NCBI GenBank assembly: GCA_029262675.1 | Contig: JAJCYW010000009.1 | Coordinates: forward strand, 47,198-111,197 | From: Chloroflexota bacterium | GTDB lineage: Bacteria; Chloroflexota; Dehalococcoidia; DSTF01; RBG-16-68-14 | Reading direction: 5' to 3' | Length of the DNA stretch: 64,000 nucleotides | Part shown: positions 1 to 64,000 of the stretch, piece after piece | Layout of the letters: each line of letters starts with the position of its first letter | Numbering within the stretch: position 1 is the stretch's first letter | The notes under the pieces: model-generated | Databases searched by the model: none | Told to the model about the DNA's origin: nothing | What the model saw: only the letters and a program-made list of their open reading frames with translations | Translations under genes and position numbers: made by a program

Positions 1-141
1 GTGCTCGAGCTGGCCCGCCGCGGCCACATCCAAAGCCGCGTTCAGACGTATCCACTCGAGAAGGTCAACGAGGCCCTGGAGGACCTTGAGGCAGGCGCGG
101 TCGATGGTCGTGCCGTGGTCACGCCGGGAGCAAAGGCCTGA
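1..141 (+). CDS. Zn-dependent alcohol dehydrogenase (MDR family), 3' fragment; 5' end lies outside the window
   Basis: Frame 1 reads ...VLELARRGHIQSRVQTYPLEKVNEALEDLEAGAVDGRAVVTPGAKA then TGA at 139-141. This matches the typical C-terminus of MDR alcohol dehydrogenases. Confidence 0.45.
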   Translation: MLELARRGHIQSRVQTYPLEKVNEALEDLEAGAVDGRAVVTPGAKA

Positions 142-282
142 GCAGGACGGCGGCAGCATTCGTTGGCCTCGCAGTGACTTGACACTCGACTCACTGCGAG
201 TCAGAATCCGCGTGGCCGGTCGTGCGACAACCCGGCCATCACTAGGAGCCAATCGGGCAGGGCGAGCTAAGGGAGGCAGATC

Positions 283-1071
283 ATGGAGTTCAAGCAAGTC
301 ATTGGCAACAGGCGTTCCATACGGTTCTTCGAGCCGGAGAAGCCGGTCGAGCGAGAGAAGATCCAGACGATGTTGGAGGCTGCGAGACTAGCGTCGTGCG
401 CTGTCAACGCGCATTGGGCGAAGGCAGTCGTCATCGAACGCGACAAGCTGCCGGAAGACAAGTTGGAGCAACTCAAGACTCCGGTGACGGCGCTGAACGT
501 GGAGCTCGCTCCCGTCCACATCTACTGGTACGCCGACCTGAGCGTCGTCAACCGGATCGAGGGCAGCCGCCTCAAGGAGTTGGTGGACGTCGGAGCGCTG
601 GCGCCTACGCACGGCTGGACCCACAAGTTCGTGGATGAGCTCGTCTACCCGCAGATCCTGAAGCCGATGACCGAGAGCCCGGGCTACGCCGTTGCCGCCG
701 CCGCCGACTGCGGGATCGCCATGTGCCAGGCGCTGCTGACGGCCTTTGAAGAGGGTCTAGGCGCCTGCTTTAGCGCCTTCACTCCCAACATCGCCAAGGA
801 AGTGTTCAACGTTCCCGACGAGTGGATCCCTCTCTACGTTCTGCTGGTCGGCTATCCCGCGGAGTCGCCGGACGGCGGCGGCCAGCGGCCGCGACCGCCG
901 TTCGAGGAGCAGTATTTTGACGGTGCTTATGGCACACCGTTCCAGCGCGACGATGCCGTCGTAGAGAAGCTGAAGCAGGCGAACATGATCCAGCCGCCCG
1001 CAACGCCCGGCAACCCGGAGCGCATGGACGAGATCAAGCGCCTGGCAGAGCGCCTCGGCCTGCCCCTTTAG
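283..1071 (+). CDS. nitroreductase-family flavoprotein with a ~60 aa C-terminal extension; paralog of 38732..39565
   Basis: ATG at 283 preceded by AAGGGAGG. N-terminus reads VIGNRRSIRFFEP...KIQTMLEAARLA, the classic nitroreductase RRS-R motif. It is alignable along its length with the ORF at 38732. Confidence 0.7.
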   Translation: MEFKQVIGNRRSIRFFEPEKPVEREKIQTMLEAARLASCAVNAHWAKAVVIERDKLPEDKLEQLKTPVTALNVELAPVHIYWYADLSVVNRIEGSRLKELVDVGALAPTHGWTHKFVDELVYPQILKPMTESPGYAVAAAADCGIAMCQALLTAFEEGLGACFSAFTPNIAKEVFNVPDEWIPLYVLLVGYPAESPDGGGQRPRPPFEEQYFDGAYGTPFQRDDAVVEKLKQANMIQPPATPGNPERMDEIKRLAERLGLPL

Positions 1072-1078
1072 CGGCTGA

Positions 1079-1453
1079 ATGACAGACCTGCAACCGCTGA
1101 TGGACTACGCCACGGTGCAGACGTGGCTCGATGATCTGCGCCGGCACTGGGGCGACGACACTGACGGCGTCAACGCGGAGCGTCTCGATATCCTCGAAGC
1201 GTTCTGTAGGTTCGCGGACAAGGACCCCGACAGCGTGATCGACGAGTGTCTCCGGGTAAAGGACGGCGAGAAGGTGGTGCGGGCCAAGGGCCGTCGCCGC
1301 TACGCGGACCTGATCACGCAGTTCCAGGCCCAGGTCGAGGGATCGCGGCTGAAGCGAGGCAAGTGGGGCAATACCGTCCGCAGCTTCCTGATCCACAACG
1401 GCATCTTGCTCCAGGCCGGGCTGCAAGGCGGAGATTCCGCGGACGAAGGCTGA
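1079..1453 (+). CDS. hypothetical protein (124 aa), probably co-transcribed with the nitroreductase
   Basis: ATG lies 8 nt after the upstream stop on the same strand. No recognisable motifs. Confidence 0.35.
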   Translation: MTDLQPLMDYATVQTWLDDLRRHWGDDTDGVNAERLDILEAFCRFADKDPDSVIDECLRVKDGEKVVRAKGRRRYADLITQFQAQVEGSRLKRGKWGNTVRSFLIHNGILLQAGLQGGDSADEG

Positions 1454-1579
1454 CGCCGTCTCACGAGCAGGCCCAGCCCAACTCCCCGAGGTTTGGCGGA
1501 CTTCCGGCGCCTGTCTGCGGGCCACCTGTTTCGAAGGGTAGAACGAGTTCGTTTGCAGACGCGTTTGCAGATCAGCGAG

Positions 1580-2320
1580 CTAGTCGGGCGGTGTGAGGAG
1601 TGGGTCTGTCAGCCCGTTGTCCTTGATGAGTTGCTCCGGCGAACGCACGCAACCATAGTCGTAGCCTACCAAGCCATCCTCCAAGGTAAGTGTCCAGCCG
1701 AGGGGGCCGAAAACGTCAGCGCGCTCCGGTTCAAACGAGAGAACCACCACATATCTGGGGACTTCGCTAGCGGTGCGAGGCAAAGGCGGTACGCGGTACA
1801 CGCCGTGGACTCTCGATTCTGGCAACCGTTCGTTCAGTAGCCGAATCGTGCCTTGGACTCCACGATTTATTGGCACAAACCCGCCCTTACAAGTCACGAC
1901 GTAGAACGCCTCGACTAACGAGCCATCGACCTGTTCTGGTGGGCAGGTTGGCTCTGTGGCGAGCTGCTGCGGTGTCGCTCTACACGGGACATCTCTGGGT
2001 CGAATGAGCGAGATCAGCATTTCTAAGTCTAGAGACTCAAGCGCGTCGATGACAGCGTCAACGTCGGGAATCCCCGTGTCGGGTAGCGGCGTGGCTGTGC
2101 TTGAGGCAGGCACTTGTGTCGGTGACAGGTCTGGCGTCGGCAGCGGCGTCGTTGTGCTGGCCGGAGCGAGCACTTGTGTCGGTGATAGCTCTGGCTGTTG
2201 GAGCGGTGTCGGGCTTGCCAAGGGGCCAGAGTTGCTGTCCTCGCCGCCACCACACGCCGCGACGATGAGCCCAACAACTAGACCTGAGAGTACCCCTGTA
2301 CGTAGTGTCATGCTCGCCAT
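1580..2320 (-). CDS. secreted lipoprotein with Pro/Thr-rich tandem repeats, unknown function
   Basis: N-terminal signal with lipobox (LIVAACGGG). Repeated LSPTQV...P(T/A)STTTPLP units, mirrored by ~66-bp-spaced DNA direct repeats around 2060-2230. Confidence 0.5.
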   Translation of the reverse strand: MASMTLRTGVLSGLVVGLIVAACGGGEDSNSGPLASPTPLQQPELSPTQVLAPASTTTPLPTPDLSPTQVPASSTATPLPDTGIPDVDAVIDALESLDLEMLISLIRPRDVPCRATPQQLATEPTCPPEQVDGSLVEAFYVVTCKGGFVPINRGVQGTIRLLNERLPESRVHGVYRVPPLPRTASEVPRYVVVLSFEPERADVFGPLGWTLTLEDGLVGYDYGCVRSPEQLIKDNGLTDPLLTPPD

Positions 2321-2433
2321 CTCCTACTGTGATGGTCGGAGTGTAGCACGCAGTGATCAGGCAAGTGGCGAACCAAGTGTTGTCAGGTTGCTTCGCTCTC
2401 CGTAGTCGCGTGGGCGCGTCGCACCGAGGCCCC

Positions 2434-3246
2434 TTACTTCGTGAGAAGGCCGGCGTCGATGACGAACGGGGAGCCGGTGACGTACCTCGCGCGGTCGGAG
2501 GCGAGGTAGAGAACGGCCTCCGCTACGTCCTCGGGCTCGATCCAGGGCACGGGCAGTAGGTTGCCGGCCGAACGCTCGGCGATCTCCTCTGTCGTTGCGC
2601 CTTCGAGAGACGCCAGGCCATCGTTCATCGGCGTATTGACGCCGGTCGGGTGAATGGAGACGACGCGGATGCCGTGGGGCGCTAATTCGAGCGCCCAGGA
2701 CTGGGACAGGCCGGTCAGCCCCCACTTGGAGGCGGCGTAGTGGCTGAGCCGGTTCATCCCGCGCAGTCCGGCAATCGACGAGTTGTTGATGATAACGCCG
2801 GAGCCCTGGCGTATCATGACGGGGATCACGCGCCGGCCCACGAGCCAGCTACCCTTTAGGTTGATGTCGATCATCGCGTCCCAGGCCTCTTCCGTGAGCT
2901 CATGCGCGAGGCCGTAGGCGCAGATGCCCGCGTTGTTGAAGAGGATGTCGATGCGCTCGAACTCCGCGACCGTGCCGTCAACGGCGGCCGAGATGGCGTC
3001 GTCGTCGCGGACGTCTCCTTCGAACGTCAGGCAATCGGAACCGGCCTCGCGGCACTCCGACTGAAGGCTGCCCAGGTCGTCCCCGGAGCCCATCGCATAG
3101 CCCGGGTAGGGTAGGGGCTTGGCGACGTCGAACCCCGCGATCCGGGCGCCGGCCCGCGCGAGGGCCAAGGCTGTGGCGCGGCCCTGGCCGTGGGCAGCGC
3201 CGGTGATGAACGCGACCTTGCCGGCGAATTCGCGATCTGCCATCAT
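2434..3246 (-). CDS. SDR-family oxidoreductase of the carveol-dehydrogenase / mycofactocin-coupled subfamily
   Basis: GKVAFITGAAHGQGRATA Rossmann motif matching the M. tuberculosis Rv0687 subfamily (GKVAFITGAARGQGRSHA as recalled from memory). Insertion PLPYPGY after the second beta-strand, catalytic YxxxK (YAASK), and a C-terminal IHPTGVNTPM motif. Confidence 0.75.
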   Translation of the reverse strand: MMADREFAGKVAFITGAAHGQGRATALALARAGARIAGFDVAKPLPYPGYAMGSGDDLGSLQSECREAGSDCLTFEGDVRDDDAISAAVDGTVAEFERIDILFNNAGICAYGLAHELTEEAWDAMIDINLKGSWLVGRRVIPVMIRQGSGVIINNSSIAGLRGMNRLSHYAASKWGLTGLSQSWALELAPHGIRVVSIHPTGVNTPMNDGLASLEGATTEEIAERSAGNLLPVPWIEPEDVAEAVLYLASDRARYVTGSPFVIDAGLLTK

Positions 3247-3794
3247 GCTGTTCCTTCTGCTGGCGTCGACCCGTCCTTCCGGTACGGGTCCAAGAAGCCA
3301 TCAAGCTCGACATCGAGCGCGTTGTTGAAGACGTTGGTCGCGACCATCAGCGCGCCGAATGCGGTGAGCGCTACGATCTGTTCAGCGGTGAACGTGGCGG
3401 CGAGCCGTGTATACGTCTCATCGGGGACGCGGGCGAACGGCTTCGCGAGGCAGCGGCCAAACTCGACGACGGCCTCTTCGCGTTCGTCGAGCTCGTATCG
3501 GTCCGGGTCCTCGCCCGATTCGGTGATGATCTGCCGGAAGAACGTTGAGCAGACCAGGCAGTCATTCTCGCTGGAGATCGCGTGGGAGAAGAGATTGACC
3601 AGACGCTCGCCGAGGAACGGCTGGACGGTATCGCGCAGCGCGTACCACTCCATGAGCGCGTGGAATGCGGGCGGGGAGTGGAGCAACGTTCGCTTCATGC
3701 TCGTGATGCGACCGTGTTCACGGACCACCTCGTCGTGGGCTGCGCGGACGGCAGGTGTTGCTTCGTCGTACTCAACGGGACGGATGCGTGGCAT
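3243..3794 (-). CDS. carboxymuconolactone decarboxylase (AhpD-like) family protein
   Basis: Start taken at internal Met (MPRIRPVEYDE), which has a GGAGAG RBS. AhpD-like helical pattern with CxxC-like ...ENDCLVCS. Overlaps the SDR gene by 4 nt, which suggests an operon. Confidence 0.6.
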   Translation of the reverse strand: MPRIRPVEYDEATPAVRAAHDEVVREHGRITSMKRTLLHSPPAFHALMEWYALRDTVQPFLGERLVNLFSHAISSENDCLVCSTFFRQIITESGEDPDRYELDEREEAVVEFGRCLAKPFARVPDETYTRLAATFTAEQIVALTAFGALMVATNVFNNALDVELDGFLDPYRKDGSTPAEGTA

Positions 3795-3905
3795 GTGCTC
3801 GCTCTCCTTTCTGTGGAGCCGTCTTCGCGCCGGTCGAGAGGCGGGCGTCTCTGTGGTCGCTCCCATGTGCAAACACAGGCGGACCCGCGGCGACCAACAG
3901 GCGCT

Positions 3906-4433
3906 TCACGCCTCCTCGCTAACCTCCAGTACCATCTCGGGCAGTGATCGCCGCGGCGTTACTTGAGGTTCCTCCGCAGGGTATCCGAGCGGGAGGAGAG
4001 CGACTGGGCGCAGCGTCTCTTCCGCACCTAGAGCCGCCCGCACGTTGTCTTCACGAAAGGCCCCCACCCAGCATGCGCCCAGACCGGCGTTGGCGGCTGC
4101 CAGTTGTGCGTAGGCGCAGGCGATGGTCGCGTCTTGAATCGCGAACATCGTTTCGCCGTGTGGACCGTATTTCACTGCGGAGGCGGCAGGGTCAGACAGG
4201 AAGACCAGGACGACGGGAGCTTGCGCGACGAAGCCCTGGTCGAACGCGGCCAGGGCCAGCAATCGGCGGACCGACGAGGCCCGGGCGACGGCGACTCTGT
4301 ACGCCTGCAGGTTTCCGGCGGAAGGCGCTCTCCTGGCGGCGCGCAGGATGGCTTCCAGGGTGTCGCTGTCCACGTCGCGCTCCTGGAACGCCCGGATCGA
4401 ATGCCGCCCCTCGACTACGTCGACAAAGTCCAT
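3906..4433 (-). CDS. nitroreductase family protein
   Basis: Start at MDFVDVVEGRHSIRAF. Motifs RHSIRAF, ...LEAILRAARRAPSAGNLQ and C-terminal LPLGYPAE, all typical of the family. Confidence 0.7.
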   Translation of the reverse strand: MDFVDVVEGRHSIRAFQERDVDSDTLEAILRAARRAPSAGNLQAYRVAVARASSVRRLLALAAFDQGFVAQAPVVLVFLSDPAASAVKYGPHGETMFAIQDATIACAYAQLAAANAGLGACWVGAFREDNVRAALGAEETLRPVALLPLGYPAEEPQVTPRRSLPEMVLEVSEEA

Positions 4434-4464
4434 ACGCACCGATCTCCCTGTTCCGCCCGCGCGA

Positions 4465-5013
4465 TCACAGGGGCGCACCTTTCATCCCCATTCGACCCTT
4501 GACGTACTGAACTTCGCCCAGGTGCTCCGCCGTATGGCCGATGCAGAAGAATGACAGGATGTCCTCCCTGCTGGCACTGCTAATTATCGGGTACACGTCC
4601 TGGAAGAATGGAAGCGGTATCTCGTGGGTTGCCGCCTCCCCGTCCAGCCCGTCAGCGTACGTCTGGATAGCCTGACGGACAGCTTCAGCGTAATCTAGAA
4701 GGTCTTCCAGTCGTAGGTGGATCTGACCGATCTGCTCACGACTCAGGCCGCTCCCGAACGGGGGGCTCCCCGGTTCGGCTACCGGCAGCCGCTCCGCCCA
4801 GCCATCGGACGTGAACACGCTGGGTTGTCCTATGAGGAGGCCATGCACGATCTCGTCTTCCGATCGGTAGGCGTGCCACAGAGTGAACATGATGTGGTTG
4901 GGATGGTCCTCGGGCTGCCAGTGGAGCTGGTCGCCCGTCAGCCCTTCGCAGATGAGACGGGGGTACCAGTGCCAGAACTCTAGATTCTTGCGGAGTGAAT
5001 CGCCGACGCTCAT
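4465..5013 (-). CDS. DinB/YfiT-like (DinB_2) metal-dependent four-helix-bundle protein
   Basis: AAGGAGA RBS. His-rich pattern (HW..P..HPNHIMFTLWH ... H..EH) typical of DinB_2. First gene of a minus-strand tandem: DinB, nitroreductase, CMD, SDR. Confidence 0.55.
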   Translation of the reverse strand: MSVGDSLRKNLEFWHWYPRLICEGLTGDQLHWQPEDHPNHIMFTLWHAYRSEDEIVHGLLIGQPSVFTSDGWAERLPVAEPGSPPFGSGLSREQIGQIHLRLEDLLDYAEAVRQAIQTYADGLDGEAATHEIPLPFFQDVYPIISSASREDILSFFCIGHTAEHLGEVQYVKGRMGMKGAPL

Positions 5014-5106
5014 CGTGAGTCTCCTTCAACAGACAGGGTCTTTCTTGTCTGAACCCGGTCCTAGTCGACCGGCCCCCTATACGCTACCACTCGCTATGTT
5101 AGTCCG

Positions 5107-6486
5107 ATGAGCGCCCTGGCTCCAGGCGGAGTGCGGCTCCGCCTGGAGCGGCAGGTCTTTCAGTATTCAGGCAGCCGCCTGTTAGCTTCCATCGCGGTAT
5201 CATGGCGCATCATGGCAATTCGATTGCACAACGCGTTGCCCTTAGCCGCGCAGTTGATCGGCAGCTCGGCGCGGCGGCTGCGGGGACTGTCCGCCGTCGA
5301 CGTGCCGGCCGAGGGCGACCCGTTCATTATCGTCGCCGGCCCGGGACGCTCGGGCACGAGCGCTGTCGCACGCGTGCTGCACGAATCCGGCCTCTCGATG
5401 GGTTCGCACTTTCGAGACCCTACCGTGGAGAACGCCACCGGCTTCTACGAAGAGCTGCCGGTCTGTTACCTCAACGACAAGATCATGGCCGAGTCCGGCA
5501 TGGCGGGCATTGGTCACTATCCGATGCGGTCGACCGTCCTGGTCGCGGCCAGGCGTTATACGAGCCAACTAGCGGCTCTCGCGGATACAGACGTCGCGGG
5601 TTGGAAGGACCCGCGCTTCGGCGTCACGCTGGAGGCGTGGCTCCCGCATCTGCCAGGGCCTCCCAAGCTCATCATCTGCCTCCGCAGCTCGGAGGCGTAC
5701 CTCCACTCAATCTCGCAGATGTTCGGCCTCGTCGACCGCGACATAGCCGAACGCTGGTGGACAAAGATGCTGCGACGTCTGCTGGATGTTGCCCGCGACT
5801 ACGACCTCGACGCGACCTGCGTGGAGTACGACGACCTCGTGACACGACCCGCAGAGACGGTCGCGGAGCTCTCCAAGTTTGTCGGTAAGGAGCTGGATGC
5901 TTCCCACGTGGAGCCAAAGCTGCGCCACTTCGCGTACCACATTCCTCATCGGCTGGCGCCGCTCTACAACGAAGTACGCGCGCTGGGGCCACACGCCACG
6001 ACTCGTGAGGTTGAGCCCGCGCCCGCGACGCCCGAAGCCGTTGACGCGTACATGCGGCAGATCGGCGACGTGGACACGCGGGTCGAGTCGGCAAGAAACG
6101 ACTGGAGCCGCCGCATCGGCGCGCCGGACTTGCACCTGGTGTCCTACCTGGATCGAGGCCTCGACTCAGCACACGTCTACGCAGAAGGCAGGGAGGCATC
6201 GCAGGCCTACGTCGAAACGTTGAGCGAAGCGCAGGTCGAGTTGGGTGTGTTGATACCCCCTGCGGGTTTCGGGGCATACCACGAAGCGACGCGGGCCGCG
6301 GTAAACGACGCGAGACTCGTCGCGCAACTCACGCTCGAGGCGGCCGAGCAGCGCCGCGCCGTGGAGGACGTAACAGATGCCTACAGGCTCCGCCTCTCAC
6401 CAGAGGCCCTCGCCAAGAAGCAGAAACGGCGGTCAAGAGAACTCGAGCGTGCCCGGCGGGCGGCAGAGACACAACCTGCGCGTTAG
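5107..6486 (+). CDS. sulfotransferase-family protein (start uncertain; in-frame ATG at 5212 is an alternative)
   Basis: PAPS 5'-phosphosulfate-binding-loop-like GPGRSGTS followed by ...RDP..., the Stf0/Sulfotransfer_3-like layout. Long charged C-terminal tail. Confidence 0.5.
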   Translation: MSALAPGGVRLRLERQVFQYSGSRLLASIAVSWRIMAIRLHNALPLAAQLIGSSARRLRGLSAVDVPAEGDPFIIVAGPGRSGTSAVARVLHESGLSMGSHFRDPTVENATGFYEELPVCYLNDKIMAESGMAGIGHYPMRSTVLVAARRYTSQLAALADTDVAGWKDPRFGVTLEAWLPHLPGPPKLIICLRSSEAYLHSISQMFGLVDRDIAERWWTKMLRRLLDVARDYDLDATCVEYDDLVTRPAETVAELSKFVGKELDASHVEPKLRHFAYHIPHRLAPLYNEVRALGPHATTREVEPAPATPEAVDAYMRQIGDVDTRVESARNDWSRRIGAPDLHLVSYLDRGLDSAHVYAEGREASQAYVETLSEAQVELGVLIPPAGFGAYHEATRAAVNDARLVAQLTLEAAEQRRAVEDVTDAYRLRLSPEALAKKQKRRSRELERARRAAETQPAR

Positions 6487-6676
6487 GCCCCGCGCTAGCC
6501 TGCGGTTTACTTTCGTTCCAGTGCGTCCATCGCGCGTGGAGGGCGTCCGGGCTCGGCAGTTCCTGGAGCGAGCGGTTGGCGGCCGGGCGAGCTGTGCGGG
6601 CGGATGGGCCATCCGACTCTTCTAAGTCGAGCCTTGCGCCCCGTGCGCGACGCCGCCTGAGATGACACACTAAGTC

Positions 6677-8071
6677 ATGCAGATGAGCCAGCCCGTCAAT
6701 ATTCCGCTCTCGGAAACGGCCGAACCGTCCTCAGCGGGAGCGTTCTGGCGGCATGACCCTCCCTACCACCTCTTCCTGCTCACGAGCCTGGCCTTCGCTA
6801 TCACGGCCGGCTTCACGCTGGCGATCTTGGCGCCCCTGAGCATGGCCCTCGAGTGGGGGTGGGGACGGCATTACTTGCCGCTCACGCAGGCGCACGGCCA
6901 GGTGCAGGTCCTGGGCTTCGTGGCGCTTTTTATCATCGGCATGGCGTATCGGCTGATGCCGCGGTTCTCAGGCCGGCCGCTCACTCCTCGCCTGCTGGCG
7001 TGGGCATCGTGGCCGATGCTGTCGCTGGCGGTGGTGCTGCGACTGATCGCGCAGCCGGCCGGCGAAGGGCTGTGGCAGCGCACGCTCCTGGTGAGCTCGG
7101 GCTGCCTCGGCATGCTGGCGGCGACGGCGTTTGCCCTGGTGGTCGTGGGGACGCTAATGCACCGGCAGAGCCGAGCGGAGGCAACGGGGTACTTCTTTGT
7201 TCTGGCTGCTGCCTTCTTCGTGCTGCAGGCCGGGATTAACCTCGCGCTGGTCGTCCTGGCAGCCCAGCGCGGCGAGGACGTGATTAGAGCCACGGAAGCA
7301 GCCGGCCTGCTGCATGTCCAGTTCTACGGCTTCATCGCCATGTTCATCTTCGGCGTGGCCTCGCGCGCGATCCCGACGATTTCTGGACTGCCCCGGCCCC
7401 AGATCCAGGCCAAGGCGGTGGCCTTGGCACTGGCGGCGGCGGTGCTGGTGTACACGGTCGCCTCGCTCTGGATCGGCAGCGGCTCGCGGAGTGAGGCGCT
7501 GGTGCGGACGGAAGCGGTCTCGTTCGCGGCGCTTGGGCCGATCTTTCTCGCTGGCGTTTGGGTCGTGGGAATCTTCCGGCCGGCGGCCAACCGGCTCGCG
7601 GGGGCGTCGCAGCACCACATCTGGCTGATCCGGGCGGCATTTGCGTGGGCGCTGATCTCGGCCGGGCTGAGCGCGTACTACGGCGTACGGGCAAGCGCCG
7701 GAGGCGACTTTCTCCCGGTCTTCGGCGTCGATGCCGTGCGACACGCGGCTGGCGTCGGCTGGGCCACGACGATGATCGCCGGCATGGCGATGCTGATACT
7801 GCCCGAGTTCGCTATCCGCCGGACGCGCCATCCAACCGAGCGCTGGCCGGCGCTGACGATCCTCGTGTTGCTCAGCATGGCGGCGGCGCTGCGGGTGGCG
7901 GTGGCGGTGGCGGCGGCGCAGTGGCCGGACACCGACCGCTACTGGCCGATGGCGGCTGGCGGGATGCTGGCCGAAGGCGCGCTGCTGCTCTTCGCGGCGC
8001 TGTTCGTCGTGAGCCTGTGGCAGAAGCAGTCGATTGTGGCATCGATACCGTTGCGGCCGGCGGGGAAGTGA
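6677..8071 (+). CDS. NnrS-family heme-copper membrane protein
   Basis: About 12 predicted TM helices. Segment AHGQVQVLGFVALFIIGMAYRLMPRFSGRPL parallels the NnrS signature HAHEMLFGW...AVPNWTGRPPL (His ligands). Confidence 0.55.
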   Translation: MQMSQPVNIPLSETAEPSSAGAFWRHDPPYHLFLLTSLAFAITAGFTLAILAPLSMALEWGWGRHYLPLTQAHGQVQVLGFVALFIIGMAYRLMPRFSGRPLTPRLLAWASWPMLSLAVVLRLIAQPAGEGLWQRTLLVSSGCLGMLAATAFALVVVGTLMHRQSRAEATGYFFVLAAAFFVLQAGINLALVVLAAQRGEDVIRATEAAGLLHVQFYGFIAMFIFGVASRAIPTISGLPRPQIQAKAVALALAAAVLVYTVASLWIGSGSRSEALVRTEAVSFAALGPIFLAGVWVVGIFRPAANRLAGASQHHIWLIRAAFAWALISAGLSAYYGVRASAGGDFLPVFGVDAVRHAAGVGWATTMIAGMAMLILPEFAIRRTRHPTERWPALTILVLLSMAAALRVAVAVAAAQWPDTDRYWPMAAGGMLAEGALLLFAALFVVSLWQKQSIVASIPLRPAGK

Positions 8072-8446
8072 TCAGCGTCGGCGGCCGGGCCAACTCGTCA
8101 GTCACGTCGCTGCACGTGTCCTCGGAGCGCTCGGATGACGGCTTATACGGTGCTTTGCTCAGACGGCAGATGGCGCCACGGTTGCGGTAGGGGAGAAGAC
8201 GGCCGGGAAGGGCCGCCTCTATCATGAGCCGTTGGGGTTGGAGTGGGAGACGACGCTCGAACGTGCGGCGCTCTGCTTGGGAAGTATTGGGTCGCTGGCT
8301 TAAGAGTCGGGGATGATCCGGTTTCCGGTATCAGACCTGACTCCGTGGCGATGCCGGAGCCAGGGCCGCGGTCGTTCGCGGGCCCTCGTCACGCCTTCAC
8401 AATGGTGTGTTGTTCTAGTCAGGCCCGCATTTCGGCGATCCGAAAC

Positions 8447-8674
8447 TCACTGGCGGAGCCGGCGGCCGCGCTCCAACATCCAGACGCCAATGCCGCCTCC
8501 GAACAGGCCGAGCGGCACGGCCAACGCCGGCCCGAAGGCCAGATAGGTCACGATACCCACGGTGAGGCCAACCGCAACGAAGGCCAACGGAGCAAGACGA
8601 TGGAGGTGCGTGCCGCTGAAGCCGATGCCGTCGTGTTCGTCATCGTGCGGGGCGGACTCGTCTGGCTCGTTCAT
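8447..8674 (-). CDS. small membrane protein (75 aa), hypothetical
   Basis: Start at MNEPDES with a GGAG RBS. Acidic N-terminus followed by two hydrophobic helices. Confidence 0.3.
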   Translation of the reverse strand: MNEPDESAPHDDEHDGIGFSGTHLHRLAPLAFVAVGLTVGIVTYLAFGPALAVPLGLFGGGIGVWMLERGRRLRQ

Positions 8675-8988
8675 TCGATCTCCACTGCAGCACGTCGAAG
8701 AGGATCCACCTAGACCGAGGTTTGCCGTCCGGTGGAACTGGGGACGCGGCTCAAGCTGGCGAGTCTCGGTTGAGGAAGCCCCGTTTTCGGCACTCGGGCT
8801 TGCTGTGTACAGACCCGTCGTGGGCCCGTCGTAGCCCCCCGGCAGCCAGTGGCCTAGCGCCCTCTGCTTTCGCACCTGATTGTACCGCAGACAGCCGGCC
8901 GGCACATGTTCAGTTGGGTCCGCCTGGCCCGCGCCTGTCTTCACACTGGAGGTGCTACTTCAGTTGTCTATCAGGCAGAAGTCGTATT

Positions 8989-9085
8989 TGGAGCGGGAGA
9001 CGAGACTTGAACTCGCGACTCCTTCGGCTGCGTTCAGGACAGGCGGCTGCGTTCAGGACACGCCCTCTGGTTGGGTAGCGTCTGG
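8989..9085 (+). repeat. intergenic repeat family, copy A; minus-strand sense ends in a tRNA-like T-arm + acceptor + CCA; contains an internal 17-bp tandem duplication
   Basis: Core GCGACTCCTTCGGCTGCGTTCAGGACAGGC...CTCTGGTTGGGTAGC is shared with copies at ~16521 and ~32443. The reverse complement ends GCGAGTTCAAGTCTCGTCTCCCGCTCCA (5-bp T-stem, TTCAAGT loop, 7-nt acceptor 3' strand, discriminator T, CCA). Confidence 0.5.
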
Positions 9086-9218
9086 CCCGCTTCCCGTCGA
9101 TGGCCAGGATGCCTTGCCCTGCAAGGCGGACTGAACGACGCGGAAGTCGGTTTTCGTTCGGCGGGCGCGGGCCTGGCCGCCGAACGCCTACAGAGTCAGT
9201 GCGAGAGCGTCAGGTTTC

Positions 9219-10538
9219 CTACGAAGAGCGTGGCCATCGTTTGCCGACTCGCCCTGCTGGCGCTCGCGAGTGGGAAGTGTGCTGAGCCCTCGGGTTTCGT
9301 TGCGGTGGGCGCCGGCCCAAGGCCGGGCGCGTTCGCCGGACGCCGTTCGCATGGGGTTGCGCGGCGATGGGCTCACCGTCCAGTGTCATACGGGGCAACG
9401 TGCGGCCCAGACCACGCTCGATCTTGTGCCACTTCGGCAGGTCGGCCGGGCCTAGCAGCGTGATGGCACGGCCCGAGCGGCCCATGCGGCCGGTGCGCCC
9501 CACGCGATGCGTGAACAGATTGTGCGTCTCCGGCAGGTCATAGTTGATGACACGTTCGATGTGGAGCACGTCTAGTCCGCGCGCGGCGACGTTCGTCGCC
9601 AGCAGGACCGGCATCTTGCCGGCGTCAAACTCGCGCAGCACGCGGTCGCGTTGTGGCTGGCTTAGGTTGCCGTGTAGCACGCCCAGGCTATAGCCCGATT
9701 GCTCCAGCTGCAAGCCCAATCGGCGCACGCCGTGCTTCGTTCGGCCGAAGACAAGCGTCCCGCCCGAAGTCGGCTCGTCCAGAAGACGGCGCAGCGCCTT
9801 GACCTTGTCATCGCTCCGGAGCTCATAGATGACGTGGTCAATGTCGGGCAGCGTGTCTTGTTCCGCGCCCAACTCAATCACGACAGGCTCGCGCAGATAC
9901 TTTGCTGAGACCTCGTGGACCCAGGCTGGCGTTGTTGCTGAGAAGAGCGCCGTCTGGCGTTCTCGCGGCGTGGCGGCAAGGATGCGCTCGACGTCCCGTG
10001 CGAACCCGCGGTCGAGCATCTCATCCGCTTCGTCGAGCACCAAGTAGCGCACCTGGTTCAGTCGCAACGAGCCTCGGTTTAGCAGGTCGACGAGCCGTCC
10101 CGGCGTGCCGACTATGATCTGCACGCCCCTCCGGATCGCCTTTTCCTGGGGACCGATCGATCGCCCGCCGTAGACGATGGCTGAGCGTTTGCCCGTCCCT
10201 GCGATGAGCTGTGAGAGCACCGCGCCGACCTGTTGCGCAAGTTCACGCGTGGGCACCACGACAAGTGCGCTCGGCAATCGCTCGCCGGGCTTCGTACTCT
10301 GCGCGAGTGGTAGGCCGAAGGCAAGAGTCTTGCCTGAGCCTGTGGCTGCCTGGCCAATCAAGTCGCGGCGCTCAAGCAGTGGAGGGATCGCCGCCATTTG
10401 GATGGGGGTCGGCGTGTCTATTTGCATTGCGCTGAGCGCCTTCAGAAGCGAGGCGCTCAGTTGGAATTCGCGAAATGTTGTCAACGTGTGCCTTTCATGT
10501 GAGATTCCGATGGGATTGCGGGTAGCGAAACGCCCCAC
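9219..10538 (-). CDS. DEAD-box ATP-dependent RNA helicase
   Basis: Q-motif (F..TPIQ), Walker A AATGSGKT, DEAD, SAT, HRVGRTGR motifs. Basic Arg/Pro-rich C-terminal tail. Confidence 0.9.
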   Translation of the reverse strand: MGRFATRNPIGISHERHTLTTFREFQLSASLLKALSAMQIDTPTPIQMAAIPPLLERRDLIGQAATGSGKTLAFGLPLAQSTKPGERLPSALVVVPTRELAQQVGAVLSQLIAGTGKRSAIVYGGRSIGPQEKAIRRGVQIIVGTPGRLVDLLNRGSLRLNQVRYLVLDEADEMLDRGFARDVERILAATPRERQTALFSATTPAWVHEVSAKYLREPVVIELGAEQDTLPDIDHVIYELRSDDKVKALRRLLDEPTSGGTLVFGRTKHGVRRLGLQLEQSGYSLGVLHGNLSQPQRDRVLREFDAGKMPVLLATNVAARGLDVLHIERVINYDLPETHNLFTHRVGRTGRMGRSGRAITLLGPADLPKWHKIERGLGRTLPRMTLDGEPIAAQPHANGVRRTRPALGRRPPQRNPRAQHTSHSRAPAGRVGKRWPRSS

Positions 10539-10541
10539 GGT

Positions 10542-10931
10542 CTATGCCTTGGGGTGGGCTACCCATTTTCGTCCGACCCCCTCCATCCTGAGTCGCTGAT
10601 AGATCATGGTGCGGATACCATCAGAGCTCGTGAGGAGCTCTCCATCATGGTTATACAGGCGATACCGGATGTTCTCGTCAGCGTCTTCCGGAACAGATAG
10701 CAGCAACTCGCCGCCGGTGGAGTGAACGTCAACCCCTTCGGGGTAGTGCTCGAGACCTTCGCGGTCTGAGACAAGGTAGCCTCCAGAGTCGTACAAATGG
10801 AACGCCACCAAGTGGAGGCCATCAGCATCGCACGCAAGTTGCAAGATGTTTTCTGCTGAGCTGGCGTCCATGAACGTTGTGGATGTACCTGGTTGCCGAT
10901 CACCGAACCTCATTGCGCCCTCCATTTGCAC
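10542..10931 (-). CDS. hypothetical protein
   Basis: ORF sits immediately upstream of the helicase on the same strand. No recognisable motifs. Confidence 0.3.
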   Translation of the reverse strand: MQMEGAMRFGDRQPGTSTTFMDASSAENILQLACDADGLHLVAFHLYDSGGYLVSDREGLEHYPEGVDVHSTGGELLLSVPEDADENIRYRLYNHDGELLTSSDGIRTMIYQRLRMEGVGRKWVAHPKA

Positions 10932-11166
10932 TGAAACTAACAGACGTTAGCAGGAGTGCCGTCTCGACAGCGGTGTACGCTAGGTCCGAGAGGCGAGGGG
11001 TGTCGCTGGGCGCATCCAGCGCTTCCAGCGTCAAGAACTTGCGACACGACCAGTGTCGATCCGGGTCGATGCCTCGCTGTGCCGCGCGAGTAGCCGCGCG
11101 ACCTCGGGTTGGAGTGAGGGCAGCAACGGTACGTTGGACGCGTTGCTGCCCCTCACTCGGGTTCTC

Positions 11167-11382
11167 TCAGCTACTGAGCCGTACGTGGGCCGCGCGGCTT
11201 CTGTTCGGCTGCTTGGGGTCGGGCTCGGCGTCGAACTCGACCGTCTGGCCTTCGTTCAACTCATCGAACGTGGGCTCGTCGACCGAACTGCTGTGGAAGA
11301 AGACCTCTTCCGTACTGTCCGAGGGCTTGATGAAGCCGAACCCCCGGTCACGAACGATCCTGGATATGTTTCCTGTCGACAT
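11167..11382 (-). CDS. cold-shock protein (CspA family)
   Basis: MSTGNISRIVRDRGFGFIKP...EVFFH...GQTVEFD carries the RNP1/RNP2 cold-shock-domain motifs. AAGGAGGA RBS. Long upstream non-coding region (11383-12001), typical of csp 5'UTRs. Confidence 0.85.
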   Translation of the reverse strand: MSTGNISRIVRDRGFGFIKPSDSTEEVFFHSSSVDEPTFDELNEGQTVEFDAEPDPKQPNRSRAAHVRLSS

Positions 11383-12001
11383 GTGTGTTCCTCCTTGGAA
11401 CCTACTGGACGCCGGTCGGCGTCCTAAGAACGCTAATTATGGGCGCCACTCTTGACGCGCGGCGCGGTGGCGTTAGTTTGTTCGCGCCTCCGCCTTGGCG
11501 ACGTGCTTGTGCGTTGCCCGCGCGCGGACAATGCCGCGTGCGTGGGTCGTTGATGTGACGTCGCGGCGATGTTTGGCGTCACGCCAGACGCGGGAGCGCT
11601 GGACGGCCAAGCCGAAGCGGTCGAGGGGCCACGCGGCTCTCTCGTTATCGCGACGTTCGAGGTTCCGAGCGACGGCCCTCGGGGCGATGTTTCATGCGGT
11701 TGAGCGCCCGGGTGACGGTGGACTAGGTTTTTCTGAATATGAACCTTCTGAATCGCGTCCTGGCCGCCGAGTGCAGAAGGAAGGTGGGATTCTTCGCCTG
11801 CGGGTCGAAGACGAGGTGGCCTGTTGTACATACTGTAGCATGCGCAGGCTGGATAGGCCAGCGTGCGTCGGCAGTACGGGAATCCCGGCGAACTGCGCTC
11901 GCGCCTCACGTGGGCCACAAATACTTCCCAGAGGACCTGGTGAATGAGCGCCCTGGAATCGAATGACTGAGCGCGGGGTTCGCCGATGACGGGGCGACAA
12001 G

Positions 12002-12631
12002 GTGGCACCGTATGACTCCCCAGAGGGCGTAATTGGCCTGCTTGTGACCAGCGGGGCCGGCGGTGCGACCTACCTGAGCCGGCAGTACTCCTCCTACTTC
12101 ATGGAACAAATCGGGCTTGGGCTCGTAATCGGCCTGGGACTGTGGGTCGGCGTGAATGTTGCCTTGATCGTGACTCTTCGGAACGACGAGAGGCCATGGC
12201 GAAAGGAGCTGGGCGAAATCTGGGGTGAGGCGTTCTTCTACGCTGCGCTGCTCCAGGCGATTGTGTTCGTGGGCCTGATCTTCATGGCGATGTCTGTGAT
12301 GACTGGGTCCGCCTCTCTGCCCGACTCCTCCACACTGACACTTGATATGTTTGTCGGTGCCGGCTATCTTTCGTGCTTCGTATTCGGGGCCACAGCTCTG
12401 TACTGCGCGACGATGTCGGACACTTCGGCGCCGCGGTTGCTGGGCGGCATCCTCTCGCTCATCACGATCGGGTTGGCGCTATACATGCTCCTACTACACC
12501 GCGGAGCCTTGGAGACGTTCCAGGGTAACCATCAGTTCGCGTTCGTGTGGCTGGGAATCGCTTACCTGGGTGTCTTCTCGGCTGTCATCATGCACGCCTA
12601 TCGACTCTCCCTTGGCGGCATGAAGCTCTAA
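12002..12631 (+). CDS. hypothetical integral membrane protein (~6 TM)
   Basis: Multiple hydrophobic helices. Divergent from csp. Start uncertain (internal Met at MEQIGLGL). Confidence 0.35.
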   Translation: MAPYDSPEGVIGLLVTSGAGGATYLSRQYSSYFMEQIGLGLVIGLGLWVGVNVALIVTLRNDERPWRKELGEIWGEAFFYAALLQAIVFVGLIFMAMSVMTGSASLPDSSTLTLDMFVGAGYLSCFVFGATALYCATMSDTSAPRLLGGILSLITIGLALYMLLLHRGALETFQGNHQFAFVWLGIAYLGVFSAVIMHAYRLSLGGMKL

Positions 12632-12686
12632 CCGGGGCGGACCACCGCACGCGCCGAGGAGGAGTGCCGGCCTTGCCGCGGTCGCG

Positions 12687-13805
12687 CTACCAACGGGCCT
12701 GGTGTTCCTCGATGAAGCCCACCACGTCGCGCAGAGTCACCTCTTGCCCGTCATCCGTGGTGAACGTCCCACTGTAGTGGCCAAAGACCTGATGGACCTC
12801 GCTCTTGACGAGCAGCAGGTTGGTGCGCGCCACGCGCTCCTTAAACGGCGCGAACTCGAGACGGAGGCGACCATCGGAGGACGTCATGCGCCAGGGCCGC
12901 ATGAGATCGCCGCGGTCGTACTGGATGGCGATCTCATCGAGCTTGTGCACGTGTCCGTCCACGATGACGGCGTTGTCCGGGGCGCCGGCATCGCCGAAAC
13001 CGGCGCCCATGTTAAGACCGACAGTCTGTCCGTTCTCCAGGAACGCAGAGGCGCTGGCCCAGATCCAGGAGGTTTGGTAGGCCCAGACGCCGCGTCCCCA
13101 GTCCAACGTGCCCAGGGATTGGGTCGGCCGGAGTTCGATTCGCCTGTCTCCGTGTTCGATCCGTCCTTCGCTGGGGAGGCAGTTGACTTTCCGTGTGTAG
13201 AAGAAGCGCCGCCCTCCCGTCGGCGTCATGGTCACGACGGATTCATGTGAGGGCGGACAGTGGAGCGTCAGGTCGGCGGCGATCCCCGTACCGGAGCCGA
13301 AACTTGGCCAGCGCACCTGGACTCGGCGCGCCTCCGCCTCGGGCTCAAAGGCCACGCGGACGCGGCCGTTGTCGAACCAACTCTCCCCTGTGCCGCTGTT
13401 GCGAGCGAGGTGGATTCCCCGCCCCAACGGCGCCAGCAACGTTTCCTCAGTTAGCTCGTTCGTGGCGAAGTCCAGGATGTAGACGAAGATGGTGCCGACA
13501 TATCCCAGGTGAGCCAAGGTGACGGAAAAGAAGCACTCCGGTGCCGCGACCGCGTAGTAGTCCCAACGCTTGAGACGCAGGGCCTGAAGAGGGCGCAGCG
13601 GCACGGACCGGGCGAATTCGAGATTGCAGTCGAGATACGGCTGGCGGGCCCACCCAGCGTGCGCCAACTCGCCCCGTTCATCGAGGAGGATGCCGGGAGC
13701 CGTGACCTCGTTCAGCTCGTTTCTCCCTCCTGATTGCACAGCGTAGCGTCGGGCGCTGTGAGTCGCAATGGTGCTGGCGCGCTCGGAGGTGTAGGCCGTC
13801 AGCAT
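12687..13805 (-). CDS. DUF2804-family protein
   Basis: Motifs ...LLDERGELAHAGWAR...L.RWDYY...TLAHLGYVG..FVYILD match my recollection of DUF2804 (KEWDYY region). About 370 aa. Confidence 0.45.
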   Translation of the reverse strand: MLTAYTSERASTIATHSARRYAVQSGGRNELNEVTAPGILLDERGELAHAGWARQPYLDCNLEFARSVPLRPLQALRLKRWDYYAVAAPECFFSVTLAHLGYVGTIFVYILDFATNELTEETLLAPLGRGIHLARNSGTGESWFDNGRVRVAFEPEAEARRVQVRWPSFGSGTGIAADLTLHCPPSHESVVTMTPTGGRRFFYTRKVNCLPSEGRIEHGDRRIELRPTQSLGTLDWGRGVWAYQTSWIWASASAFLENGQTVGLNMGAGFGDAGAPDNAVIVDGHVHKLDEIAIQYDRGDLMRPWRMTSSDGRLRLEFAPFKERVARTNLLLVKSEVHQVFGHYSGTFTTDDGQEVTLRDVVGFIEEHQARW

Positions 13806-13967
13806 GCTCGATCCCGTCCTGGCCAGTCAAAGAAGCGTGAGTTGGCCGTTGACCAGTCGACCGGGCGAGGCGGCGTGGTGGCACCACGCTGGCCGATCGA
13901 TGACGTTGCGACTATGAACCTGATCGAGGGCCCAGCCGTGTCACAGACGCGCCCTACTGGACAATCG

Positions 13968-14586
13968 CGATCAGGCCGGCAATGTACTGGAGGATTAGGG
14001 CTGCGTCGATGGCGTCGACGCTGCTGTTCTGGTTCACGTCTGCAGCGTTCTGACAGGGCAACGAATCGATCAGCCCCGCGCCGAACTGCAGGAGCAGCGC
14101 TGCGTCGATGGCGTTGATCGCGCCGCTACAGTCAACGTCTCCGACCGAGCTGCCGGGCGGTGGTGCTTGGGTCGCTGTCGGTGGCGGCCGGTTGCTCGTC
14201 GTGCGTCACCGAGGATGACGCCGCCTCAAGCGAACCTCCCGGATCGAAGAGCGAGATATCGACGTTTCCCTCCTCGGCGCTGAATCGGGCGTCGACCTGG
14301 AGTTGCTCGTCCGCTGCTAGCCAGAGGGAGAACCAGTCATCGTCGCCAGGACAGGCCCACATGAAAAGCCCCGTGAACGGCACCCTATGGGCAACGCTGT
14401 CGTCCGCGAATCGTACCCCTCCAAGGAGTCGTCGACACAGGCTGCGGGGCCGGCGGGCTCTTGTCCTAGGGAAGGCATTGCGCCTCCAAGACCGAGGATC
14501 GAGCTAGAGGCAAGCCAGAGCGCGGCCACCGTGGCGATGCCGCCTCCAGCTAGCGACAGTGTCAGACGCCGAGTGATGGATCCCAA
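13968..14586 (-). pseudogene. frameshifted gene for a secreted protein: signal peptide, then a pre-peptidase-C-terminal (PPC)-like domain, then a dockerin-like Ca-binding module; the coding path needs two frame changes
   Basis: Three consecutive overlapping minus-strand reading frames. First: MGSITRRLTLSLAGGGIATVAALWLASS (signal). Second: ...DDDWFSLWLAADEQLQVDARFSAEEGNVDISLFDPGGSLEAAS (PPC-like). Third, with no start codon: ...GDVDCSGAINAIDAALLLQFGAGLIDSLPCQNAADVNQNSSVDAIDAALILQYIAGL, ending at the TAG near 13968. The third segment is homologous to the dockerin module inside 22325..26095. Confidence 0.45.
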
Positions 14587-14662
14587 ACCCTTCCGTGCCG
14601 GTCAGGTCAAGGTCACAATGAGCCGCGGCTCATCTCTGGCGTTTTGGGTCAGGTGAGAATAC

Positions 14663-16366
14663 TTGGCTATATTGATTGGTGGCTGCGGAGGCTCCAACGC
14701 CTCGGCCAAACGACCTTCAGAGCATAGATTCACTGCTTGCTTACCGAGGAGATCCAAATTGGCCGAGTACCTCTGGTGGAAACACGGCGTTATCTACCAG
14801 ATCTACCCCCGCAGTTTTCAGGACTCAAACGGTGACGGTATTGGCGATCTGAAGGGCGTGATCGATCGCCTTGATTACCTCAACGACGGTACGGAGCAGT
14901 CGCTCGGTATCGATGCGATCTGGTTCTCGCCAACGTATCCATCGCCGATGGCGGACTTTGGATACGACGTGTCCGACTACGAGGACGTGCATTCGGACTT
15001 CGGCGATCTGGCGACGATGGACCGATTGATCGAAGAAGCGCATAAGCGCAATATTCGGGTCATCCTTGACTTCGTCCCGAACCACACGTCGTCACTGCAC
15101 CCATGGTTTCTCGAATCGCGAACGTCAAGAGACTCGCCGAAACGCGACTGGTACGTATGGCGGGACGCGAAACCGGAAGGAAGCCCGCCCAACAACTGGA
15201 TCGCGGCGTTTGGCGGGCCGGCATGGGAATGGGACCAGAACACGCATCAATACTATCTGCATTCATTCCTCGTGGAGCAGCCCGATTTGAACTGGCGCAA
15301 CCCAGAAGTCGTCGCGCGGATGCACAACGTGCTTCGATTCTGGATGCGGCGCGGCGTCGACGGCTTTCGTATCGATGTGATGGACCGAGTCGTCAAAGAC
15401 CCGGAGCTGCGCGACAATCCACCACAGACCAATCCCCGGTACCGAGAAATGGCCCAGACCGCGCTCCAGATCCACCAGTACGATGTTAACTGGCCGGACA
15501 TCATCGACATCGTGCGCGGCATACGCAGCGTCGTGGATGAGTTCCCGGAGCGCATGACCGTTGGAGAAGTCTTCGGGCGGCCGAAACAAATCGTCGAGTA
15601 CTACGGTACGGACGGCCACGACGGACTCCACTTGGCGTTCAACTTTCCCTTCGTTCGCATTCGGGACAAACGTTGGACAGCGGAGCATGTGCGGAACGTT
15701 GTCGATGCCTTTGAGCAGGCGCTGACCCCAGGCGCCTGGCCGAACCACGTCTTTGGCAACCACGATGTAGACCGCTTGGTCAGCCGTGTGAATAACGACG
15801 GGCGGGGACAGGAGCGGGCGCGCCTTGCGGCGCTGTTGCTACTCACCGTGCGCGGCACGCCCTTCATCTACTATGGAGAAGAACTCGGCATGGAGAACGC
15901 GGTTATCCCGGAGGAGAAGCTCCAAGACCCGGCACGCATCTTCGCGCCCGGGCGCGATCCGGAGCGGACGCCGATGCCGTGGACCCGGAAGGGCGGTTTT
16001 ACAACGGGCGAGCCGTGGCTGCCGTACGGCGACCTGACGCAAAACGTCGCCGACCAAGCCGGCGATCCGCGTTCGCTGCTCACGCTCTATCGCCGCCTGC
16101 TCTGGTTCCGGCGTGCGTCTGATGCGCTGCGGGTTGGCGACTATACACCGGTCGACGTCGCGGCAGATGGTATCTTCGCCTACACGCGGACGACCGGAGA
16201 CGACCGTCTTCTTATGGTGCTCAACTTTACGACCGACATCGTTGACGTGGTTCTGCCGGAGGACTTGCGCGTGACAGCAACGGTCATCGGGACGCACGGC
16301 GAGCCGGCGGCAACGCAGAAGATGACGCTGGCTGGAAACGAAGGGCGCGTACTGCGCTTGGCGTAG
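14663..16366 (+). CDS. GH13 alpha-glucosidase / oligo-1,6-glucosidase-family (TreS-like) glycoside hydrolase
   Basis: WWKHGVIYQIYPRSFQDSNGDGIGDLKGVIDRLDYL...GIDAIWFSP...ILDFVPNHTS...DWYVWRD are GH13 conserved regions I-II. TTG start at 14663. Confidence 0.8.
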   Translation: MAILIGGCGGSNASAKRPSEHRFTACLPRRSKLAEYLWWKHGVIYQIYPRSFQDSNGDGIGDLKGVIDRLDYLNDGTEQSLGIDAIWFSPTYPSPMADFGYDVSDYEDVHSDFGDLATMDRLIEEAHKRNIRVILDFVPNHTSSLHPWFLESRTSRDSPKRDWYVWRDAKPEGSPPNNWIAAFGGPAWEWDQNTHQYYLHSFLVEQPDLNWRNPEVVARMHNVLRFWMRRGVDGFRIDVMDRVVKDPELRDNPPQTNPRYREMAQTALQIHQYDVNWPDIIDIVRGIRSVVDEFPERMTVGEVFGRPKQIVEYYGTDGHDGLHLAFNFPFVRIRDKRWTAEHVRNVVDAFEQALTPGAWPNHVFGNHDVDRLVSRVNNDGRGQERARLAALLLLTVRGTPFIYYGEELGMENAVIPEEKLQDPARIFAPGRDPERTPMPWTRKGGFTTGEPWLPYGDLTQNVADQAGDPRSLLTLYRRLLWFRRASDALRVGDYTPVDVAADGIFAYTRTTGDDRLLMVLNFTTDIVDVVLPEDLRVTATVIGTHGEPAATQKMTLAGNEGRVLRLA

Positions 16367-16520
16367 CTGCCACAAAGCCGTCGGGCGAGAGCCAGGCTTG
16401 CGCAGACCGCGCCGAGACGTCGCGCCGAATCTGGCGCGTCTCGTTCGGAAGGGAAATCGGTGGTTGGCTGCGAGGTCGCTGGTAACGCGGGGTCGTGGGA
16501 GGTCAAAACTCATCCATATC

Positions 16521-16582
16521 TGTGGGCTGCATTCGCAACTCCTTCGGCTGCGCTAAGGACAGGCTCTCTGCCTGGGAAGCAT
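16521..16582 (+). repeat. intergenic repeat family, copy B (degenerate at the tRNA-like end)
   Basis: GCAACTCCTTCGGCTGCGCTAAGGACAGGCTCTCTGCCTGGGAAGCA aligns with copies A and C. Lies between the GH13 stop and the glgA start. Confidence 0.45.
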
Positions 16583-16742
16583 CGGTTCGCGGTGCGCAAA
16601 GGTGGGGGAGAGTGCGGCTTGAGGCCGCTTGCGGGCGTGAAGTTCATGTGAACGTCCGGCTCCTCATGGTATGGTTCAGGCCTAGATCGTCGGGGCCGAC
16701 TGCCGCGGTCCAGCGTCTGGTCGGCCTAGCAGCGAATGAACG

Positions 16743-18200
16743 ATGACGTTGAGACCGCTTCGGATTCTATTCGCGGCTGCGGAAGCCTATCCCTTTGCCA
16801 AGGTTGGCGGCCTTGCCGATGTTGCTGCCTCCTTGCCGAAAGCGCTCACGGGACTAGGTCACGATGTCGTGACGGTCGTGCCCGGGTATCCGTCCGTCCC
16901 GAGAGCGCGGCTGGAGTTCAAATTGGAGATACCGATCGCCGAACGAGTCGAGGTCGCTACGGTCTATAGCTATGCGATTTGTGGCGGGCAGATGTTCACA
17001 GTCTCGAACGATGCCTACTTCGGGCGCGATCGGATCTATGGCTATGAAGACGATGACGAGCGCTTCATCTTCTTCTCGAAAGCAGTTGTCGGAATCGCGG
17101 CACGGACGGGCTTCGAGCCAGATATTCTGCATGGGCATGACTGGCACCTCGGGCTCGCGCCTCAGTACGCCCGCCAAGGACCACACCGCGATGCTCTCGC
17201 GGGAATGGGCATCGTCTTTACGATGCATAACGTTGCTTATCAAGGGCCGTATTCGGAGACCGCGGAGGACCTCATCGGGCTGCAGCAGGCATTCGACGGC
17301 AACCTTCCCTCGCGCGGTATCTCGTTCGCCGACAAGATCACGACCGTAAGTCCCTGTTACGCGAAGGAGATTCTTACGTCGGAACACGGACATGGTTTGG
17401 AAGAACGCCTGCGATCGCGAACCGCAGATCTCCATGGCATCCTTAACGGTATCGATAGCGATGAATTCAACCCCGAGACAGACGGCAATATCAGCGTGCC
17501 CTATAGCGCGCTGGACGTTTCTCAGAAGGCGCCGAACAAGCGCGCGCTCCAGGAGAGGGCTGGACTGACACTGGATTCGAGATCGCCGTTGCTTGCCATG
17601 GTCGCCCGGCTTGTCGATCAGAAAGGGTACGCGATCTTGCTCCGAGCGCTGGACAGAATCGTCGACCTCGGCGCCCAGGTCGTGGTTAACGGCATCGGCG
17701 AAGAGCGGTATGCTCAAGCGCTGGCTGAGGCGGTGGAGCGTCATCCCGGGCACGTCGCCCACCTAGCCACGGATGACGAGACTACGGCACGGCAGGTGTA
17801 CGCGGGCGCAGACCTGCTGCTGGCGCCATCGAACTTCGAGCCGTGCGGTCTCACACCGCTCATCGCCCTACGCTACGGTACGATACCTATTGTGAGACGG
17901 ACGGGTGGACTGGCAGATACAATTGTCGACTACCTGGAGGATCCTGCCGCGGGGATCGGATTCACGTTCATGAGGAAGTACGCAGGCCAGCTTGTGCGGG
18001 CGATAAACAATGGTATTGTCCTGTACAGGAACGTAGACGAGTGGCGGCGTCTGCAGAGGAGAGCCATGTCCGCGGATTTCTCTTGGAAGACATCGGCGTT
18101 GGAGTATGGGCGCCTGTACCGCAGTGCCATCACGGCGGCCTCAGGTGCGGGCCGCGACCGAATTCCGGAAGGCGATCTCCAACCGAGCCGGGGCGGCTAA
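16743..18200 (+). CDS. glgA: glycogen/starch synthase-family GT5 glycosyltransferase
   Basis: N-terminal KVGGLADV motif and C-terminal E..PCGLTPL..LRYGT motif, both characteristic of GT5. 485 aa. Confidence 0.85.
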   Translation: MTLRPLRILFAAAEAYPFAKVGGLADVAASLPKALTGLGHDVVTVVPGYPSVPRARLEFKLEIPIAERVEVATVYSYAICGGQMFTVSNDAYFGRDRIYGYEDDDERFIFFSKAVVGIAARTGFEPDILHGHDWHLGLAPQYARQGPHRDALAGMGIVFTMHNVAYQGPYSETAEDLIGLQQAFDGNLPSRGISFADKITTVSPCYAKEILTSEHGHGLEERLRSRTADLHGILNGIDSDEFNPETDGNISVPYSALDVSQKAPNKRALQERAGLTLDSRSPLLAMVARLVDQKGYAILLRALDRIVDLGAQVVVNGIGEERYAQALAEAVERHPGHVAHLATDDETTARQVYAGADLLLAPSNFEPCGLTPLIALRYGTIPIVRRTGGLADTIVDYLEDPAAGIGFTFMRKYAGQLVRAINNGIVLYRNVDEWRRLQRRAMSADFSWKTSALEYGRLYRSAITAASGAGRDRIPEGDLQPSRGG

Positions 18201-18738
18201 GGAGGATTACCGCAGATCGGACAACGCGCTGCGAAGCGGGTGCGGCGAGAGCCAGCGCGCTTCGATACGACGCCTCGTCTCCCACGGGACTCCCCCAATG
18301 TCACGACGATCTACATGTGCGTAACATTCCTTGCGCACTAGGCGATAGTACCTACGGAGATTGTCATCGCCCGCGTAACCGATATGGTAACGTTCACCCA
18401 TGCCTGGCATGTAGCCTGCCGGGCAGCCGTTTTGGGATGCTTTAACCACGGTTTAAGGACGCCTTAACCTTCTATCCGCTAGCATGACTGACAGTTGGAG
18501 CATTTCTCGCATCGACCCGCGGTAGGGTTCCCGCAGGCGCCAGGCAGCTCCCGGAGGAATACGGTAGGCGAGCACGTCAGGCGTTCCCCCTTTCAGCGAA
18601 CTTCCACATATTTCGGGTGGCCGTCGGGCAGGCCAAAAGAGGAGACAGGCAATCGGATTTAGGTGGGCTGTAGCGATCCTCATTCTTGCCGGCGTCGGTA
18701 TCGCGGGCGCCTCATTCGCGTTCTTCACGCTCCTCCAG

Positions 18739-20511
18739 GTGTCGGAGATGGTGATGCCGCGCGCACGCGATGTCGATCTAGGCACAACCGGCGCGCTTGT
18801 GACCGTCTATGGGACCAGTTCTGACGACAGGCTCGAGGGTATGGCGCTTGGCGACTTCAACGGCGACGGGAACCAGGACATTGTCGTAGCAGCACCCCGC
18901 GCGGACGGCCCTGACGATTCGCGGCGCGACGCGGGAGAAGTCTACGTCATCCTCGGCTCTGAAGCGCTCCCGACCGTTCATGACCTCGCCGAAGGTGCGC
19001 ACCAGACCGTGATTTTCGGAGCGGACCAGTTTGACAGGCTCGGCCGTTCGCTTGTCAGCGCTGATTTCAACGATGACGGTCTTGACGACTTCGCGCTCGG
19101 TGCCCGTGGCGATGGGCTGGCAAATGGGAAGGAAGATGTGGGCGAAGTATACATCTTCTTCGGCAAGCCTCGCATGCCCTCTTCCATCGACCTTGCCAGC
19201 CAGAGCCCGGACGTGTTGCTCATTGGCGCTGACCCGCAGGACGACTTTGGACAGTCGCTTGCCGTTGGCGAACTAGACGGCGACGGCATAGCCGACCTCG
19301 CTCTGGGAGCCGACAACGCAAACGGCGAAAACAATGAGCGCCAGGACGCTGGGGAAGTGCATGTCATGCTGGGCAGCCTGCGATTCCCCTCTCGCTTCGA
19401 CCTCGCCCAAGATTCGCTTGACGCCACGTTCATCGGCGCCGACATCGATGACGAATTCGGGTCCAACATCGCCATCGGCGACGTGAACGGCGATGGTAGC
19501 GATGACCTCGTGGTCTCTGCCGAAGACGCAAACGGACCTGAGAACGGCCGGGGCCAGGCGGGAGAAGCCTACGTCATCTTCGGTCCTGTCGAACCCAACA
19601 CCACAATCGACGTCTTGAATGTGGGCCCCGATGTGACCGTCTTTGGCGCGGACACCGATGACCGGCTGGGCGAAGCTCTGGCGGTGGGGGATGTGACCGG
19701 CGACGGCGTCGCAGACTTGGTCATCGGAGCGCCGAGGGCCGATGGCCCCAACAACGCCCGAAGCAGAGCTGGCGAAGCGTACCTCATTCGCGGTTCATCC
19801 AGCATGCCCTCAGCAATCGATCTGGCCGACGAGGGAAGCGCGCTCGTGATCTTGGGGACGGAGCGCGGCGATGACCTCGGCGGCGCCCTGGCCGCTGGAC
19901 TGGACCTAGACGGCGACGGCATCGGCGACCTACTAGTCGCGGCCGACAACGCCGCAGGTCCGGGCAACCGCCGCTTTAGAGCCGGGGAAGTTTATGTCAT
20001 CCTCGGCTCTAGCGAGTTTGAGCCGCTTCTTGAGCCGTTTATTGACACGGCGCGACGCGCTCAATCGTTCACGATCATCGGCGCGGATGATCACGACGAC
20101 CTGGGCTCGTTTGTCGGTGGAGGAGATTTTGATGGAGACGGTCAGGTCGATCTCCTGTTGGCGGCTCAAACGGGAAACGGACCTGAGGGACGGCGCACGT
20201 CGGCCGGCGAAGTCTACATACTCTCCGGCGGGGACATCGATAGGGATGGCGTGCTCGATATCACAGATAACTGCGTCGATGAGGGGAATCCCGAGCAAGA
20301 AGACGTCGATGGTGACGGTTTGGGTGACACGTGTGATTCATCGCCTACCGCGCAGTCGCGTTCGTCCTCGGCGCCGCGAGCGCTTGACGTAATGCACGTG
20401 GGACAGCTACTCTTGCCTGCATCTGTCCGCATTCGCTGCGGCCCAGAAGCACAATGTGGCGTCGCCGCGAGTGTCCGAGTAGGGCGGGGGAGCGGAGAGC
20501 GCCTGGCTTAA
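18739..20511 (+). CDS. FG-GAP (integrin-alpha-like beta-propeller) repeat protein with C-terminal thrombospondin type-3 Ca-binding repeats
   Basis: About 9 repeats of ...GD(F/V)NGDG..D(L/I)V(V/I)(S/G)A...A(D/N)GP...(G/A)GE(V/A)Y(V/I)(I/F)(L/F)G. C-terminal DRDGVLDITDNCVDEGNPEQEDVDGDGLGDTCD is TSP3-like. A hydrophobic segment lies in-frame upstream (see findings). Confidence 0.7.
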   Translation: MSEMVMPRARDVDLGTTGALVTVYGTSSDDRLEGMALGDFNGDGNQDIVVAAPRADGPDDSRRDAGEVYVILGSEALPTVHDLAEGAHQTVIFGADQFDRLGRSLVSADFNDDGLDDFALGARGDGLANGKEDVGEVYIFFGKPRMPSSIDLASQSPDVLLIGADPQDDFGQSLAVGELDGDGIADLALGADNANGENNERQDAGEVHVMLGSLRFPSRFDLAQDSLDATFIGADIDDEFGSNIAIGDVNGDGSDDLVVSAEDANGPENGRGQAGEAYVIFGPVEPNTTIDVLNVGPDVTVFGADTDDRLGEALAVGDVTGDGVADLVIGAPRADGPNNARSRAGEAYLIRGSSSMPSAIDLADEGSALVILGTERGDDLGGALAAGLDLDGDGIGDLLVAADNAAGPGNRRFRAGEVYVILGSSEFEPLLEPFIDTARRAQSFTIIGADDHDDLGSFVGGGDFDGDGQVDLLLAAQTGNGPEGRRTSAGEVYILSGGDIDRDGVLDITDNCVDEGNPEQEDVDGDGLGDTCDSSPTAQSRSSSAPRALDVMHVGQLLLPASVRIRCGPEAQCGVAASVRVGRGSGERLA

Positions 20512-22328
20512 TGTTCCGCCGTCTGCTGAGCTACTTAGTCCCTCAACGCTTCCTTATGGGTGGCGTCATTGGCACTATGCTCGCGAGCACTCTGGTCGCG
20601 ATGGCCGTGCCGTGGCCACTCAAGCTCATTGTCGACAACGTTCTCGGGCTACAGCCCCTCTTCGGACGCGAGATCGAGGGCACCGGCCAGCAGGTGCTAC
20701 TGGCGTTGGCCGCGTTCGGGTTCATTCTTCTCGCCGCGCTGAAAGGCTCGCTCACGGCTGTCCGAAGCCGCTGGGTGGCCCGCGTGAGCCAATCGGCGGG
20801 CCTCGAAATGCGACGCGACCTATACGCGCAGCTACAGAGGCTCTCCCTTCGCTTCCACGACACCAGCCGGACGGGCGATATTATCACCCGCATCACGACC
20901 GACGTGGACAGGCTTCAGAGCGCGTTCGTTTCCGGCCTCAGCCTATTCTCAGTAGACATGCTGACGGTCCTCGGAATCGCCGTCGTCATGTTCCTCGTAG
21001 ACTGGCAGTTCGCTCTCGTGGCGATGATCGTCCTGCCCAGCCTGCTCCTGATCTACACGAAATTCCGCGGCCGTGTGAAAGAAGCCGCGGTCGAGGCCCG
21101 GCAGAGCGAAGGCGGCATGGCGTCCGTCGCGCAAGAGATGCTCTCATCCATTCGAGTGGTGAAGGCGTTTGGACAGGAAGACCAGGAGCAGGAGCGATTC
21201 GACACGAAGACCAAGTCGAAAGCCGATGCGAGTGTTGAAGTTGCGACCTGGGAGGGGCTGTTCTCACTTTGGATCGAGCTGGCGACGGCAGCAGGTATCG
21301 CCGCCGTCCTCTGGTACGGGGGCTGGCGTGTGCTCGCGGGAAACCTGACGGTTGGGGAGATGATCCTGTTCAGCCAGTACCTGACCACACTCTATAGTCC
21401 GCTTCGACGTCTCAGCCGGCTGACGACCCTGGTGCAGCGCGCGAGCGCCAGCGCCGATCGTCTGAGCGAGATCTTCGACCTCGAAGCTGAGGTGCCAGAG
21501 GCCCCGGAGCCTGTGCATATCGAACGCGCGTCGGGCCGTCTGCAGCTAGAGCAGGTATCGTTCTCGTACTTCGGTGGCCAACCGGTGTTACAGGGCATCG
21601 ATCTCGATCTTGCGGCCGGCGAGACGCTCGCGCTCGTCGGCCCGACGGGTACCGGCAAGTCGACGCTCGTCAGCCTGATCCCCAGGTTCTACGATCCCGG
21701 AGAAGGCCGCATCCTCCTCGACGGCACCGACCTTCGACAGCTAGAGGTCAAAGCCTTACGCAGGCAAATCTCGTTTGTTCTGCAGGACACGGCTCTCTTT
21801 TCTGGCACGATCCGAGACAACATCGCCTACGGTCAGCCGGACGCCGGCGATGCCGCAATAATCGCTGTGGCGAAAGCCGCCAACGCCCACGCGTTCATCG
21901 AGGGCTTTCCTGATGGTTACGACGCTTCTGTTGGCGAGCGAGGCGTCACCCTCTCTGGCGGCCAGCGCCAGCGGATCGCGATCGCGCGTGCGCTCCTTCG
22001 CGACACGCCGATCCTGATCCTGGACGAGCCGACATCGGCCGTAGACAAGCAATCGGAGTCACTCATTCTCGAAGCCCTGTCGCGCTTGATCGAAGGCCGG
22101 ACAGTTGTGATCATCGCCCACCGGCTGGGGACGCTCGACCTCGTCGACCGCGTCGCGGTGCTGTTGGAGGGCAGGATTGCCTTTGCCGGCACGCCCAACG
22201 AGGCGATGCAGAAGCATCCAGACTTGCTGACGTCCCTGCAGGACTCTGGCAGATTAACCGCGCCGCAGGGTGCGGAGCGTGTGCCGCCGGTTACGGCGGC
22301 GAAGCCGAGAGGGAGAAGCCGTACGTGA
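20511..22328 (+). CDS. ABC exporter, fused permease + ATPase (MsbA-like)
   Basis: Six TM helices then an NBD with Walker A GPTGTGKST, signature LSGGQRQR and Walker B ILILDE. The start overlaps the upstream stop (TAATG). Confidence 0.85.
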   Translation: MFRRLLSYLVPQRFLMGGVIGTMLASTLVAMAVPWPLKLIVDNVLGLQPLFGREIEGTGQQVLLALAAFGFILLAALKGSLTAVRSRWVARVSQSAGLEMRRDLYAQLQRLSLRFHDTSRTGDIITRITTDVDRLQSAFVSGLSLFSVDMLTVLGIAVVMFLVDWQFALVAMIVLPSLLLIYTKFRGRVKEAAVEARQSEGGMASVAQEMLSSIRVVKAFGQEDQEQERFDTKTKSKADASVEVATWEGLFSLWIELATAAGIAAVLWYGGWRVLAGNLTVGEMILFSQYLTTLYSPLRRLSRLTTLVQRASASADRLSEIFDLEAEVPEAPEPVHIERASGRLQLEQVSFSYFGGQPVLQGIDLDLAAGETLALVGPTGTGKSTLVSLIPRFYDPGEGRILLDGTDLRQLEVKALRRQISFVLQDTALFSGTIRDNIAYGQPDAGDAAIIAVAKAANAHAFIEGFPDGYDASVGERGVTLSGGQRQRIAIARALLRDTPILILDEPTSAVDKQSESLILEALSRLIEGRTVVIIAHRLGTLDLVDRVAVLLEGRIAFAGTPNEAMQKHPDLLTSLQDSGRLTAPQGAERVPPVTAAKPRGRSRT

Positions 22329-25300
22329 GACACATCGCATTCGTTACCGCACTCATACTCGTTGCCGTCTTCGTACAGGTCACGCCTGCGCCCGCGGGAA
22401 CTCTTGTCGACATCGATCTCGCGATAGACACGCCCATCGCAAGAATCATCGGCCCCGGCTTCGCCGATCAGCTTAATGAGGTAGCGGTCGGCGACGTGAA
22501 CGACGACGGCATCGGCGATGTGATCATCGGCGCACCGAACGCGGACGTCAACGGTCCCCCTGTTCGCACGGACGCGGGAGAGGTGTACGTGGTGTTTGGC
22601 GGCGCGGGCGTTGCCGGAACGCTGGATCTCGACGCCGGCGCGGCGGACATCGTGATTCAGGGCGCAGAGGCATCGGATTCGCTCGGCCGTGCCGTCGCGA
22701 GCGGGGATGTGAACGCCGATGGCATCGATGACATCATCATCGCCGCGAAGGCGTCTGGCGACAGCAACGCGCGGCCGGCCGCCGGGGAAGTGTATATCAT
22801 CTTCGGCTCGACCTCTCTGAGCGGCACGAAAGACATTCTTGCCAACGACCAGGACGTACGAATCATCGGCGCTGATTCAGGCGATGACCTGGGGGCTGCG
22901 CTGGCAGTCGGTTTTCTCACCGGCGATGCGGACGGCGACCTCGTAATCGGCGCGGACAACGCGGATGGGCCGCCGGGCAGTTCGCGGCCTAACGCCGGCG
23001 AGGTCTACCTGATAGCGGGAACATCTGGGTTGCCCGCGATAATCGATCTCTCCGGCGGGCTGAGCAGCGCCAGCGCGATCGTGTACGGGGCTGAGGGCGG
23101 CGACGATGTTGGAACGGCTCTTGGGGTCGGCAACCTTAATGGTAGCGGCCCGGACGACTTAGCTATCGGCGCGGACGATGCGGAGGGTCCGGGGAACGCC
23201 CGCGCCGGCGCAGGCGAGGCGTACGGGCTGGCCGGGGAACTAGTCACGGGCGCCGTTGACCTCGCGGGGTCGGTCGCCAGGCTGACGATTCTGGGCGCGG
23301 AAGCAGGCGACAACCTGGGTACGGAGCTGGCGGTTGCTGACGTGAACAATGATGGCAAGGCCGATGTTGTCGTTTCGGCAGACACAGCCAACGGGCCAGG
23401 GAACGGGCGATTGGACGCGGGGGAGGCTTACGTCGTCTACGGCCGTTCGTCACTGAGCGAAACGGTAGATATCGCTTCGGATGAACAGGACGTGACCATC
23501 TTCGGCGCTGGCGTCCTCGATGGGCTCGGTGGCGCAGTCGCGGTCGGTGATACGACGGGCGATGGTGTGGCGGACATCGTGGTGTCGAATACCAATGGAA
23601 ACGGGCCACCAGGTGACTCCCGTCCAGGCGCTGGCGAAGCATACTTAATCGCCGGTTCCACAAACCTGCCGGCAAATCTGGACATAGCAACCTCCGCTTT
23701 ATTCATCACGATATATGGCGCGGGACCGCAGGACGATCTGGGGCGGGCCTTGGCCATCGGCAACGTAGCCGGGGGTAGTGGACAGGAGATCGTTGTCGCG
23801 GCATCGAAGGCGGACGGTGACCCGGATCCCCCAACCAAATGTCTAGACAACTGTCGAGCAAACGCGGGAGAGGTCTACGTCATCGGCCTTCCGGGCGCCG
23901 ATGCCACCGCAACGCCAACATCGACCTCGGCGTCGACGTCGACGCCGATGCCAACCACAACGCCGGGGTCGACTCCGGTTGTTACCGCGACGGATACGCC
24001 AGCGGCCACGGCCACAGTTCCGGCCACGCCGGGGGTCACGGCTACGCCGCCTGCTTCGTCGACACCGGCCGCGACATCTACGGCACCAGCGATTGCGACG
24101 CCGACGAATACACTGGAACCAACCCCGACGGCAACAGCGACGTCTGCGCCGAAGGTCTACGGCGACGCGAACTGCGACAGCACCGTGAACGCCGTCGACT
24201 CGGCGTTCATCCTGCAGTTACAGGCCGGTCTGATAAGCTCGCTGCCCTGCGAGGATGAGGCGGACGTCAACCGCGACGGCCTCCTCAATCCCATAGATTC
24301 CACGCTTATTCTGCAGTTCAGCGCGGGGCTGCTCAACAACCTGGGTCCTTCCGGCGCTTCAGCCACGTCTGAGGTCGCGCAGGCCGCGGGCGTGGCGCGC
24401 GCGCCGCTGGCACAGGACTCCCTCACGATCGATCTGGCGTCAGCGAGCCCGGCAGCGCGGGTGATCGGTGCAGCTATCGGCGACCAGCTGAATGAACTTG
24501 CGCTGGGCGACATGAATGGAGACGGCGTTCGCGACATCCTGATCGGCGCGCCTCGAGCGAACGGACCGGACGCGCGCCCGAACGCTGGCGCAGCCTTTGT
24601 TGTGTTCAGAGGCGCGGGCCTTCCGGCGACACGGGACCTCGCTGGATCTCCGCCGGATGTCACGATCTATGGAAGCGATGCGTTCGACGGGTTGGGCCGG
24701 TCGGTGGCGAGCGGTGACGTAAACGGCGACGGCGTCGACGACATCATCGTCGGGTCGCTCGGTTCCGGCGAGGGCAACGGACGCCCGGCGGCGGGTGAAG
24801 TCCACATCATCTTCGGCTCCAGCTCGCTGGGCGGGACGATAGACACGGCGAACGGGGGAGAAGACGTCCGCATCATCGGCGCGGACGTTGCCGACGACGC
24901 CGGCACGGCGCTGGCGGTGGCTGACATGAATGGCGATGGTGTCGCCGATCTGCTGATCGGAGCGGATGACGCGGCGGGGCCGGGGAACGCCCGGCCGAAT
25001 GCCGGCGAGATATATCTGATCTTGGGCAGGGCATCGTTGGGAGGAATCGTCGACCTGGCGGCCGGCGGCCCAAGCGCGACGGTGTACGGAGCGGAGTCGG
25101 GCGATGACATCGGCACGGCGCTGGCGGTAGGTGATATCGACGGTGACGGGCGTCTCGACCTGGTAATCGGTGCGGACGACGCGGCGGGGCCGGGGAACGC
25201 CCGCCCAGATGGGGGCGAGGTACACGTACTGTCCGGCACCGCGTTGAGCGGCACGGTCGACCTTGCCAGCAGCGTCAGGCGGCTGACGATCCTCGGCGCG

Positions 25301-26095
25301 GAGCCGACGGACAACTTCGGAACAAGGGTCGCGATCGGTGACGTGAACAACGATGGCTTGGTTGATGTGGTCGCATCGGCAGACATCGCCAGCGGCCCGG
25401 AGAATTCGCGGGGTGAGGCCGGCGAGGCATACGTCGTGTTCGGCCGGGCCTCGTTGAGCGGGACGGTCGACATCGCCGACGGTGGACAGGACGTGACGAT
25501 CCTGGGCGCGGATCTCATCGACAGGCTCGGCGGCGCGCTGGCAGTGGGGGACGTCACGGGCGACGGCGTCGCGGACATCGTGATAAGCAGCGACGACGGG
25601 GACGGGCCCACGAACGAGCGTTTCAACGCCGGCGAAGTGTACGTGATCGCCGGATCACCCGGCTTGTCGGGAACTGTGGACATCCTCACAGGCGGGCAGG
25701 GACTGACGATCTTCGGCGCCGACGTTGGCGATGATCTTGGACGCTCGATGACGGTAGGTAATGTGCTGGGCGACGGCGTACTGGAGATCGTCGTGTCGGC
25801 CTCCAAGGCGGACGGAGAAGCGAACGCCCGCAGCGAAGCTGGCGAAGTCTACGTCATCAATCTGGGAGGCGAAGCTGGACCTGGTGACGCACCCAACGGA
25901 AACGCTAACCATAGCCCTGGCGGACAGACCGCCGCCCCGGGATCAATCTATGCCAGCCTCGGCTCCGGCCCGAGCGCGGGATCTGGAAACGCCGGGCTAC
26001 CCTGGACAACGCTGATCGCGTTGTTAACTATGGGCGGCATCCTGCTGGGAGCGGGAGCTGCCGCACAGATACGCCTACGGGCCGGACATCGTTAG
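22325..26095 (+). CDS. giant (1256 aa) surface protein: signal peptide, ~9 FG-GAP blades, Thr/Pro linker, dockerin-like module, ~9 FG-GAP blades, C-terminal TM anchor
   Basis: N-terminal MRHIAFVTALILVAVFVQVTPAPA (signal). Repeated GDVN(A/D)DG...AGEVY motifs. Linker TPTSTSASTSTPMPTTTPGSTP.... Central module YGDANCDSTVNAVDSAFILQLQAGLISSLPCEDEADVNRDGLLNPIDSTLILQFSAGLL is a dockerin-type duplicated EF-hand. C-terminal LPWTTLIALLTMGGILLGAGAAAQIRLRAGHR. GTGA start/stop overlap with the ABC gene. Confidence 0.75.
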   Translation: MRHIAFVTALILVAVFVQVTPAPAGTLVDIDLAIDTPIARIIGPGFADQLNEVAVGDVNDDGIGDVIIGAPNADVNGPPVRTDAGEVYVVFGGAGVAGTLDLDAGAADIVIQGAEASDSLGRAVASGDVNADGIDDIIIAAKASGDSNARPAAGEVYIIFGSTSLSGTKDILANDQDVRIIGADSGDDLGAALAVGFLTGDADGDLVIGADNADGPPGSSRPNAGEVYLIAGTSGLPAIIDLSGGLSSASAIVYGAEGGDDVGTALGVGNLNGSGPDDLAIGADDAEGPGNARAGAGEAYGLAGELVTGAVDLAGSVARLTILGAEAGDNLGTELAVADVNNDGKADVVVSADTANGPGNGRLDAGEAYVVYGRSSLSETVDIASDEQDVTIFGAGVLDGLGGAVAVGDTTGDGVADIVVSNTNGNGPPGDSRPGAGEAYLIAGSTNLPANLDIATSALFITIYGAGPQDDLGRALAIGNVAGGSGQEIVVAASKADGDPDPPTKCLDNCRANAGEVYVIGLPGADATATPTSTSASTSTPMPTTTPGSTPVVTATDTPAATATVPATPGVTATPPASSTPAATSTAPAIATPTNTLEPTPTATATSAPKVYGDANCDSTVNAVDSAFILQLQAGLISSLPCEDEADVNRDGLLNPIDSTLILQFSAGLLNNLGPSGASATSEVAQAAGVARAPLAQDSLTIDLASASPAARVIGAAIGDQLNELALGDMNGDGVRDILIGAPRANGPDARPNAGAAFVVFRGAGLPATRDLAGSPPDVTIYGSDAFDGLGRSVASGDVNGDGVDDIIVGSLGSGEGNGRPAAGEVHIIFGSSSLGGTIDTANGGEDVRIIGADVADDAGTALAVADMNGDGVADLLIGADDAAGPGNARPNAGEIYLILGRASLGGIVDLAAGGPSATVYGAESGDDIGTALAVGDIDGDGRLDLVIGADDAAGPGNARPDGGEVHVLSGTALSGTVDLASSVRRLTILGAEPTDNFGTRVAIGDVNNDGLVDVVASADIASGPENSRGEAGEAYVVFGRASLSGTVDIADGGQDVTILGADLIDRLGGALAVGDVTGDGVADIVISSDDGDGPTNERFNAGEVYVIAGSPGLSGTVDILTGGQGLTIFGADVGDDLGRSMTVGNVLGDGVLEIVVSASKADGEANARSEAGEVYVINLGGEAGPGDAPNGNANHSPGGQTAAPGSIYASLGSGPSAGSGNAGLPWTTLIALLTMGGILLGAGAAAQIRLRAGHR

Positions 26096-26149
26096 GAGAA
26101 TGAGCATGCCATCGAACGTCAGTAGCACTATGGAGGACAGGTACTAGTC

Positions 26150-27172
26150 ATGGCGAAGAATCCGCTGTTCTTTCTCGTTGGATGCTCGCGATCCGGAACG
26201 ACACTGGTTCAACACATGATGGACGCGCATGAGCAACTGGCGGTTGTCCCGGAGACGCGCTGGTTCGTTCATTGGTTCGACAAGCGCTACGGCATATCGG
26301 AAGACGGATTCGTTACTCCCGATCTGGTTCCCAGGTTGCTTCAGCGGCATCGCCTGTTCAGAGATGCGGACATCGGCGTGACGCAGCAGCAACTGGAACA
26401 CTTGGTTTCGGATGGCGGGAAAATGCGGTATCAGGATTTCGTTTCAATCCTCTTCGATCGCTATGCCGAGGCACGCGGCGTCGCGCACGCGGGAAACAAG
26501 ACTCCCGGATATGTGCGCAGCCTGCAAACCATCCACTTACTGTGGCCGGCCGCCAAGCTTATCCACGTCATTCGCGACGGGCGCGAGGTGAGTCTCTCCA
26601 TCATCCAGAAGCGGACGATGAGAAACCGGCCGGGCAAGCCGGGTGGCCGCTTCGCGACATGGCAAGAAGACGCGGTGACGACGTCGGCGCTCTGGTGGGA
26701 GTGGAACGTCAGGCTCGGCCAGGAAGCCGGCAGAGCCATCGGCCCCGGCCACTACTACGAGCTTCGCTACGACGCGCTCGTCGCGCGCCCTGAGGCCGAG
26801 AGCAGAGCCCTGTGCGATTTCCTAGGTGTGCCGTTCGACGATGCGATGCTCCGCCATCATGAGGGGCGCGTGAAAGCGGATCCCCGCCTGGTCGAGAAGC
26901 ACACAGGGCTAGATAAGCCCGTGACCGCCGGGATGCGAAACTGGAACACAGAGATGCCGCGCGACGATATCGAACGATTCGAAGCCTCGGCCGGCGGTCT
27001 CTTGGAAGAACTCGGCTACGAGTTCGGCGTTCAGAACCATTCGCCGGAGAGTCTAGCGCACGCGGCGCGACTTCGAGGGCTGTTCATGGGACGGCCCTTG
27101 CCAGAAAACTGGCGCGCCTGGAATGGCACGCGCGGTTCAGTAGAGGCGCATGCAGACCACGTGGGAAACTGA
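26150..27172 (+). CDS. sulfotransferase-family protein (Stf0 / Sulfotransfer_3-like)
   Basis: N-terminal 5'-PSB loop FFLVGCSRSGTTL, plus ...HVIRDGREV and ...YYELRYDALV motifs typical of the family. Confidence 0.65.
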   Translation: MAKNPLFFLVGCSRSGTTLVQHMMDAHEQLAVVPETRWFVHWFDKRYGISEDGFVTPDLVPRLLQRHRLFRDADIGVTQQQLEHLVSDGGKMRYQDFVSILFDRYAEARGVAHAGNKTPGYVRSLQTIHLLWPAAKLIHVIRDGREVSLSIIQKRTMRNRPGKPGGRFATWQEDAVTTSALWWEWNVRLGQEAGRAIGPGHYYELRYDALVARPEAESRALCDFLGVPFDDAMLRHHEGRVKADPRLVEKHTGLDKPVTAGMRNWNTEMPRDDIERFEASAGGLLEELGYEFGVQNHSPESLAHAARLRGLFMGRPLPENWRAWNGTRGSVEAHADHVGN

Positions 27173-27287
27173 CGAGATCGGACGGCCAGCGGTCGTTCAA
27201 CTGCAAACAGGCGCGAGAGAACGGAATGGCACGGGATGCCCGTGGAATCAGGCCAAGGACGGCCGGACTGATGAACGGAGGAGAGAC

Positions 27288-29351
27288 ATGGTGCATTTGA
27301 AAGTCCGACCCAGGAATACGATCCTCTTGGCCGCCGCCGTCGCTCTCGGCCTCGTCGTGGTGTGGGGCATAAGCATCATTTACGCAACTCTCACCACGCC
27401 CACCATGGATCTTAAGTCGACGACAGCGGACGTCACGATCCTGGGAGCGACAGGCGGATTACCTCAAGGCGACGCCATCGGCAGGCGTCTTGCGGCGGGA
27501 GATTTCAACGGCGACACGATAGCCGATGTTCTCATCGGCGCGCCAAACGCGGACGGGCCGGGTAATGCTCGCCTCGACTCGGGGGAGGCCTACGTCGTCT
27601 TTGGGCGGAGCGTCGGATCGCCGATCACGGTCGACATCAATAGCGGCGGCCAGGACGTCACGATTGTCGGCGCCGCCACGGGGAACCGCCTTGGCACGGC
27701 CGTCGCAGCCGGAGACGTCAACGGTGATACGTTCGACGACGTCATCATCGGCGCATCGGAGGCCGCCAACGGAGCGCTGTTGAGCGCCGGCGCGGTCTAT
27801 GTATTCTACGGTTCGGCAGCGATTTCCGGCACCAAGGACATCTCCAGCGTCGCGCCGGACGTGACGATCAAGGGCGGCAGCGCCCTGGATAAGCTCGGCC
27901 AAGCGCTCGCCGCGGGCGACATCGACAACGATGGCGATGACGACATCATCATCGGCGCACCACGGTCGCCCGCCGGCGGCCGGGCAGAAGCCGGCCAGGT
28001 CTACGGCATCTTCGGCTCCGGTTCGCTGCCCGCGACGCTCACGACCGGCGCCCTGGGAACGGCCGGATTCTCAATCATCGGCGCGAGTTCAGGCGACACG
28101 CTTGGATCCGACGTCGCCGTGGGGCGGGTGGACAGCGACAGCAACGCGGACATCCTCATCGGCGCGGAAAACGCGCTAGATGCCATCGGGGTCATGAGCG
28201 GTGAAGCCTATCTTGTGCTGGGCTCCCCGGCGCCCGGCAGCTCGATCGATCTGGCTGTCGGAGGCTGGGCTCTGAAAGTCGTCGGCGCTGATGAGGTAGA
28301 CGAGTTGGGTTCCCGTGTGGTTATCGGCGATGTCAACAACGACGGCTTCGGCGACATGATCATCGCGGCACCGAACGCTGCCGGCCCCGGCAACGTCAGG
28401 AACGCGGGCGGGTTCGGCGCGGGCGAGGCTTACGTCGTCTATGGCGCCGCGACCGTGTCCGGCACGGTCAACATCGTGCCCGGCGGGGGGAGCATCACGA
28501 CCATCTATGCCGCCGAAGCCGAGGATGAGATGAGTCGAGTCGGTGCGGCGGACGTGGATGGCGATACCATCGCTGACATTGTGTTCAGCTCCGACGACGG
28601 AGACGGCGCCGGTAACAGCCGGACCGACGCCGGCGAAGCATTCGTGTCCTACAGTTCCTCCACGCTTCCGGCGGCTGGTACTGTGATCGACGTCGCTGGC
28701 ACAGTGCCGGGCTCGGTCACGCCTGCGCTTACCGTCTTCGCCGCGGAGGCGCTTGATGACCTTGGCGCCGGGTATCTCGTTGCCGACTTCGACGGAGACA
28801 ACGGCGGCGACCTGGTGATCGGCGCGCCGGGCGCGGACGGGCCTTCGAACGGTCGCCCTAACGCAGGCGAGGTCTACGTGCTGCTGGGAGCGGCCGGTAC
28901 GCCACCGGGGCCGACGGCGACGCCTACGATCACGCCGACGCCGTGCCCAGGGGGCAAGGTGCCAGCTAGCGGTGGTGGGTGCGGCACGCCCACGCCGACG
29001 CCTCCCAAGCTCCCGTTCCCCGCCGACACCGACGGCGACGGTTGCGCCGACGTGAACGAGAGCTTACCTAAGGCCCAGTCATCTAATGGCGGGGGCCGTG
29101 ACTGGCTGAACCCCTGGGACTACTACAACGTCAACGGTGACGGCGTCATCGATTTGTTGAACGACATCCTCGGCGTAATCCAGCACTATCAGCCAACGCC
29201 AGGAGGAGCTGCGCCGTACGGCGCAGCATTCGACCGCGGGCCGACTACAGGGCCTCACCCGTGGAACATGACGGCGCCAGACGGTGTCATCGACCTGCTG
29301 AACGACGTTTTGGGAGTAATACTGCAGTACAACCCGACGGGCTGCACATAG
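27288..29351 (+). CDS. FG-GAP repeat protein with an N-terminal signal-anchor and C-terminal dockerin-like Ca-binding repeats
   Basis: Start at ATG 27288 with a GGAGGAGAGA RBS. TM segment ILLAAAVALGLVVVWGISIIY. Repeated GDVNGD...AGE(A/V)YV(V/F)(F/Y)G blades. C-terminal NVNGDGVIDLLNDILGVIQHY ... APDGVIDLLNDVLGVILQY pair. Confidence 0.7.
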   Translation: MVHLKVRPRNTILLAAAVALGLVVVWGISIIYATLTTPTMDLKSTTADVTILGATGGLPQGDAIGRRLAAGDFNGDTIADVLIGAPNADGPGNARLDSGEAYVVFGRSVGSPITVDINSGGQDVTIVGAATGNRLGTAVAAGDVNGDTFDDVIIGASEAANGALLSAGAVYVFYGSAAISGTKDISSVAPDVTIKGGSALDKLGQALAAGDIDNDGDDDIIIGAPRSPAGGRAEAGQVYGIFGSGSLPATLTTGALGTAGFSIIGASSGDTLGSDVAVGRVDSDSNADILIGAENALDAIGVMSGEAYLVLGSPAPGSSIDLAVGGWALKVVGADEVDELGSRVVIGDVNNDGFGDMIIAAPNAAGPGNVRNAGGFGAGEAYVVYGAATVSGTVNIVPGGGSITTIYAAEAEDEMSRVGAADVDGDTIADIVFSSDDGDGAGNSRTDAGEAFVSYSSSTLPAAGTVIDVAGTVPGSVTPALTVFAAEALDDLGAGYLVADFDGDNGGDLVIGAPGADGPSNGRPNAGEVYVLLGAAGTPPGPTATPTITPTPCPGGKVPASGGGCGTPTPTPPKLPFPADTDGDGCADVNESLPKAQSSNGGGRDWLNPWDYYNVNGDGVIDLLNDILGVIQHYQPTPGGAAPYGAAFDRGPTTGPHPWNMTAPDGVIDLLNDVLGVILQYNPTGCT

Positions 29352-29358
29352 CCAAGCT

Positions 29359-30366
29359 ATGATGACCATTCCGACTGACAGCTCCGAGATCGTCGACCTG
29401 TTGCGCGAGCGCGTTCCCGAATTTGCCTCCGGCGCACTGCGAATCGAGTCGTGCGAACCGCGGTGGGTCAGGAAGAAGATGCGCAAGCACCTTGCGGAGT
29501 TCGAGGTTCGATTTCTTGGCCAGGGTGGCAGCCGTCAATCAATCTCAATCATCGCGAAGCAGTACCCAAAAGACAGAGGAGGCCACGCCTATCTCGCGAT
29601 GTGCTGGCTGCACGCGCAAGGCTTCTGGCCAGAGGCGTCGTTGAGCGTCTCGAGGGCGCTATTCTACGATCCGCAGCGATTCCTGCTCTTGCAAGGGAAG
29701 GCAGAAGGGGTGGAGGTGGCGTCGGCCCTGCAGGATGGCGAATCGACTCTGCGCCGTCGTTCGCAACAGGCGGCGCATTGGCTGGCGATGCTACACCAAA
29801 GCGATGGGGGCGGGTTCAAGCGTTCGCGTGCCAGTGCCGTGCGTTCGATTCACTCGCGGTTGAGGCGGCTCGCGAAGGAGTATCCTGACATCCAACCTCG
29901 TCTCGATCGCTTCGGCGAAGAGCTCGTGCAGCGGCTGCGGGACTCCCGGGAGTGCCCCTCCGTACCGACTCACGGCGACTACCATCCGAAGAACATCTTT
30001 GCCCAAGATGACCAGGTGACGGTCATTGACCTCGATCACTTCGGCTTGCGCGAGGCGGCCGCCGACGTTGGGTATTTCCTCGGTCAGATGGCGATTATGG
30101 CGTACCTGAAGCTCGGATCGTTCTCCGCTGCCCTGCCTGCAGTCGATAGCTTCCTGGAAGCGTACCACGACCGCGCAGACCTTCCTGTGCCCTGGGATCG
30201 CACGGCAACTCATGTCAGCCGTACCTTCGTCCAGAGCCTTCACTATGAACTCTGCGTCCTCCGCAACGGGCGGACGGACCTCATCGAAGGGTGGCTCCAC
30301 CAAGCAGAGCAATGGCTCCAATGTGAGAGCCCGGACGGAATCGAAGAGTTACTCGGCAAGTCGTGA
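29359..30366 (+). CDS. protein-kinase-like phosphotransferase (APH/CotS/maltokinase-like family)
   Basis: Brenner catalytic motif HGDYHPKN and metal-binding IDLDHFG. About 335 aa. The start lies 8 nt after the upstream stop. Confidence 0.6.
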   Translation: MMTIPTDSSEIVDLLRERVPEFASGALRIESCEPRWVRKKMRKHLAEFEVRFLGQGGSRQSISIIAKQYPKDRGGHAYLAMCWLHAQGFWPEASLSVSRALFYDPQRFLLLQGKAEGVEVASALQDGESTLRRRSQQAAHWLAMLHQSDGGGFKRSRASAVRSIHSRLRRLAKEYPDIQPRLDRFGEELVQRLRDSRECPSVPTHGDYHPKNIFAQDDQVTVIDLDHFGLREAAADVGYFLGQMAIMAYLKLGSFSAALPAVDSFLEAYHDRADLPVPWDRTATHVSRTFVQSLHYELCVLRNGRTDLIEGWLHQAEQWLQCESPDGIEELLGKS

Positions 30367-32342
30367 CACAACGGATTCCATTTGCACTCGTCCACCACGC
30401 CAACCAGTACCTGATCACGAACGGATACGAGAATCGCGAGGGAGTGTCTAACGTCCTCGATCGGCTCTCGTCGTTCCTTGAGCTTCACGAGCGCTTTAGA
30501 ATCCCATTCAACCTGCACATAAGCGGCACCCTCATCGAGGCGATCCTTTGGTACCGGCCGCGATTTCTGAATCAGGTGAAACGCCTGCGCGAAGCCGGGA
30601 TCGTGAAGCTCGTCGGTGGCTCGTACGGCCAGAACATCATGCCGCTCTCTTCGCCCGAGCATAACCGTCGGCAGCTCCGAGAGCTCCTGAGCGTCTATGA
30701 GCGACACCTCGATTGTCCGCCGGAGACTGTCAAGGTCTGCTGGATACCAGAGCGCGTCTGGAGCACTGAAGCCCTAGCTTCGGCTCTAACAGATGGCGGT
30801 CTTCCCAACGGTGGGTATCGCGCCGTCCTGCTGGACGATCGCTTGCTCTACGACATTGGACGGGCGTATGAAGGCAGTTCTCGTCAGCGCTTCGACGCGA
30901 CCGGTCCGGCGGACGTCCTACCGTGGCCTGACGGCGAGGCGGAGGGTTGGGATCCCGAGAGCGTCTGCGCGATCGCGATCGAATCAGGGAAAGGCCTGGT
31001 CGCCATACCGTTCTCGGCCGGAGTTCGTTACGCAATCCCACCGTCCCGTGAAGGTCATTGGAGCTTCCTGTCGTCGTTCGTCGCCCGACTGCGCGAACAC
31101 GGGCGGCCAAATTCGATCCTCGTATTCGCCGACGACGTTGAGAAGTCGGCCGGTATTGGAAGCTGGGATGCACGAGGTCCGGCTCAATACCGAGCTCTTT
31201 TGAAGTGGCTGGTGAAACATGAGGGGCTACGTCCTGTATTCCTCGACGAGTGGCTTGGCGAGCTGCCTGAGAAGATGCCGCAGAGGCCCATTGATGACGG
31301 AACATTCTACGAACTCGATCGTCAATGGGGAGCCAGCAACGACTATCGTGGTTGGTGGGACAGCGATGCCTGGCGCCCACATCGCGGCTACCTCGAGACG
31401 AGTGAGGCTGCGCTAGCCGACGCTGAGGACGCGGGAGCTGATAAGCGACTGCTGGAGCTTGGCTGGAAGCACCTGCTAGCCTCCTCGTACGAAAGCGGAT
31501 GGTTTGCTGAAACGGGAGGGTCGATTGGGCCAGCACCGTGGTCCCAGGCGCTGGCTAGTCACGCGCGGGCGTCTATAGTGATCGCAGAGGCGGCCAAGTG
31601 GCAGCATGATGTCGATGCGGCGCCGGACGTGAGGCGACTCGATGTTGATGCTGACGGTGAGGAGGAGTTCGTGCTGACCAACGACCAGATCTCTGCCGTC
31701 GTATCTCCAAAGCACGGCGGGAGGCTCGTCTACCTGTTCGAACGCGGAAACGACGGCGGGCGCCTGATGGTCGGTAACCCAACTGACGATTGGAACTGGC
31801 AGCAGGAGCTAAACCGCTACATGGATCAGCCTCCCAACCATCCGGGAGCCTTTGCAGACGTGGGTTTCGAGCACAACGCGTACGAAATCGACGATGTAAG
31901 CTGCGACTCGGATTCAGCAGTCGCTCGCCTCCGCAACACAACTCCGACTAGTCCTCTCACACGATCGAGCAAGACCTTCGCGCTCATGGCCGGCGAGTCT
32001 ATTCTCGTCGTTTGTTACCAGCTAGTAGGGCTTCGATTCCTGTCCACTGAGTTTTGTCTCTCGCCTGACTATCTCAATCTGCTCAGGGACGGGAGCCGGA
32101 ACGTCCGTGCGCTGCGCGGCCCGACGTGGCGAGGCTGGCGCCACGATAACGCTCGAGTCTGGGTTGCGCTGGTGGACGCGGAGCAAACGCAATGGGACAA
32201 GCCAAAGCAGCGTCGCGTTGGACATGGACTCGCTCTGCGTGTGACCGCTCAAACCCCGCACTTCCATGTCGTATTAGGGCTCGGGCGAGTCTCACGAGCG
32301 AAGATGAATCGCGCGATCGATTCTCTGCACAGCGTCCGCTGA
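30363..32342 (+). CDS. GH57-like glycoside hydrolase-family protein
   Basis: N-terminal ...ALVHHANQY and WIPERVW (GH57 region with the catalytic Glu, cf. W(L)xERVW). The GTG start overlaps the upstream stop (GTGA). Confidence 0.5.
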   Translation: MTQRIPFALVHHANQYLITNGYENREGVSNVLDRLSSFLELHERFRIPFNLHISGTLIEAILWYRPRFLNQVKRLREAGIVKLVGGSYGQNIMPLSSPEHNRRQLRELLSVYERHLDCPPETVKVCWIPERVWSTEALASALTDGGLPNGGYRAVLLDDRLLYDIGRAYEGSSRQRFDATGPADVLPWPDGEAEGWDPESVCAIAIESGKGLVAIPFSAGVRYAIPPSREGHWSFLSSFVARLREHGRPNSILVFADDVEKSAGIGSWDARGPAQYRALLKWLVKHEGLRPVFLDEWLGELPEKMPQRPIDDGTFYELDRQWGASNDYRGWWDSDAWRPHRGYLETSEAALADAEDAGADKRLLELGWKHLLASSYESGWFAETGGSIGPAPWSQALASHARASIVIAEAAKWQHDVDAAPDVRRLDVDADGEEEFVLTNDQISAVVSPKHGGRLVYLFERGNDGGRLMVGNPTDDWNWQQELNRYMDQPPNHPGAFADVGFEHNAYEIDDVSCDSDSAVARLRNTTPTSPLTRSSKTFALMAGESILVVCYQLVGLRFLSTEFCLSPDYLNLLRDGSRNVRALRGPTWRGWRHDNARVWVALVDAEQTQWDKPKQRRVGHGLALRVTAQTPHFHVVLGLGRVSRAKMNRAIDSLHSVR

Positions 32343-32442
32343 GCCGCGAGAGCCTTGCGGCCTCCTAAGCCTCCAATTTCAGAGGCCCTAAGCTTCCGCT
32401 ACGAAGGGTCAAAGGCGGGTGAATAGAGGTGATACTGAATCT

Positions 32443-32516
32443 GGAGCGGGAGACGGCGCTCGAATTCGCGACCCCTTCGGCTTCGCTCAGGACAGGCCTC
32501 TGCTTGGGAAGCAGAT
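32443..32516 (+). repeat. intergenic repeat family, copy C
   Basis: TGGAGCGGGAGACGGCGCTCGAATTCGCGACCCCTTCGGCTTCGCTCAGGACAGGCCTCTGCTTGGGAAGCAG. Shares both the 5' TGGAGCGGGAGACG block and the core with copy A. Lies between convergent genes. Confidence 0.45.
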
Positions 32517-32663
32517 GTGGGGCAAACGACGTGGTTCTCGTCAAGCTTTGGCAGCTATTAAACAGAGCGGAACCAGCAAGTACTACGGCTCGCAGAGATC
32601 GTCATCTCCCGCGCGGCAACCGAGATCGAGGCGACGCGGCCGCGCTCGTGGCTCACACGAGGG

Positions 32664-33941
32664 TCACTTAGCCCCGTCGGTGTCCGTGGCCTCGCCCGAT
32701 AGGTCGGGTTCGTTGGGCCGCCAGCCGCCGCCCTGAGCCTGCTTCTGCGCCTGTTCCATCGTCACCTTCATCGCGGCGGCGGCGCGCTCGTCGCCCTGAA
32801 TCTTCGCCACCACGGCGGCAGTCGCGCCGCTGATGAGGTCCTTCTTGTTCTCCTCGACGAAGTCGGCCGAGGCCTGCAAGCTCCGCGTATAGCCGTTCAG
32901 TTCCGGCGCGACGTAGCGAGCGAAGAGATCCCAAGACCTCAGTGTCGCCTCCCGGTTCGCCCAGTCGTGGACGAAGCCGATTACCACGCCGAAGCCTCCC
33001 GTCACCCCCTGGAGATTGCGAATCGCGGCGACCAGCTCGTCCGGCGTGCCGATGACGGACGCGCCGCCGCCCGCCGCGCCCTGGCCGGCGACCTGGGCCA
33101 GCAGCTCGTCGGGGTCATCGACGTGCGTGGCGCCGGGGCGGCCCAGCACGCGCACGGTGTATTCGTTGTGCCAGCGATGGAGACCCTGCCGCGCCTCGTC
33201 CTCGGCCTGCTTCTTCGACTCGGCAAGGTGCCAGCTCATCAGCACGCGCCAGTCCTTGCGCTCGACCGTTTGGCCGTGCTTCTCGGCCGCCTCTTCGGCG
33301 AACGACCACTGCGTCGGCAGCGCCGTAAGGCCTGCCGTCGACGTCGATGCAATCGATATCACGCCGATGCCGTACTTGCCTGCGATCTGCATCCCGGACG
33401 GTGAAATCGACGACGCGGTGACCGTCGGCATCTCTTCCTGGAGCGGCAGGATTTGCAGCTTGGCGTCGTGCAGTTGGAACCAGTCGCTCTCGTAGCTGAA
33501 GCGCTCTTCGCCGCGCAGCAGCCGAATAATGACGCCCAGCGCTTCGTCCTGCTGGTCGCGCTGGCCCATTGGGTCGATGCCGAGCGTGTGGGCATCGGAC
33601 GGCAACGCGCCGGGCCCAGAGCCGAACATAGCCCGGCCTTTCGTCATGTGATCGAGCTGCGCTATGCGCTGCGCGACGTTGAACGGGTGGTGATATGGCA
33701 ACGAGACGACGCCTGTGCCGAGCATGATGCGCTCGCTGCGCTGGCCCGCGGCGGCGAGAAACATCTCCGGCGACGCGATCATCTCCCAGCCGGAAGAGTG
33801 GTGCTCGCCGCACCAGAACTCGTCGTAGCCGAGCCGGTCCAGGTGCGCGACGAAGTCGAGGTCGCGCTGGAACTGGAGCATCGGGTGTTCGCCGAGCGGG
33901 TGATGTGGCGCCAGAAACGCGCCGAACTTCAGTCTGTTCAT
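32664..33941 (-). CDS. LLM-class (luciferase-like) flavin-dependent oxidoreductase
   Basis: Start at MNRLKFGAF, which has a GGAGGA RBS. FGAFL...HH...LGYDE.W..EHH, the classic LLM N-terminus. C-terminal ~80 aa extension. Confidence 0.75.
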   Translation of the reverse strand: MNRLKFGAFLAPHHPLGEHPMLQFQRDLDFVAHLDRLGYDEFWCGEHHSSGWEMIASPEMFLAAAGQRSERIMLGTGVVSLPYHHPFNVAQRIAQLDHMTKGRAMFGSGPGALPSDAHTLGIDPMGQRDQQDEALGVIIRLLRGEERFSYESDWFQLHDAKLQILPLQEEMPTVTASSISPSGMQIAGKYGIGVISIASTSTAGLTALPTQWSFAEEAAEKHGQTVERKDWRVLMSWHLAESKKQAEDEARQGLHRWHNEYTVRVLGRPGATHVDDPDELLAQVAGQGAAGGGASVIGTPDELVAAIRNLQGVTGGFGVVIGFVHDWANREATLRSWDLFARYVAPELNGYTRSLQASADFVEENKKDLISGATAAVVAKIQGDERAAAAMKVTMEQAQKQAQGGGWRPNEPDLSGEATDTDGAK

Positions 33942-34203
33942 ATCCGTTCCTCCGGGTGAATCATAGCGGCCATGAAGCGTTGCTAATTGGCCGGCGTCGC
34001 ATCGCTGAAACCTAGATCCGAACGCGGGACGCGGTTGGTTGCCGAAGCTTACTTGGCGCCGTATTGGGGCGTCAAGCTGAAAAGCGAATTGCGGCACGGT
34101 GTGGCATACTGGGCCTGAGCCGGTATTGTGCTTGGCATTCACGGGCAACGTGGCCCCGGGCCGGGCTGCTCGTATCATCTAAAGAAGGCTCAACGGAGGC
34201 ATC

Positions 34204-35379
34204 ATGACTACTGAGACACGATATGAAGGCGGGCTTGGCATCGAGCCGGGCAGCGATCCCTACGAATCGTATGAGCGCATGAGGCGGGACGCTCCCGTGA
34301 ACCGTGTGGGCGAGGGCTTCTGGGCCGTCGCCAAGTTTGAGGATGTTAACGCGATCCTCCGCGATTGGCAGACCTTCTCATCGATTGTCGGCGCGAAAGC
34401 GATCTCGGGCGAGGTGCCCGCGAGCGGCATGATATTCAACGACCCGCCAATCCATACGCGACTGCGCGGCATGATCCAGAAGGCGTTCACGCCGCGGGTC
34501 GTCGAGGAGCAGCGCCCGGCGATCCAGGCCTACTGCGATGAGCTTGTGGAGAAGATGCTGGCCGAGGAGGACCCGGACCTGGTCGCCTCGCTGGCGTACC
34601 CGCTGCCGGTTATGGTGATCGCCAACATGCTGGGCGTCGCTGACGGCGACATGGCGGTGTTCAAGCGCTGGTCCGACGTCATCATCCAGAACATTGGCCC
34701 TTCGCTTCTGAACGGGGATGACAGTGGACTTGGCGACACGAACGCTGAGTTCAACGCCTACTTTGGAGAACGGCTTGAAGAGTTGCGTCGCCAGCCCGAC
34801 GACAGCCTTCTGAGCGGGCTCATTCAGGTAGAGACCGAAGAGGGGAAGCTGACGCGGGACGAGCTGCTGATGTTCTGCCGGCTGCTCCTGGTCGCGGGGA
34901 ACGAGACGACGACGGGTCTGATCGTGAACTCAATGCGTGTCTTTTCGGAGTTCCCGGACGCTCTCCAGCAGGTCAAGGAGGACCTCGACCTGATACCTGT
35001 CGCCGTCGAGGAGGCGCTGCGCTACTACGCGCCGTTCCAGGCGACCATCCGCCGGGCGACGAAGGACGTCGAACTGCGCGGCCAGAAGATCGCGAAGGAC
35101 GAACGCATCCTCGTACTCCTCGCGTCGGCCAATCGCGATGAGGAGGCCTTCGAGAACCCAAAGGACTTCCGCCTCGACCGCGGCCGCAATAGGCACGTCG
35201 CGTTCGGCTTCGGCATCCACTCCTGCGTCGGCGCGCCGCTCGCTAGGCTGGAAGGCGGCATCGCGCTGGCCACGCTGCTTCCGAAGATCCGGAGCGTCAC
35301 GCTGCTGGACGATGATGCCGGCGAGATGCTGCTCCCTGGCGGCCCGAACTCACTGAGAGTCCACTTCGAACTCGAGTAG
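34204..35379 (+). CDS. cytochrome P450
   Basis: Heme-binding loop FGFGIHSCVGAPLA, EXXR (EEALRY), and I-helix AGNETT. GGAGG RBS. Confidence 0.9.
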   Translation: MTTETRYEGGLGIEPGSDPYESYERMRRDAPVNRVGEGFWAVAKFEDVNAILRDWQTFSSIVGAKAISGEVPASGMIFNDPPIHTRLRGMIQKAFTPRVVEEQRPAIQAYCDELVEKMLAEEDPDLVASLAYPLPVMVIANMLGVADGDMAVFKRWSDVIIQNIGPSLLNGDDSGLGDTNAEFNAYFGERLEELRRQPDDSLLSGLIQVETEEGKLTRDELLMFCRLLLVAGNETTTGLIVNSMRVFSEFPDALQQVKEDLDLIPVAVEEALRYYAPFQATIRRATKDVELRGQKIAKDERILVLLASANRDEEAFENPKDFRLDRGRNRHVAFGFGIHSCVGAPLARLEGGIALATLLPKIRSVTLLDDDAGEMLLPGGPNSLRVHFELE

Positions 35380-35521
35380 GGCGGGGGCGAGTGGCAGTTC
35401 GTAGGCGACGCGCGTCATCTCGCGGATACTGTGTCCGTGCTAGCCTGCGGTTCAGTTAACCGAGGGGCCGGTCAATTGCGGCCGCTGGTCAACGAGTTCA
35501 GGCGCGCACGGAGAACTCGGC

Positions 35522-36097
35522 CTAGAGCTTCACGAACTCCTCGACTTCACCGTCCGCTATGGAATAGATGATAAAGGGCTGCTCCTTCTTGCCGCTCATG
35601 CCAGGTGAGCCGTCCGGCATGCCCGGCAGCGCGATGCCGTCGATCTCCGGCTGCTCTTGGAGGAGCTTCCAGATTGCCTCTACGGGAACGTGCCCTTCCA
35701 CGTAGTAGTCGCCCATAATTGACGTGTGACAACTCCGCATGTCCTCCGGGATGCCGTAATCATCCTTGACTTCGTCGCCACTGTCCGTCATCACCTCGTT
35801 TATCTCGAACCCCTCGTCCTCCAGGTATTCACGATACCCTCCGCAACATCCTCACGTAGGCGACCTGTACAACGTGACAACGACATCCCGCCCGACGGGG
35901 GCGGGCGAGCCGGTGCTATCCGAGACCACACCTGGCACGTCCGACGTTGCCGCTGGCTCAACGTCCGTCGTCCCTCCGCACGCCGCGACGAGGAGGACGA
36001 CTAATGTGGCTACAGCGCCCAGAAGCAAGAATGAGTCCGGGCGACGAATCGTCAACCGGTTGGCTCTCGTAAGACGGTTCAAAGCGTTTTCCTCCAA
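35522..36097 (-). CDS. CopG/DUF411-like periplasmic metal-binding lipoprotein interrupted by an in-frame TGA at the first Cys of its CxCC motif (selenocysteine candidate or nonsense-mutated pseudogene)
   Basis: Minus-strand frame reads [lipoprotein signal ...LLVAACGG]...VVVTLYRSPT-TGA-GCCGGYREYLEDEGFEINEVMTDSGDEVKDDYGIPEDMRSCHTSIMGDYYVEGHVP...GIALPGMPDGSPGMSGK.... Same frame on both sides of the TGA (plus 35852-35854). Family consensus as I recall it is YKSPTCGCC ... SCHTA..GY.IEGHVP ... PGMPxGSPGM. Confidence 0.5.
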
Positions 36098-36563
36098 GTG
36101 TCCTGTACGTCAATCACTGAGACGAGTCGCTCGGACACCCTCTCAGATTCACCAAAGTTAGCCCACACCTATACTGTATGGGTTTCTACCCCAAGGAAGA
36201 CAAGGGCTGGTCGGCCCGTCTTCATGGTTCATCCGGCGGCTCAGCCGCGATCTGACTTACGATGTCAACCAACGGTTCTTCGACCTCCAGAATGCGGTGG
36301 CGTGCCGCTTCACGTCCTCCACGGTATCGCGGTTGATGTTCACGCCCTGGAGCCCAACGACGACCGGGTTGCTCAGGTTCATCACACGAGTGGCCGCGTG
36401 GGTTCGCCGTCTTCGGCGTGCGTGCCCGAACTACCCTGAACATCGGCAGGCTGGCGGAAGCGAAGCCTGGGCGATGCCAGCGCTTCCGCGTGCCAGGACT
36501 ACGTGGTGATCATGCCGGAGCTTCTAAATGGGTTAGCGTCGGCTGCCCCTGTGTCGCCGCGGT

Positions 36564-37328
36564 TCAGCTGCTGGCTTGCAGACTGCTGATCGGCGCGAGT
36601 TCCACTGCCTCAACCGAGACGCTGCTGCCTCCGAGCGAGAGCAGCAGAATGTGGCCGGGCTGGTCGGGGAAATCGAGCGCCAGCGGGACGCCCGGATAGC
36701 CATAGCGCGGCTGGTCCTGGGGAGTGAGGGTCATCGTGTGATAGTGGCCGACCAACGCGAAATCGACGCCTGAGCGTTCCACGTCGTCTTCGGTGAAGGG
36801 ACAGTGAAGAATGCCTCGAGGTGGTGCGGCATCCATATCCCAGCCGTGGAACAGCGCGATGTTTGTGCCATCTGGGCTGACGCGAAGCCGCCGCAGAGCG
36901 TTTTCCTGGAGCTCGGGCCGGTCATGCCCGATCCCCCAGATCTTGACGTCCGGCGCGAGGCTCACCGATCTCCATTGCGTGTCGCGAAAGATCTCTACGT
37001 TGGTTGGCCACGCCGTTCGTTTATAGAGGCTACCGGCGACGTGCGGATCGTGGTTGCCGGGAGCGAGCAGCACGGGTCTCGACCCCAGCCGGTTGAACTG
37101 CGCCGCGATGAAGTCGCCGGTCTCCGCGGTGGCGTGCTCGTGGTCATAGAGATCGCCGCCGACCGTGAGCGCATCGACGGAAAGGTTCAGCGCCAGGTCG
37201 ACGATGCGCTGCAGAGCGTTGGTACGAGAATCGAAGTCCGATGCACGGCCTCCATCCTCTCCTGAAGGGCCGGCCCAGCCTGGAGGGCCCGCAATGTGCA
37301 GGTCGGCGAAGTGCAGAATCTTCAGCAT
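36564..37328 (-). CDS. metallophosphoesterase (calcineurin-like phosphoesterase)
   Basis: Motifs ILHFADLH, GGDLYD, GNHD and GHYH. Confidence 0.7.
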   Translation of the reverse strand: MLKILHFADLHIAGPPGWAGPSGEDGGRASDFDSRTNALQRIVDLALNLSVDALTVGGDLYDHEHATAETGDFIAAQFNRLGSRPVLLAPGNHDPHVAGSLYKRTAWPTNVEIFRDTQWRSVSLAPDVKIWGIGHDRPELQENALRRLRVSPDGTNIALFHGWDMDAAPPRGILHCPFTEDDVERSGVDFALVGHYHTMTLTPQDQPRYGYPGVPLALDFPDQPGHILLLSLGGSSVSVEAVELAPISSLQASS

Positions 37329-37467
37329 CGAAACTTAGAATAACCTATGATGGCTCTCGACGGACCGGGTAAGTGCCGAACGGCCCGCGTGAATCGAGTA
37401 TAGTGGCACTGGGTAGCCTTTGGCCCAACACATAGGATCGCTTCTATATGGTTCATAGGAGGGTAGC

Positions 37468-38688
37468 ATGAGGAACGTCGCGATAGTCGGCGCCGGAATG
37501 ACGCGTTTCGCGAAGTATCAGGATCGCGGGCTCAAGGAGTTGACGAACGAAGCCGTTAGTGCAGCTCTTGAGTCCGCCGGAGTCGACAAGTCAGGATTTG
37601 AGGTCGCGGTCGTGGGCAACGCCGCCGCCGGGGTGATCACAGGACAGGAGTGCGTCCGCGCGCAGGTCGTTCTGCGCGAGATGGGGATCGACAAGATCCC
37701 GATGGTCAACACGGAGAACGCCTGCGCCAGCTCGTCGACTGCGTTCCAAGTCGCTTGGCTGTATGTCGCGTCCGGCCTCTACGATGTGGCGCTTGCTGTC
37801 GGCGTGGAGAAGATGTTCGTCGATGACAAGCTGAAGACGATGGCGGCCTTCAGCGGCGCTGTCGATGTCGAGCAAATTCGCGAACTCATGAGCAGCCTCA
37901 AGCCGCCTTCGGAGAAGAAGGCTGGCACGGAGAGCGGCGCAGGTACCAAGCGCAGCCTCTTTATGGACATCTATGGCGCCGTCGCGCGTTCCCATATGGA
38001 GCGCTACGGCACGACGAAGGAGCACTACGCGCGCATCGCGGTGAAGAACCACAACAACGGCAGCCTTAACCCGCACGCGCAATACCAGGAGCGCTACACG
38101 CTCGAGGAGATCCTGGCGTCGCCGGCCGTGTCCGAGCCGCTGACGCGTCTCATGTGCTCGCCCATCGGTGATGGTGCGGCTGCCGCGGTCCTGATGAGCG
38201 AGGAGAAGGCCAAACAGTTCACCACCGATCCCGTAATGGTTCGCGGCTCGGCGATCGTATCCGGCGCCGACGACCGTGGGGAGGTCGGCGGCGAAACGGG
38301 TCGCGCGGCACAGCGAGCGTTTGAGATGGCGGGGATGACGCCACGGGACGTCAACGTGATGGAGGTCCATGACGCCACGGCTCCGTCGGAGTTGTTCATC
38401 TATGAGGAGCTGGGTCTCTGTGAAGAGGGTGAGGGAGGCCGGCTGATCGAAGAGGGCGTGACCGAAATCGGCGGGCGTTTGCCTGTCAACACCAGTGGCG
38501 GGTTGCTGGCCAAGGGCCACCCGATCGGAGCGACTGGCATCGCCCAGATCTACGAGATCTGGTTGCAACTTCACGGCAAGGCCGGTGACCGCCAGGTAGC
38601 TGGCGCGAAGGTCGGCTTGACGGAGAACGGCGGTGGAATGATACGCGGCGAGGCCGCCGCGACGGCGGTTCACATTCTGGCCAAGTAA
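37468..38688 (+). CDS. thiolase-family protein of the SCP-x / lipid-transfer-protein type
   Basis: VAIVGAGMTRFAKY N-terminus and NTSGGLLAKGHPIGATG C-terminal motif, typical of SCP2-thiolase-like enzymes rather than biosynthetic thiolases. GGAGGG RBS. Confidence 0.75.
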   Translation: MRNVAIVGAGMTRFAKYQDRGLKELTNEAVSAALESAGVDKSGFEVAVVGNAAAGVITGQECVRAQVVLREMGIDKIPMVNTENACASSSTAFQVAWLYVASGLYDVALAVGVEKMFVDDKLKTMAAFSGAVDVEQIRELMSSLKPPSEKKAGTESGAGTKRSLFMDIYGAVARSHMERYGTTKEHYARIAVKNHNNGSLNPHAQYQERYTLEEILASPAVSEPLTRLMCSPIGDGAAAAVLMSEEKAKQFTTDPVMVRGSAIVSGADDRGEVGGETGRAAQRAFEMAGMTPRDVNVMEVHDATAPSELFIYEELGLCEEGEGGRLIEEGVTEIGGRLPVNTSGGLLAKGHPIGATGIAQIYEIWLQLHGKAGDRQVAGAKVGLTENGGGMIRGEAAATAVHILAK

Positions 38689-38731
38689 CACGGGCCAAGT
38701 AACATCTGCCCAGCGAACAGAGGAGGTTCCA

Positions 38732-39565
38732 ATGGAAGTCATGCAGGTTCTCGGTAACCGGCGGAGCATCCGCTACTATCTGCCACATCGGCCGGTGGAG
38801 CGTGAGAAGGTACAGAAGATGCTGGAGGCCGCCCGGCGTGCTTCTTGCGTGGGGAATGTCACCGTCGCCAGGGCGATCGTCATCTGGAAAGACCAGGCAT
38901 CTGAAGAGGTGATCAAAGCGATCACCCCGCCCCTTGGCTATCAGCAGATGAACACCGCACCCTGCTTCATCCTGTTCTACCACGACAAGCTGTCTTACGA
39001 AGGCAACAAGTGGATCGACGACCTGAAGAACCTAGCAACACAAAGGCGTATCGGCGAAGACCTCGAGCAGACGCACGAGCTCATTGAGAAGTCGCTGCGC
39101 CCGGCGTTTGGCGCCGCCTGGGAGCAGATGGCTGTCGCCCCTCTCGCGTTCATGGACGTCGGTCAGGTTGTAGCGCAAGCCACCTTCGCGGCCTGGGACG
39201 AGGGTCTGGGCACGTGCCTGATGAGCAGTCCGCGTATCGAGCAGATCGGAGGTCTGCTCAATCTGCCGGAGACAGCCATTCCGGTCTGTCTGATGTCGGT
39301 CGGCTACCCAGCGGAGTCCTGGGAAGCGGGCGGCCAGACGAGCCGGCCGCCGCTAGAGGACATCTTCTTTGAGATGGAGTACGGCAAGCCGTTCAAGTCG
39401 GACCCGGCGGTCGTGGAGGAGTTGAAGAAGGACGGCCTGATCCAGACGCCGGCGCCGCTGCCCTGGCGCGAGGCTGAGCTGCAGTACATTGCGCACGCTC
39501 TTAACATGGAGTTCCAGCTCGCGATGCCAGGCGCTCCCCCGGCAAGCGGGGACGGTAAGGAGTGA
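38732..39565 (+). CDS. nitroreductase-family flavoprotein with C-terminal extension; paralog of 283..1071
   Basis: VLGNRRSIRYYLP...KVQKMLEAARRAS. Colinear with the 283 gene, including SVGYPAESW/LVGYPAESP and the extended tail. Confidence 0.7.
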   Translation: MEVMQVLGNRRSIRYYLPHRPVEREKVQKMLEAARRASCVGNVTVARAIVIWKDQASEEVIKAITPPLGYQQMNTAPCFILFYHDKLSYEGNKWIDDLKNLATQRRIGEDLEQTHELIEKSLRPAFGAAWEQMAVAPLAFMDVGQVVAQATFAAWDEGLGTCLMSSPRIEQIGGLLNLPETAIPVCLMSVGYPAESWEAGGQTSRPPLEDIFFEMEYGKPFKSDPAVVEELKKDGLIQTPAPLPWREAELQYIAHALNMEFQLAMPGAPPASGDGKE

Positions 39566-40533
39566 CCGTCGTCGCGGAGGGCACGGGAGCCTTCTTGGCG
39601 CCTGACCCGGACGCCCACCGGCGCTATATCCGCGACCACAAGGAAAAGGGCCTCGTCTCCAAGGTGATGTCCGAGCACGAAGCCATCGAGCGCTTCGTCG
39701 AGGACGGCGACTATGTCGCGTACGACTGCAACCTCTGGGTGCGCGGGCCGGCGGCCCTCATGCGCGAGATCATCCGCCAGAAGAAGCGGGAGTTGTGGAT
39801 CGCGGCCAAGTTCACGGCCCACGACGCGACGATGCTCGTCGCGGCCGGATGCGTGAACCGCATCGACGTTGGCTGGATGGAAGTGGGCCGGGTGATCACG
39901 GAGGCCCAGCTAGAAGGCCGCGTGGAGCTCCACGAATGGAGCAACGGCGCGATGACCTATAGACTGCTTGCTGGCTCCTTGGGCCTGCCGTTTCTGCCGT
40001 TGCGTTACCTGGGCGGTACCGACGTGTTCAATACATCCGGCACAAAGCTGATCGATGACCCGTACAGCGGAAAGCCGATCTGCGTAGTTCCCGCTCTTAA
40101 CCCCGACGTCGGGCTCGTGCACGTCAACCAGTGCGACGAATTCGGTAACGCACGTGTCTTCGGCGCCGGCATCTCGCCGGTCGAAACGGCGATGGCCGCG
40201 AAGAAGGTGATCCTCTCGACTGAGGAGATCATCGACAGCGACGAGCTCCGCAGGCATCCCCAACAGACGAGGATTCCTTACTACGCGGTGGACGCAGTCG
40301 TCCACGCCCCGTTTGGCGGCTACCCAGGCACCGTGCCGGGGCTCTACAAGGCGGACATAGAGCACTTGATGGAGTCGGGCGCGGCCCAGATGCAAGGCAA
40401 GATGGATGAGTACCTGGAGAAGTGGGTGTTCAGCGTTTCGTCACACGAGGAGATGCTGGGGACGCACGTGGGCCAGGAGAAGCTGGACGTGCTGAAGGCG
40501 GAGGAGACGATCAAAGAAGGCTACTACGAATGA
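39562..40533 (+). CDS. CoA-transferase family I, subunit A (GctA/IpdA-like)
   Basis: GTGA overlap with the upstream gene. Subunit-A-like pattern ...AAKFTAHDATMLVAAGCV.... Confidence 0.7.
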   Translation: MTVVAEGTGAFLAPDPDAHRRYIRDHKEKGLVSKVMSEHEAIERFVEDGDYVAYDCNLWVRGPAALMREIIRQKKRELWIAAKFTAHDATMLVAAGCVNRIDVGWMEVGRVITEAQLEGRVELHEWSNGAMTYRLLAGSLGLPFLPLRYLGGTDVFNTSGTKLIDDPYSGKPICVVPALNPDVGLVHVNQCDEFGNARVFGAGISPVETAMAAKKVILSTEEIIDSDELRRHPQQTRIPYYAVDAVVHAPFGGYPGTVPGLYKADIEHLMESGAAQMQGKMDEYLEKWVFSVSSHEEMLGTHVGQEKLDVLKAEETIKEGYYE

Positions 40534-41393
40534 CAGAAACCCGAACGTTCACGGACATGGAACAGATCATCACGACCAGTTCCCGTCTGATGGACGGCGA
40601 CAAGCTGTATTTCACTGCCATCGGAGGGCCGCCTCTGGTTGCGGTCCTGCTCGCGAAGCGCCTGCGCGCCCCGGAGCTGGCCTACATCGTGGAAGACGGG
40701 ACCATCGCCCCGCAGGTCTCGCTGCCAGCGCCACCGTTTCTGATCGCGGCCAGCGGCGCCAGCTATCGCGCCGCGGCGTGGGCGGACATGAACACCGTCA
40801 GCTTCCATGCCGGCCTGGGCTACATCGACTACGGCGTCCTGGCGGCGGTGCAGGTGGACGAGTATGGCAACTTCAACTCGACCTTCGTCGGTCCGGCGTA
40901 CGAAAGGCCGGCGCGCCGCTTCGGCGGCCCCGGCGGCGCGAACGAGATCGCCTCGCTCTGTTGGCGGACGATCTTGATGACGCGCCAGCAGGGACGCAAG
41001 TTCGTCAAGAAGCTGGATTTCATGTCGTCGCCGGGCTTTCTGGACGGCAGCGCCGGCGCCCGCGAACGGGCCGGCCTCCCTGCGGATACCGGGCCCTGGC
41101 GCGTCGTGACGGAGATGGCCGTGTTCGACTTCGACGAGGAGACGCGGCGTATTCGTCTGAAGGCACTGGCACCTTGGGCGACGGTCGACGACGTGATCGC
41201 CGAGATGGAGTTTGAGCCCATGATCGGTCCTTCGCTGGAGAGCATCGAGGTACCCAGCGAGGAGGAGCTATCCGTGCTTCGGGCAGAAGTTGACACGACG
41301 GGCCGGACCGTGCGAGGCTGCTGGATCACGGTCGAACTCGATGGCGAGAATGCACGCCTCGTGGAGCAGGAGACCTCAGCCGAGGGGGCATAG
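40530..41393 (+). CDS. CoA-transferase family I, subunit B (GctB/IpdB-like)
   Basis: ATGA overlap with subunit A. ...YFTAIGGPPLVAVLLAKRL... and ...GGPGGANEIA..., the subunit-B pattern. Confidence 0.65.
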   Translation: MTETRTFTDMEQIITTSSRLMDGDKLYFTAIGGPPLVAVLLAKRLRAPELAYIVEDGTIAPQVSLPAPPFLIAASGASYRAAAWADMNTVSFHAGLGYIDYGVLAAVQVDEYGNFNSTFVGPAYERPARRFGGPGGANEIASLCWRTILMTRQQGRKFVKKLDFMSSPGFLDGSAGARERAGLPADTGPWRVVTEMAVFDFDEETRRIRLKALAPWATVDDVIAEMEFEPMIGPSLESIEVPSEEELSVLRAEVDTTGRTVRGCWITVELDGENARLVEQETSAEGA

Positions 41394-41463
41394 CACAGTG
41401 GCAGAACAGCCAGTCTATCAGGCCCGCGCAGCGCACGGCCCCGGCCGTCGCCGGGCAAGTCGC

Positions 41464-44322
41464 ATGCCCGTTGGCCGGCTTGGCATCTGTTTACTGATCG
41501 CGTTTCTTGGGCTCTGCCTTGGCTCGGCCGGCGTTCCGCTTGCGGCGGTCCCTCTGGCGGGGGCCGCCGCGACGGAGGGCGACGCGCGACCAAGCGAGTC
41601 TTGGACCGCTTACCCTCAGACCGGAGCGCAGCAGGACACCGAATTCGTCATTGTTCGCCAGCGCAACAAGCGGTTCGACCCGCCGGTGGTAGTGATCCAC
41701 GAAGGCGACACCGTCCTCTGGGTCAACGAGACAGCCGGCGGGTGGCACGACGTCCAGAGCTTCGAAGGCGAGTTCTCGTCCGAGCGGATGGATTTCGGTG
41801 ACACGTTCGTCCGCACGTTCGACGAGGCCGGCGTGTTCGGTTACTACTGTACACCTCATGTCGTCGATGGCATGCAAGGCGCCGTGGTAGTGCTGCCTCA
41901 GGACAGGCCGCTGCCCGATCCGCTGCCGACGCCGGCCCTACCCGCGCCTGACTCGCCGCCCACGCCCGACGTGCAAGCAGAAGACGGCCCGCCAGATGCC
42001 ATCGGTACGGTGGCCGGGGGCGGAGGCAATGGAGGCCTGGCCACGGAAGCCAGCCTCTACCTGCCGGAGGGTGTGGCAGTCGATGACGACGGTGCGGTCT
42101 ATGTATCAGACACAGAGAACTGCCAGGTGCGCCGAATCGATCCTGGAGGCAGGGCGGTTGGCGTATTGGGGCATGCGTCCTGCGGGTTCAGCATGGGTGG
42201 AGACGCCGACCTCGGCACCTGGCAACACACGAACTATCCACGGGGTGTGGCGGTCGGGCCGGATGGGCTCCTCTACGTCGCGGATACGATCAACTGCCGC
42301 GTGCGCCGAATCGAGGCGGCGGGGACGGTCATGACAATCGCCGGCCGCGGCTCGTGCCGGGCGAGCGGCGACGGCGGCCCCGCCGTCCATGCCGGCCTCT
42401 CGCCGTGGGGGCTGGGTTGGGACGAGCAGGGGAACCTGTACATCGCGGACGTATTCAACTGTCGCATCCGCAGGCTGGACAGCGAGGGCACGATCACGAC
42501 CGTGGCGGGCAATGGCGACTGCGGCTTCTCCGGCGACGGCGGCACGGCGACGGCAGCGAGCCTGTTCTTCCCTCGGGACGTGGCCGTCGGGCGAGACGGT
42601 GCGATCTTCATCGCGGACGCGGAGAACTGTCGCGTGAGGCGAATCGACCCGGCCACCGGCGTTATTGAGACCGTGGCCGGAGCGACCGTGGCCGGAGGTG
42701 AGTCCTGCGACGACGGTGGTGATGGCGAGGCGGCCGAAGCGGCCAGTCTCCAGCCATGGGCGCTCGCCGCTGAGCCGGGTGGCGCTGTGCTGGTGGCGGA
42801 CCGGGCCCACTGCCGCGTTCGCCGCTTCGTCCCCGGCGGCATCATCGAGACGGTCGCCGGAACCGGCCGCTGCGGCTACTCAGGCGACGGCGGCGACGCG
42901 ATCGACGCGGCGCTGCGCCAGCCATCGGACATCGCACTCGCGCCTGACGGCGTTCTCTACGTCGCCGATACAGGGAACTGCCGTATCCGGCGAATAGAGA
43001 CGAGCGGCACGATCACCACCATAGCCGGCGGCGGGGCCTGCGCGCCCGGAGGTGACGGCGGCTGGGCCGTTAGCGCCAGCGCTTGGCATCCCATGGGGCT
43101 GGCGATGGGCGAAGGCGGCGAATGGTACTTTTCCGAACTGGATACCTGCCGGGTGCGGCGTGTGGACGCCAACGGCATCATCTCGACGTATGCGGGCAAC
43201 GGGCTCTGTGGCTACGCCGGCGACGGCGGAGCCGCCGTCGACGCGAGGCTCAGCGACATGCTGGGCGGGCTGGCGTTGGCCGAAGACGGGACGCTCTACA
43301 TCGCTGAGGGCTACAACTGCCGCGTGCGAAGTGTCACTACCCGCGGGCTGATACATACTGTTGCCGGCAACGGCAGGTGCGAGTTCTCCGGCGACGGCGG
43401 TCCGGCGCGGGAGGCCGCCCTCAATTTCGTCGCCGATGTAGAGCCGGACGGAAGCGGAGGCCTCCTGATAGCGGAGCCGTTCAACTGTCGCGTGCGACGG
43501 GTCGACCTAGCGACTGGCATCATCGACACGGTTGTTGGTGACGGCTCATGTCATTTCAATGGGGAGGGCGTCCCGGCCGGGCAGGCTGGCGTGGAGCCGT
43601 GGGCAGTGGCCGCGGGCCCGGATGGCTCGATCTTCTTGGCCGACTCGGGTAACTGCCGGGTCAGGAGCGTCAACGCGGATGGGCTGATCGCCACGGTGGC
43701 AGGCGGAGATGAATGCGGCATTGGTGGCGACGGCGGACCCGCGCTCCAGGCACAGTTCTTGTTGCCCTACGATCTCGCACTGGATCAGGCCGGCAACCTC
43801 TACGTCGCGGATCTACGGGCGTTCACCGTGCGGAAGGTGGATGCGCAGGGTGTCATCAGCACGGTCGCTGGTATCGGCATCTCCCGCCCAATCGATATCG
43901 GCGGCTATGATCCACTGAACGGGCTGCTCTGCTCGATCCACGCCCTTCCGGTGCCGGTACCCTCGTATCTGGGCGACGGTGGTCCCGCGAAAGAGGCCGG
44001 GCTCTACTTCCCATACGGGATCGCGCTGGATACCGAAGGGCATCTCTATATTGCCGATACGTTTGACCATCGAGTGCGTCGCGTGGCCTGCGGTGGCGTC
44101 GTGCCCTGCGCGGATTCCGCGGCGTTGGTCGATACGCCAAGCGACGCGTCAGACGATGAGACGCCGCCCGTGGCGCTGCCGGAGACTGGGCAGGCCGCCC
44201 AGCAGCCGTATGGCGGGGTCTCGCTGGCCGGTCTGGCTGCCTTGCTTAGCGCTTCGCTGGTGCTGTTGGCGGCCCTGGTGGGCCTCCGCAGGCGGGGGGC
44301 CAGTCGAAAACGGCCGTACTAG
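41464..44322 (+). CDS. cell-wall-anchored protein: signal peptide, type-1-copper cupredoxin domain, 12 NHL repeats (two 6-bladed propellers), LPETG sortase signal
   Basis: MPVGRLGICLLIAFLGLCLGSAG (signal). Cupredoxin ligands H...C-x2-H-x4-M (GGWHDV ... YYCTPHVVDGM). Twelve repeats of (Y/F)(V/I)AD..NC(R/Q)(V/I)RR(I/V)D. C-terminal LPETG, then a hydrophobic stretch, then RRRGASRKRPY. Confidence 0.75.
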   Translation: MPVGRLGICLLIAFLGLCLGSAGVPLAAVPLAGAAATEGDARPSESWTAYPQTGAQQDTEFVIVRQRNKRFDPPVVVIHEGDTVLWVNETAGGWHDVQSFEGEFSSERMDFGDTFVRTFDEAGVFGYYCTPHVVDGMQGAVVVLPQDRPLPDPLPTPALPAPDSPPTPDVQAEDGPPDAIGTVAGGGGNGGLATEASLYLPEGVAVDDDGAVYVSDTENCQVRRIDPGGRAVGVLGHASCGFSMGGDADLGTWQHTNYPRGVAVGPDGLLYVADTINCRVRRIEAAGTVMTIAGRGSCRASGDGGPAVHAGLSPWGLGWDEQGNLYIADVFNCRIRRLDSEGTITTVAGNGDCGFSGDGGTATAASLFFPRDVAVGRDGAIFIADAENCRVRRIDPATGVIETVAGATVAGGESCDDGGDGEAAEAASLQPWALAAEPGGAVLVADRAHCRVRRFVPGGIIETVAGTGRCGYSGDGGDAIDAALRQPSDIALAPDGVLYVADTGNCRIRRIETSGTITTIAGGGACAPGGDGGWAVSASAWHPMGLAMGEGGEWYFSELDTCRVRRVDANGIISTYAGNGLCGYAGDGGAAVDARLSDMLGGLALAEDGTLYIAEGYNCRVRSVTTRGLIHTVAGNGRCEFSGDGGPAREAALNFVADVEPDGSGGLLIAEPFNCRVRRVDLATGIIDTVVGDGSCHFNGEGVPAGQAGVEPWAVAAGPDGSIFLADSGNCRVRSVNADGLIATVAGGDECGIGGDGGPALQAQFLLPYDLALDQAGNLYVADLRAFTVRKVDAQGVISTVAGIGISRPIDIGGYDPLNGLLCSIHALPVPVPSYLGDGGPAKEAGLYFPYGIALDTEGHLYIADTFDHRVRRVACGGVVPCADSAALVDTPSDASDDETPPVALPETGQAAQQPYGGVSLAGLAALLSASLVLLAALVGLRRRGASRKRPY

Positions 44323-45515
44323 AGCTCCTCGGCCGCTCTGAGAGAGACCACCTCGTTCGTTCCGTCCATGATCTGTAGGAGCTTGGCGTCGCGATAGAAT
44401 TTCTCGACCGGGTTCTCCTTGGAGATGCCGTAGCCTCCGAACACCTGGATCATATCGGCCGTTACCTGCATCGCCATGTCGCTCGCGAAGGTGCGGGCCG
44501 CCATGGCGGTCGGGAGGTGAGGCTTGCCCGTGCTCAGCAGCCACGAGGACTTCCAGAGCAGGGCGCGTGCGGCTTCGATTTGGCGGAAGGCGTTGAAGAG
44601 CGTCATCTTGACCACCTGGTGGTCGAAGATTACGGTGTCTCCCTGTACGCGTTCCTTCGCGTAGGCGAGTGCCTCTTCGTAGGCCGCGCGAGCTACGCCC
44701 ACGGCCAGCGTGCCAACGGCGGTGTTCCCGCCGGTGACAATGCGCTCGATCAGCATCTTGTAGGCGGGCCCGCCGGGCATGACGAGAAACTCCGCCGGGA
44801 TCCTGACGTCGTCGAAGAAGACCTCGCCCTGGTTGAGCGTCCGGAGGCCGAGCTTGTTCAGCGGCTTGCCGCGCGACATGCCCGGCAGATCGCCAGGGAT
44901 AGCGAAGGTCGCTGTGCTCTCCATGCCGTCGCCGTTTCCCACGTGGACCATGAGAAGGAAGGCGTCGGCCATCCAGCCGTTGCTCACGAACGCCGACTTC
45001 TGGCCGTTCACGACGTAGTCGTCGCCGTCTCTCACGGCGTTCGCCTCCATATGAATGGAGGGCTGGCCGAACTGGAAGAGGTCGGACCCGTGCTGCGGCT
45101 CGGTGATCGCCCACGCTCCTCCGTGCTCGCCCTTCGTGTCGTTCACGAACGCGTCTAGGTACTCGGCATAGAACGGGTGTCTGTCCTTGGCCGCCGCCGC
45201 GCTGCCCGCGATCATGGGAGCGACCAGCAGATGGCTGGCAAATCCGGCATCGCCCACCGCCAGCTCTTCCTGCACGATCGTGCTCGTCATGGCAGGCGCT
45301 CCCAGACCTCCGATATCGCGACCAAGCATCATTTTGTGGAAGCCAATCTCGTATGCTCGGGATAGTACGCGCCGCATGGTGTCGCTAGTGTAGGCTGCTT
45401 CGGGGTCCTGCATCAGATCGAGCTCCGCCGCTGCTGGGCGCAACTCCTTTTGCGCGAACTCACGTGTCATGTCGCGGATTTTCTCAATTTCCTCGGGTAG
45501 GGCGAAATCTACCAC
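44319..45515 (-). CDS. acyl-CoA dehydrogenase
   Basis: ACAD-like N-terminal (F.LPEE....R...REFA..E), middle and C-terminal domains with ...YRDAKLLQI..GTNEV. Confidence 0.85.
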   Translation of the reverse strand: MVDFALPEEIEKIRDMTREFAQKELRPAAAELDLMQDPEAAYTSDTMRRVLSRAYEIGFHKMMLGRDIGGLGAPAMTSTIVQEELAVGDAGFASHLLVAPMIAGSAAAAKDRHPFYAEYLDAFVNDTKGEHGGAWAITEPQHGSDLFQFGQPSIHMEANAVRDGDDYVVNGQKSAFVSNGWMADAFLLMVHVGNGDGMESTATFAIPGDLPGMSRGKPLNKLGLRTLNQGEVFFDDVRIPAEFLVMPGGPAYKMLIERIVTGGNTAVGTLAVGVARAAYEEALAYAKERVQGDTVIFDHQVVKMTLFNAFRQIEAARALLWKSSWLLSTGKPHLPTAMAARTFASDMAMQVTADMIQVFGGYGISKENPVEKFYRDAKLLQIMDGTNEVVSLRAAEEL

Positions 45516-45919
45516 TCTGACCTCCTTGGATGAGAACAGGGTCGTCTGTGAGAACTGGGTTGTTAGAATGCAGCCTACGCTTGCTATCGAATGCGTCCTA
45601 GGGCCAGGATGCCTTCATTTTGAAGGTCATATGGCCCGTCCCCAGCTTGGCCAGCGATGAAAGATAGCCTCGACCGCGGCGGATCAAGTCGACCCAGCGC
45701 CATGACGCTTGCTATCCTGAAATCAGACGGCCCCAGTAGCTACGTTGAATATGGAGTGATCTCCTGGAACGCGATGAGCTTCTGGGCCAAGATGGCCCTC
45801 GTCTTTGCGCGAGGGCCATCTGGACGCCGTATTCAACGTAGCTGGCTCTCTACCGCACCATTCGAGAGTAGCCTGCGCTGCCAGGAGAACGATTGAGTTT
45901 ACAAGGAGGCAATTAGGAA

Positions 45920-46543
45920 ATGAACGGGAAACGAGTATACTTCGGTGCCGCTGGGGCGTTGTCTTTTCTGCTGATATTGGTGTTGTTCGCCGCTGCCTGC
46001 GGCGGCGGTGACGAAGAGGCGGATCCGACGGCTACGGCGCCAGCAGGAGGGGATCCGACTGCCACGAAAACCACACTGGGCGAGCCGACAGACCCGCCTG
46101 CGGATCCGACAGACCCGCCTGCGGATCCGACAGACGCGCCCGCGGAGCCGACAGATGTGCCTGCGGACCCGACAGTTGTGCCTACGGTGCCAGTGATTTC
46201 GGATACGACGGTCGATGTGACGTTGACGGAGTTCGTTCTCGATCCGTCCGCCAACGCGGCGCCTGCTGGAATCGTTAGGTTCAACGTGAGCAGCGACGGT
46301 GCAATTTTCCACAACCTCAAGGTTATTGAGACGGACCTCGCTCCCAACGCACTGCCGACCGACGATACCATATTCTCGGTGGACGAGGAGCAAGTGGACG
46401 TCGTTGCCACTACGGCAGACCTTAATCCCGGCGAGCAGGAAACGCTCAGCGTCGAATTGGCTGCCGGCAGCTACGTGCTCATCTGCAACGTTCCAGGGGG
46501 ACATTACCAAGGGGGTATGACGGCAGCATTCACCGTCGAATAG
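45920..46543 (+). CDS. cupredoxin-domain lipoprotein with Pro/Asp/Thr tandem repeats
   Basis: Lipobox LFAAACGGG. Repeats PTDPPADPTDPPADPTDAPAEPTDVPADPT encoded by 24-bp tandem DNA repeats (~46078-46170). Type-1 copper ligands FHN ... C-x5-H-x4-M (LICNVPGGHYQGGM). Confidence 0.65.
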   Translation: MNGKRVYFGAAGALSFLLILVLFAAACGGGDEEADPTATAPAGGDPTATKTTLGEPTDPPADPTDPPADPTDAPAEPTDVPADPTVVPTVPVISDTTVDVTLTEFVLDPSANAAPAGIVRFNVSSDGAIFHNLKVIETDLAPNALPTDDTIFSVDEEQVDVVATTADLNPGEQETLSVELAAGSYVLICNVPGGHYQGGMTAAFTVE

Positions 46544-46615
46544 GCAAAACAGGATTCTAGGTGAAGACGGCCGGGGCTTGTGCCCCGGCCGTCTCGCTAT
46601 GTGCGCGGAACGGGC

Positions 46616-46845
46616 CTATCGGCCGACCAAGTTCAAGGTGGGGTAGAAGAAGACCCAGACGACATTGACGAAGTGCCAGTAGTAGATCGTGCCTCCACTC
46701 TCCAGTGCTCTTCTGCTGAGAAGTGGCCTCGAAGTCCGAGCCGGTGGAGCAAGCCGAGCATGACGATGCCGCTCACGACGTGTGAGGCGTGCCAGTGAGC
46801 ACGCCGTTTGCGGCCGGGCGTAGGGGCCGGATGGCCTGCCTGCAT
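46616..46845 (-). pseudogene. remnant of a cytochrome c oxidase subunit III gene (C-terminal ~60 aa, frameshifted)
   Basis: One frame gives ...HASHVVSGIVMLGLLHRLGLRGHFSAEEH (cf. COX3 HGLHVIIGTIFL...HF). An overlapping frame gives ...GGTIYYWHFVNVVWVFFYPTLNLVGR* (cf. COX3 C-terminus AAWYWHFVDVVWLFLY). No upstream COX3 sequence remains. Confidence 0.4.
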
Positions 46846-46897
46846 AGGCCGAACGGCCTAAGACGTATCGAATGGCGCTAGCTACAGTAAGCATGCG

Positions 46898-47143
46898 ATG
46901 GAGAAGTTACGAGTTCCGGTGACGCTGGCCACTACGGCCTGCGGGACGATGCTCGCGCGGACGCTGGCCCCGCACCCGGTCTATGCCGGCGACGAGAGTC
47001 GGGACCGGGTGCTGGGTGGCGCGGGCACCGGCGTCCTGCTGTTTGCGCTGGTTCTGCTCGCGGCAGTCGGCGCGTTCGCCGCGGGTATCCTCTGGCGGGA
47101 GCGTCAGGACGGGGATACGCCTGACAGCGAACAGCTATACTAG
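46898..47143 (+). CDS. possible small single-TM protein upstream of the GMC oxidoreductase (speculative)
   Basis: 81-aa ORF with one hydrophobic helix (VLLFALVLLAAVGAFAAGILW). No recognisable homology. Confidence 0.2.
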   Translation: MEKLRVPVTLATTACGTMLARTLAPHPVYAGDESRDRVLGGAGTGVLLFALVLLAAVGAFAAGILWRERQDGDTPDSEQLY

Positions 47144-47174
47144 TTCGGCCCGACCGGCTAGAGGGAGGCGGAAC

Positions 47175-48689
47175 ATGCATTACGATGTCATCGTCGTCGG
47201 CGCCGGAGCGTCCGGGGCGGTTACAGCCGCCCGCGTCTCGGAAGACGCGGCGCGCTCGGTGCTGCTGCTGGATGCCGGCCCGTACTATCGAACCGCATCG
47301 CAGACGCCCGCCGACCTGCTGAACGGCAACGACAACTCCTATTTCGCCCATGATTGGGGATACGAGGTAACGGCGAACGTCGCCGGTCGGGTCGTGCCGC
47401 TGCCGGCCGGGCGCGTCGTCGGCGGTTCTTCCGCCGTGAACACGGCCATCGCCCTGAGGGGGACGCCTGAGGACTACGATGGCTGGGCAGCGCTCGGCAA
47501 CGACGAGTGGTCATGGGATAAGGTGCTGCCGTATTTCCGCCGCCTGGAGCACGATCTCGATTTCGACGACGATAACCACGGCCAAGACGGGCCTATCCCC
47601 GTGCGCCGTCATACAGAGGACGAGCTGGTGCCCGTGCAGGCGGCCTTCGTCCGGGCTATGCGGGCGCTTGGCTACGCGGAAACGTCCGACAACAACGATC
47701 CGCAGTCGACGGGGCTCGGCTTTCATCCGATGAACAAGCTGGACGGCCGCAGGATGAGCGTCGCCATCTGCTACCTAGAGCCGGCGCGAAAGCGGCCAAA
47801 TCTCACCATCATGGGAGACTGCCACGTCCGGCGGATCGTCTTCGACGGCGATCAGGCGACAGGCCTTGAAGTGGAGGGCGACGCCGGCATGGAGACGATT
47901 ACGGGCGATCGCATCGTGATCTCCTGCGGCGCCATTGGTACGCCTGCGCTTCTCATGCGCTCCGGCATCGGGCCTGCGGACCACCTGCGCGAACTCGACA
48001 TTGACGTGGTGCGGGACCTGCCGGGTGTTGGTGACAACCTGGACGACCATCCGATGCTCGGCGCGACGTTCATTGCCAAGGAGGGGATGCTAGAGAGATC
48101 CGACCCTGTTGTGCAGGTCACGTATCGATACACGTCGAGCGATGACGAAGAGCGAAACGACATGCAACTCATGCCGGTTTCCCAGATCCCAACGCGCTCA
48201 GGCGGCTTCGTCTACGCAATCGGAAGCGTCATCTACCTCCAGAAGTCTAGAGGGCGGCTCACGCTGACGTCGGCGGACCCCCGCATCCCACCGCACGTCG
48301 ACGAGCGCTTCCTCGAAGCTGACGAGGACGTCCGGCGCCTGGTGGAAGGCCTGCGCATGGCATTGGACGTGGGCTCTCATCCAGCGTTCGATGAGCTGTC
48401 AGAAGGCCTGAGATTTCCCGACGCGGCGGTCGTGCTGGATGACGATGCGCTGGCGGAGTGGTGCAAGAGGGTTGCGTCGAGCGGCTTCCATCCGAGCTGC
48501 ACGGCGATGATGGCGCCCGCGGACGATCCCATGGGGGTTGTCGACCAGCACCTGCGAGTGCGCGGGATCGATGGTCTGCTCGTGGCCGATGCCTCGGTGA
48601 TGCCAAGGTGCCCGCGAGCCAATATCCACCTCACGTCCGTGATGATCGGTGAACGCGCCGGCGAGTGGCTGCGCGAGGGTGTCGTCTAG
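47175..48689 (+). CDS. GMC-family FAD oxidoreductase (choline dehydrogenase / cholesterol oxidase superfamily)
   Basis: Start at MHYDVIVVGAGASG with a GAGGGAGG RBS. GMC N-terminal ADP-binding fold, internal ...GGSSAVN..., and the C-terminal His/Asn active-site region. Confidence 0.8.
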   Translation: MHYDVIVVGAGASGAVTAARVSEDAARSVLLLDAGPYYRTASQTPADLLNGNDNSYFAHDWGYEVTANVAGRVVPLPAGRVVGGSSAVNTAIALRGTPEDYDGWAALGNDEWSWDKVLPYFRRLEHDLDFDDDNHGQDGPIPVRRHTEDELVPVQAAFVRAMRALGYAETSDNNDPQSTGLGFHPMNKLDGRRMSVAICYLEPARKRPNLTIMGDCHVRRIVFDGDQATGLEVEGDAGMETITGDRIVISCGAIGTPALLMRSGIGPADHLRELDIDVVRDLPGVGDNLDDHPMLGATFIAKEGMLERSDPVVQVTYRYTSSDDEERNDMQLMPVSQIPTRSGGFVYAIGSVIYLQKSRGRLTLTSADPRIPPHVDERFLEADEDVRRLVEGLRMALDVGSHPAFDELSEGLRFPDAAVVLDDDALAEWCKRVASSGFHPSCTAMMAPADDPMGVVDQHLRVRGIDGLLVADASVMPRCPRANIHLTSVMIGERAGEWLREGVV

Positions 48690-48758
48690 GGCAGGTGGGG
48701 AGGCCCGATCGCCACGCATGACGAAGAAGCCTGTCCTGATTCGTTGTTAGGGACACCT

Positions 48759-48899
48759 GGCCTTATGGGCCAAGACAAATTAGCGGTCACCCATCGATTA
48801 GGTAGAAGAGGAAGTCAAAACGGCGAACTCGCCACGAAGGCCTACGATGCAGGTTGGCCCAAACTACCCTAAATGACGTGCCATTTGGCCCTTTATGGC
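48759..48899. promoter_or_regulatory. AT-rich promoter region of the Mo-enzyme operon with repeated TTGGCCC / GGGCCAA half-sites (candidate operator)
   Basis: GGCCTTATGGGCCAA at 48759-48773. TTGGCCCAAAC at ~48854. TTGGCCCTTTATGGC at 48885-48899. GC content is visibly lower than the surroundings. Confidence 0.2.
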
Positions 48900-48970
48900 T
48901 TAACTTAGTAAGCGCTAAATTAAGAACCGATAGCCATGGAGCCATCGCGACTATCTGAGGGGGTTATGCC

Positions 48971-50557
48971 TTGAGCGATGCCACATTCGACGCAGTCATT
49001 ATCGGGGCAGGCCACAACGGGCTTTCGTTAGGTACCTACCTATCGAAGTGTGGCTGGGATGTCGCGATATTCGAGAAGCGCACTGAAGAGGGCGGCGGCC
49101 TCTGTACGGAAGAGCTGACGCGCCCCGGGTTTCTTCACAACGTTCACTGCAACTACCACACGCTGGTCGGCGTCTGTCCCGTCTATGACGATTTGGACCT
49201 GTACGATCATGGCCTGAAGTACGTCCAGCCGGAAGTGCAGATGGGGAGCGTCTTCCGTGACGGCACGGCGCTGACCGTACATACGGACATCGACAAGACG
49301 TGCGCGTCGTTTGCGCGTTTCTCGGAGAAGGACGCTGAGACGTTCCGCCGGCTGCACGATGAGGTGAAGGGCTACCTGGACCTGATCCTGAGTACGCTGA
49401 TGTACTCGCCGCCCATCCCGTTGCTCGATATTACGAAGGCGCTTGTCGTCTGGAAAATCACCGACAAGGCGGAGTTCCTGAGCGTCCATCTGCGCAACAT
49501 GACGATCAACGAGTTCCTGGACGAGCACTTCGAGAGCGACAAGATCAAGGCGATGCTTGCTTTCCAGGCAGCCATTTCCGGCTACGCGACGGACCTAAGA
49601 GGGCTCGCCGTGTCGTTCCCGCTCTTGGTTGGCAAAATGGATAATTGGCACGTCTGCGTCGGCGGTTCTCATCAACTCGCGCACTCGCTCTGGGAGGCGT
49701 TCGCGCATGCGGGCGGGAGCGTCTTCCTGAACACGCCGGTTGCAGGCATCGTGACGGACAACGGCAAGGCGACCGGCGTTCGCCTCTACGACGGCAGCGA
49801 GGTGAAGGCCCGGCACGCCGTCATCAGCACGATCGACGTGGAGCAGACGTTCCTGAAGATGTTGCCGCGCGAGAAGCTGGACCCGGAGCTCGTGAAGCAT
49901 GTGGAAGACGTCTCGCACATCGATTGGTCATATTACAGCGTTCACCTGGCCATGAGCGAAGCTCCTCAGTACGAGGCGGCATCATTCGACCCGGACATCC
50001 AGAATGCTTGGGTACTCAATGCCGGCTATGAGTCGCTGGATGACCTGAGTCAGGACTGGAAGACCGTCCGCGCGGGCAAGCTGGCCGATCCCAAGCCGAA
50101 CTGCGCCGTGAACTCGCTGTTCGATCCGACGGACTCGCCCGATGGCTCGTTTACGGGCCTGATGCGCCAGTTCGCCCCGATCGAGATCGGGAGCGGCGGT
50201 ATGGAGGCGTGGGACGAGATGGCTGGCCCATACGGAGAGCGCCTCATCGACGCGTGGACGTCGTACGCTCCGAACGTGAGAGGCGCGACGATCGAATGGC
50301 AGTCATACACGCCTCTGGACATCTCGCGCCGGATGGTGAACATGGTCCGCGGCGACTGGATGGGCGGCGTCATCGCGCTCGACAACCTGCTGACGGAGCG
50401 GCCAACTCCGGAGCTATCGCAGTACAAGACGCCGTTCGAGGGCCTGTACATGGCTGGGGCCACGCAGCATCCGCACGGATTCATCACGTTCGCGCCGGGC
50501 TACAACGCGCTGCAGGTAATCGCAGAAGATCACGGATTGGAGCGCTGGTGGCAATGA
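48971..50557 (+). CDS. FAD/NAD(P)-dependent oxidoreductase of the phytoene-desaturase (CrtI-like) family, copy 1
   Basis: TTG start with a GAGGGGG RBS. FDAVIIGAGHNGLSLGTYLSKCG (Rossmann GxGxxG) and ...EKRTEEGGGLCTEEL. About 528 aa. Confidence 0.7.
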   Translation: MSDATFDAVIIGAGHNGLSLGTYLSKCGWDVAIFEKRTEEGGGLCTEELTRPGFLHNVHCNYHTLVGVCPVYDDLDLYDHGLKYVQPEVQMGSVFRDGTALTVHTDIDKTCASFARFSEKDAETFRRLHDEVKGYLDLILSTLMYSPPIPLLDITKALVVWKITDKAEFLSVHLRNMTINEFLDEHFESDKIKAMLAFQAAISGYATDLRGLAVSFPLLVGKMDNWHVCVGGSHQLAHSLWEAFAHAGGSVFLNTPVAGIVTDNGKATGVRLYDGSEVKARHAVISTIDVEQTFLKMLPREKLDPELVKHVEDVSHIDWSYYSVHLAMSEAPQYEAASFDPDIQNAWVLNAGYESLDDLSQDWKTVRAGKLADPKPNCAVNSLFDPTDSPDGSFTGLMRQFAPIEIGSGGMEAWDEMAGPYGERLIDAWTSYAPNVRGATIEWQSYTPLDISRRMVNMVRGDWMGGVIALDNLLTERPTPELSQYKTPFEGLYMAGATQHPHGFITFAPGYNALQVIAEDHGLERWWQ

Positions 50558-51081
50558 CGGGCTCTGTTTCGACAAACGGGACCGTGCCGATTCGGGCGGT
50601 GGCAGGCGACGAAGCCAGTGGGCTGGCCAACATCATTACGCAGTACCTGGAACAGCTCTTGGGCGACTCGGCGGAGAAGCGCGCCGCGGCGTCGTCGCTG
50701 CGGGGCCGTCTTGGCATGAACGCGCGCGAGAGCGACGTGGCGGTGACGATCGTGTTCGCGGACGGCGCCATCGAAATCGAAGAAGGCCTGCAGGAGCCGG
50801 ACGCCGTGATCGGCGGCGAATTGGAATTCCTAATGCACATGATGGCGGGCCGGGCTAACCCGGCGTGGGAGATGCTGAACCGGAAGATGACGATCCGGCC
50901 AGGACGGCGGCCGCTCTTCGCATACCAGGCCTACAGCCTGATGCGGCTGCCGGGCGTACATGTGTGGAACGGGGTGCCGAGGCCGCCCACAGGCGTTCTG
51001 GTGGGCGCGGCGGCCGCGCTGGTGATTGGACTATCGATCATGTACGCCCGACGCAGGGCACCAGGAGGTGACGATGCCTGA
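50554..51081 (+). CDS. SCP2 (sterol-carrier-protein-2)-like lipid-binding protein with C-terminal TM helix
   Basis: ATGA overlap with the upstream gene. ...VAVTIVFADGAIEIEEG...DAVIGGELEFLMHMMAGRANPAWEMLNRKMTIRPGR is SCP2-like. C-terminal GVLVGAAAALVIGLSIMYA helix. Confidence 0.5.
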   Translation: MTGSVSTNGTVPIRAVAGDEASGLANIITQYLEQLLGDSAEKRAAASSLRGRLGMNARESDVAVTIVFADGAIEIEEGLQEPDAVIGGELEFLMHMMAGRANPAWEMLNRKMTIRPGRRPLFAYQAYSLMRLPGVHVWNGVPRPPTGVLVGAAAALVIGLSIMYARRRAPGGDDA

Positions 51082-52687
51082 GGCAACGTATGATGCAGTG
51101 ATCATCGGCGCGGGCCACAACGGACTCACGCTGGCGGCCTACCTCGCGAGGTCGGGGTTGTCCGTTGGGATCTTCGAGCGCAGGCACGAGGACGGCGGTG
51201 GTGTAAACACGGAGGAGGCGACCGTTCCCGGCTTCCACCACAACCTTCATGCTCAGTACATGGAGTTCATCGACTACATGCCGGTCTACCACGACTTCGA
51301 GCTGGAGAAGTGGGGCTCTCGGATGATCAAACCAGACACCCAACTGGGTATCACGTTCGCTGACGGGAGGCCGCCGCTCATTATCTACCGGCCCGATCCT
51401 GAGCTGGACAAGAAGACCCACAAGAGCATCTCCGAGCACTCCAAGCACGACGCGGACACGTGGCTGGAACTGAAGACGAAGATGATGGAAAGAGAGTTCC
51501 AGATAGCAGCCACGCTCTACAGCCCGGCGGAGGCCGAGGACGACGCCGAGGCGTCGGCTGCCATGATGAGCGCGGGCCTTAGCCTCTGGCAGGACCTGGG
51601 CCTAACGGCGAACGATATCGGCAAGGCGCCGAAGGTGCTGATCGATCGCTTCTTCGAATCGACGGAGATGCGGGCGTTGCTCTACCGCCAGTGCATCGAG
51701 TGGGGCGCAAACGTACACGCCGGCAACGGGTACGGCTTCCTGGTCTCCGTCCTCTGGCTCAGCGCGATCCACTATATGTCCGCCGGCGGCACGCATACGT
51801 TGGCGCACGCCATGGCGAACGCTGCGTTGAAGGCGGGCGCGTGCATGCGTTTCAGCAGCCCCGTGGTCAAGATCCTCTTTGAAGGCGGGCGCGCCTCGGG
51901 CATCCAGCTCAAGGACGGAACGAAGGTCAATGCGACGAAACTCGTCGCTTCGAACGTCGATCCCAGGCAGACGTTCGTGGACTTCATCGGCGAAGAGAAC
52001 CTGGAGCCGTTCCGCAAGGAGCGGTTGGCCGGCTGGCACTTCGGTCCGGAGCACGTCCTCGGCACGCCGTCGTTCGCGCTTCACGAAGCGCCGAACTACA
52101 AGTCCGCGAAATGGAACGAGGACATCAACCGCTGCTTCTACACCGTCGTTGGGTTCGAGACAGCGGAGCAAGTGTCCAACTACATCCTGCAGGCATACGG
52201 CGGCCAGATACCGGACCGGCCGGGCGCCGGCACGTGGGTCAACTCGCTGTGGGATCCCACGCAGGCGCCGGCGGGCAAGCACGTGATGAACGGCTGGTTC
52301 TTCTTCCCCAAGGCCTCATGCCTCAGCGAAGCAGAGTGGGATGAGGTACGTGCTACGTACAATGACAAGTTCCTGAAGCTGTGGGAGGAGTACGCTCCGA
52401 ACATGACGCGCAAGAACGTCATCGCGGACCGGCTGTATACGGCCTTCGACATCGAGAAGAAGATGTCGATGCCGGAGGGTGATTTCTCGCAGGGCCGCGC
52501 CGGCGGTATCGGCGTTGGTGTGGCTCGTGAGTACCAGTACCGGACGGAGTTTCCGGGCCTATACCTCTGCGGTCCGTCCGCCGGAGGTGGGGGCGTCAGT
52601 TCCGCCCCGGGCTACGGCTCGTTCAAAGTCATCTGCAAAGACCTCGACCTGCCAAAGATCTGGCAACAGGGGGGTCGGAACTACTAA
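51074..52687 (+). CDS. FAD/NAD(P)-dependent oxidoreductase of the phytoene-desaturase (CrtI-like) family, copy 2
   Basis: CCAGGAGG RBS. YDAVIIGAGHNGLTLAAYLARSG. Colinear paralog of 48971..50557. Confidence 0.7.
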   Translation: MPEATYDAVIIGAGHNGLTLAAYLARSGLSVGIFERRHEDGGGVNTEEATVPGFHHNLHAQYMEFIDYMPVYHDFELEKWGSRMIKPDTQLGITFADGRPPLIIYRPDPELDKKTHKSISEHSKHDADTWLELKTKMMEREFQIAATLYSPAEAEDDAEASAAMMSAGLSLWQDLGLTANDIGKAPKVLIDRFFESTEMRALLYRQCIEWGANVHAGNGYGFLVSVLWLSAIHYMSAGGTHTLAHAMANAALKAGACMRFSSPVVKILFEGGRASGIQLKDGTKVNATKLVASNVDPRQTFVDFIGEENLEPFRKERLAGWHFGPEHVLGTPSFALHEAPNYKSAKWNEDINRCFYTVVGFETAEQVSNYILQAYGGQIPDRPGAGTWVNSLWDPTQAPAGKHVMNGWFFFPKASCLSEAEWDEVRATYNDKFLKLWEEYAPNMTRKNVIADRLYTAFDIEKKMSMPEGDFSQGRAGGIGVGVAREYQYRTEFPGLYLCGPSAGGGGVSSAPGYGSFKVICKDLDLPKIWQQGGRNY

Positions 52688-52697
52688 GGAGTGCGCC

Positions 52698-53168
52698 ATG
52701 GCCGAGATCTACACCACCGCCTGGTACGACAGCATGAAGGATCTCCTCAACAAGAGCGATGAGGTCACGAAGAACGCACCGCAGGGTGTCTGGCGCATCC
52801 TGGCGGAGATTCGCGGCGATGGCACATCACCCTACATCGGCGGCGATGATGTCAAACGCTTCTCGATAGTGCTCGACGATGGCAAATGCGCGAGCTACCA
52901 GGAGCTGACAGAGGCGCCGCCGCGGAAGGACTTCGAATTCATCCTGGAGATGCCCGCCGGCCTCTTCGAGCGTATCGTCGCCAACCAGGCAGATCCGCTT
53001 GAGGCCGGGCTAAAGGGTGACGTGAAGATCGTCGGCGACATGCGGGTGCTGATCCAGAACGCGGAGCTAGTGAACGTCCTCTCTGAGATCTACCAGCGCG
53101 AGATCGAAACGGAGTGGCCTAACGGTACCCCTCCGTACGAGGCAGCGACTGCTGGAGGTGCGGCATGA
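52698..53168 (+). CDS. SCP2-domain protein
   Basis: AAGGAG RBS. ...FSIVLDDGKCASYQELTE...FEFILEMPAGLFERIVANQADPLEAGLKGDVKIVGDMRVLIQNAELVNVL is an SCP2 fold signature. Confidence 0.55.
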   Translation: MAEIYTTAWYDSMKDLLNKSDEVTKNAPQGVWRILAEIRGDGTSPYIGGDDVKRFSIVLDDGKCASYQELTEAPPRKDFEFILEMPAGLFERIVANQADPLEAGLKGDVKIVGDMRVLIQNAELVNVLSEIYQREIETEWPNGTPPYEAATAGGAA

Positions 53169-55945
53169 CCGAAGCAGGCCTATTGCTACACGCCCTCGCC
53201 GAAAAGAAGGGAGGCGGCAGCGAATCCTATGGCTCCTGGGAGGATCTGTATCGCGGGAAATGGACGTGGGACCGCGTCGTCAAAGGTACGTGCAACCGGG
53301 CTGACTGCATCGCAGCTTGCTCGTTGGACCTGTTCGTTAAGGACGGCATCGTGTGGCGAGAAGAGCAGAACGCCATCTACGACCAGACCAACGAGGCGGT
53401 GCCAGACTTCAACCCACGTGGCTGCCAGAAGGGCATCTGCTACAGCGACCTGATGTACGATGCGTCTCGCATCAAGTACCCGCTGCGAAGAGTTGGCGAG
53501 CGTGGCTCCGGAAAGTGGGAGCGCATCTCATGGGATGAGGCGCTAACGGAGATCTCCGACAAGGTCCTTGATGTCTGCAAGGAGGATGGCCCGGAGAGCA
53601 TCATCTACGACTTCGGCACAACGAACATCGACTTCGGACCTGGAACGCCCGCCGAGCAGCAACTGACCCGCCTGATCGGCACGACGTCGCTCGATGAGTG
53701 GGCCGGCGTGGGCGACCTTCCCATGGGCGCCATCCAGACCTGGGGCCTCTTCAACGCTGATGGGACCTCCGACGATTGGTTCAACGCCGATACGATCTTG
53801 GTCTGGCTGGGCAATCCCGTCTACACGCGGGTGCCGGACGTGCACTTTATGTTCGAGGCGCGCTACAAGGGCGCCGAAGTGGTAACGATCGCGCCTGATT
53901 ACAACGCCACCGTGGTGCATTCCGACCTCTGGGTGAACCCGCGCGTCGGAACGGACGCCGCTCTGGCGCTTGCGATGTGCAACGTGATCGTGGAGGAGGG
54001 GCTGCAGAAGGATCGCTACGTGCAGGAACAGACCGACCTGCCGTTCCTGGTACGCGAAGACGCCGGCCGCTTCCTCCGCCAATCCGACATCGCCAAGGAT
54101 GGCAAGGATGACGTTTTTTACGTCTGGGATCTAGCCACCAAATCGCTACAAGAAGCGCCAGGGACGATGGGACAGCCGGATGCGTCGCTCGACCTGGGTG
54201 ACCTCGACCCCGCGATGGAGGGCGATTTCGAGGTAGAGCTGCTGGACGGCAGGAAGGTGACCGTACGACCCGCCTTCCTGGCGCTCAAGAAACGTTTGGA
54301 CGAATACACGCCGGAGCGCGCCGCAGAGATCACAGGCGTCGCCGCCAGCACGATCCGGCGTTTGGCCCGACGGGTAGCTGAGAGTCCCGCCACGCTGATT
54401 TTCTGCTCGTGGGGGGCCTGCAAGCACTACCACATGGACCTCGTGCAGCGATCCATCATCCTGCTGCTCGCGCTCACCGGCAACACGGGTAAGCGCGGCG
54501 CCGGTATGCGCATCGGCGCTTGGTGGAACATGTCGCTCAGCTACGACAAGGCTGGCGTCGGCGCACTTGCGGCGGCCGGCGCCCCAGCAGAGCGGCCCAA
54601 GGTCCGCGACCTTGAGAACTTGATGAAGACGCTGATGAAGGCAAACTCGTCGATCAGCCCGACGATGCCGTTCCTCTATAAGCACGACAAGGGCTACGCG
54701 AAGCTGGTCGACACGCCCGGCTATCACGACCCCGATCTGAAGCGCCCCATTAGCGAGTACATGCAGGAGGCGTTCGATAAGGACTGGATGCCTGTCTATC
54801 CCAGGGACGGCAAGTCGCCGCGGGTCTTCCTCTACACGGGTATGAACCCGCTGCGCCGCTGGCCGGCCCCCGATGCCATTCGCGAGAATCTGTGGGCGAA
54901 TTTCGAGTTGATCGTGACATGGGATTTCCGCATGTCCAGCTCCGGCATGTACTCGGACATCATCCTGCCCGCGGCAGGATGGCACGAGAAGTCCGGCGTC
55001 AAGTTCACCCAGAGCTATGTGCCGTACATCTGTGTTGGTGAGCAGGCCGTGGAGCCGCTCTACGAGTCAAAGAACGAGTTCGACATCATGGCCAAGCTGG
55101 CGGCTACGCTGGAGCGGCGGGCCAAAGAGCGGGAAGAAGCCCCGTACAAGGATGTGTTCGGTAACGAGCACGATCCAACAGACATCGCCCGCCTCTGGAG
55201 CTTGGACGGTGAGTTCGGCGAGGGAGACGCGGAAAAGGCGCTGGACGTCCAATTCGAGCTCTCAGATCCGGTTGGAGATGCTACGTGGGCGGAGGCGGCT
55301 GAGAAGGGGGCGGTGCGCGTGACGTCGACGGGAGGCTATGGGCCGATCACCGCCATCACGAATGAAGTTGAGGAAGGTGAGACGCTCTACCCGTTCGCGT
55401 GGTTTGTCAGGGACAAGGAGTCTTGGCCCACGCTCACCGGACGCCAGCAGTTCTACATCGACCATCCGTGGTTCCTAGAGGCCGGCGAAGAGTTGCCCAC
55501 GCACAAGGAGGCCCCTCCCGCTGGCGGCGATTACCCGCTGCGGATGACAGGTGGACATACGCGTTGGAGCATCCACGCTATCTGGAGGAGCAATCGCACG
55601 CTCCTTCGACTCCAACGCGGCGAGCCCGTGATGTACATCAGCACGCAGGACGCGGCGGCGCGCGGCCTGGATGACCATGACCTGGCCTTGGTCCACAACG
55701 ATGTAGGCGGGTTCAAGGTGAGAGTGAAGCTGGCGCCCAGTGTTCAGCCGGGCCAGGTGGTCATGTATCACGCCTGGGAGCCGTACCAGTTCGAGCAGTG
55801 GTCGGGCCAGCAGGCTGTTAACCCATCGCCGCTGAAGCCCCTCCACCTAGTGGGGGACTACGTCCAGCTTTCGTATCGGTTTGCCCTGGCCCAACCCAGC
55901 AACATTTCTCGGGCGATGACGGTCGAACTGACAAAGGTGGAGTGA
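53165..55945 (+). CDS. molybdopterin (bis-MGD) oxidoreductase alpha subunit, type II DMSO-reductase family (NarG/EbdA/C25DH-like), paralog 1; no Tat signal
   Basis: N-terminal ...WTWDRVVKGTCNRADCIAACSLDLFVKDGIVWREEQ...NPRGCQKGICYSDLMY..RIKYPLRRVGERGSGKWERISWDEAL parallels the NarG FS0-cluster/N-domain. No RR motif. 926 aa. ATGA overlap with the SCP2 gene. Confidence 0.8.
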   Translation: MTEAGLLLHALAEKKGGGSESYGSWEDLYRGKWTWDRVVKGTCNRADCIAACSLDLFVKDGIVWREEQNAIYDQTNEAVPDFNPRGCQKGICYSDLMYDASRIKYPLRRVGERGSGKWERISWDEALTEISDKVLDVCKEDGPESIIYDFGTTNIDFGPGTPAEQQLTRLIGTTSLDEWAGVGDLPMGAIQTWGLFNADGTSDDWFNADTILVWLGNPVYTRVPDVHFMFEARYKGAEVVTIAPDYNATVVHSDLWVNPRVGTDAALALAMCNVIVEEGLQKDRYVQEQTDLPFLVREDAGRFLRQSDIAKDGKDDVFYVWDLATKSLQEAPGTMGQPDASLDLGDLDPAMEGDFEVELLDGRKVTVRPAFLALKKRLDEYTPERAAEITGVAASTIRRLARRVAESPATLIFCSWGACKHYHMDLVQRSIILLLALTGNTGKRGAGMRIGAWWNMSLSYDKAGVGALAAAGAPAERPKVRDLENLMKTLMKANSSISPTMPFLYKHDKGYAKLVDTPGYHDPDLKRPISEYMQEAFDKDWMPVYPRDGKSPRVFLYTGMNPLRRWPAPDAIRENLWANFELIVTWDFRMSSSGMYSDIILPAAGWHEKSGVKFTQSYVPYICVGEQAVEPLYESKNEFDIMAKLAATLERRAKEREEAPYKDVFGNEHDPTDIARLWSLDGEFGEGDAEKALDVQFELSDPVGDATWAEAAEKGAVRVTSTGGYGPITAITNEVEEGETLYPFAWFVRDKESWPTLTGRQQFYIDHPWFLEAGEELPTHKEAPPAGGDYPLRMTGGHTRWSIHAIWRSNRTLLRLQRGEPVMYISTQDAAARGLDDHDLALVHNDVGGFKVRVKLAPSVQPGQVVMYHAWEPYQFEQWSGQQAVNPSPLKPLHLVGDYVQLSYRFALAQPSNISRAMTVELTKVE

Positions 55946-55961
55946 GAAGCGAGGTGCAGTC

Positions 55962-56612
55962 ATGCGCGTAGGTCGAGTTGATACAAGAGATGAGGAGCTG
56001 CTGAGCCCTGAGTCGACGGCCTGGCAGGAAGCCGCCGTCAATGAGGTTGTGTTGTCGCCGACACCCCTCGAGTTGCAGCCTACCGATTACATTCGCGTTT
56101 CCCGAAACGGCCGTCCGTACGGCGCGGTTTCGAGCATGAGGGTGAGCGCCCTGCACAACGGCGACAGTGTGTTCTTCCACTTGGTTTGGCAGGATGACTC
56201 TGAAGATCGGGCGATCAAGGACATCAACCAGTTCGTGGATGGCGCCGCCGTGATGTTCCCGATAGTCGAGGATGCGCCGCTCATTGGCATGGGAATCCAA
56301 GGCAAGCCAGTGAACGTATGGATGTGGCGCGCCGACTGGGAACGGCCGAAGAACGTCGCTGCGGAAGGGATGGGGACGACTCAGCGCCGGGACGACCCGG
56401 CACTTTCGTCCGCGGTGCGTCATGCCGATGGGAATTGGGATCTGATCGTTGGCAGATCGCTCGAAGAAAGAGACGCCCCTCCGGGGACGATCGCACTGGC
56501 GCCCGGAGCGGCGTCGAAGATCGGATTCGCAGTCTGGCAGGGTTCCGAACAGGAGCGAGCCGGTCTGAAGGCATTCTCTCCCGCCTGGCAAGATCTAGAG
56601 CTTGATGCGTAG
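55962..56612 (+). CDS. EbdC/DdhC-like heme-b gamma subunit (EB_dh domain), without signal peptide
   Basis: GAGGTG RBS. ...MRVSALHNGDSVFFHLVWQDDSEDRAIKDINQFVDGAAVMFP...GKPVNVWMWRADWE matches the ethylbenzene-dehydrogenase gamma-subunit fold pattern. N-terminus is hydrophilic. Confidence 0.6.
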   Translation: MRVGRVDTRDEELLSPESTAWQEAAVNEVVLSPTPLELQPTDYIRVSRNGRPYGAVSSMRVSALHNGDSVFFHLVWQDDSEDRAIKDINQFVDGAAVMFPIVEDAPLIGMGIQGKPVNVWMWRADWERPKNVAAEGMGTTQRRDDPALSSAVRHADGNWDLIVGRSLEERDAPPGTIALAPGAASKIGFAVWQGSEQERAGLKAFSPAWQDLELDA

Positions 56613-56630
56613 CGGAAAGTAGGGCTCGCC

Positions 56631-57683
56631 ATGACTGAACGACAACTCGCGTTCGTCTTCGACCTCAACAAGTGCTTGGGCTGTCAGACGTGCACTATTT
56701 CGTGCAAGACGCTTTGGACGGACCAGCCGGGCATGGAATACATGTGGTGGAACATCGTCAATACGATGCCCGGCCGGGGCACGCCGCGCGATCGGGACCA
56801 AATGGGCGGCGGTTTCGATGCTGAAGGGCGCGCGCAAGCGGGCGTGCTGCCGAGCGCAAAAGACTTCGGCGAGGCCTGGGACTTCAACTACGATGAGGTC
56901 TTTTACGAAGGGAAGGGCCAATCGGCACACCTCCACCCGCGCAGTCCAAGCGCGAACGGCAAGGACGAAGCACCAGAGTGGGGGCCGAACTGGGATGAGG
57001 ATCAGGGCGCGGGCGATTACCCGAACAGCTACTATTTCTACCTACCGACGATTTGCATGCACTGCACGGACCCGGCCTGCCTGGCCGCGTGCCCGCGTCA
57101 GGCGATCTCCAAGCGGGAGGAGGACGGCATCGTCCTCATCGACGAAGACCGCTGCGACGGATACCGATTCTGCATGGAGGCCTGTCCGTACAAGCGCATC
57201 TACTTCAACCCGGACCGTTTCATCTCACAGAAGTGTGTCATGTGCTTCGCGAGGCTGGAACAGGGCGTCGCGCCCGCCTGCGTTCGCCAGTGTCCCGGGC
57301 GCGTTCGCCACTTCGGCTATCTCGACGATGAGGAGAGCGACATCTTTAAGCTCGTCAAGACGTGGAAGGTGGCGATCCCGTTGCACCCTGAGTTCGGCAC
57401 ACAGCCGAACGTGTACTATGTGCCGCCGCTCGCCCCGCCGCGCTTCGACGAGAACGGTGAGATCGATGAAGAGAACCCTCGCATCCCCATGGACTACCTG
57501 CGCTCGCTCTTCGGCCCGGCGGTGGATCAGTCGCTCGCGACGCTCAAGCTGGAGATGGAGAAGACGCGGCAGGGAGAGAAGTCAGAGCTGACGGATATTC
57601 TCATCGCTTACAAGTGGCAGAACATGTTCATTCCGTTTGTGGAGGACCCGGGTGAATTGAGCCGCCCGGCGCCTAAGTCATGA
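56631..57683 (+). CDS. 4Fe-4S/3Fe-4S beta subunit (NarH/EbdB-like)
   Basis: Four Cys clusters: CLGCQTCTISC, CMHCTDPACLAACP, CDGYRFCMEACP, CVMCFARLEQGVAPACVRQCP. About 350 aa. Confidence 0.85.
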   Translation: MTERQLAFVFDLNKCLGCQTCTISCKTLWTDQPGMEYMWWNIVNTMPGRGTPRDRDQMGGGFDAEGRAQAGVLPSAKDFGEAWDFNYDEVFYEGKGQSAHLHPRSPSANGKDEAPEWGPNWDEDQGAGDYPNSYYFYLPTICMHCTDPACLAACPRQAISKREEDGIVLIDEDRCDGYRFCMEACPYKRIYFNPDRFISQKCVMCFARLEQGVAPACVRQCPGRVRHFGYLDDEESDIFKLVKTWKVAIPLHPEFGTQPNVYYVPPLAPPRFDENGEIDEENPRIPMDYLRSLFGPAVDQSLATLKLEMEKTRQGEKSELTDILIAYKWQNMFIPFVEDPGELSRPAPKS

Positions 57684-58357
57684 TGCAAATCGAATCGCTC
57701 GGCACGCAGGAAGGAATCGTCGCGGCCGCCCACAGCCGCCTCTATCGGCTGCTTGCGGACGGCATCTTGTTCCCGGATCGTGACGCTTTCGATGAGATCA
57801 AGGCGGGGCGCGTTCGCGACTACGTTGTGGAGACGTGCCGGGAGTTGCCGTACGCTCTGGAGCCAGCGTTCGATGGGCTGGTGGCTTCGGGTGAGTACGT
57901 GGACTTTCAGTCCGAGTTCCTCAGGGTATTCGAAGTCGGCCAAGGCATGCCGCCATGCCCGCTCTACAGCGGGATCTATAGAGGCGGGAGAAAGGCCGTG
58001 ATGGAAGAGTTGGCGCGCTTCTATTCCTACTTCGGCCTGTCGATCGAACACGGCTCAGGGGAGCTGCCAGATCACTTGGCGACCGAGCTGGAATTCATGC
58101 ACTTCCTCGCATTCAAGGAGTTGACCGCCCTTCACCAGGAGAAGGACCCGATGCCGTACCGGCGTGCCCAGGCAGATTTTCTGGAGCGTCAGCTTGTATC
58201 GTGGGTGCCTTCGCTGGAGAAGAGACTACAGGGAGCGGCACCGCCTCCGTTCTATACAGCGCTTGTTTGGCTGACCAACGCGTTGGCTCGCGAGCACCTT
58301 GCGTTGCTCAATGGATCAGTCGATCGGAATGCCACGATTTCATTGGATGCAGTGTGA
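57680..58357 (+). CDS. TorD/NarJ/EbdD-family assembly chaperone (delta)
   Basis: ATGA overlap with beta. The all-helical ~225 aa protein in the position and size of NarJ/EbdD. Identification is largely by context. Confidence 0.55.
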
Positions 58358-59481
58358 TGACCGCAGCCATCTGCGTTGTTGGGCGAAAGAACAGCGGCAA
58401 GACGACCCTCATCGAACGTCTCTTGCCAGAACTGCGGGCTCGCGGCCGAAAGGTGGCGACGCTCAAGCACGATGCGCACGACTTCGAGATCGACCTACCG
58501 GGGAAGGACACGTGGCGTCACCGCCAGGCGGGGAGCACCACCACTGTGATTTCGTCCTCTTCGAAGGTTGCCATGGTGCGATCGACCGATCGCGAGACGC
58601 CGTTGGATGAGTTGCTGCGGCTAGTAGACGACTCATGCGATCTGGTGCTCATCGAAGGGCTGCGGCGCAGCGCGTGTCCGAAGATCCTTGTTCATCGACC
58701 GGAAGTCGGTGGCCCGCCAGGCGTTCTTGGTGAGGTCTGGGCCGTCGTCGGAGACGAGACGCCGGAGACGAATCGAAGCGCCACGCGGATCGCGGCGAAC
58801 GACGTCAAGGCGCTTGCCGATCTTATCGAGGAGCGGCTCCTGGGTGGAAGCGTCCAGGCTCCTGCCTGGAACCTGCCGGCGTTGTTGGCCGAGGCAAGCC
58901 GCCATCATGGCCATATCTGCCCCGGACAGGTGCTGGGAGTGCGGATGGCGATCTTGGGATGCGAGCGGCTGGGGATCTACGAACCGAAGTCATCGAAGCG
59001 CCTCATTACATTTGTCGAGACGGATCGATGCGGGACGGACGCGGTGCAGACCGTGACGGGCTGCACGCTCGGCAAGCGGACGCTCAAGTTCGTTGACTAT
59101 GGCAAGCTTGCGGCGACGTTCCTCGATTCGGAGACAGGCCGCGCTGTGCGGATCGTCGCCAGGGAGAGCGCGCGCGACGCCGCGCTACAGTTTGCGCCGG
59201 ACGAGATAGACGCGCATGCTGCGCAGTTGAGAGCGTACAAGGCGCTGCCGGAGGACGTCCTGTTCAGCGTGCAGGACGTACGAGCTACGTTGGCTGAGAC
59301 GGAGCTACCTGGCCGGCCTCACGGTCGCGTCGTCTGCGCAGAGTGCGACGAGGGAGTCAACAACGGTCGCGAGTTGGCAGTCGCTGGAAGAACGTTGTGC
59401 CGCGCGTGCGCCGGCGTGCCGTACTACCAGGAAGCTGAAGACATCGTAACAACACAGAAGCAGAAATCGGAAGCGCCGTAA
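58357..59481 (+). CDS. MobB (molybdopterin-guanine dinucleotide biosynthesis, P-loop) fused to an FmdE/FwdE-like Zn-binding domain
   Basis: N-terminus [22 protein letters not shown] (MobB Walker A). C-terminal half ...[16 protein letters not shown]... plus CAECDE...CRAC (FmdE-like with Zn-ribbon). The ATG overlaps the upstream stop. Confidence 0.65.
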
Positions 59482-59498
59482 GCGAATGGAGGGACACC

Positions 59499-62330
59499 AT
59501 GGCACGGAAGAAAGCGTCAGCGAAGAAGGGAAATCGAACGGCAGATAGCTATCGCGATCGCTGGCGCTGGGACTCGGTGACCTGGGGCAGCCACTGCGTC
59601 GACTGCTATCCGAGCAACTGCCCGCACCGCGTCTTCGTGCGCGACGGCAAGATTGTGCGCGAAGAACAGTCGGGGACCTTCCCGGTCATCGAGAAGGGCG
59701 TGCCGGACATGAACCCGGCCGGCTGTCAGAAGGGCGCCATGTGGAGCCAGATGCACGACAGCGAGGATCGCATCATCTACCCGATGAAGCGGGTAGGCGA
59801 GCGAGGTTCCGGTGAATGGGAGCGCGTGTCTTGGGACGACGCGCTCACGGACATAGCCGACAAGATCATCGACGCTATCCAAGAGTACGGGTCGGAGTCC
59901 CTCGTCCGCATCGGCGAGCCGGCTGAAGGCGGCACGCAGGTGCTGGTCTGCGCCAGCATGCTGATCAACATGATTGGCGGCATCACGACTGACGTTCAGG
60001 CGGAGATCAACGACTTCAGTCCCGGTCTCTACACTACCTTCGGGAAGTTCGACCCGGCCGCGAGCGTGGACGACTGGTTCCACACGGAGCTCGTGCTGAT
60101 CTGGCACTGCAACCCGATCTACACGAACATCCCCTGGTACCACTACGTGGCGGAAGCGCGTTACAACGGTGGCGAAGTCATGCTCTTCGCGCCGGACTAC
60201 AGCCCTTCCGCGCTTCATACGGACCTGTTCGCGTCCGTGCGCCCCGGCACCGACGCGGCGCTTGCGCTCGGGATGTGCCAGGTGCTGGTCGAAGAGGGGC
60301 TCTATCACGATGACTTCGTGAAGGACCAGACGGACCTGTCTTTGCTGGTGCGAACGGACAACCAGCATTTCCTGCGCGCCAGCGATGTCGACGGCGGTCG
60401 GGACGACCAGTTCTACTGGTACGACACGGTGACGAAGAGCGTCGTCGAAGCGCCGCGAGGCACGCTCGCGCTTGGCGACGTCGATCCCGCTCTCGCCGGA
60501 GAGTTCGAGGCGACGCTCGCGGACGGCTCGAAGGTCACGGTAACGCCGGTCTTCGCGCTGCTTCGCGAAATGCTGAACCGCGACTATACGCCGGAGAAGG
60601 CCTCGGAGATCTGTGGCGTGCATCCGGACGTGATGCGGCGGGTGGCGCGCACGGCCGCGCGCAAGCGGACCCGCCTGCTCATGGGCTGGAACTCCGGCAA
60701 GTACTACCACGGCGACCTGATGGAACGGACGATGGCTCTCTTCCTCGGCCTGACCGGTAACTGGGGCCGGAAGGGGACCGGGGCCCGTTCATGGGCAGTA
60801 GGTTGGTATGAAGGTTTGTTCGCGCCGCTGGCCAAGGAAAAGCCAGGCCGCCAGGCCGCGCGCGACATGAAGAACATGATGGACCAACTGCTGGCGGCGG
60901 CTAAAGAGGCAGATCCCACCATGACCGATGAGATCGCGGTGGTGGAGGGGGAGTACGAGGCCGCTCGCATGGGTGGCATGGTCCCGGCCGTGTTCTTCTG
61001 GTACTACCACTGCGGGTTCCGGGAGCGCTGGAACAAGCCGGAGTGGAACGACCCCAGCATGAAGCGTACCTTCGACGAGTATGTCGAAGAGGGTATCGAA
61101 CGCGGCTGGTGGGAGGGGTTCCGCACGCCGGACGAAAAGACGCCGCCACAGGTGATCTTCGAGATTGGGAGCAACGTCCTGCGGCGCACACGTGGCGGCC
61201 AGGACATCCTTCTGGAGAACCTGTGGCCCGATCTGAAGCTCATCCTCACCATCGACTGGCGAGTGAGCACCACGGGGCTCATGTCGGACTACATCCTGCC
61301 GGCCGCCCATCACTACGAAAAGCTGAACTTCTGCTACCAGACGCCGCACGTCATGAATCTGACGTTCTCTGACAGGGCGGTAGACCCGCCGGGTGAGGCG
61401 AAGTCCGAGTGGCAGATCGTACTCGCACTGGCGAAGAAGCTCGGGGAACGGGGGAAGGCGCGCAACTTTGTTGAGTACCAGCATCGAGGCATGCCGATTC
61501 GCCTCGATACTCTCTACGATGCCCTGAGCAAGAACGGTGCTTACGACGATGACGAACGCTTGGTAGACGAGATGGTGAAGGACAGCGCCACCTTCGGCGT
61601 GATCCCCAAGGGGACCAATCTCAAGACGATGCGCGAGAAGGGATTCGTGCGCTTCACCGACTGGGGCCTCAGTTCCATGACCCTCGCCCAGGCTTCTGAC
61701 CTGAAGCCGGACGAGGCGCACGCGCCGTTCCGCAGACACACGGAGAAGAAGGAACCGTTCCCGACGTTGACGCGGCGCGCGCAGTTCTACATCGACCACG
61801 ACTGGTTCCTGGAGGCCGGCGAGGAGCTGCCGGTGCACAAGGAAACACCGAAGCAGGGCGGCAACTATCCACTCGTGCTCACGTCGGGCCACCCGCGGCA
61901 CAGCATCCACTCGATGAACATGACGAACAAGGTGATCCTGGCGACGCACCGTGGCCACCCCTCGATGTTCATCAGCCCAGAGGACGCGAAGGCGCGCGGC
62001 ATCAAGAACAACGAAACTGTGCGTATGCACAACGACGTGTCATCGGTCGAAATCGATACAAAGGTGTCCACGCTGGTTCGCCCGGGCCAGGTGATCGTTT
62101 ACAACGGCTGGGAGCCGTATCAGTTCGAGCAATGGAAGGGTACGGAGAACGTGGAGCCTGGGATGGTGAAGTGGCTTCACCTGGCGGGTGGCTATGGGCA
62201 TTTGCAGTATCGCAGCATCCACTGGCAGCCGGTGCCAATCGACCGGGCGATCCACGTCGACGTCGAGAAGATTAAGTCGAAGCGAAAGGCGAAGGCCGGC
62301 GCGAAACGAGTAGCCGCCAAGAGGAAGTAG
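59499..62330 (+). CDS. molybdopterin oxidoreductase alpha subunit, type II DMSO-reductase family, paralog 2; no Tat signal; Lys-rich termini
   Basis: ...WRWDSVTWGSHCVDCYPSNCPHRVFVRDGKIVREEQ...NPAGCQKGAMWSQMHD..RIIYPMKRVGERGSGEWERVSWDDAL. Colinear with 53165..55945 to the C-terminal ...GWEPYQFEQW.... 943 aa. Confidence 0.8.
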   Translation: MARKKASAKKGNRTADSYRDRWRWDSVTWGSHCVDCYPSNCPHRVFVRDGKIVREEQSGTFPVIEKGVPDMNPAGCQKGAMWSQMHDSEDRIIYPMKRVGERGSGEWERVSWDDALTDIADKIIDAIQEYGSESLVRIGEPAEGGTQVLVCASMLINMIGGITTDVQAEINDFSPGLYTTFGKFDPAASVDDWFHTELVLIWHCNPIYTNIPWYHYVAEARYNGGEVMLFAPDYSPSALHTDLFASVRPGTDAALALGMCQVLVEEGLYHDDFVKDQTDLSLLVRTDNQHFLRASDVDGGRDDQFYWYDTVTKSVVEAPRGTLALGDVDPALAGEFEATLADGSKVTVTPVFALLREMLNRDYTPEKASEICGVHPDVMRRVARTAARKRTRLLMGWNSGKYYHGDLMERTMALFLGLTGNWGRKGTGARSWAVGWYEGLFAPLAKEKPGRQAARDMKNMMDQLLAAAKEADPTMTDEIAVVEGEYEAARMGGMVPAVFFWYYHCGFRERWNKPEWNDPSMKRTFDEYVEEGIERGWWEGFRTPDEKTPPQVIFEIGSNVLRRTRGGQDILLENLWPDLKLILTIDWRVSTTGLMSDYILPAAHHYEKLNFCYQTPHVMNLTFSDRAVDPPGEAKSEWQIVLALAKKLGERGKARNFVEYQHRGMPIRLDTLYDALSKNGAYDDDERLVDEMVKDSATFGVIPKGTNLKTMREKGFVRFTDWGLSSMTLAQASDLKPDEAHAPFRRHTEKKEPFPTLTRRAQFYIDHDWFLEAGEELPVHKETPKQGGNYPLVLTSGHPRHSIHSMNMTNKVILATHRGHPSMFISPEDAKARGIKNNETVRMHNDVSSVEIDTKVSTLVRPGQVIVYNGWEPYQFEQWKGTENVEPGMVKWLHLAGGYGHLQYRSIHWQPVPIDRAIHVDVEKIKSKRKAKAGAKRVAAKRK

Positions 62331-62523
62331 GCAGCCGCGACGGGCAAGAGAATGGAAGAGAAACTACGCGGCCGGCGACGCTGGATGGTCGAGTCGCAGA
62401 TAGCACGCGAACGTACTGAATCGCCGGGTCGTGGGAACGGCGGCCCGCCGATCACCCGCCGGCGCTAGAGGTCGAACCGACGCAGCGTCCGCTCGGCGAG
62501 ACCTCAGCGCTCAAGGAGGCGCG

Positions 62524-64000
62524 ATGTCACGTGGACCGGAGCGGTCGCAGGGAATGACACCTAGTGATGCGTCGCTCCCGCTGCTGAACGAAGTCGTCAC
62601 CCGAAGAAGGTTCCTCCAGGGAGTCTCAGCGGGTGCTGCCGCGCTGTATCTGACACAGCTAGGTTGCAGCGGCGGCGCCGACGGCATTCGCCGGGTGGTC
62701 GAGCAGAATCAAGCGTTCGGGAACTGGACAGACGTCTTTCGGCAGAAGTGGTCGTGGGACAAGGTGACGTGGGGCACGCACCTGATCGATTGCTATCCCG
62801 GGAGCTGCCTCTTCCGTGTCTACACTAAGGACGGCGTCGTCTGGCGGGAAGAGCAAGCCGGCCGCTATCCGGAGATAGAGGCGGGTGTGCCGGACATGAA
62901 CCCTCGCGGGTGTCAGAAGGGCTCCTGTTTCAGCGACGTCATGTATGGCGCCGAACGCCTGCGCTACCCTCTGCGGCGCGTGGGCGAGCGGGGGAGCGGC
63001 AAATGGGAGCGTATTTCTTGGGACGAAGCGCTCACGGAAGTGGCGGACGGCATCCTGGACGGGATCGACGAGGTCGGGCCGGAGTCGATCATCTACGAGA
63101 CGGGGCCGGGCAACGGCGGCATCGTAAACGGGCCGCTGCCGGGCTGGCGCCTGAGCCGCCTGATCGGCGCGACCGTGCTCGACACCAACGGCCTGGTAGG
63201 CGACTTCAACGTCGGCCTATTTGAGACGTTCGGGAAGTTCCACTTCGTCTCCTCTGTAGATGACTGGTTCCACTCCGACCTGATCCTGACCTGGCACATG
63301 AACCCGGTCTACACGCGCATTCCTAGCGCCCACTTCATCTATGAGGCGCGCTACCACGGCACCCGCGTCGTCAACATCGCGCCGGACTACAACGCCTCAA
63401 GCGTGCACGCCGACATGTGGGTGCCTGTCGAGCCCGGGACGGACGCCGCGCTGGCGCTGGCGCTCTGCCGAATCATCATCGACGAGGGCTGGATGAATCG
63501 GGACTTCGTCGTGGAACAGACGGACCTGCCACTCCTCGTGCGGCTGGACACGAACCAGTTCCTGCGAGAAACCGATCTCCGCATCGATGACGACGGCGCG
63601 CGTGACGACCAGTTCTATGTCTGGGACGAAGCTACCGGCGGGCTGTCGCCCGCGCCACGGGACACGCTCCGGCTCGAATCGACGCCCGCGCTCGAAGGGC
63701 GGTTCGCTGTTGAACTGGGCGATGGGACGGAGGTCGAGGTGACGCCCGCGTTCGTGCTGCTACGGGCGCGCCTGCAGGAGTACACGCCTGAGCACGCCTC
63801 CTCAGTTTCGGGTGTCAAGCCCTCCATGATACGCAAGCTCGCGCAGATGGTGGGTGAAGCAAAGCGAGTGCATATCCTGCAGGGCTTCAACACCAACAAG
63901 TACTACCACGGCGATCTAATCGAACGGGCACAGGCCCTGCTGCTGGCCTTGACGGGTAACTTCGGCCGGAAAGGCACGGGGATGCGCGGTTTCAATACCG
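62524..64000 (+). CDS. molybdopterin oxidoreductase alpha subunit, paralog 3, WITH twin-arginine (Tat) signal; 3' end outside the window
   Basis: ATG 62524 with an AAGGAGG RBS. N-terminus MSRGPERSQGMTPSDASLPLLNEVVTRRRFLQGVSAGAAALYLTQLGCSG has the Tat motif RRRFLQG. It continues ...WSWDKVTWGTHLIDCYPGSCLFRVYTKDGVVWREEQ... colinear with paralogs 1 and 2. Open to the window end. Confidence 0.75.
   Translation, partial: MSRGPERSQGMTPSDASLPLLNEVVTRRRFLQGVSAGAAALYLTQLGCSGGADGIRRVVEQNQAFGNWTDVFRQKWSWDKVTWGTHLIDCYPGSCLFRVYTKDGVVWREEQAGRYPEIEAGVPDMNPRGCQKGSCFSDVMYGAERLRYPLRRVGERGSGKWERISWDEALTEVADGILDGIDEVGPESIIYETGPGNGGIVNGPLPGWRLSRLIGATVLDTNGLVGDFNVGLFETFGKFHFVSSVDDWFHSDLILTWHMNPVYTRIPSAHFIYEARYHGTRVVNIAPDYNASSVHADMWVPVEPGTDAALALALCRIIIDEGWMNRDFVVEQTDLPLLVRLDTNQFLRETDLRIDDDGARDDQFYVWDEATGGLSPAPRDTLRLESTPALEGRFAVELGDGTEVEVTPAFVLLRARLQEYTPEHASSVSGVKPSMIRKLAQMVGEAKRVHILQGFNTNKYYHGDLIERAQALLLALTGNFGRKGTGMRGFNT

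Follow-up and report, generated by a model that had tools for sequence, protein, structure and literature searches.

Does a TGA that stands where a copper-binding protein family has cysteine encode selenocysteine (Sec), or does it mark a gene that has been broken at that codon? The question arises from a minus-strand gene in a 64,000-nucleotide stretch of DNA from a Chloroflexota bacterium (the whole stretch is hereafter called the window). The original prediction, made from the letters of the DNA, left two options side by side, a selenoprotein and a fresh pseudogene. From comparison of the gene with its relatives, we consider it probable that the UGA truly encodes selenocysteine and that the gene product is a secreted copper-binding lipoprotein of the CopG type (DUF411). 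What favors the selenocysteine reading is the persistence of this TGA, in at least six phyla, in copies of the gene that are intact and remain under selection.

A UGA codon within the C-x-C-C motif of a CopG-like gene

The minus-strand frame 36097..35522 contains a single internal stop, the TGA at plus 35852-35854; it is otherwise open and terminates with TAG at 35524-35522. The translation around the internal stop reads ...VVTLYRSPT-TGA-GCCGGYREYLEDEGFEI..., and the parts of the gene, with the evidence for each, are as follows (L029 is the locus of the closest relative).

35522..36097, minus strand: whole DUF411/CopG-like gene (translation, PF04214 match, tblastx against L029)
36080..36097, minus strand: start region (read from the sequence)
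35978..36034, minus strand: hydrophobic signal segment with a lipobox-like L-V-A-A-C at its end (sequence)
35525..35887, minus strand: folded thioredoxin-like CopG domain, residues 71-191 (model pLDDT ~93, Foldseek)
35852..35854, minus strand: in-frame UGA, proposed selenocysteine codon, residue 82 (translation, alignment, TGA in 26 other loci)
35843..35854, minus strand: U-G-C-C motif, the equivalent of CopG CxCC, containing UxxC (alignment, CGCC of 6WIS, model)
35740-35723, minus strand: M-R-S-C-H-T motif (invariant residues in the alignment)
35623-35591, minus strand: Met-rich G-M-P-D-G-S-P-G-M-S-G segment (alignment)

The first possible start is a TTG at 36097-36095, which gives 191 codons and adjoins a GGAGG at 36095-36091. 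A second in-frame TTG at 36082-36080, giving 186 codons, lies 8 nt past the GGAGG, and we infer that it is the likelier start. The lipobox-like Cys codon is at 35980-35978, and relatives show the same ...AAC-GG; the lipobox-like site suggests that the protein is probably secreted and lipid-anchored. When the TGA is replaced by Cys, the product matches Pfam DUF411 (PF04214) with E=1.8e-23 and 82.4 bits against a gathering cutoff of 27, and 456 homologous proteins were retrieved, with identities of only about 58% for the closest; several of them are named as Dehalococcoidia. NCBIfam, which includes selenoprotein-specific annotation models, gave no matches to the window protein.

In an alignment with 20 homologs, the TGA occupies the column of the first Cys of the C-x-C-C motif (S-P-T-C-G-C-C), which is Cys in at least 90% of the rows; the second and third Cys of the motif are invariant and both are kept in the window gene. 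Every invariant family residue is retained in the window copy, with neither a frameshift nor a second stop. Because C-G-C-C contains a CxxC, U-G-C-C is a UxxC, the commonest motif in the selenoprotein table of PMC13188914. The CopG ligand set of C-x-C-C plus Met would be complete only if the UGA is read as Sec or Cys. The original prediction had described a minus-strand frame continuous across 35852-35854, a CopG/DUF411-like identity and a stop at the first Cys of CxCC, with SPTCGCC as the family consensus. The translation, the PF04214 match together with the CopG fold match described below, and the alignment column with its 20 homologs bear out all of these points.

An AlphaFold model gives a pLDDT of ~93 for residues 71-191 and ~55 for residues 41-70, with a helix at residues 26-40; the linker of ~30 residues past the lipobox-like site is a low-confidence region of the model. 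The top Foldseek matches are 6WJE and 6WIS (TM 0.86, rmsd 1.8 Å), followed by thioredoxins and glutaredoxins, and the sequence match to 6WIS/6WJE (E=1.7e-21) aligns the CGCC of 6WIS with the window motif. In the model, residue 82 lies in the loop between strand β1 (73-78) and helix α1 (85-94), which we take to be the site at which thioredoxin-fold proteins carry CxxC. Several Cys-form homologs (P0028, P0034, P0040, P0045 and others) have a precomputed glutaredoxin (PF00462) match besides DUF411, consistent with a thioredoxin-like fold around CxCC.

PMC8456105 cites the two PDB entries as Pseudomonas aeruginosa CopG. In reviews (PMC7558416, PMC8456105), CopG is described as a periplasmic thioredoxin-like protein that binds a tetranuclear copper cluster via CxCC and methionines; it contributes to resistance against copper when oxygen is absent, and a conversion between Cu(I) and Cu(II) in either direction is a possible activity. 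The window protein resembles CopG/CutG (6WIS, 6WJE) in its Pfam domain, sequence, fold, C-x-C-C position, M-x-S-C-H-T motif, Met-rich G-M-P-x-G-S-P-G-M segment and predicted extracytoplasmic location, and some of its Sec-form relatives sit beside CopA and a multicopper oxidase. It differs from CopG in three respects: the codon for the first Cys of CxCC is UGA, a lipobox and a ~30-residue linker are found instead of a plain periplasmic signal, and the gene stands alone among unrelated metabolic genes.

TGA forms in other genomes and selection past the TGA

Because a gene caller ends its prediction at a TGA, protein sets derived in this way cannot contain Sec forms, and we therefore searched DNA with a pattern, TGA-GGN-TGY-TGY, 102 bases, ATG-N6-TGY-CAY-AC, in which TGA is required at the motif codon. 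Short database matches that we examined all still had Cys at the motif position. The pattern comprises 18 fixed bases and four two-fold bases; it matched the window once and none of 100 shuffles. One metagenome collection and one genome collection (596 billion bases) were searched, with about one match per collection expected by chance according to our own estimate.

The search returned 34 matches (21 metagenome loci and 13 genome loci), and in-frame translation identified 26 of them as DUF411 genes with TGA at the same codon as in the window. These 26 loci represent 22 distinct sequences and about 15 lineages. All of them have an open frame with conserved sequence before and after the TGA: the upstream part carries a signal peptide or lipobox, then V-x-V-Y-x-S-P-T followed by U-G-C-C, and the downstream part holds the full domain and ends at a normal stop. 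Record titles among the TGA forms include Vicinamibacteria, SAR324, Dehalococcoidia, another Chloroflexi bacterium, Betaproteobacteria and Acidimicrobiia, and the forms span Chloroflexota, Acidobacteriota, SAR324, Actinomycetota, Betaproteobacteria and others, at least six phyla. Records that carry a TGA form include OZ252227.1, CAYOSF01, MGNZ01, JANQGZ01, CAUZIB01 and CBDANB01. Eight of the TGA-form genes themselves terminate in TGA; TGA is therefore a normal stop there and the code is not reassigned. The ortholog alignment of Cys versus TGA that had been proposed with the original prediction, once run, thus showed Cys in most homologs and TGA in 26 other loci.

The remaining eight of the 34 pattern matches are not DUF411 genes; two are random and six are copies of one conserved segment (L003:1707-1837, L005:3333-3463, L012:1092-1222, L017:986-1116, L026:4289-4419 and L033:1964-2094). 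The six contigs that share this segment are otherwise unrelated, two being titled delta proteobacterium and Syntrophorhabdus MAG. In five of the six, the segment lies ~100-200 nt from an identical-scoring tRNA-Ser(UGA) gene of 87-90 nt, none being found in L005, and Rfam returned tRNA and no other family on these contigs.

Judged by substitution rates, purifying selection is acting on the sequence downstream of the TGA. In comparisons of the window with L029, L009, L020, L034 and L001 over 109 codons past the TGA, dN/dS is 0.24-0.31 at dS 0.7-1.0, and tblastx of the window against L029 gives a single 194-residue alignment across the TGA (E=3e-71); the frame is kept under purifying selection on either side of the TGA. 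In a neighbor-joining tree of 22 Sec forms and 120 Cys forms, a rough distance tree, one clade unites the window with L029, L009 and L020 and consists of TGA forms only. The absence of any Cys member from this clade implies that the TGA was inherited and not newly acquired. Other Sec forms (L001/L004, L034, L010 and L014/L016) adjoin different Cys-form groups in the tree, and Cys/Sec switches seem to have happened several times in DUF411.

These results bear on the option of a fresh pseudogene or a sequencing error, in which TGC or TGT would have become TGA in no genome but this one and the protein would end at residue 81. A change from TGC to TGA takes one base, Sec machinery is not visible in the 64-kb window, and the hairpin described below is not significant in the single sequence, all of which such an event would accommodate. 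However, the three closest relatives share the TGA in a clade that lacks a Cys member, dN/dS past the TGA stays at about 0.25 at the divergence given above, no second defect accompanies the stop while the invariant residues are all kept, and TGA recurs at the same codon in ~15 lineages. Neither relaxed selection nor further disabling changes, by which a pseudogene would be recognized, were found past the stop. We regard a pseudogene or sequencing error as extremely unlikely, and this half of the original prediction gives way to the other: TGA at the same codon in 26 loci, purifying selection, the TGA-only clade and the comparative support for the hairpin all speak for a selenoprotein.

A stem-loop downstream of the UGA

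Bacterial Sec insertion would call for an RNA signal past the UGA, and two features of the coding sequence are relevant.

35823..35839, minus strand: 17-nt SECIS-like stem-loop (sequence; comparative tests)
35810..35839, minus strand: block of nine informative codons (G-Y-R-E-Y-L-E followed by E-G) with every base shared by the window, L029, L009 and L020

The stem-loop is the one picked out in the original prediction just downstream of the UGA, with GGGUAU at 35839-35834, the loop CGUGA at 35833-35829 and AUACCU at 35828-35823; 12 nt separate the UGA from the first stem base. The stem has six pairs, including one G-U, has no bulged U and is weak, with a calculated energy of -5.2 kcal/mol. Taken alone, the window sequence does not distinguish itself: an 81-nt segment folds with z=-0.9 against shuffles and with a minimum-energy fold that does not use the hairpin, and a 48-nt region does not differ significantly from synonymous recodings of the same protein (z=-0.3). 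Over all Sec forms, the mean shift against synonymous recodings is mild.

Comparison among the Sec forms reveals constraint at the nucleotide level. The four codons directly after the UGA (G-C-C-G) all vary synonymously in the window clade, and the nine informative codons of the block listed above are identical in all four members; identical-codon runs elsewhere in the gene do not exceed three codons (permutation p=0.007 for the nine-codon run). Synonymous divergence (pS) is 0.18-0.35 in the first 21 codons past the TGA compared with 0.46-0.54 gene-wide. At the same codon positions, the mean local folding energy is -9.8 kcal/mol in 21 distinct Sec forms versus -5.4 kcal/mol in Cys forms (Mann-Whitney p=0.0017), the Cys controls being eight genes from one part of the family.

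In a common register that pairs alignment columns 14-21 with 27-34, 71% of cells pair, and sliding the partner lowers this to 30-49%; of 500 shuffles, one attains the covariation score of 0.277. Column pair 20-28 is never broken (AU 10, GC 6, GU 6). The peptide G-Y-x-x-Y-L, present also in Cys forms, fixes four of the six stem pairs. The cleanest test rests on the other two, 18-30 and 21-27, which are set by third codon positions that are synonymous or free. When genes with G-Y-x-x-Y-L are compared, these two pairs are formed in 16 of 16 Sec cells versus 5 of 12 Cys cells (p=0.0007); with one sequence per lineage the figures are 8/8 and 5/12 (p=0.01). Both synonymous-site pairs are kept in L010 via double synonymous changes (GGG/TAC to GGA/TAT, and TAT/GAA to TAC/GAG).

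The peptide itself accounts for part of the pattern. The Cys forms L036 and L040 carry an almost identical hairpin because their peptide is G-Y-x-x-Y-L, and the alternation of Tyr/Tyr with Trp/His, which makes up part of the covariation, is seen also among Cys forms, 6WIS for example, and may reflect constraint on the protein. With the ungapped alignment as input, RNAalifold returned no consensus structure, since the register varies from lineage to lineage; some Sec lineages fold in a shifted register. Over 66 nt from the UGA, the Sec form of L002 and L013 lacks the common register; a stronger stem of 8 bp (CGCGGAUU / AAUCCGCG) is present instead, and its loop falls ~28-33 nt past the UGA, which suggests that the position of the SECIS differs between lineages.

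The claim that this hairpin is SECIS-like therefore stands in part: it fails the single-sequence tests and finds no RNAalifold consensus, and it gains from the identical nucleotides, the synonymous-site pairs and the covariation against controls. The evidence supports, short of proof, a plausible minimal SECIS in the window gene. The SECIS of E. coli fdhF has an 11-nt spacing and specific loop-base requirements. The window hairpin resembles it in being a 17-nt stem-loop a short distance past the UGA (here 12 nt) whose loop contains G and U; it differs in sequence, which is unrelated, and in its six-pair stem with a G-U, its lack of a bulged U and its energy of -5.2 kcal/mol. The minimal SelB-binding SECIS of E. 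coli is likewise 17 nt long (PMC11431864).

Gene context, decoding and relation to known selenoproteins

The window gene stands alone; its neighbors encode a cytochrome P450, a luciferase-like monooxygenase, a metallophosphoesterase and a thiolase, and no copper-resistance neighborhood (copA, cus, multicopper oxidase) is present at the gene. Nor do the window and L029 share gene order. A copper-resistance neighborhood is a frequent, not a strict, feature of the DUF411 family. In L025, a SAR324 locus, the genes on either side of the Sec form encode a CopA-type P1B ATPase, which has three HMA domains, and a multicopper oxidase (1017-6422); this is the setting in which CopG is described from copper-resistance loci. 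The betaproteobacterial Sec form in L031 has two YHS-domain genes nearby, and Cys-form relatives adjoin YHS or cupredoxin genes.

Two Cys-form loci (L044:82-1049 and L039:1-824) have a cupredoxin gene that ends 1-4 nt inside the DUF411 start, an overlap that suggests translational coupling. L036 and L040 have YHS-domain neighbors; YHS is a listed selenoprotein family, and no TGA form was seen in those genes. Elsewhere in the window, the only other copper-related gene seen encodes a 1010-aa protein (41290-44322, plus strand) with NHL/teneurin-type beta-propeller repeats and a plastocyanin/azurin-like copper-binding domain near its N-terminus. The plus strand also encodes two FG-GAP repeat proteins (18739-20511 and 27150-29351), between which lie an ABC transporter (20454-22328), a 1256-aa ORF (22325-26095) and a sulfotransferase (26150-27172).

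No SelA, SelB or SelD was found among the 30 large ORFs scanned in the 64-kb window, and tRNA and Rfam scans of the window returned no tRNA, and so no tRNA-Sec, and no Rfam match; the remark in the original prediction that no sel genes are visible agrees with these scans. The locus flanks of the TGA forms likewise contain no selA, selB, selD or tRNA-Sec. The literature records the Sec trait for Chloroflexi, Acidobacteria, Actinobacteria, Deltaproteobacteria and Betaproteobacteria (PMC1794560 Table 2; PMC5389517), so nothing argues against a Sec trait in this organism.

Other TGA-interrupted frames of the window were considered and set aside. The only plausible one, minus 2434-4480, consists of two to three separate genes that share a frame and have their own starts, and is no candidate for read-through; one gene there is nitroreductase-like, its neighbor contains a C-L-V-C motif, and single TGA stops separate them. 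The remaining TGA-interrupted frames are antisense to long genes. At 53165-62330 (plus strand), genes for a 4Fe-4S dicluster protein, a NarJ-like chaperone and a MobB-FmdE fusion lie between those of two molybdopterin oxidoreductases, paralogs of 926 and 943 aa; both oxidoreductases are uninterrupted, so neither is a Sec form.

One alternative is an inherited Sec-form gene whose decoding was lost recently, or which was transferred without the machinery, so that it would be newly dead and still look intact. The Sec trait is patchy and often lost (PMC1794560), no sel genes lie in the window, and the window and L029 have no common gene order around the gene, all of which fits such a history. On the other hand, the start region, lipobox, invariant residues and hairpin nucleotides show no decay, and pairwise dN/dS is equally low to every relative. 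We consider this explanation unlikely.

A further alternative keeps the gene alive and changes the amino acid: a tRNA-Sec-like tRNA-Cys of the selC* type might insert Cys at the UGA, or a suppressor or near-cognate tRNA might read it. The UGA does stand at a Cys position, tRNA-Sec-like tRNA-Cys species that may act as opal suppressors occur in Deltaproteobacteria, and suppressor-type allo-tRNAs occur in Acidobacteria (PMC5389517). Such tRNAs, however, are reported from few anaerobic groups and not from Chloroflexi (PMC5389517), general suppression would be costly because eight TGA-form genes end in TGA, and pairing of UGA with Cys at a UxxC followed by a downstream hairpin is the standard Sec signature. 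Insertion of an amino acid other than Sec is thus, in our estimate, very unlikely.

For the favored selenocysteine reading, we propose that the UGA at 35854-35852 would be decoded by the standard bacterial route. The stem-loop within the coding sequence, 12 nt past the UGA, would recruit SelB with Sec-tRNA(Sec), and Sec would replace the first Cys of the copper-cluster motif, converting C-x-C-C to U-G-C-C. Outside the cytoplasm, the mature protein, presumably lipidated, may bind copper or cycle its redox state in the manner proposed for CopG; one thiolate would be exchanged for a selenolate, with a putative chemical benefit.

The proposed Sec form agrees in several respects with the UxxC selenoproteins of the thioredoxin fold (thioredoxin, glutaredoxin, DsbA-like, SaoT and others; PMC13188914 Table 1). 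In these proteins, too, Sec occupies the position of the N-terminal Cys, before helix α1, Cys homologs far outnumber Sec forms, which are scattered in the tree, and a SECIS-like hairpin lies in the coding sequence right past the UGA. By contrast, the CopG motif is a set of metal-cluster ligands (CxCC and Met) and not a simple dithiol redox pair. Sec at a metal-binding position of the Cys form is known from formate dehydrogenase, where it is a Mo/W ligand, and from [NiFeSe] hydrogenase, where it is a Ni ligand. Heavy-metal handling, the setting of many recently predicted selenoprotein families (PMC13188914), is shared by the predicted CopZ-like, YHS-domain and SO_0444 Cu/Zn efflux selenoproteins. 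These metal-related selenoproteins differ from the window protein in fold and metal site, which here is presumably a multi-copper cluster, and among the selenoproteins listed in PMC13188914 there is none with Sec as a substitute for a ligand of such a cluster.

DUF411, PF04214, CopG and UxCC are absent from the full table of the 2026 inventory of 119 prokaryotic selenoprotein families (PMC13188914); they are not mentioned in a 2022 review (PMC9312934), the GOS survey (PMC2398784) or the deep-Sep paper, nor in the BSepDB main text. None of the papers searched pairs DUF411 with a selenoprotein. Absence from these sources is no proof that a Sec form of DUF411 has never been described. The mechanism itself (UGA, SECIS, SelB, and Sec for Cys in a thioredoxin-fold UxxC) is entirely standard, and the added interest lies in Sec at a copper-cluster ligand.

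Beyond the single locus, we lean, with modest confidence, towards a broader proposal. CopG/DUF411 would have a widespread natural Sec form, spread over at least six phyla and missing from inventories and annotation models, in which Sec takes the place of a Cys ligand of the multi-copper cluster and so yields a natural copper-selenolate cluster protein; its very short SECIS would be built largely from G-Y/W-x-x-Y/H-L, a peptide motif already present in Cys forms. The prior presence of this SECIS-forming motif would explain recurrent switches from Cys to Sec: the coding sequence of G-Y-x-x-Y-L gives four of the six stem pairs, which offers a concrete route to a new Sec codon with few extra changes.

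If this proposal is true, the prokaryotic selenoproteome gains one more family; new bacterial families are often reported, and the Sec form of CopG would be a solid addition and not a surprise. Gene callers would be splitting or truncating the Sec-form genes, leaving a copper-handling subfamily mis-annotated in environmental genomes. The natural Sec/Cys pair at a copper-cluster ligand would, in turn, provide a system for the role of selenium in metal binding and copper redox chemistry.

Follow-up and report, generated by a model that had tools for sequence, protein, structure and literature searches.

The window analysed here is a stretch of 64,000 nucleotides from an uncultured Chloroflexi/Dehalococcoidia-related bacterium, in which a set of acyl-CoA and flavin enzyme genes (37468–48689) lies beside a molybdenum (Mo) hydroxylase operon. 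This raises the question of whether these genes serve the breakdown of a steroid or similar lipid and, if so, whether they act on its rings or on its side chain. The reading that we prefer, at a probability of about 55%, is that a strongly hydrophobic, branched alkyl chain is degraded without oxygen and that the region encodes the "lower" half of this pathway, which acts on CoA esters; the most probable substrate is the isoprenoid side chain of a sterol-like lipid.

Gene content of the region and the downstream operon

Pfam and NCBIfam domain searches of the open reading frames recovered all five enzyme families that an earlier note had listed for this region, whose two ends coincide exactly with gene ends, as well as two exported copper proteins absent from that list:

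37468..38688, + strand: SCP-x/archaeal-type thiolase, 406 aa (Pfam Thiolase_N and Thiolase_C_1)
38732..39565, + strand: nitroreductase-superfamily FMN protein, 277 aa (PF00881, 1e-17; RRSIR motif)
39562..40533, + strand: CoA-transferase alpha, GctA type, 323 aa (PF01144)
40530..41393, + strand: CoA-transferase beta, GctB type, 287 aa (catalytic Glu55 in YIVEDG)
41464..44322, + strand: exported cupredoxin and NHL-repeat protein (Pfam Copper-bind, NHL, TEN_NHL; N-terminal signal/anchor)
44319..45515, − strand: acyl-CoA dehydrogenase (ACAD), 398 aa (all four ACAD Pfam domains)
45920..46543, + strand: small cupredoxin-like lipoprotein (Pro/Thr-rich linker; C-terminal copper site CNVPGGHYQGGM)
47175..48689, + strand: GMC flavoprotein of the alcohol/choline oxidase-dehydrogenase type, 504 aa (Pfam GMC_oxred_N/C)

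On inspection of the start regions, GGAGG-type ribosome-binding sites precede most genes, and the start codons of both CoA-transferase genes overlap the respective upstream stop by 4 nt. The nitroreductase-like gene and the CoA-transferase alpha and beta genes form a translationally coupled trio, with the thiolase gene upstream and the ACAD gene alongside. The latter is encoded on the strand opposite to the other enzyme genes and runs convergent with the cupredoxin-NHL gene, while the GMC open reading frame spans 46983–48689 with its true start at 47175 (MHYDVIVVGAG). The cupredoxin-NHL protein (~950–1000 aa, with an ambiguous start at 41341–41464) takes up a quarter of the region; its gene is confined to the closest relatives (loci L001, L002, L011 and L017) and is missing in RBG_16_68_14 and in 78 of the 80 nitroreductase-anchored loci described below. 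The lipoprotein, which gave a weak sulfocyanin match in a profile search and has no counterpart in loci L001–L006, appears to be specific to this genome. At L011, another cupredoxin gene is found at the cluster edge. Both copper proteins are probably lineage-specific insertions outside the CoA-ester chemistry, and because of these two inserted genes the region must comprise at least four transcription units rather than a single operon.

The position of the gene set just upstream of a Mo-hydroxylase/SCP2 operon, as originally described, was confirmed in the window and is kept as synteny in relatives. Downstream, a four-gene flavoprotein-SCP2 cassette (48971..53168, outside the region) is followed by the Mo-hydroxylase genes, assigned by Pfam and NCBIfam:

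48971-50557, + strand: CtmA/delta-24-desaturase-like flavoprotein 1
50548-51081, + strand: membrane-anchored SCP2
51074-52687, + strand: flavoprotein 2, paralogue of flavoprotein 1
52698-53168, + strand: soluble SCP2
53165-55945, + strand: Mo-hydroxylase alpha1
55962-56612, + strand: heme-b gamma subunit
56631-57683, + strand: FeS beta subunit
57680-58357, + strand: NarJ-like delta
58357-59481, + strand: MobB-FmdE
59499-62330, + strand: Mo-hydroxylase alpha2
from ~62554, past the window end (64000), + strand: Mo-hydroxylase alpha3

The SCP2 proteins and C25DH-like enzyme expected here are thus represented by two SCP2 Pfam matches (30.7 and 24.9 bits) and by alpha subunits of the EBDH/S25DH family. 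Alpha1 and alpha2 match EbdA (PDB 2IVF) with 585 and 748 bits, respectively, and alpha1 shares 56% identity with a protein that carries a Tat signal and is annotated by JGI as steroid C-25 hydroxylase alpha subunit. Inspection of the N-termini revealed no signal peptide on alpha1, alpha2, beta or gamma, and that of alpha3 carries TRRRFLQG and a lipobox. The two "CrtO-like" flavoproteins are adjacent paralogues (33% identity) whose motifs PGFLHNVHC and PGFHHNLHA fit the covalent-FMN consensus G-F-L/R-X-N/S-T/L-H-A (PMC11061730). This histidine motif occurs in delta-24 steroid desaturase and limonene dehydrogenase CtmAB (PMC11061730, PMC4109377) and is unchanged across orthologues of the pair, whereas a CrtI-like neighbour at L009 lacks it. 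The cassette is preserved in metagenomes with Mo genes adjacent, and the flavoprotein pair, the two SCP2 carriers and the Mo hydroxylase subunits are joined in one long operon, of a type that serves to oxidise sterol or isoprenoid side chains independently of oxygen.

Enzyme types and the case for ring catabolism

Ring catabolism, also suggested by the earlier note, would have an IpdAB-type hydrolase open the CoA ester of a steroid C/D ring, with the GMC protein in the role of cholesterol oxidase. Although IpdAB and cholesterol oxidase share Pfam families with the CoA-transferase pair and the GMC protein, and IpdA/B do occur among the weaker PDB matches of the pair, the nearest solved relative of the alpha subunit is glutaconate CoA-transferase (1POI_A, 9e-32), ahead of AibA (6e-24) and IpdA (2e-15), and that of the beta subunit is 1POI_B (4e-37), with AibB and IpdB far behind at ~1e-11. 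In bits, GctA/B reach 113/131 and IpdA/B 60/46, a two- to threefold difference. Moreover, the catalytic beta-subunit Glu that is missing from IpdAB aligns here with the Glu of GctB (IVESG) and is kept in 36 of 36 orthologues. Since the pair is of glutaconate type with this Glu intact, it is not IpdAB; the invariant residue points to a true transferase, and of the two types originally offered, IpdAB or glutaconate, only the second stands. The ring hydrolase is hence contradicted at its defining residue.

The GMC protein likewise has alcohol and choline oxidases as its leading PDB matches, and its cholesterol-oxidase-type assignment is not borne out, as no cholesterol oxidase appears among its best 60 solved relatives. 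In NCBIfam it scores 394 bits with MftG (TIGR03970; cutoff 387) and 396 bits with choline dehydrogenase. Its gene is inverted in L001, L002 and L017, relocated in L011 and was not found in the other relatives' loci; it appears to be accessory and lineage-specific. In the window, no ipdC, fadD3, echA20, kshAB, hsa or kstR gene is present, nor did the open reading frames scanned include a KstR/TetR regulator, an Mce gene or any ring-degradation gene. Ring catabolism is therefore very improbable.

The remaining enzymes are not steroid-specific by similarity either. The ACAD, described as FadE-like, is a lone gene of short/medium-chain resemblance rather than a ChsE/FadE pair: its top PDB matches are butyryl/short-chain ACADs (4L1F, 1BUC), no steroid ACAD is found in its best 60 PDB relatives, and it carries Asp (QIMDGTNEV) where canonical ACADs carry the catalytic Glu (YEGT). 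Its orthologues are 91% identical in L001/L002 and 77% in L012. The thiolase is of SCP-x type, as had been proposed, with SCP2-thiolase type-1 (6HSJ, 1e-68) as its top PDB match, PRK06064 as its top NCBIfam match (347 bits, under the model cutoff) and Ltp2 (6OK1, 4e-31) far weaker. Because the nucleophilic Cys (ENACASS) is kept, as is the GHP His, and no DUF35 partner was detected among the window's open reading frames, an Ltp2-type aldolase can be discarded; the protein reads HDAT where SCP2-thiolases have HDCF. Branched substrates are typical for DUF35/SCP-x-type thiolases. Overall, no enzyme of 37468–48689 passes an NCBIfam model specific for steroids or is most similar to a steroid enzyme in the PDB; the closest homologues are glutaconate CoA-transferase and enzymes of generic beta-oxidation, a result that had been set beforehand as one half of what would speak against the steroid reading. 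The other half would be a genome free of steroid-pathway orthologues, against which both the adjacent operon and the gene content of relatives speak.

Recurrence of the module in Chloroflexi

Such homologues, which also comprise butyryl-CoA dehydrogenase, archaeal acetoacetyl-CoA thiolase and choline/alcohol oxidases, would equally suit a generic short-chain acyl-CoA or alcohol metabolism (of glutaconate, glutarate or ketone-body type) whose proximity to the Mo operon would be coincidental, and the unrelated genes interrupting the region would agree with this. The signature gene of the module is the nitroreductase-like gene, whose product has 2300 homologues, nearly all in Chloroflexi/Dehalococcoidia MAGs. 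Among 80 species-representative loci anchored on it, with all relatives being MAGs, the CoA-transferase pair comes directly after it in 39, and the thiolase occurs in 40, the ACAD in 45 and a Mo alpha subunit in 26. The CoA-transferase is thus missing in 41 loci and a Mo alpha subunit within the flank in 54, again in favour of coincidence. However, an EBDH/S25DH-family alpha subunit lies within 10 kb in 18 of the 39 nitroreductase-CoA-transferase loci (46%) and in none of 68 control loci (746 kb), and Mo subunits were present in 3 of 3 contexts retrieved with the nitroreductase-like protein alone.

In RBG_16_68_14, the thiolase (80% identical), nitroreductase-like and CoA-transferase genes adjoin the flavoprotein-SCP2-Mo operon in directly divergent orientation, with neither NHL nor GMC gene in between. 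Since adjacency survives this rearrangement, as it does in other MAGs, and the nitroreductase-CoA-transferase trio recurs in 39 of the 80 genomes, co-location exceeds chance. Together with a thiolase class typical of branched substrates, this makes mere coincidence improbable: the module is found in many Chloroflexi genomes, with strong enrichment near EBDH/S25DH-family Mo alpha subunits. From its recurrent adjacency to Mo/flavin hydroxylases and lipid carriers, the module probably serves CoA activation and beta-oxidation, as the last stage in degrading a side chain of sterol-like or isoprenoid type.

Substrate and proposed pathway

The same architecture might instead serve a non-steroid hydrocarbon such as limonene, p-cymene, an alkylbenzene, an alkane or an acyclic/archaeal isoprenoid, attacked by the Mo/flavin enzymes. 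The CoA-transferase and thiolase would then act on the acid so produced or, as in the ethylbenzene/acetophenone route, on a beta-keto acid that arises when the alcohol is oxidised to a ketone and the ketone is carboxylated. As the module lies more often beside alpha2-type (EbdA-like) than alpha1-type subunits, the substrate class could differ from sterols, and alpha2 is clearly EbdA-like. Among characterised proteins, the nearest to the flavoprotein family is CtmAB, which hydroxylates the monoterpene limonene (PMC4109377), and locus L009 has a gene for AtuA (acyclic terpene utilisation) at its edge. Furthermore, the window's open reading frames include no enoyl-CoA hydratase, 3-hydroxyacyl-CoA dehydrogenase, ETF or aldehyde dehydrogenase, and a CoA-transferase with a thiolase but without hydratase and dehydrogenase suits the beta-keto-acid route exactly. 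The closest relatives are hydrothermal and aquifer MAGs, where sterols would not be an obvious main lipid.

Against this, neither a ketone carboxylase or benzoyl-CoA pathway gene nor a monoterpene ring-cleavage (Mrc-type) gene is present in the window or the examined loci, the two SCP2 carriers favour a large lipid, and alpha1 is closer to the protein labelled S25dA. In the relative with the richest context, Dehalococcoidia DTUCFX13, alpha1- and alpha2-type genes adjoin a FadA5-type thiolase scoring above the cutoff of the NCBIfam model "steroid 3-ketoacyl-CoA thiolase" (662 bits, cutoff 515), an Ltp protein (525 bits, cutoff 469) with DUF35, a MaoC pair, an ACAD pair and a KstD-like flavoprotein. 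At L009 and L017, ecdysteroid-kinase-like/APH kinases reminiscent of 25-hydroxysteroid kinase (PMC8449060) adjoin alpha subunits; no such kinase is found among the window's open reading frames. A non-steroid substrate is thus a serious but less likely alternative, and the sterol/isoprenoid-type catabolic context put forward in the earlier note is supported, given conserved synteny, the CtmAB/delta-24-desaturase motif and the steroid-type side-chain genes beside orthologous alpha subunits in relatives.

If the region does complete the breakdown of a sterol-like side chain, the flavoproteins and Mo enzymes would receive the lipid from the two SCP2 proteins, one anchored in the membrane, and would desaturate the chain end and hydroxylate it with water. 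The terminal alcohol would be oxidised to the acid, with the GMC flavoprotein as local candidate for the alcohol step. The glutaconate-type CoA-transferase (beta Glu55) could then activate the acid without ATP, with a short acyl-CoA from a later step of the pathway as CoA donor. The ACAD (Asp at the position of the catalytic base) and the nitroreductase-like FMN protein may perform redox steps on the acyl-CoA, either desaturating it between the alpha and beta carbons or reducing or rearranging a dienoyl intermediate, and the SCP-x-type thiolase would split the 2-methyl-branched 3-oxoacyl-CoA; a hydratase and a 3-hydroxyacyl-CoA dehydrogenase would have to come from genes elsewhere. The proposed desaturation and hydroxylation would parallel Sterolibacterium, in which delta-24 desaturase is followed by S26DH2, and the side-chain cluster of S. 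denitrificans includes a phytoene-dehydrogenase-like gene (PMC6678751).

Gene content of positions 37468-48689

The earlier note had described this region as a gene set resembling steroid or lipid side-chain and ring catabolism, and all of the families that it named are present according to Pfam and NCBIfam. The region extends exactly from the start of the thiolase gene to the stop of the GMC oxidoreductase gene, and the following features were found, two of which the note had not named:

37468-38688, plus strand: thiolase (Thiolase_N and Thiolase_C_1)
38732-39565, plus strand: nitroreductase-family protein (the nitroreductase-like gene)
39562-40533, plus strand: CoA-transferase alpha subunit (CoA_trans)
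40530-41393, plus strand: CoA-transferase beta subunit (CoA_trans)
about 41464-44322: protein of about 950-1000 aa with signal/anchor, cupredoxin domain and NHL repeats (not named earlier)
44319-45515, minus strand: acyl-CoA dehydrogenase (ACAD)
45920-46543: small lipoprotein with a cupredoxin-type copper site (not named earlier)
47175-48689, plus strand: GMC oxidoreductase

The nitroreductase-like and alpha subunit genes overlap by 4 nt (stop to start), as do the alpha and beta subunit genes, and GGAGG-like ribosome-binding sites lie upstream of most genes. A longer GMC reading frame, from 46983, adds 64 residues not found in the orthologues. The region comprises at least four transcription units, for which "gene set" is an apt term and "operon" is not. 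Since the base composition of the window is uniform (about 63% G+C, no compositional break), there is no mark of a horizontally acquired island, and a search of the window for Rfam families and tRNAs gave no match, revealing neither a riboswitch nor an island boundary.

Several neighbouring genes were also inspected. A calcineurin-like metallophosphoesterase gene (36564-37328, minus strand) is directly divergent from the thiolase gene, likewise in Chloroflexi SZUA-185 (related locus L017, 7748-8692), and is not conserved in RBG_16_68_14. The gene for a DUF411 (CopG-like copper-binding) lipoprotein at 36090-35525 (minus strand) contains an in-frame TGA at 35854-35852 (..LYRSPT-TGA-GCCGGY..), and a perfect 5-bp hairpin (GGTATCGTGAATACC) begins about 17 nt 3' of it; the TGA, which occupies the position at which DUF411 proteins carry the first Cys of an SPxCGCC motif, could be a selenocysteine codon or the sign of a pseudogene. 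Between 18739 and 29351, genes for FG-GAP-repeat proteins of very large size (590, 1256 and 733 aa; a dockerin-like segment occurs in one of them) are interleaved with an ABC exporter and a sulfotransferase, a block that appears unrelated to the catabolic genes. Three genes without counterparts in related loci were not counted in the system: a P450 (34204-35379) that is generic CYP107/109-like and not CYP125/142-specific, a luciferase-like gene (32664-34178), and an APH gene (29359-30366) unrelated to the ecdysteroid-kinase-like kinases found beside alpha subunits in relatives.

Closest relatives and catalytic residues of the enzymes

The reciprocal-best-hit comparison with steroid-catabolic genes proposed in the earlier note was approximated with the PDB, NCBIfam and one homologue named by JGI. 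Both subunits of the CoA-transferase (39562-41393) carry PF01144 and match glutaconate CoA-transferase best (1POI_A, 9e-32, for alpha; 1POI_B, 4e-37, for beta), with bit scores of 113/131 for GctA/B versus 60/46 for IpdA/B; IpdAB, with E-values of 2e-15 and 3e-11, and likewise the AibAB decarboxylase are far behind. The beta subunit retains its catalytic Glu (YIVEDG, aligned with IVESG of GctB), a residue invariant in 36/36 orthologues. Because IpdAB is defined by the absence of this residue, the pair is not IpdAB, and ipdC, fadD3 and echA20, the KstR2-regulon partners of IpdAB, do not occur in the window. Judged by its sequence, the pair is a real CoA-transferase of class I, glutaconate CoA-transferase subfamily, so that of the two likenesses suggested earlier the glutaconate type stands and the cholesterol-ring type falls away.

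The thiolase falls into the SCP-x/archaeal clade; among solved structures it is closest to SCP2-thiolase type-1 (6HSJ, 1e-68), followed by an archaeal thiolase (6ESQ) and BbsB (7PXP), and both the nucleophilic Cys and the GHP His are present. In SCP2-thiolases the acid/base Cys is supplied by an HDCF motif, at whose position the window thiolase reads VHDAT; the orthologues have HDA(T/F/S), and HDCF occurs in only 1/42. A steroid side-chain aldolase of the Ltp2 type was ruled out by the nucleophilic Cys, by the lack of a DUF35 partner in the window (tblastn) and by the weak match to Ltp2 (6OK1, only 4e-31).

The ACAD is encoded by a single gene and has butyryl and short/medium-chain ACADs as its best PDB relatives, while the match to IpdE2 reaches only 38 bits. 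A steroid-type heterotetramer (ChsE/FadE26-27-like) was rejected, as there is no adjacent second ACAD gene and steroid ACADs are not the best relatives, and the proposed FadE likeness is lost with it. At the position of the catalytic Glu the window ACAD has Asp (QIMDGTNEV versus YEGT/AEGT of canonical ACADs in the same alignment), as has nitroalkane oxidase in place of the ACAD-type Glu. Among the ACADs of related loci L010-L089, the type adjoining the nitroreductase-like gene reads IEDG, also with Asp.

The GMC protein had been linked to cholesterol oxidase through its family, yet no cholesterol oxidase is found among its best 60 solved relatives, which are alcohol, choline, aryl-alcohol and glucose oxidases; the protein is of the alcohol and choline oxidase or dehydrogenase kind. 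It passes the MftG model TIGR03970 marginally (394 bits, cutoff 387), and no mft genes occur in the window. In related locus L011, two radical-SAM/SPASM genes lie between the GMC orthologue and the thiolase gene.

Taken singly, the enzymes of the region therefore do not bear out the steroid analogies: they are closest to glutaconate CoA-transferase and generic beta-oxidation enzymes, the first of two findings that the earlier note had itself set against its proposal. Among the window ORFs scanned there was no TetR/KstR, Mce, hydratase, 3-hydroxyacyl-CoA dehydrogenase, ETF or ring-degradation gene, and the suggested look-up of KstR-like regulators and Mce transporters (KstR/KstR2, Mce4) accordingly returned nothing from these ORFs.

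The module and the adjoining molybdenum-hydroxylase operon

The value of the region lies in its link to the neighbouring operon. An exact-sequence search of public assemblies with alpha1 gave no match. Homologues of the nitroreductase-like protein and of the Mo-enzyme alpha subunit come almost all from Chloroflexi/Dehalococcoidia metagenome-assembled genomes, the nearest, by identity of the nitroreductase-like protein, being Chloroflexi SZUA-185 (94%), Chloroflexota B85T3L11 (88%) and B45T1L10 (87%), and RBG_16_68_14 (81%). For this protein, AlphaFold2 with an alignment of 21 sequences yielded a poor model (pLDDT 57). The window opens with a paralogue that shares 39% identity along its entire length, and an SDR and another nitroreductase-family gene are nearby (283-1104; 2434-3246, minus strand; 3906-4478, minus strand).

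In the closest relatives (loci L001, L002, L017) the gene order is as in the window, except that the GMC gene is inverted. In RBG_16_68_14 the thiolase, nitroreductase-like and CoA-transferase genes are directly divergent from the flavoprotein-SCP2-Mo operon, and the NHL and GMC genes are absent. Subunits of the ethylbenzene dehydrogenase (EBDH) family occurred in 3/3 contexts reached via the nitroreductase-like protein alone. Species-representative genomes were then scanned with the nitroreductase-like alignment, and neighbours were counted in the fetched flank of 80 loci by tblastn with the window proteins.

Neighbours of the nitroreductase-like gene in 80 related loci (in the fetched flank unless stated otherwise)
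CoA-transferase pair, directly downstream: 39/80
Thiolase: 40/80
ACAD: 45/80
DUF35 (DUF35-thiolase pairs): 18/80
EBDH-family alpha subunit: 26/80
GMC oxidoreductase: 2/80
NHL protein: 2/80

ECH and SDR genes were each present in 10/80 related loci. An alpha subunit accompanies 18 of the 39 loci with the CoA-transferase versus 0 of 68 control loci, covering 746 kb, for which distant homologues of the flavoproteins served as anchors. From these locus counts, thiolase and ACAD join the nitroreductase-like gene and the CoA-transferase pair to make up the core, which is genuinely associated with Mo hydroxylases; the tie between the gene set and the Mo-hydroxylase operon, which the earlier note had drawn from adjacency, is thus conserved, both in the arrangement of RBG_16_68_14 and in the 18/39 versus 0/68 loci. 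The alpha subunits closest to the module are mostly of the alpha2 type. The nitroreductase-like gene and the CoA-transferase pair form an uncharacterised enzyme partnership that spans dozens of species-level genomes, and no paper in the library searched describes it or ties Chloroflexi/Dehalococcoidia to enzymes of the steroid C25 dehydrogenase (S25DH) type.

Accessories of the closest lineage are the copper proteins and the GMC gene; the latter is inverted compared with L001, L002 and L017, and in L011 it is found at the opposite side of the cluster. The edges of these clusters repeatedly carry exported cupredoxin proteins (41464-44322 and 45920-46543 in the window; 128-991 in L011), and in another related locus (L008, 14163-17599) genes for cytochrome b, a Rieske protein and cytochrome c/cupredoxin precede an EB_dh-type gamma gene. 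Such proteins may act as extracytoplasmic electron acceptors for an exported form of the Mo enzyme.

The downstream operon begins with two "CrtO-like" COG1233 paralogues that are 33% identical, flavoprotein 1 (48971-50557) and flavoprotein 2 (51074-52687), with one SCP2-domain protein between them, which has a C-terminal membrane helix, and a second one after. The delta-24 steroid desaturase of Sterolibacterium denitrificans and the limonene dehydrogenase CtmAB are heteromers of two COG1233 paralogues, each subunit carrying FMN covalently bound to the His of a G-F-L/R-X-N/S-T/L-H-A motif, and the desaturase product is subsequently hydroxylated by the Mo enzyme S26DH2 (PMC11061730; PMC4109377). 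The side-chain cluster of S. denitrificans also includes a phytoene-dehydrogenase-like gene (PMC6678751). The window flavoproteins read PGFLHNVHC and PGFHHNLHA at this site, which fits the consensus, and the motifs are invariant across all orthologues; the CrtI-like protein of related locus L009 does not have the motif. Paralogue adjacency and FMN-His motif together point to a flavoprotein pair of the CtmAB/delta-24-desaturase type with predicted covalent FMN. In a metagenome scan the cassette flavoprotein 1 - SCP2(TM) - flavoprotein 2 - SCP2 was conserved, and the Mo gamma, beta and delta genes adjoin it in three short contigs.

The Mo genes follow in the order alpha1, gamma (EB_dh), beta (Fer4_11), delta (NarJ-like), MobB-FmdE, alpha2 and alpha3, the last running off the window. 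The subunit set of the EBDH/S25DH type was found, namely a type II DMSO-reductase alpha subunit, a Fer4_11 beta subunit, an EB_dh heme-b gamma subunit and a NarJ-like chaperone. While alpha2 is clearly EbdA-like (748 bits versus 2IVF), a Tat-bearing protein named steroid C-25 hydroxylase alpha subunit by JGI is 56% identical to alpha1 and only 39% to alpha2. Characterised relatives of this type are periplasmic (PMC8840923; PMC10100899). Among the genes within 53165-62330, no Tat or Sec signal was detected on alpha1, alpha2, beta or gamma and no RR motif on alpha1 or alpha2, and in-frame stops lie just upstream of the alpha1 and alpha2 starts, whereas alpha3 (from about 62554) has a twin-arginine motif (TRRRFLQG) and a lipobox (LTQLGCSGG). 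The signal-less Mo hydroxylases are thus probably cytoplasmic, which suggests that a single locus encodes both cytoplasmic and surface-anchored forms of the enzyme.

Proposed pathway, substrate and known systems

These gene identities, catalytic residues, translational coupling and conserved association can be arranged into a pathway. The SCP2 proteins would hand over a branched, hydrophobic chain to the Mo hydroxylases and the flavoprotein, whose part would be to desaturate and hydroxylate the chain end with the help of water. The resulting alcohol would be oxidized to the acid, with the GMC protein as a local candidate for the first oxidation; no aldehyde dehydrogenase for acid formation is present. 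The glutaconate-type CoA-transferase would then activate the acid without ATP, the Asp-type ACAD and the FMN nitroreductase-like protein would carry out redox steps on the CoA ester, and the SCP-x-type thiolase would remove acetyl- or propionyl-CoA, while hydratase and dehydrogenase would have to be encoded elsewhere in the genome. We put the probability of such a role for the module at roughly 0.55.

As to the substrate, a sterol-like side chain is the favoured candidate, though short of probable. The hints in its favour come from relatives. At one locus of Dehalococcoidia DTUCFX13, genes of the alpha1 (61%) and alpha2 (53%) types adjoin a thiolase scoring 662 bits against the NCBIfam "steroid 3-ketoacyl-CoA thiolase" cutoff of 515, together with an Ltp protein (525 bits, cutoff 469) with DUF35, a MaoC pair, an ACAD pair and a KstD-like flavoprotein. 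Furthermore, ecdysteroid-kinase-like/APH kinases flank alpha subunits in L009 (1321-3594) and L017 (5065-6300), recalling the 25-hydroxysteroid kinase, a member of the phosphotransferase family (PMC8449060). Against a sterol-only reading stand the monoterpene substrate of CtmAB, the presence of AtuA at one end of L009 and the mostly alpha2-type neighbours of the module; another isoprenoid or a hydrocarbon as substrate is somewhat less likely, yet a serious alternative.

Two further proteins were noted around these alpha subunits. The DUF2804 protein of the window (12687-13805, minus strand) has a 36%-identical homologue in DTUCFX13 (L006, 17307-18320) that adjoins alpha subunits and the KstD-like gene, and a 374-aa protein without Pfam match lies directly beside alpha2-type genes in four genomes (L022, L034 and L039 among the loci). 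The L009/L017 kinases and the 374-aa protein are candidates for the kinase and phosphate lyase of an ATP-dependent dehydration route.

To our knowledge, how sterols and other isoprenoid lipids are degraded without O2 is understood from essentially a single proteobacterial model, Sterolibacterium, whose Mo hydroxylases have attracted interest in biotechnology, e.g., for 25-hydroxyvitamin D3 production. A bolder and rather doubtful reading is that a widespread uncultured Chloroflexi/Dehalococcoidia lineage has an undescribed O2-independent pathway for sterol, hopanoid or isoprenoid chains, in which probably cytoplasmic S25DH/EBDH-type Mo hydroxylases, flavoenzyme and SCP2 feed a new core module (nitroreductase-fold FMN enzyme, glutaconate-type CoA-transferase, Asp-base ACAD and SCP-x-type thiolase) standing in for the ATP-dependent ligases of Sterolibacterium and for some of its canonical beta-oxidation. 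If true, abundant uncultured Chloroflexi of aquifers, soils and hydrothermal sediments would possess a cytoplasmic, SCP2-assisted, CoA-transferase-initiated version of the process, bearing on the recycling of recalcitrant membrane lipids and lipid biomarkers in anoxic sediments. The locus also offers candidates for the partners of CtmAB-like radical flavoenzymes and for ATP-free product activation.

Among known systems, GctAB of Acidaminococcus fermentans (PDB 1POI) is the best solved relative of both CoA-transferase subunits, with similar subunit sizes and the conserved beta-subunit Glu. Its amino-acid fermentation setting is absent here, however, and the window pair is translationally coupled to the nitroreductase-like protein and linked to thiolase, ACAD and Mo hydroxylases. 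The Bbs module of anaerobic toluene degradation, which also includes an ACAD, shares a CoA-transferase-initiated beta-oxidation of a branched acid arising from an anaerobic hydrocarbon-activating enzyme, and BbsB is among the solved relatives of the thiolase. In contrast to the window, its CoA-transferase is of family III and not family I, its hydratase, dehydrogenase and DUF35 plus thiolase have only the thiolase as counterpart here, and its upstream enzyme is a glycyl-radical enzyme instead of a Mo/flavin hydroxylase. Eukaryotic SCPx acts on 2-methyl-branched 3-oxoacyl-CoAs of pristanic acid and bile-acid side chains. The peroxisomal SCP2-thiolase is the best solved relative of the window thiolase, and SCP2 domains occur in the same locus, i.e., as a split thiolase-plus-SCP2, although the genes are separate, about 12 kb apart, and HDCF is replaced by HDAT.

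The CtmAB pathway of Castellaniella defragrans likewise relies on a pair of neighbouring COG1233 flavoprotein paralogues (mutual identity about 27-33%) for an O2-free attack on an allylic/isoprenoid carbon, followed by alcohol and aldehyde oxidation, CoA activation and beta-oxidation-like steps. The CtmEF ferredoxin system and Mrc ring-cleavage genes are absent from the window, SCP2 carriers and Mo hydroxylase share one operon here, and CoA activation would proceed by a transferase rather than the ligase of Ctm. In Sterolibacterium denitrificans, S25DH, 25-hydroxysteroid kinase, delta-24 desaturase and S26DH precede CoA activation and a modified beta-oxidation. The two systems have in common EBDH-family Mo hydroxylases with several alpha paralogues and a shared chaperone, a two-subunit CtmAB-like flavoprotein with the covalent-FMN His motif and subsequent CoA-ester processing, and relatives of the window add phosphotransferase-family kinases and FadA5/Ltp-type enzymes. 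Sterolibacterium belongs to the Betaproteobacteria and the window to the Chloroflexi; its known enzymes are periplasmic, whereas alpha1, alpha2, beta and gamma here are without Tat/Sec signals, and it activates by ATP-dependent acyl-CoA synthetases, where the window would use a CoA-transferase. AcmA/AcmB and ring genes were not found, the nitroreductase-like protein is a core member here, and flavoprotein, SCP2 and Mo genes form one operon. Every component family has been described before; the novelty lies in the lineage and in how the parts are arranged, with signal-less Mo hydroxylases fused in one operon to a flavoenzyme of the CtmAB/delta-24-desaturase type and SCP2 carriers, and with a conserved lower module that includes a nitroreductase-fold protein and would be started by the CoA-transferase.

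Follow-up and report, generated by a model that had tools for sequence, protein, structure and literature searches.

The gene under study encodes a plastocyanin-type copper domain, two NHL propellers and a C-terminal anchor in one chain, which is an uncharacterised and conserved architecture. The reading preferred here, tentatively and with less than even confidence, is that the protein is a surface-tethered blue-copper relay of the Tat-exported molybdenum (Mo) enzymes of the same genomic island, with the propellers as a docking scaffold. The features of the window (the whole stretch of DNA analysed, 64 kb) are as follows.

37468..41393, + strand: upstream same-strand genes for an SCP-x-type thiolase, a nitroreductase, CoA-transferase A and CoA-transferase B
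41398..44322, + strand: whole target gene with its probable true start (GTG 41398; 974 aa)
41464..41574, + strand: predicted N-terminal signal/anchor (basic n-region, hydrophobic helix aa 4-21, Ala-rich end AGAAA)
41635..41913, + strand: predicted plastocyanin/halocyanin-like type-1 copper (cupredoxin) domain (Pfam, fold model, ligand conservation)
41746-41748, 41848-41850, 41857-41859 and 41872-41874, + strand: predicted copper ligands H95, C129, H132 and M137, respectively
41908..41997, + strand: linker, an invariant P-L-P-D-P-L-P segment and then a variable Pro/Ala/Ser-rich stretch
41998..43053, + strand: NHL propeller 1, blades 1-6 (Pfam, motif, model, fold match)
43054..44118, + strand: NHL propeller 2, blades 7-12 (motif, model, orthologue conservation)
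44176..44319, + strand: putative C-terminal sorting/anchor signal (LPETG 44176-44190, 11-aa spacer, TM helix, basic tail)
45920..46543, + strand: second blue copper protein, a predicted lipoprotein with a Pro/Thr/Asp-rich tether and an auracyanin-like type-1 copper domain (FHN...CNVPGGHYQGGM)
53165..62330, + strand: cytoplasmic EBDH-like cluster of the type II DMSO-reductase family (alpha1, EB_dh gamma with haem b, Fer4_11 beta, NarJ-like delta, MobB/FmdE, alpha2)
62524..64000, + strand, running past the window end: Tat-signal EBDH-like Mo alpha subunit (TRRRFLQGVSAGAAALYL, then conserved QLGC)

The reading frame 41464-44322 (+) is free of stops in an ORF check and translates to 952 aa. The preliminary description had started the protein at position 41464, which is given up here in favour of GTG 41398. 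A Shine-Dalgarno sequence (GAGGGGG) lies 8 nt 5' of this GTG, which begins 4 nt past the CoA-transferase B stop codon. NCBI protein P0001, identical to the target, is 974 aa long, in agreement with this start, and the N-terminal extension is kept in P0002-P0004. Therefore, GTG 41398 is the probable true start, and ATG 41464 is probably an internal methionine. The four upstream genes are tightly spaced and their products are all cytoplasmic. No terminator-like site was found among these genes and the target gene, which is probably a member of the same operon.

The N-terminal type-1 copper domain with an H/C/H/M ligand set, as claimed in the preliminary description, held up both in Pfam and in structure prediction, two of the checks named there. 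Pfam Copper-bind (PF00127) matches aa 70-143 at 37.3 bits, against a cutoff of 21.2. The top NCBIfam copper match is a halocyanin domain; the subtype models stay under their cutoffs (halocyanin, 54 vs 94; plastocyanin, 34 vs 88), so the domain is a PF00127 member without a named subtype. A domain-only AF2 model (pLDDT 95.3) forms a Greek-key beta-sandwich that Foldseek matches best to plastocyanin 1bxu (TM 0.82/0.84, rmsd 1.9 Å), followed by amicyanins and pseudoazurins. The loop C129-x2-H132-x4-M137 aligns column for column with the plastocyanin ligand loop, and H95 lies within W-H-D-V, the counterpart of plastocyanin P-H-N-V. All four ligands are unchanged across 24 orthologues and across 27 sequences that include distant multi-cupredoxin homologues. 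Sequence and model together indicate that this is a genuine plastocyanin-type fold with the H/C/H/M set, and copper binding and electron transfer are predicted for it. The electron-carrier reading is based on the closest folds (plastocyanin, amicyanin and pseudoazurin), all of which are dedicated electron carriers. The fold, the H...C-x2-H-x4-M pattern and the non-cytoplasmic location are common to the target and to plastocyanin, amicyanin and halocyanin. In contrast, those proteins are free or simply tethered and comprise about 100 aa, whereas the target cupredoxin makes up the first 10% of a chain of 950 aa that also has two propellers and an LPxTG-type anchor.

Some cupredoxin-fold proteins (CopI and the EfeO N-domain) work in metal homeostasis, and the neighbouring cupredoxin at 45920-46543 gives weak CopI/EfeO matches. 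The target domain might likewise bind or buffer copper at the surface, in CopI-like resistance or in delivery to cuproenzymes, and not transfer electrons. However, the best matches of the target are electron carriers and not CopI, its classical C-x2-H-x4-M loop is of the kind usually seen at electron-transfer sites, and no cop/cus genes were found in any of the 16 genomic contexts of the family, which makes a role in copper handling highly improbable.

The protein is predicted to be extracytoplasmic, as claimed earlier, and this placement is based on its signal peptide, its C-terminal anchor signal and about 25 cysteines in regular pairs. The signal is classed as Sec-type from its sequence, and the hydrophobic helix of aa 4-21 is present in the structure model. 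Tat export and lipidation of the target were rejected since the orthologue N-termini have no conserved RR motif or lipobox. At the C-terminus, LPETG (aa 905-909) is followed by an 11-aa spacer, a 21-aa TM helix (aa 921-941) and the tail RRRGASRKRPY, which satisfies the tripartite layout of sortase substrates (LPXTG, hydrophobic segment, positive tail). In the 24 orthologues, L is conserved in 20, P in 23, T in 20 and G in 21, whereas no other residue of the variable linker around the motif exceeds 9 of 24. With 8-15 aa, the spacer between motif and helix exceeds that of classical sorting signals. Six of the 24 members lack the LPxTG motif and retain the TM helix and Arg tail. Gram_pos_anchor/LPXTG profiles of Pfam and NCBIfam gave no match to the whole target at E<=1. 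The isolated 70-aa tail gave none at E<=0.01, a weak negative, since HMMER filters lose short profiles. Thus, the layout and the conserved columns of the proposed LPETG cell-wall sorting signal stand, but profile support for it was not obtained. No sortase was found in the 64-kb window (Pfam scan of ORFs, TLxTC signature search), nor by phmmer or motif in 361 kb composed of the window and about 300 kb of related loci.

The linker behind the copper domain carries L150, P151, L154 and P155, which are invariant in the orthologues, and its aa 155-171 have pLDDT <50. The double NHL propeller with 12 repeats that follows was confirmed. Pfam NHL (PF01436) scores 190 bits over 8 stretches, TEN_NHL scores 235 bits, and an N-C-R-V-R-R motif marks 12 blades. 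Segments of about 350 aa of the full target model fit the six-bladed NHL domains of SOQ1 and NHLRC2 (TMt 0.80, rmsd 2.7-3.7 Å), and the arrangement of 6+6 blades is derived from this match. A recent duplication of a six-blade unit was considered and dropped, as a period-6 signal is absent. The domains named, cupredoxin and NHL, are the only ones found in the 952 aa. Teneurin and teneurin-like NHL proteins (PDB 9pt5, 9ifo, 6fb3) give the top sequence score for the NHL region (2e-75). An identity as a teneurin-like protein or YD-repeat toxin was nevertheless rejected; the likeness is confined to the blades, and the YD/RHS shell and the toxin or EGF parts are absent from the target.

Each blade except blades 11 and 12 carries an invariant, family-specific cysteine pair (e.g. 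C220/C240), and C876 and C882 lie near the C-terminal end. These blade pairs are probably disulfide staples. Blade 1 has a family-specific insertion with invariant H237, D249, W253 and H255, and an insertion between blades 11 and 12 holds invariant R808, P809, D811, G813, G814, D816, P817 and C823. Blade-specific invariant aromatic residues (W315, W432, W541-H542 and W713) follow a conserved proline. These non-repeat residues, together with amicyanin among the closest sequence and fold matches of the cupredoxin, would fit a fused enzyme in which one or both propellers have a catalytic or cofactor site. Such a site would oxidize a substrate outside the cell, perhaps the hydrophobic compound that the island degrades, and the electrons would pass internally to copper and then to the respiratory chain. 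Analogues of such a fused enzyme are methylamine dehydrogenase, a propeller, with amicyanin, and PQQ-propeller dehydrogenases fused to cytochrome domains. SGL (43.5 bits, cutoff 26.3) and Vgb_lyase (60.1 bits, cutoff 50) also exceed their cutoffs on the target. However, they cover only partial, repeat-like stretches and are probably explained by generic blade similarity, whereas GSDH (23.9 vs 25) and the NCBIfam enzyme models (ScyF, 96 vs 350; VgbA, 20 vs 600) stay under cutoff. The blades are highly regular, like those of binding propellers, and cofactor-biosynthesis genes are not associated. A radical SAM pair beside many orthologues was considered as a PQQ-like propeller cofactor or peptide maturase and rejected; it consists of AhbC (573 bits) and an AhbD-like protein (454 bits, above cutoff), both enzymes of haem b synthesis. 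An enzymatic propeller is therefore considered unlikely.

The family comprises about 25-30 database proteins, all from Chloroflexota/Dehalococcoidia MAGs and labelled 'hypothetical' or 'plastocyanin/sugar lactone lactonase YvrE'. The architecture had been described as unfamiliar from characterised proteins, and this remains so, as all of these relatives are uncharacterised and a literature search found no paper describing a cupredoxin-double-NHL architecture. In an exhaustive search, the nearest relatives outside the family were tandem multi-cupredoxin proteins and not other NHL fusions. A cupredoxin-only word search matched family fragments only, and P0121-P0123, considered as short stand-alone cupredoxins, proved to be frameshifted fragments of the same fusion. 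The target is 65-77% identical among relatives, whereas its cytoplasmic neighbours are 86-93% identical, and this faster divergence fits a surface protein.

Rapid evolution would also suit an envelope or adhesion protein in which the double propeller captures substrate or attaches to particles and the cupredoxin is accessory or structural; the link to Mo enzymes would then reflect co-regulation on insoluble substrates. Most NHL propellers are interaction modules, the propeller part has a likeness to thousands of large NHL surface proteins, FG-GAP surface proteins are also encoded in the window, and Gmet_0556 of Geobacter has been discussed as an adhesion factor. However, adhesion leaves unexplained both the invariant copper ligands and ligand loop across the family and the confinement of the fusion to redox-enzyme islands. 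It is regarded as a rather unlikely explanation.

Each of the 16 contexts of the family is an island of genes for type II DMSO-reductase-family enzymes. A beta-alpha-target order on a single strand is found in L001, L003, L006, L008, L012, L018 and L019, and the Mo alpha/beta enzymes directly 5' of the target orthologue in seven loci have no Tat signal. In the window, no export signals were found in the genes of the 53165..62330 cluster. In the longest ORFs, no signal or Tat peptides were found in the EBDH-like alphas 53165 and 59499, the EB_dh gamma, the ACAD, the MftG-like GMC, both CrtO/CrtI-like flavoenzymes or the nitroreductase. These oxidoreductases are therefore cytoplasmic, and the adjacent flavoenzymes and cytoplasmic EBDH-like enzymes were dropped as direct partners. 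An MFS transporter gene is also adjacent.

In contrast, a Tat-exported Mo enzyme lies near the target family gene in 7 of the 16 contexts. Tat-EBDH-like alphas occur in the window (62524), in L003 (directly downstream, at +0.5 kb) and in L017 (at +5 kb). The 62524 alpha is 79% identical to Mo997 of L003, which is above the NCBIfam DMSO_red_II_alp cutoff. NXR-like enzymes with the Tat signal SRRAFLKL and 1784 bits to Kuenenia NxrA (7b04) lie 1.5-4.3 kb from target orthologues in L004, L006, L008 and L010. No exported Mo enzyme was seen in the other nine contexts, many of which are on short contigs, and no signal-bearing short gamma subunit was seen beside the Tat-EBDH-like alphas. Hence, the earlier proposal of an extracytoplasmic relay for the adjacent oxidoreductases was retained only in altered form: the adjacent enzymes lack export signals, but the Tat-EBDH-like alpha at 62524 and exported enzymes in six loci are suitable candidates.

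According to record titles, the MAGs of the family come from sediments and the subsurface. NHL-repeat proteins recur in surface electron-transfer clusters, where they have been proposed as organisers (Tenderia UetH/UetI with the cupredoxin UetF; Dethiobacter). The NHL proteins of such extracellular electron transfer (EET) clusters, in both diderms and monoderms (Tenderia, Gmet_0556, Desulfovibrio ferrophilus, Dethiobacter), are genetically coupled to extracytoplasmic electron-transfer proteins, as is the target. However, the NHL protein and the carrier are separate polypeptides there and the carriers are mostly multihaem cytochromes, whereas the target carries a single type-1 copper domain in the same chain, and genes for cytochromes c are absent nearby. 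Copper-based EET, in which surface copper exchanges electrons with minerals, humics or partner cells and the propellers hold it there, would fit the wall or membrane anchor, the long tether and the habitats. It is judged very unlikely, since a single copper centre cannot bridge a cell wall, the 16 contexts showed no multihaem cytochromes, and cupredoxin-based EET has no experimental precedent.

The preferred relay reading assigns each part of the protein a role. The target would leave the cytoplasm by its Sec-type signal, and the LPxTG/TM/Arg tail would then hold it on the surface, by membrane anchoring or, if a sortase exists, by a link to the wall. Its single type-1 copper centre would shuttle single electrons outside the cytoplasmic membrane. 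The likeliest partners would be those type II DMSO-reductase-family enzymes of the island that are Tat-exported, namely the EBDH-like hydroxylase and/or the Kuenenia-type NXR. The copper domain may accept electrons from these partners or donate electrons to them and so couple them to the respiratory chain, a relay role that falls to cytochrome c or free cupredoxins in other bacteria. The two propellers, if disulfide-stapled, may form a rigid docking and spacing platform that places the copper domain beside its partner. The analysis itself shows the domain identities, the conserved ligands, the export and anchor signals, the recurrent genomic linkage and the export signals in the candidate partners, whereas copper binding, electron transfer, the disulfides, the partner identity and this scaffold role are inferred.

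Known systems offer partial precedents. SOQ1 and NHLRC2, the best single-propeller structural matches, also combine an N-terminal redox domain with NHL repeats, which counts in favour of the relay reading, and SOQ1 likewise lies in a non-cytoplasmic compartment. Their redox domain is thioredoxin-like (thiol), whereas that of the target is copper-based, and they have one propeller without per-blade cysteine pairs or a sorting signal. Among the genes of the Kuenenia nxr cluster are several for blue copper proteins (PMC11791136). Arsenite oxidase (Aio), of the DMSOR family, uses azurin and carries the NCBIfam name 'arsenate reductase (azurin)'. In both cases, cupredoxins accompany extracytoplasmic DMSO-reductase-family Mo enzymes at high potential, as proposed for the target. 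However, these cupredoxins are small and free, and a partnership is on record for Aio and has been proposed for NXR, whereas that of the target is suggested by gene neighbourhood alone.

Several observations count against the relay reading. The tightest genomic link of the target is to cytoplasmic Mo alpha/beta enzymes without a Tat signal, and the exported candidate partners are of two different kinds. The insertions with H237, D249, H255 and R808-C823 could form a catalytic or ligand site, in which case the propellers would be more than a passive scaffold. In addition, the neighbouring auracyanin-like carrier at 45920-46543 could be the real relay. This second cupredoxin lipoprotein, also noted in the preliminary description, was recovered with an LFAAAC lipobox, PTDPPADPTD repeats and a C-terminal type-1 copper domain. 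Over the Cys-His-Met loop it matches 6kol at 4e-5 and auracyanin B (1ov8) at 7e-4; its Pfam and NCBIfam matches are all sub-threshold. It is classed from its sequence as an auracyanin-type lipoprotein cupredoxin, and an orthologue was found only in L010. The target itself resembles the Chloroflexi auracyanins in phylum, in its tethered extracytoplasmic type-1 copper and in its Pro/Ala/Thr-rich tether. In contrast, auracyanins have an azurin/auracyanin-like domain and an N-terminal lipid or TM tether, whereas the target is plastocyanin/halocyanin-like and anchored C-terminally via its propeller body.

To our knowledge, it is poorly defined which physiological acceptors take up the electrons of EBDH/steroid-C25-dehydrogenase-type hydroxylases and of periplasmic-type NXR, and none is known in Chloroflexota. 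A blue-copper protein that is conserved, tethered at the surface and encoded within Mo islands is a concrete and testable candidate for such an acceptor. The family would also be a copper example of a pairing that recurs, that between NHL propellers and extracytoplasmic electron-transfer proteins, and it offers a highly regular propeller with a cysteine pair per blade, probably disulfide-stapled. In a bolder version, for which the chances seem slim, the target would serve Tat-exported EBDH-like hydroxylases and/or NXR in monoderm-type Chloroflexota as their dedicated subunit for electron exit, a copper-based replacement for the haem-b gamma subunit or cytochrome c. Its propellers would be the docking site of the alpha-beta complex, and perhaps also of the hydrophobic substrate, at the cell surface. 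If this were true, insoluble substrates would be hydroxylated outside the cell independently of oxygen, and the product would be imported via the adjacent MFS transporter. Even if the link to these partners is wrong, the family is a well-defined new domain architecture in abundant subsurface bacteria.

The target gene encodes a cupredoxin fused to a double NHL propeller with an LPETG C-terminus. Its frame at 41464-44322 (+) is uninterrupted and translates into 952 aa, whose numbering is used here. The preliminary description was right about the open frame and its domains, but the start probably has to be moved from 41464 to a GTG at 41398. This GTG has a Shine-Dalgarno sequence (GAGGGGG) 8 nt upstream, follows the CoA-transferase B stop codon by 4 nt, and agrees with a 974-aa NCBI protein (P0001) that is 100% identical; the 22 additional N-terminal residues are kept in the closest orthologues. 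Comparison with orthologues revealed no conserved twin-arginine motif or lipobox at either possible N-terminus; therefore, export is predicted to be of the Sec type. The gene is surrounded by the following features.

37468-41393 (+): SCP-x-type thiolase, nitroreductase, CoA-transferase A and B, a tightly spaced run with the target as its last gene
Next to the target, opposite strand: acyl-CoA dehydrogenase, converging on the target
45920-46543 (+): auracyanin-like lipoprotein cupredoxin, downstream of the target, the second cupredoxin lipoprotein already noticed nearby
47172-48689 (+): GMC oxidoreductase, over the NCBIfam MftG (mycofactocin dehydrogenase) cutoff (395 vs 387 bits)
Downstream of the target: two CrtO/CrtI-like flavoenzymes and two SCP2 proteins
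53165-62330 (+): EBDH-like type II DMSO-reductase-family cluster of alpha1, EB_dh gamma (haem-b subunit), beta, NarJ-like delta, MobB/FmdE and alpha2

The 64-kb window showed no further mycofactocin genes, and the 63-codon N-terminal extension in the longest ORF of the GMC gene (from 46983) looks non-coding. None of the neighbouring enzymes, including the EBDH-like cluster, carries a signal or Tat peptide, even in the longest possible ORFs. They are therefore cytoplasmic, and direct electron exchange between them and an exported cupredoxin is not possible, which refutes them as direct partners. The relay for adjacent oxidoreductases proposed earlier survives in part: the protein is likely to carry electrons outside the membrane, but not for the enzymes encoded next to it. 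S25DH/EBDH enzymes bear a Tat signal, are located in the periplasm and have been assayed with artificial acceptors (PMC6016249). The window contains a full EBDH-like alpha-gamma-beta-delta set (53165-58357) with an export signal in neither alpha nor the haem-b gamma, which, judged from its sequence, appears to be a cytoplasmic version of this class.

The copper domain was recognized by Pfam Copper-bind (PF00127) at aa 70-143 with 37.3 bits (cutoff 21.2), and its best NCBIfam copper match is a halocyanin domain under its cutoff. Modelled alone, as had been suggested for the Cu site, the domain reached a pLDDT of 95.3 and matched Synechococcus plastocyanin (1bxu) in a fold search with TM 0.82/0.84 and an rmsd of 1.9 Å. 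Other plastocyanins, amicyanins and pseudoazurins followed, all of which are dedicated electron carriers; a role in copper handling is considered most improbable. The loop C129-T-P-H132-V-V-D-G-M137 corresponds column by column to the plastocyanin Cys-x2-His-x4-Met. The first ligand, H95, lies within W-H-D-V, the equivalent of P-H-N-V, where the HMMER alignment is one residue out of register. All four ligands (H95, C129, H132 and M137) are invariant in 24/24 orthologues and likewise once distant multi-cupredoxin proteins join the alignment. Profile, predicted fold and invariant ligands thus bear out the type-1 copper domain with an H/C/H/M set that had first been read from the sequence. An exhaustive search with this domain alone found 7,760 relatives; beyond the family itself, the nearest of them are proteins with several cupredoxins in tandem (32-50% identity). 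Close matches (66-80% identity) are the same fusion or its fragments; P0121-P0123 were rejected as genuine short cupredoxins because they are frameshifted fragments.

The remainder of the protein is dominated by NHL repeats (Pfam NHL, 190 bits; TEN_NHL, 235 bits), and the twelve repeats originally counted can be read as blades from an N-C-R-V-R-R motif at aa 219, 277, 332, 388, 449, 505, 561, 618, 674, 730, 786 and 868. Segments of ~350 residues match the six-bladed NHL domains of SOQ1 (7djj, TMt 0.80) and NHLRC2 (6g7w, TMt 0.80, rmsd 2.7 Å); therefore, the twelve blades form two six-bladed propellers. In the full-length model (mean pLDDT 78, pTM 0.72), both propeller regions are mostly >85, and the low-confidence parts are the signal region, the linker at aa 155-171 and insertions at aa 241-253 and 809-834. 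Recent duplication of a whole propeller was ruled out by the absence of period-6 similarity among the twelve blades.

Ten blades each contain one invariant Cys pair (N-C-R-V-R-R, ~20 residues, G-x-G-x-C-G), and this pair distinguishes the family from other NHL homologues: the medians are 9 Cys-pair motifs and 25 Cys in the family versus 0 motifs and 5 Cys elsewhere. The first Cys is found where strand C begins, the second immediately behind strand D. Since the paired Cys are on the same face of adjacent antiparallel strands, one disulfide staple per blade is plausible. P0081 (1073 aa, CarboxypepD_reg and NHL, without a cupredoxin), with 9 such motifs and 26 Cys, is the sole full-length NHL homologue outside the family that shares the per-blade pair. 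In the alignment, the propellers also have invariant features outside the repeat, namely an insertion in blade 1 (H237, D249, W253, H255), another between blades 11 and 12 (R808 to C823), and blade-specific aromatics after a conserved Pro (W315, W432, W541-H542, W713). These features suggest a specific partner or ligand. The invariant His/Asp insertions would also support a fused redox enzyme with a catalytic propeller, following the logic of MADH with amicyanin, although this reading is held to be decidedly unlikely.

The C-terminus consists of LPETG, 11 aa, a 21-residue hydrophobic helix and RRRGASRKRPY. The wall-sorting signal claimed for it is backed by this tripartite structure and by conserved motif columns, but not by the curated LPXTG profiles of Pfam and NCBIfam, which gave no match. 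In the 24-sequence alignment, L is conserved in 20/24, P in 23/24, T in 20/24 and G in 21/24, whereas the top residue of the flanking linker columns never exceeds 9/24; the motif itself is therefore under selection. An LPxTG-type motif occurs 42-69 residues from the end in 18/24 members (17 L-P-x-T-G, 1 L-S-E-T-G), and the remaining 6/24 have just a TM helix and an Arg-rich tail. Neither a sortase nor a second LPxTG-type substrate was found in the window and all fetched loci (361 kb in total). The protein would be either cleaved and wall-linked or held by its C-terminal helix as a membrane anchor. A surface-bound protein of this type could also be an adhesion or envelope module with the copper domain as an accessory, which we regard as unlikely. 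In the same window, three large FG-GAP-repeat proteins (18739-20511, 22325-26095, 27150-29351) are encoded with an ABC exporter and a sulfotransferase in between (20454-22328 and 26150-27172). One of the three combines a segment resembling dockerin with a hydrophobic C-terminal helix and a basic tail, without LPxTG, and the group looks like a separate surface-protein cluster.

The whole architecture is found in ~25-30 proteins of 870-990 aa at 59-80% identity. Named members come from 'Chloroflexi/Chloroflexota bacterium' MAGs and bear the label hypothetical or, in JGI annotation, 'plastocyanin/sugar lactone lactonase YvrE'. When species-representative genomes were scanned with a cupredoxin-plus-linker profile, six loci emerged, all in Chloroflexota or Dehalococcoidia MAGs. 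The literature search found no published description, in keeping with the initial impression that the architecture was unfamiliar from characterised proteins.

Sixteen independent contexts were examined (the window and orthologue loci L001, L003-L012 and L016-L019). Five loci (L004, L005, L007, L009, L010) share the window synteny of thiolase, nitroreductase, CoA-transferases, target and acyl-CoA dehydrogenase. The neighbouring genes there are 86-93% identical and the target only 65-77%. The target is thus the faster-evolving gene, in the manner of surface proteins. In seven others (L001, L003, L006, L008, L012, L018, L019), beta, EBDH-like alpha and target follow on one strand, and no Tat signal occurs in the alpha subunits directly upstream. 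Two kinds of exported Mo enzyme and a haem-synthesis pair were also located.

Tat-signal EBDH-like alpha: window 62524-64000 (+), cut by the window end; L003 13197-16190; L017 8232-11225
NXR (nitrite oxidoreductase)-like clusters: L010 14454-20723; L006 10678-17144; L008 8591-12770; L004 3-2954
AhbC-like/AhbD-like radical SAM pair (siroheme-dependent haem b synthesis): L003 20526-22838; L006 7811-10224; L008 5575-7967; L010 2874-5305; L011 12782-13494; L016 5360-7794

The first kind is ~997 aa with Tat motifs SRRGFLK/SRRAFLK/TRRRFLQ, and a conserved Q-L-G-C right behind the Tat hydrophobic region suggests that it is possibly a Tat-exported lipoprotein. In L003 its gene comes immediately after the target and in L017 it is 5 kb off; in both loci, genes for a large membrane protein of the MFS type and a CN-hydrolase follow. 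A gamma subunit with a signal was not seen near it in the window, L003 or L017. The second kind, a periplasmic-type NXR, has an alpha of 1154-1221 aa with a Tat signal and a full-length match to Kuenenia NxrA (7b04, 1784 bits). This alpha is encoded along with a beta subunit, a NarJ-like protein and a long EB_dh gamma with a TM anchor, and its distance from the target is 1.5-4.3 kb in four loci. The AhbC/AhbD pair, present with the target in six loci, is consistent with an island of haem-b-containing Mo enzymes and local haem b for EB_dh gamma. An extracytoplasmic type II Mo enzyme is in view in 7/16 contexts, and many other contigs end a few kb from the target.

Further observations concern these islands. 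EBDH-like alphas without Tat have a very basic Lys/Arg/Ala/Thr-rich C-terminal tail, e.g. KSKRKAKAGAKRVAAKRK, or are alternatively followed by a separate conserved 43-47-aa ORF (MFAEPLILPKE...KKPKRAAKKKA...) directly before the cupredoxin-NHL gene (window 59499-62330, C-terminus; L001 9826-9957; L018 8550-8693; L017 417-554; L019 6938-9964; L008 3-1718). At its upstream end, the catabolic cluster has a luciferase-like monooxygenase and a cytochrome P450 (window 32664-35379), so that the genes of oxygen-dependent hydroxylases adjoin those of oxygen-independent (Mo) ones; similar genes occur near the target in L011. A 464-aa membrane protein at 6677-8071 (+) has sub-threshold COX1 (33.8 vs 34.8 bits) and NnrS similarity.

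From the domains, ligands, topology signals, genomic association and the partners' export signals, we infer all electron flow and docking in the following tentative scheme, which is the best supported and may hold, but about which considerable doubt is kept. The protein would be a surface-tethered type-1 copper carrier serving the exported Mo enzymes. It would accept electrons from water-dependent hydroxylation or nitrite oxidation, or alternatively donate them for nitrate reduction, and the copper centre would connect these enzymes to the respiratory chain in the membrane. As a rigid platform, the propellers would dock and space the copper domain. In Kuenenia, the nxr cluster includes genes for several blue copper proteins noted for high potentials (PMC11791136), and how NXR hands electrons to its partners is still an open question (PMC8387239). 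Arsenite oxidase, of the same superfamily as the candidate Mo partners, has azurin as its partner according to its NCBIfam family name. NHL propeller proteins elsewhere are repeatedly co-encoded with surface electron-transfer proteins, which they have been proposed to organise; copper-based extracellular electron transfer by the target itself is very improbable. The main weakness of the tethered-carrier scheme is that the tightest linkage is with cytoplasmic alpha-beta pairs; besides, an ordinary auracyanin-like carrier is also encoded nearby in the window.

In the target, a tethered blue copper protein is fused to two NHL propellers, presumably Cys-stapled, and an LPxTG-type anchor, a fusion that is undescribed. 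The family occurs exclusively in one Chloroflexota clade, where it is tied to islands of type II Mo enzymes. The protein would gain in interest if it turned out to be the electron-exit partner that is missing for exported EBDH-like or NXR enzymes.
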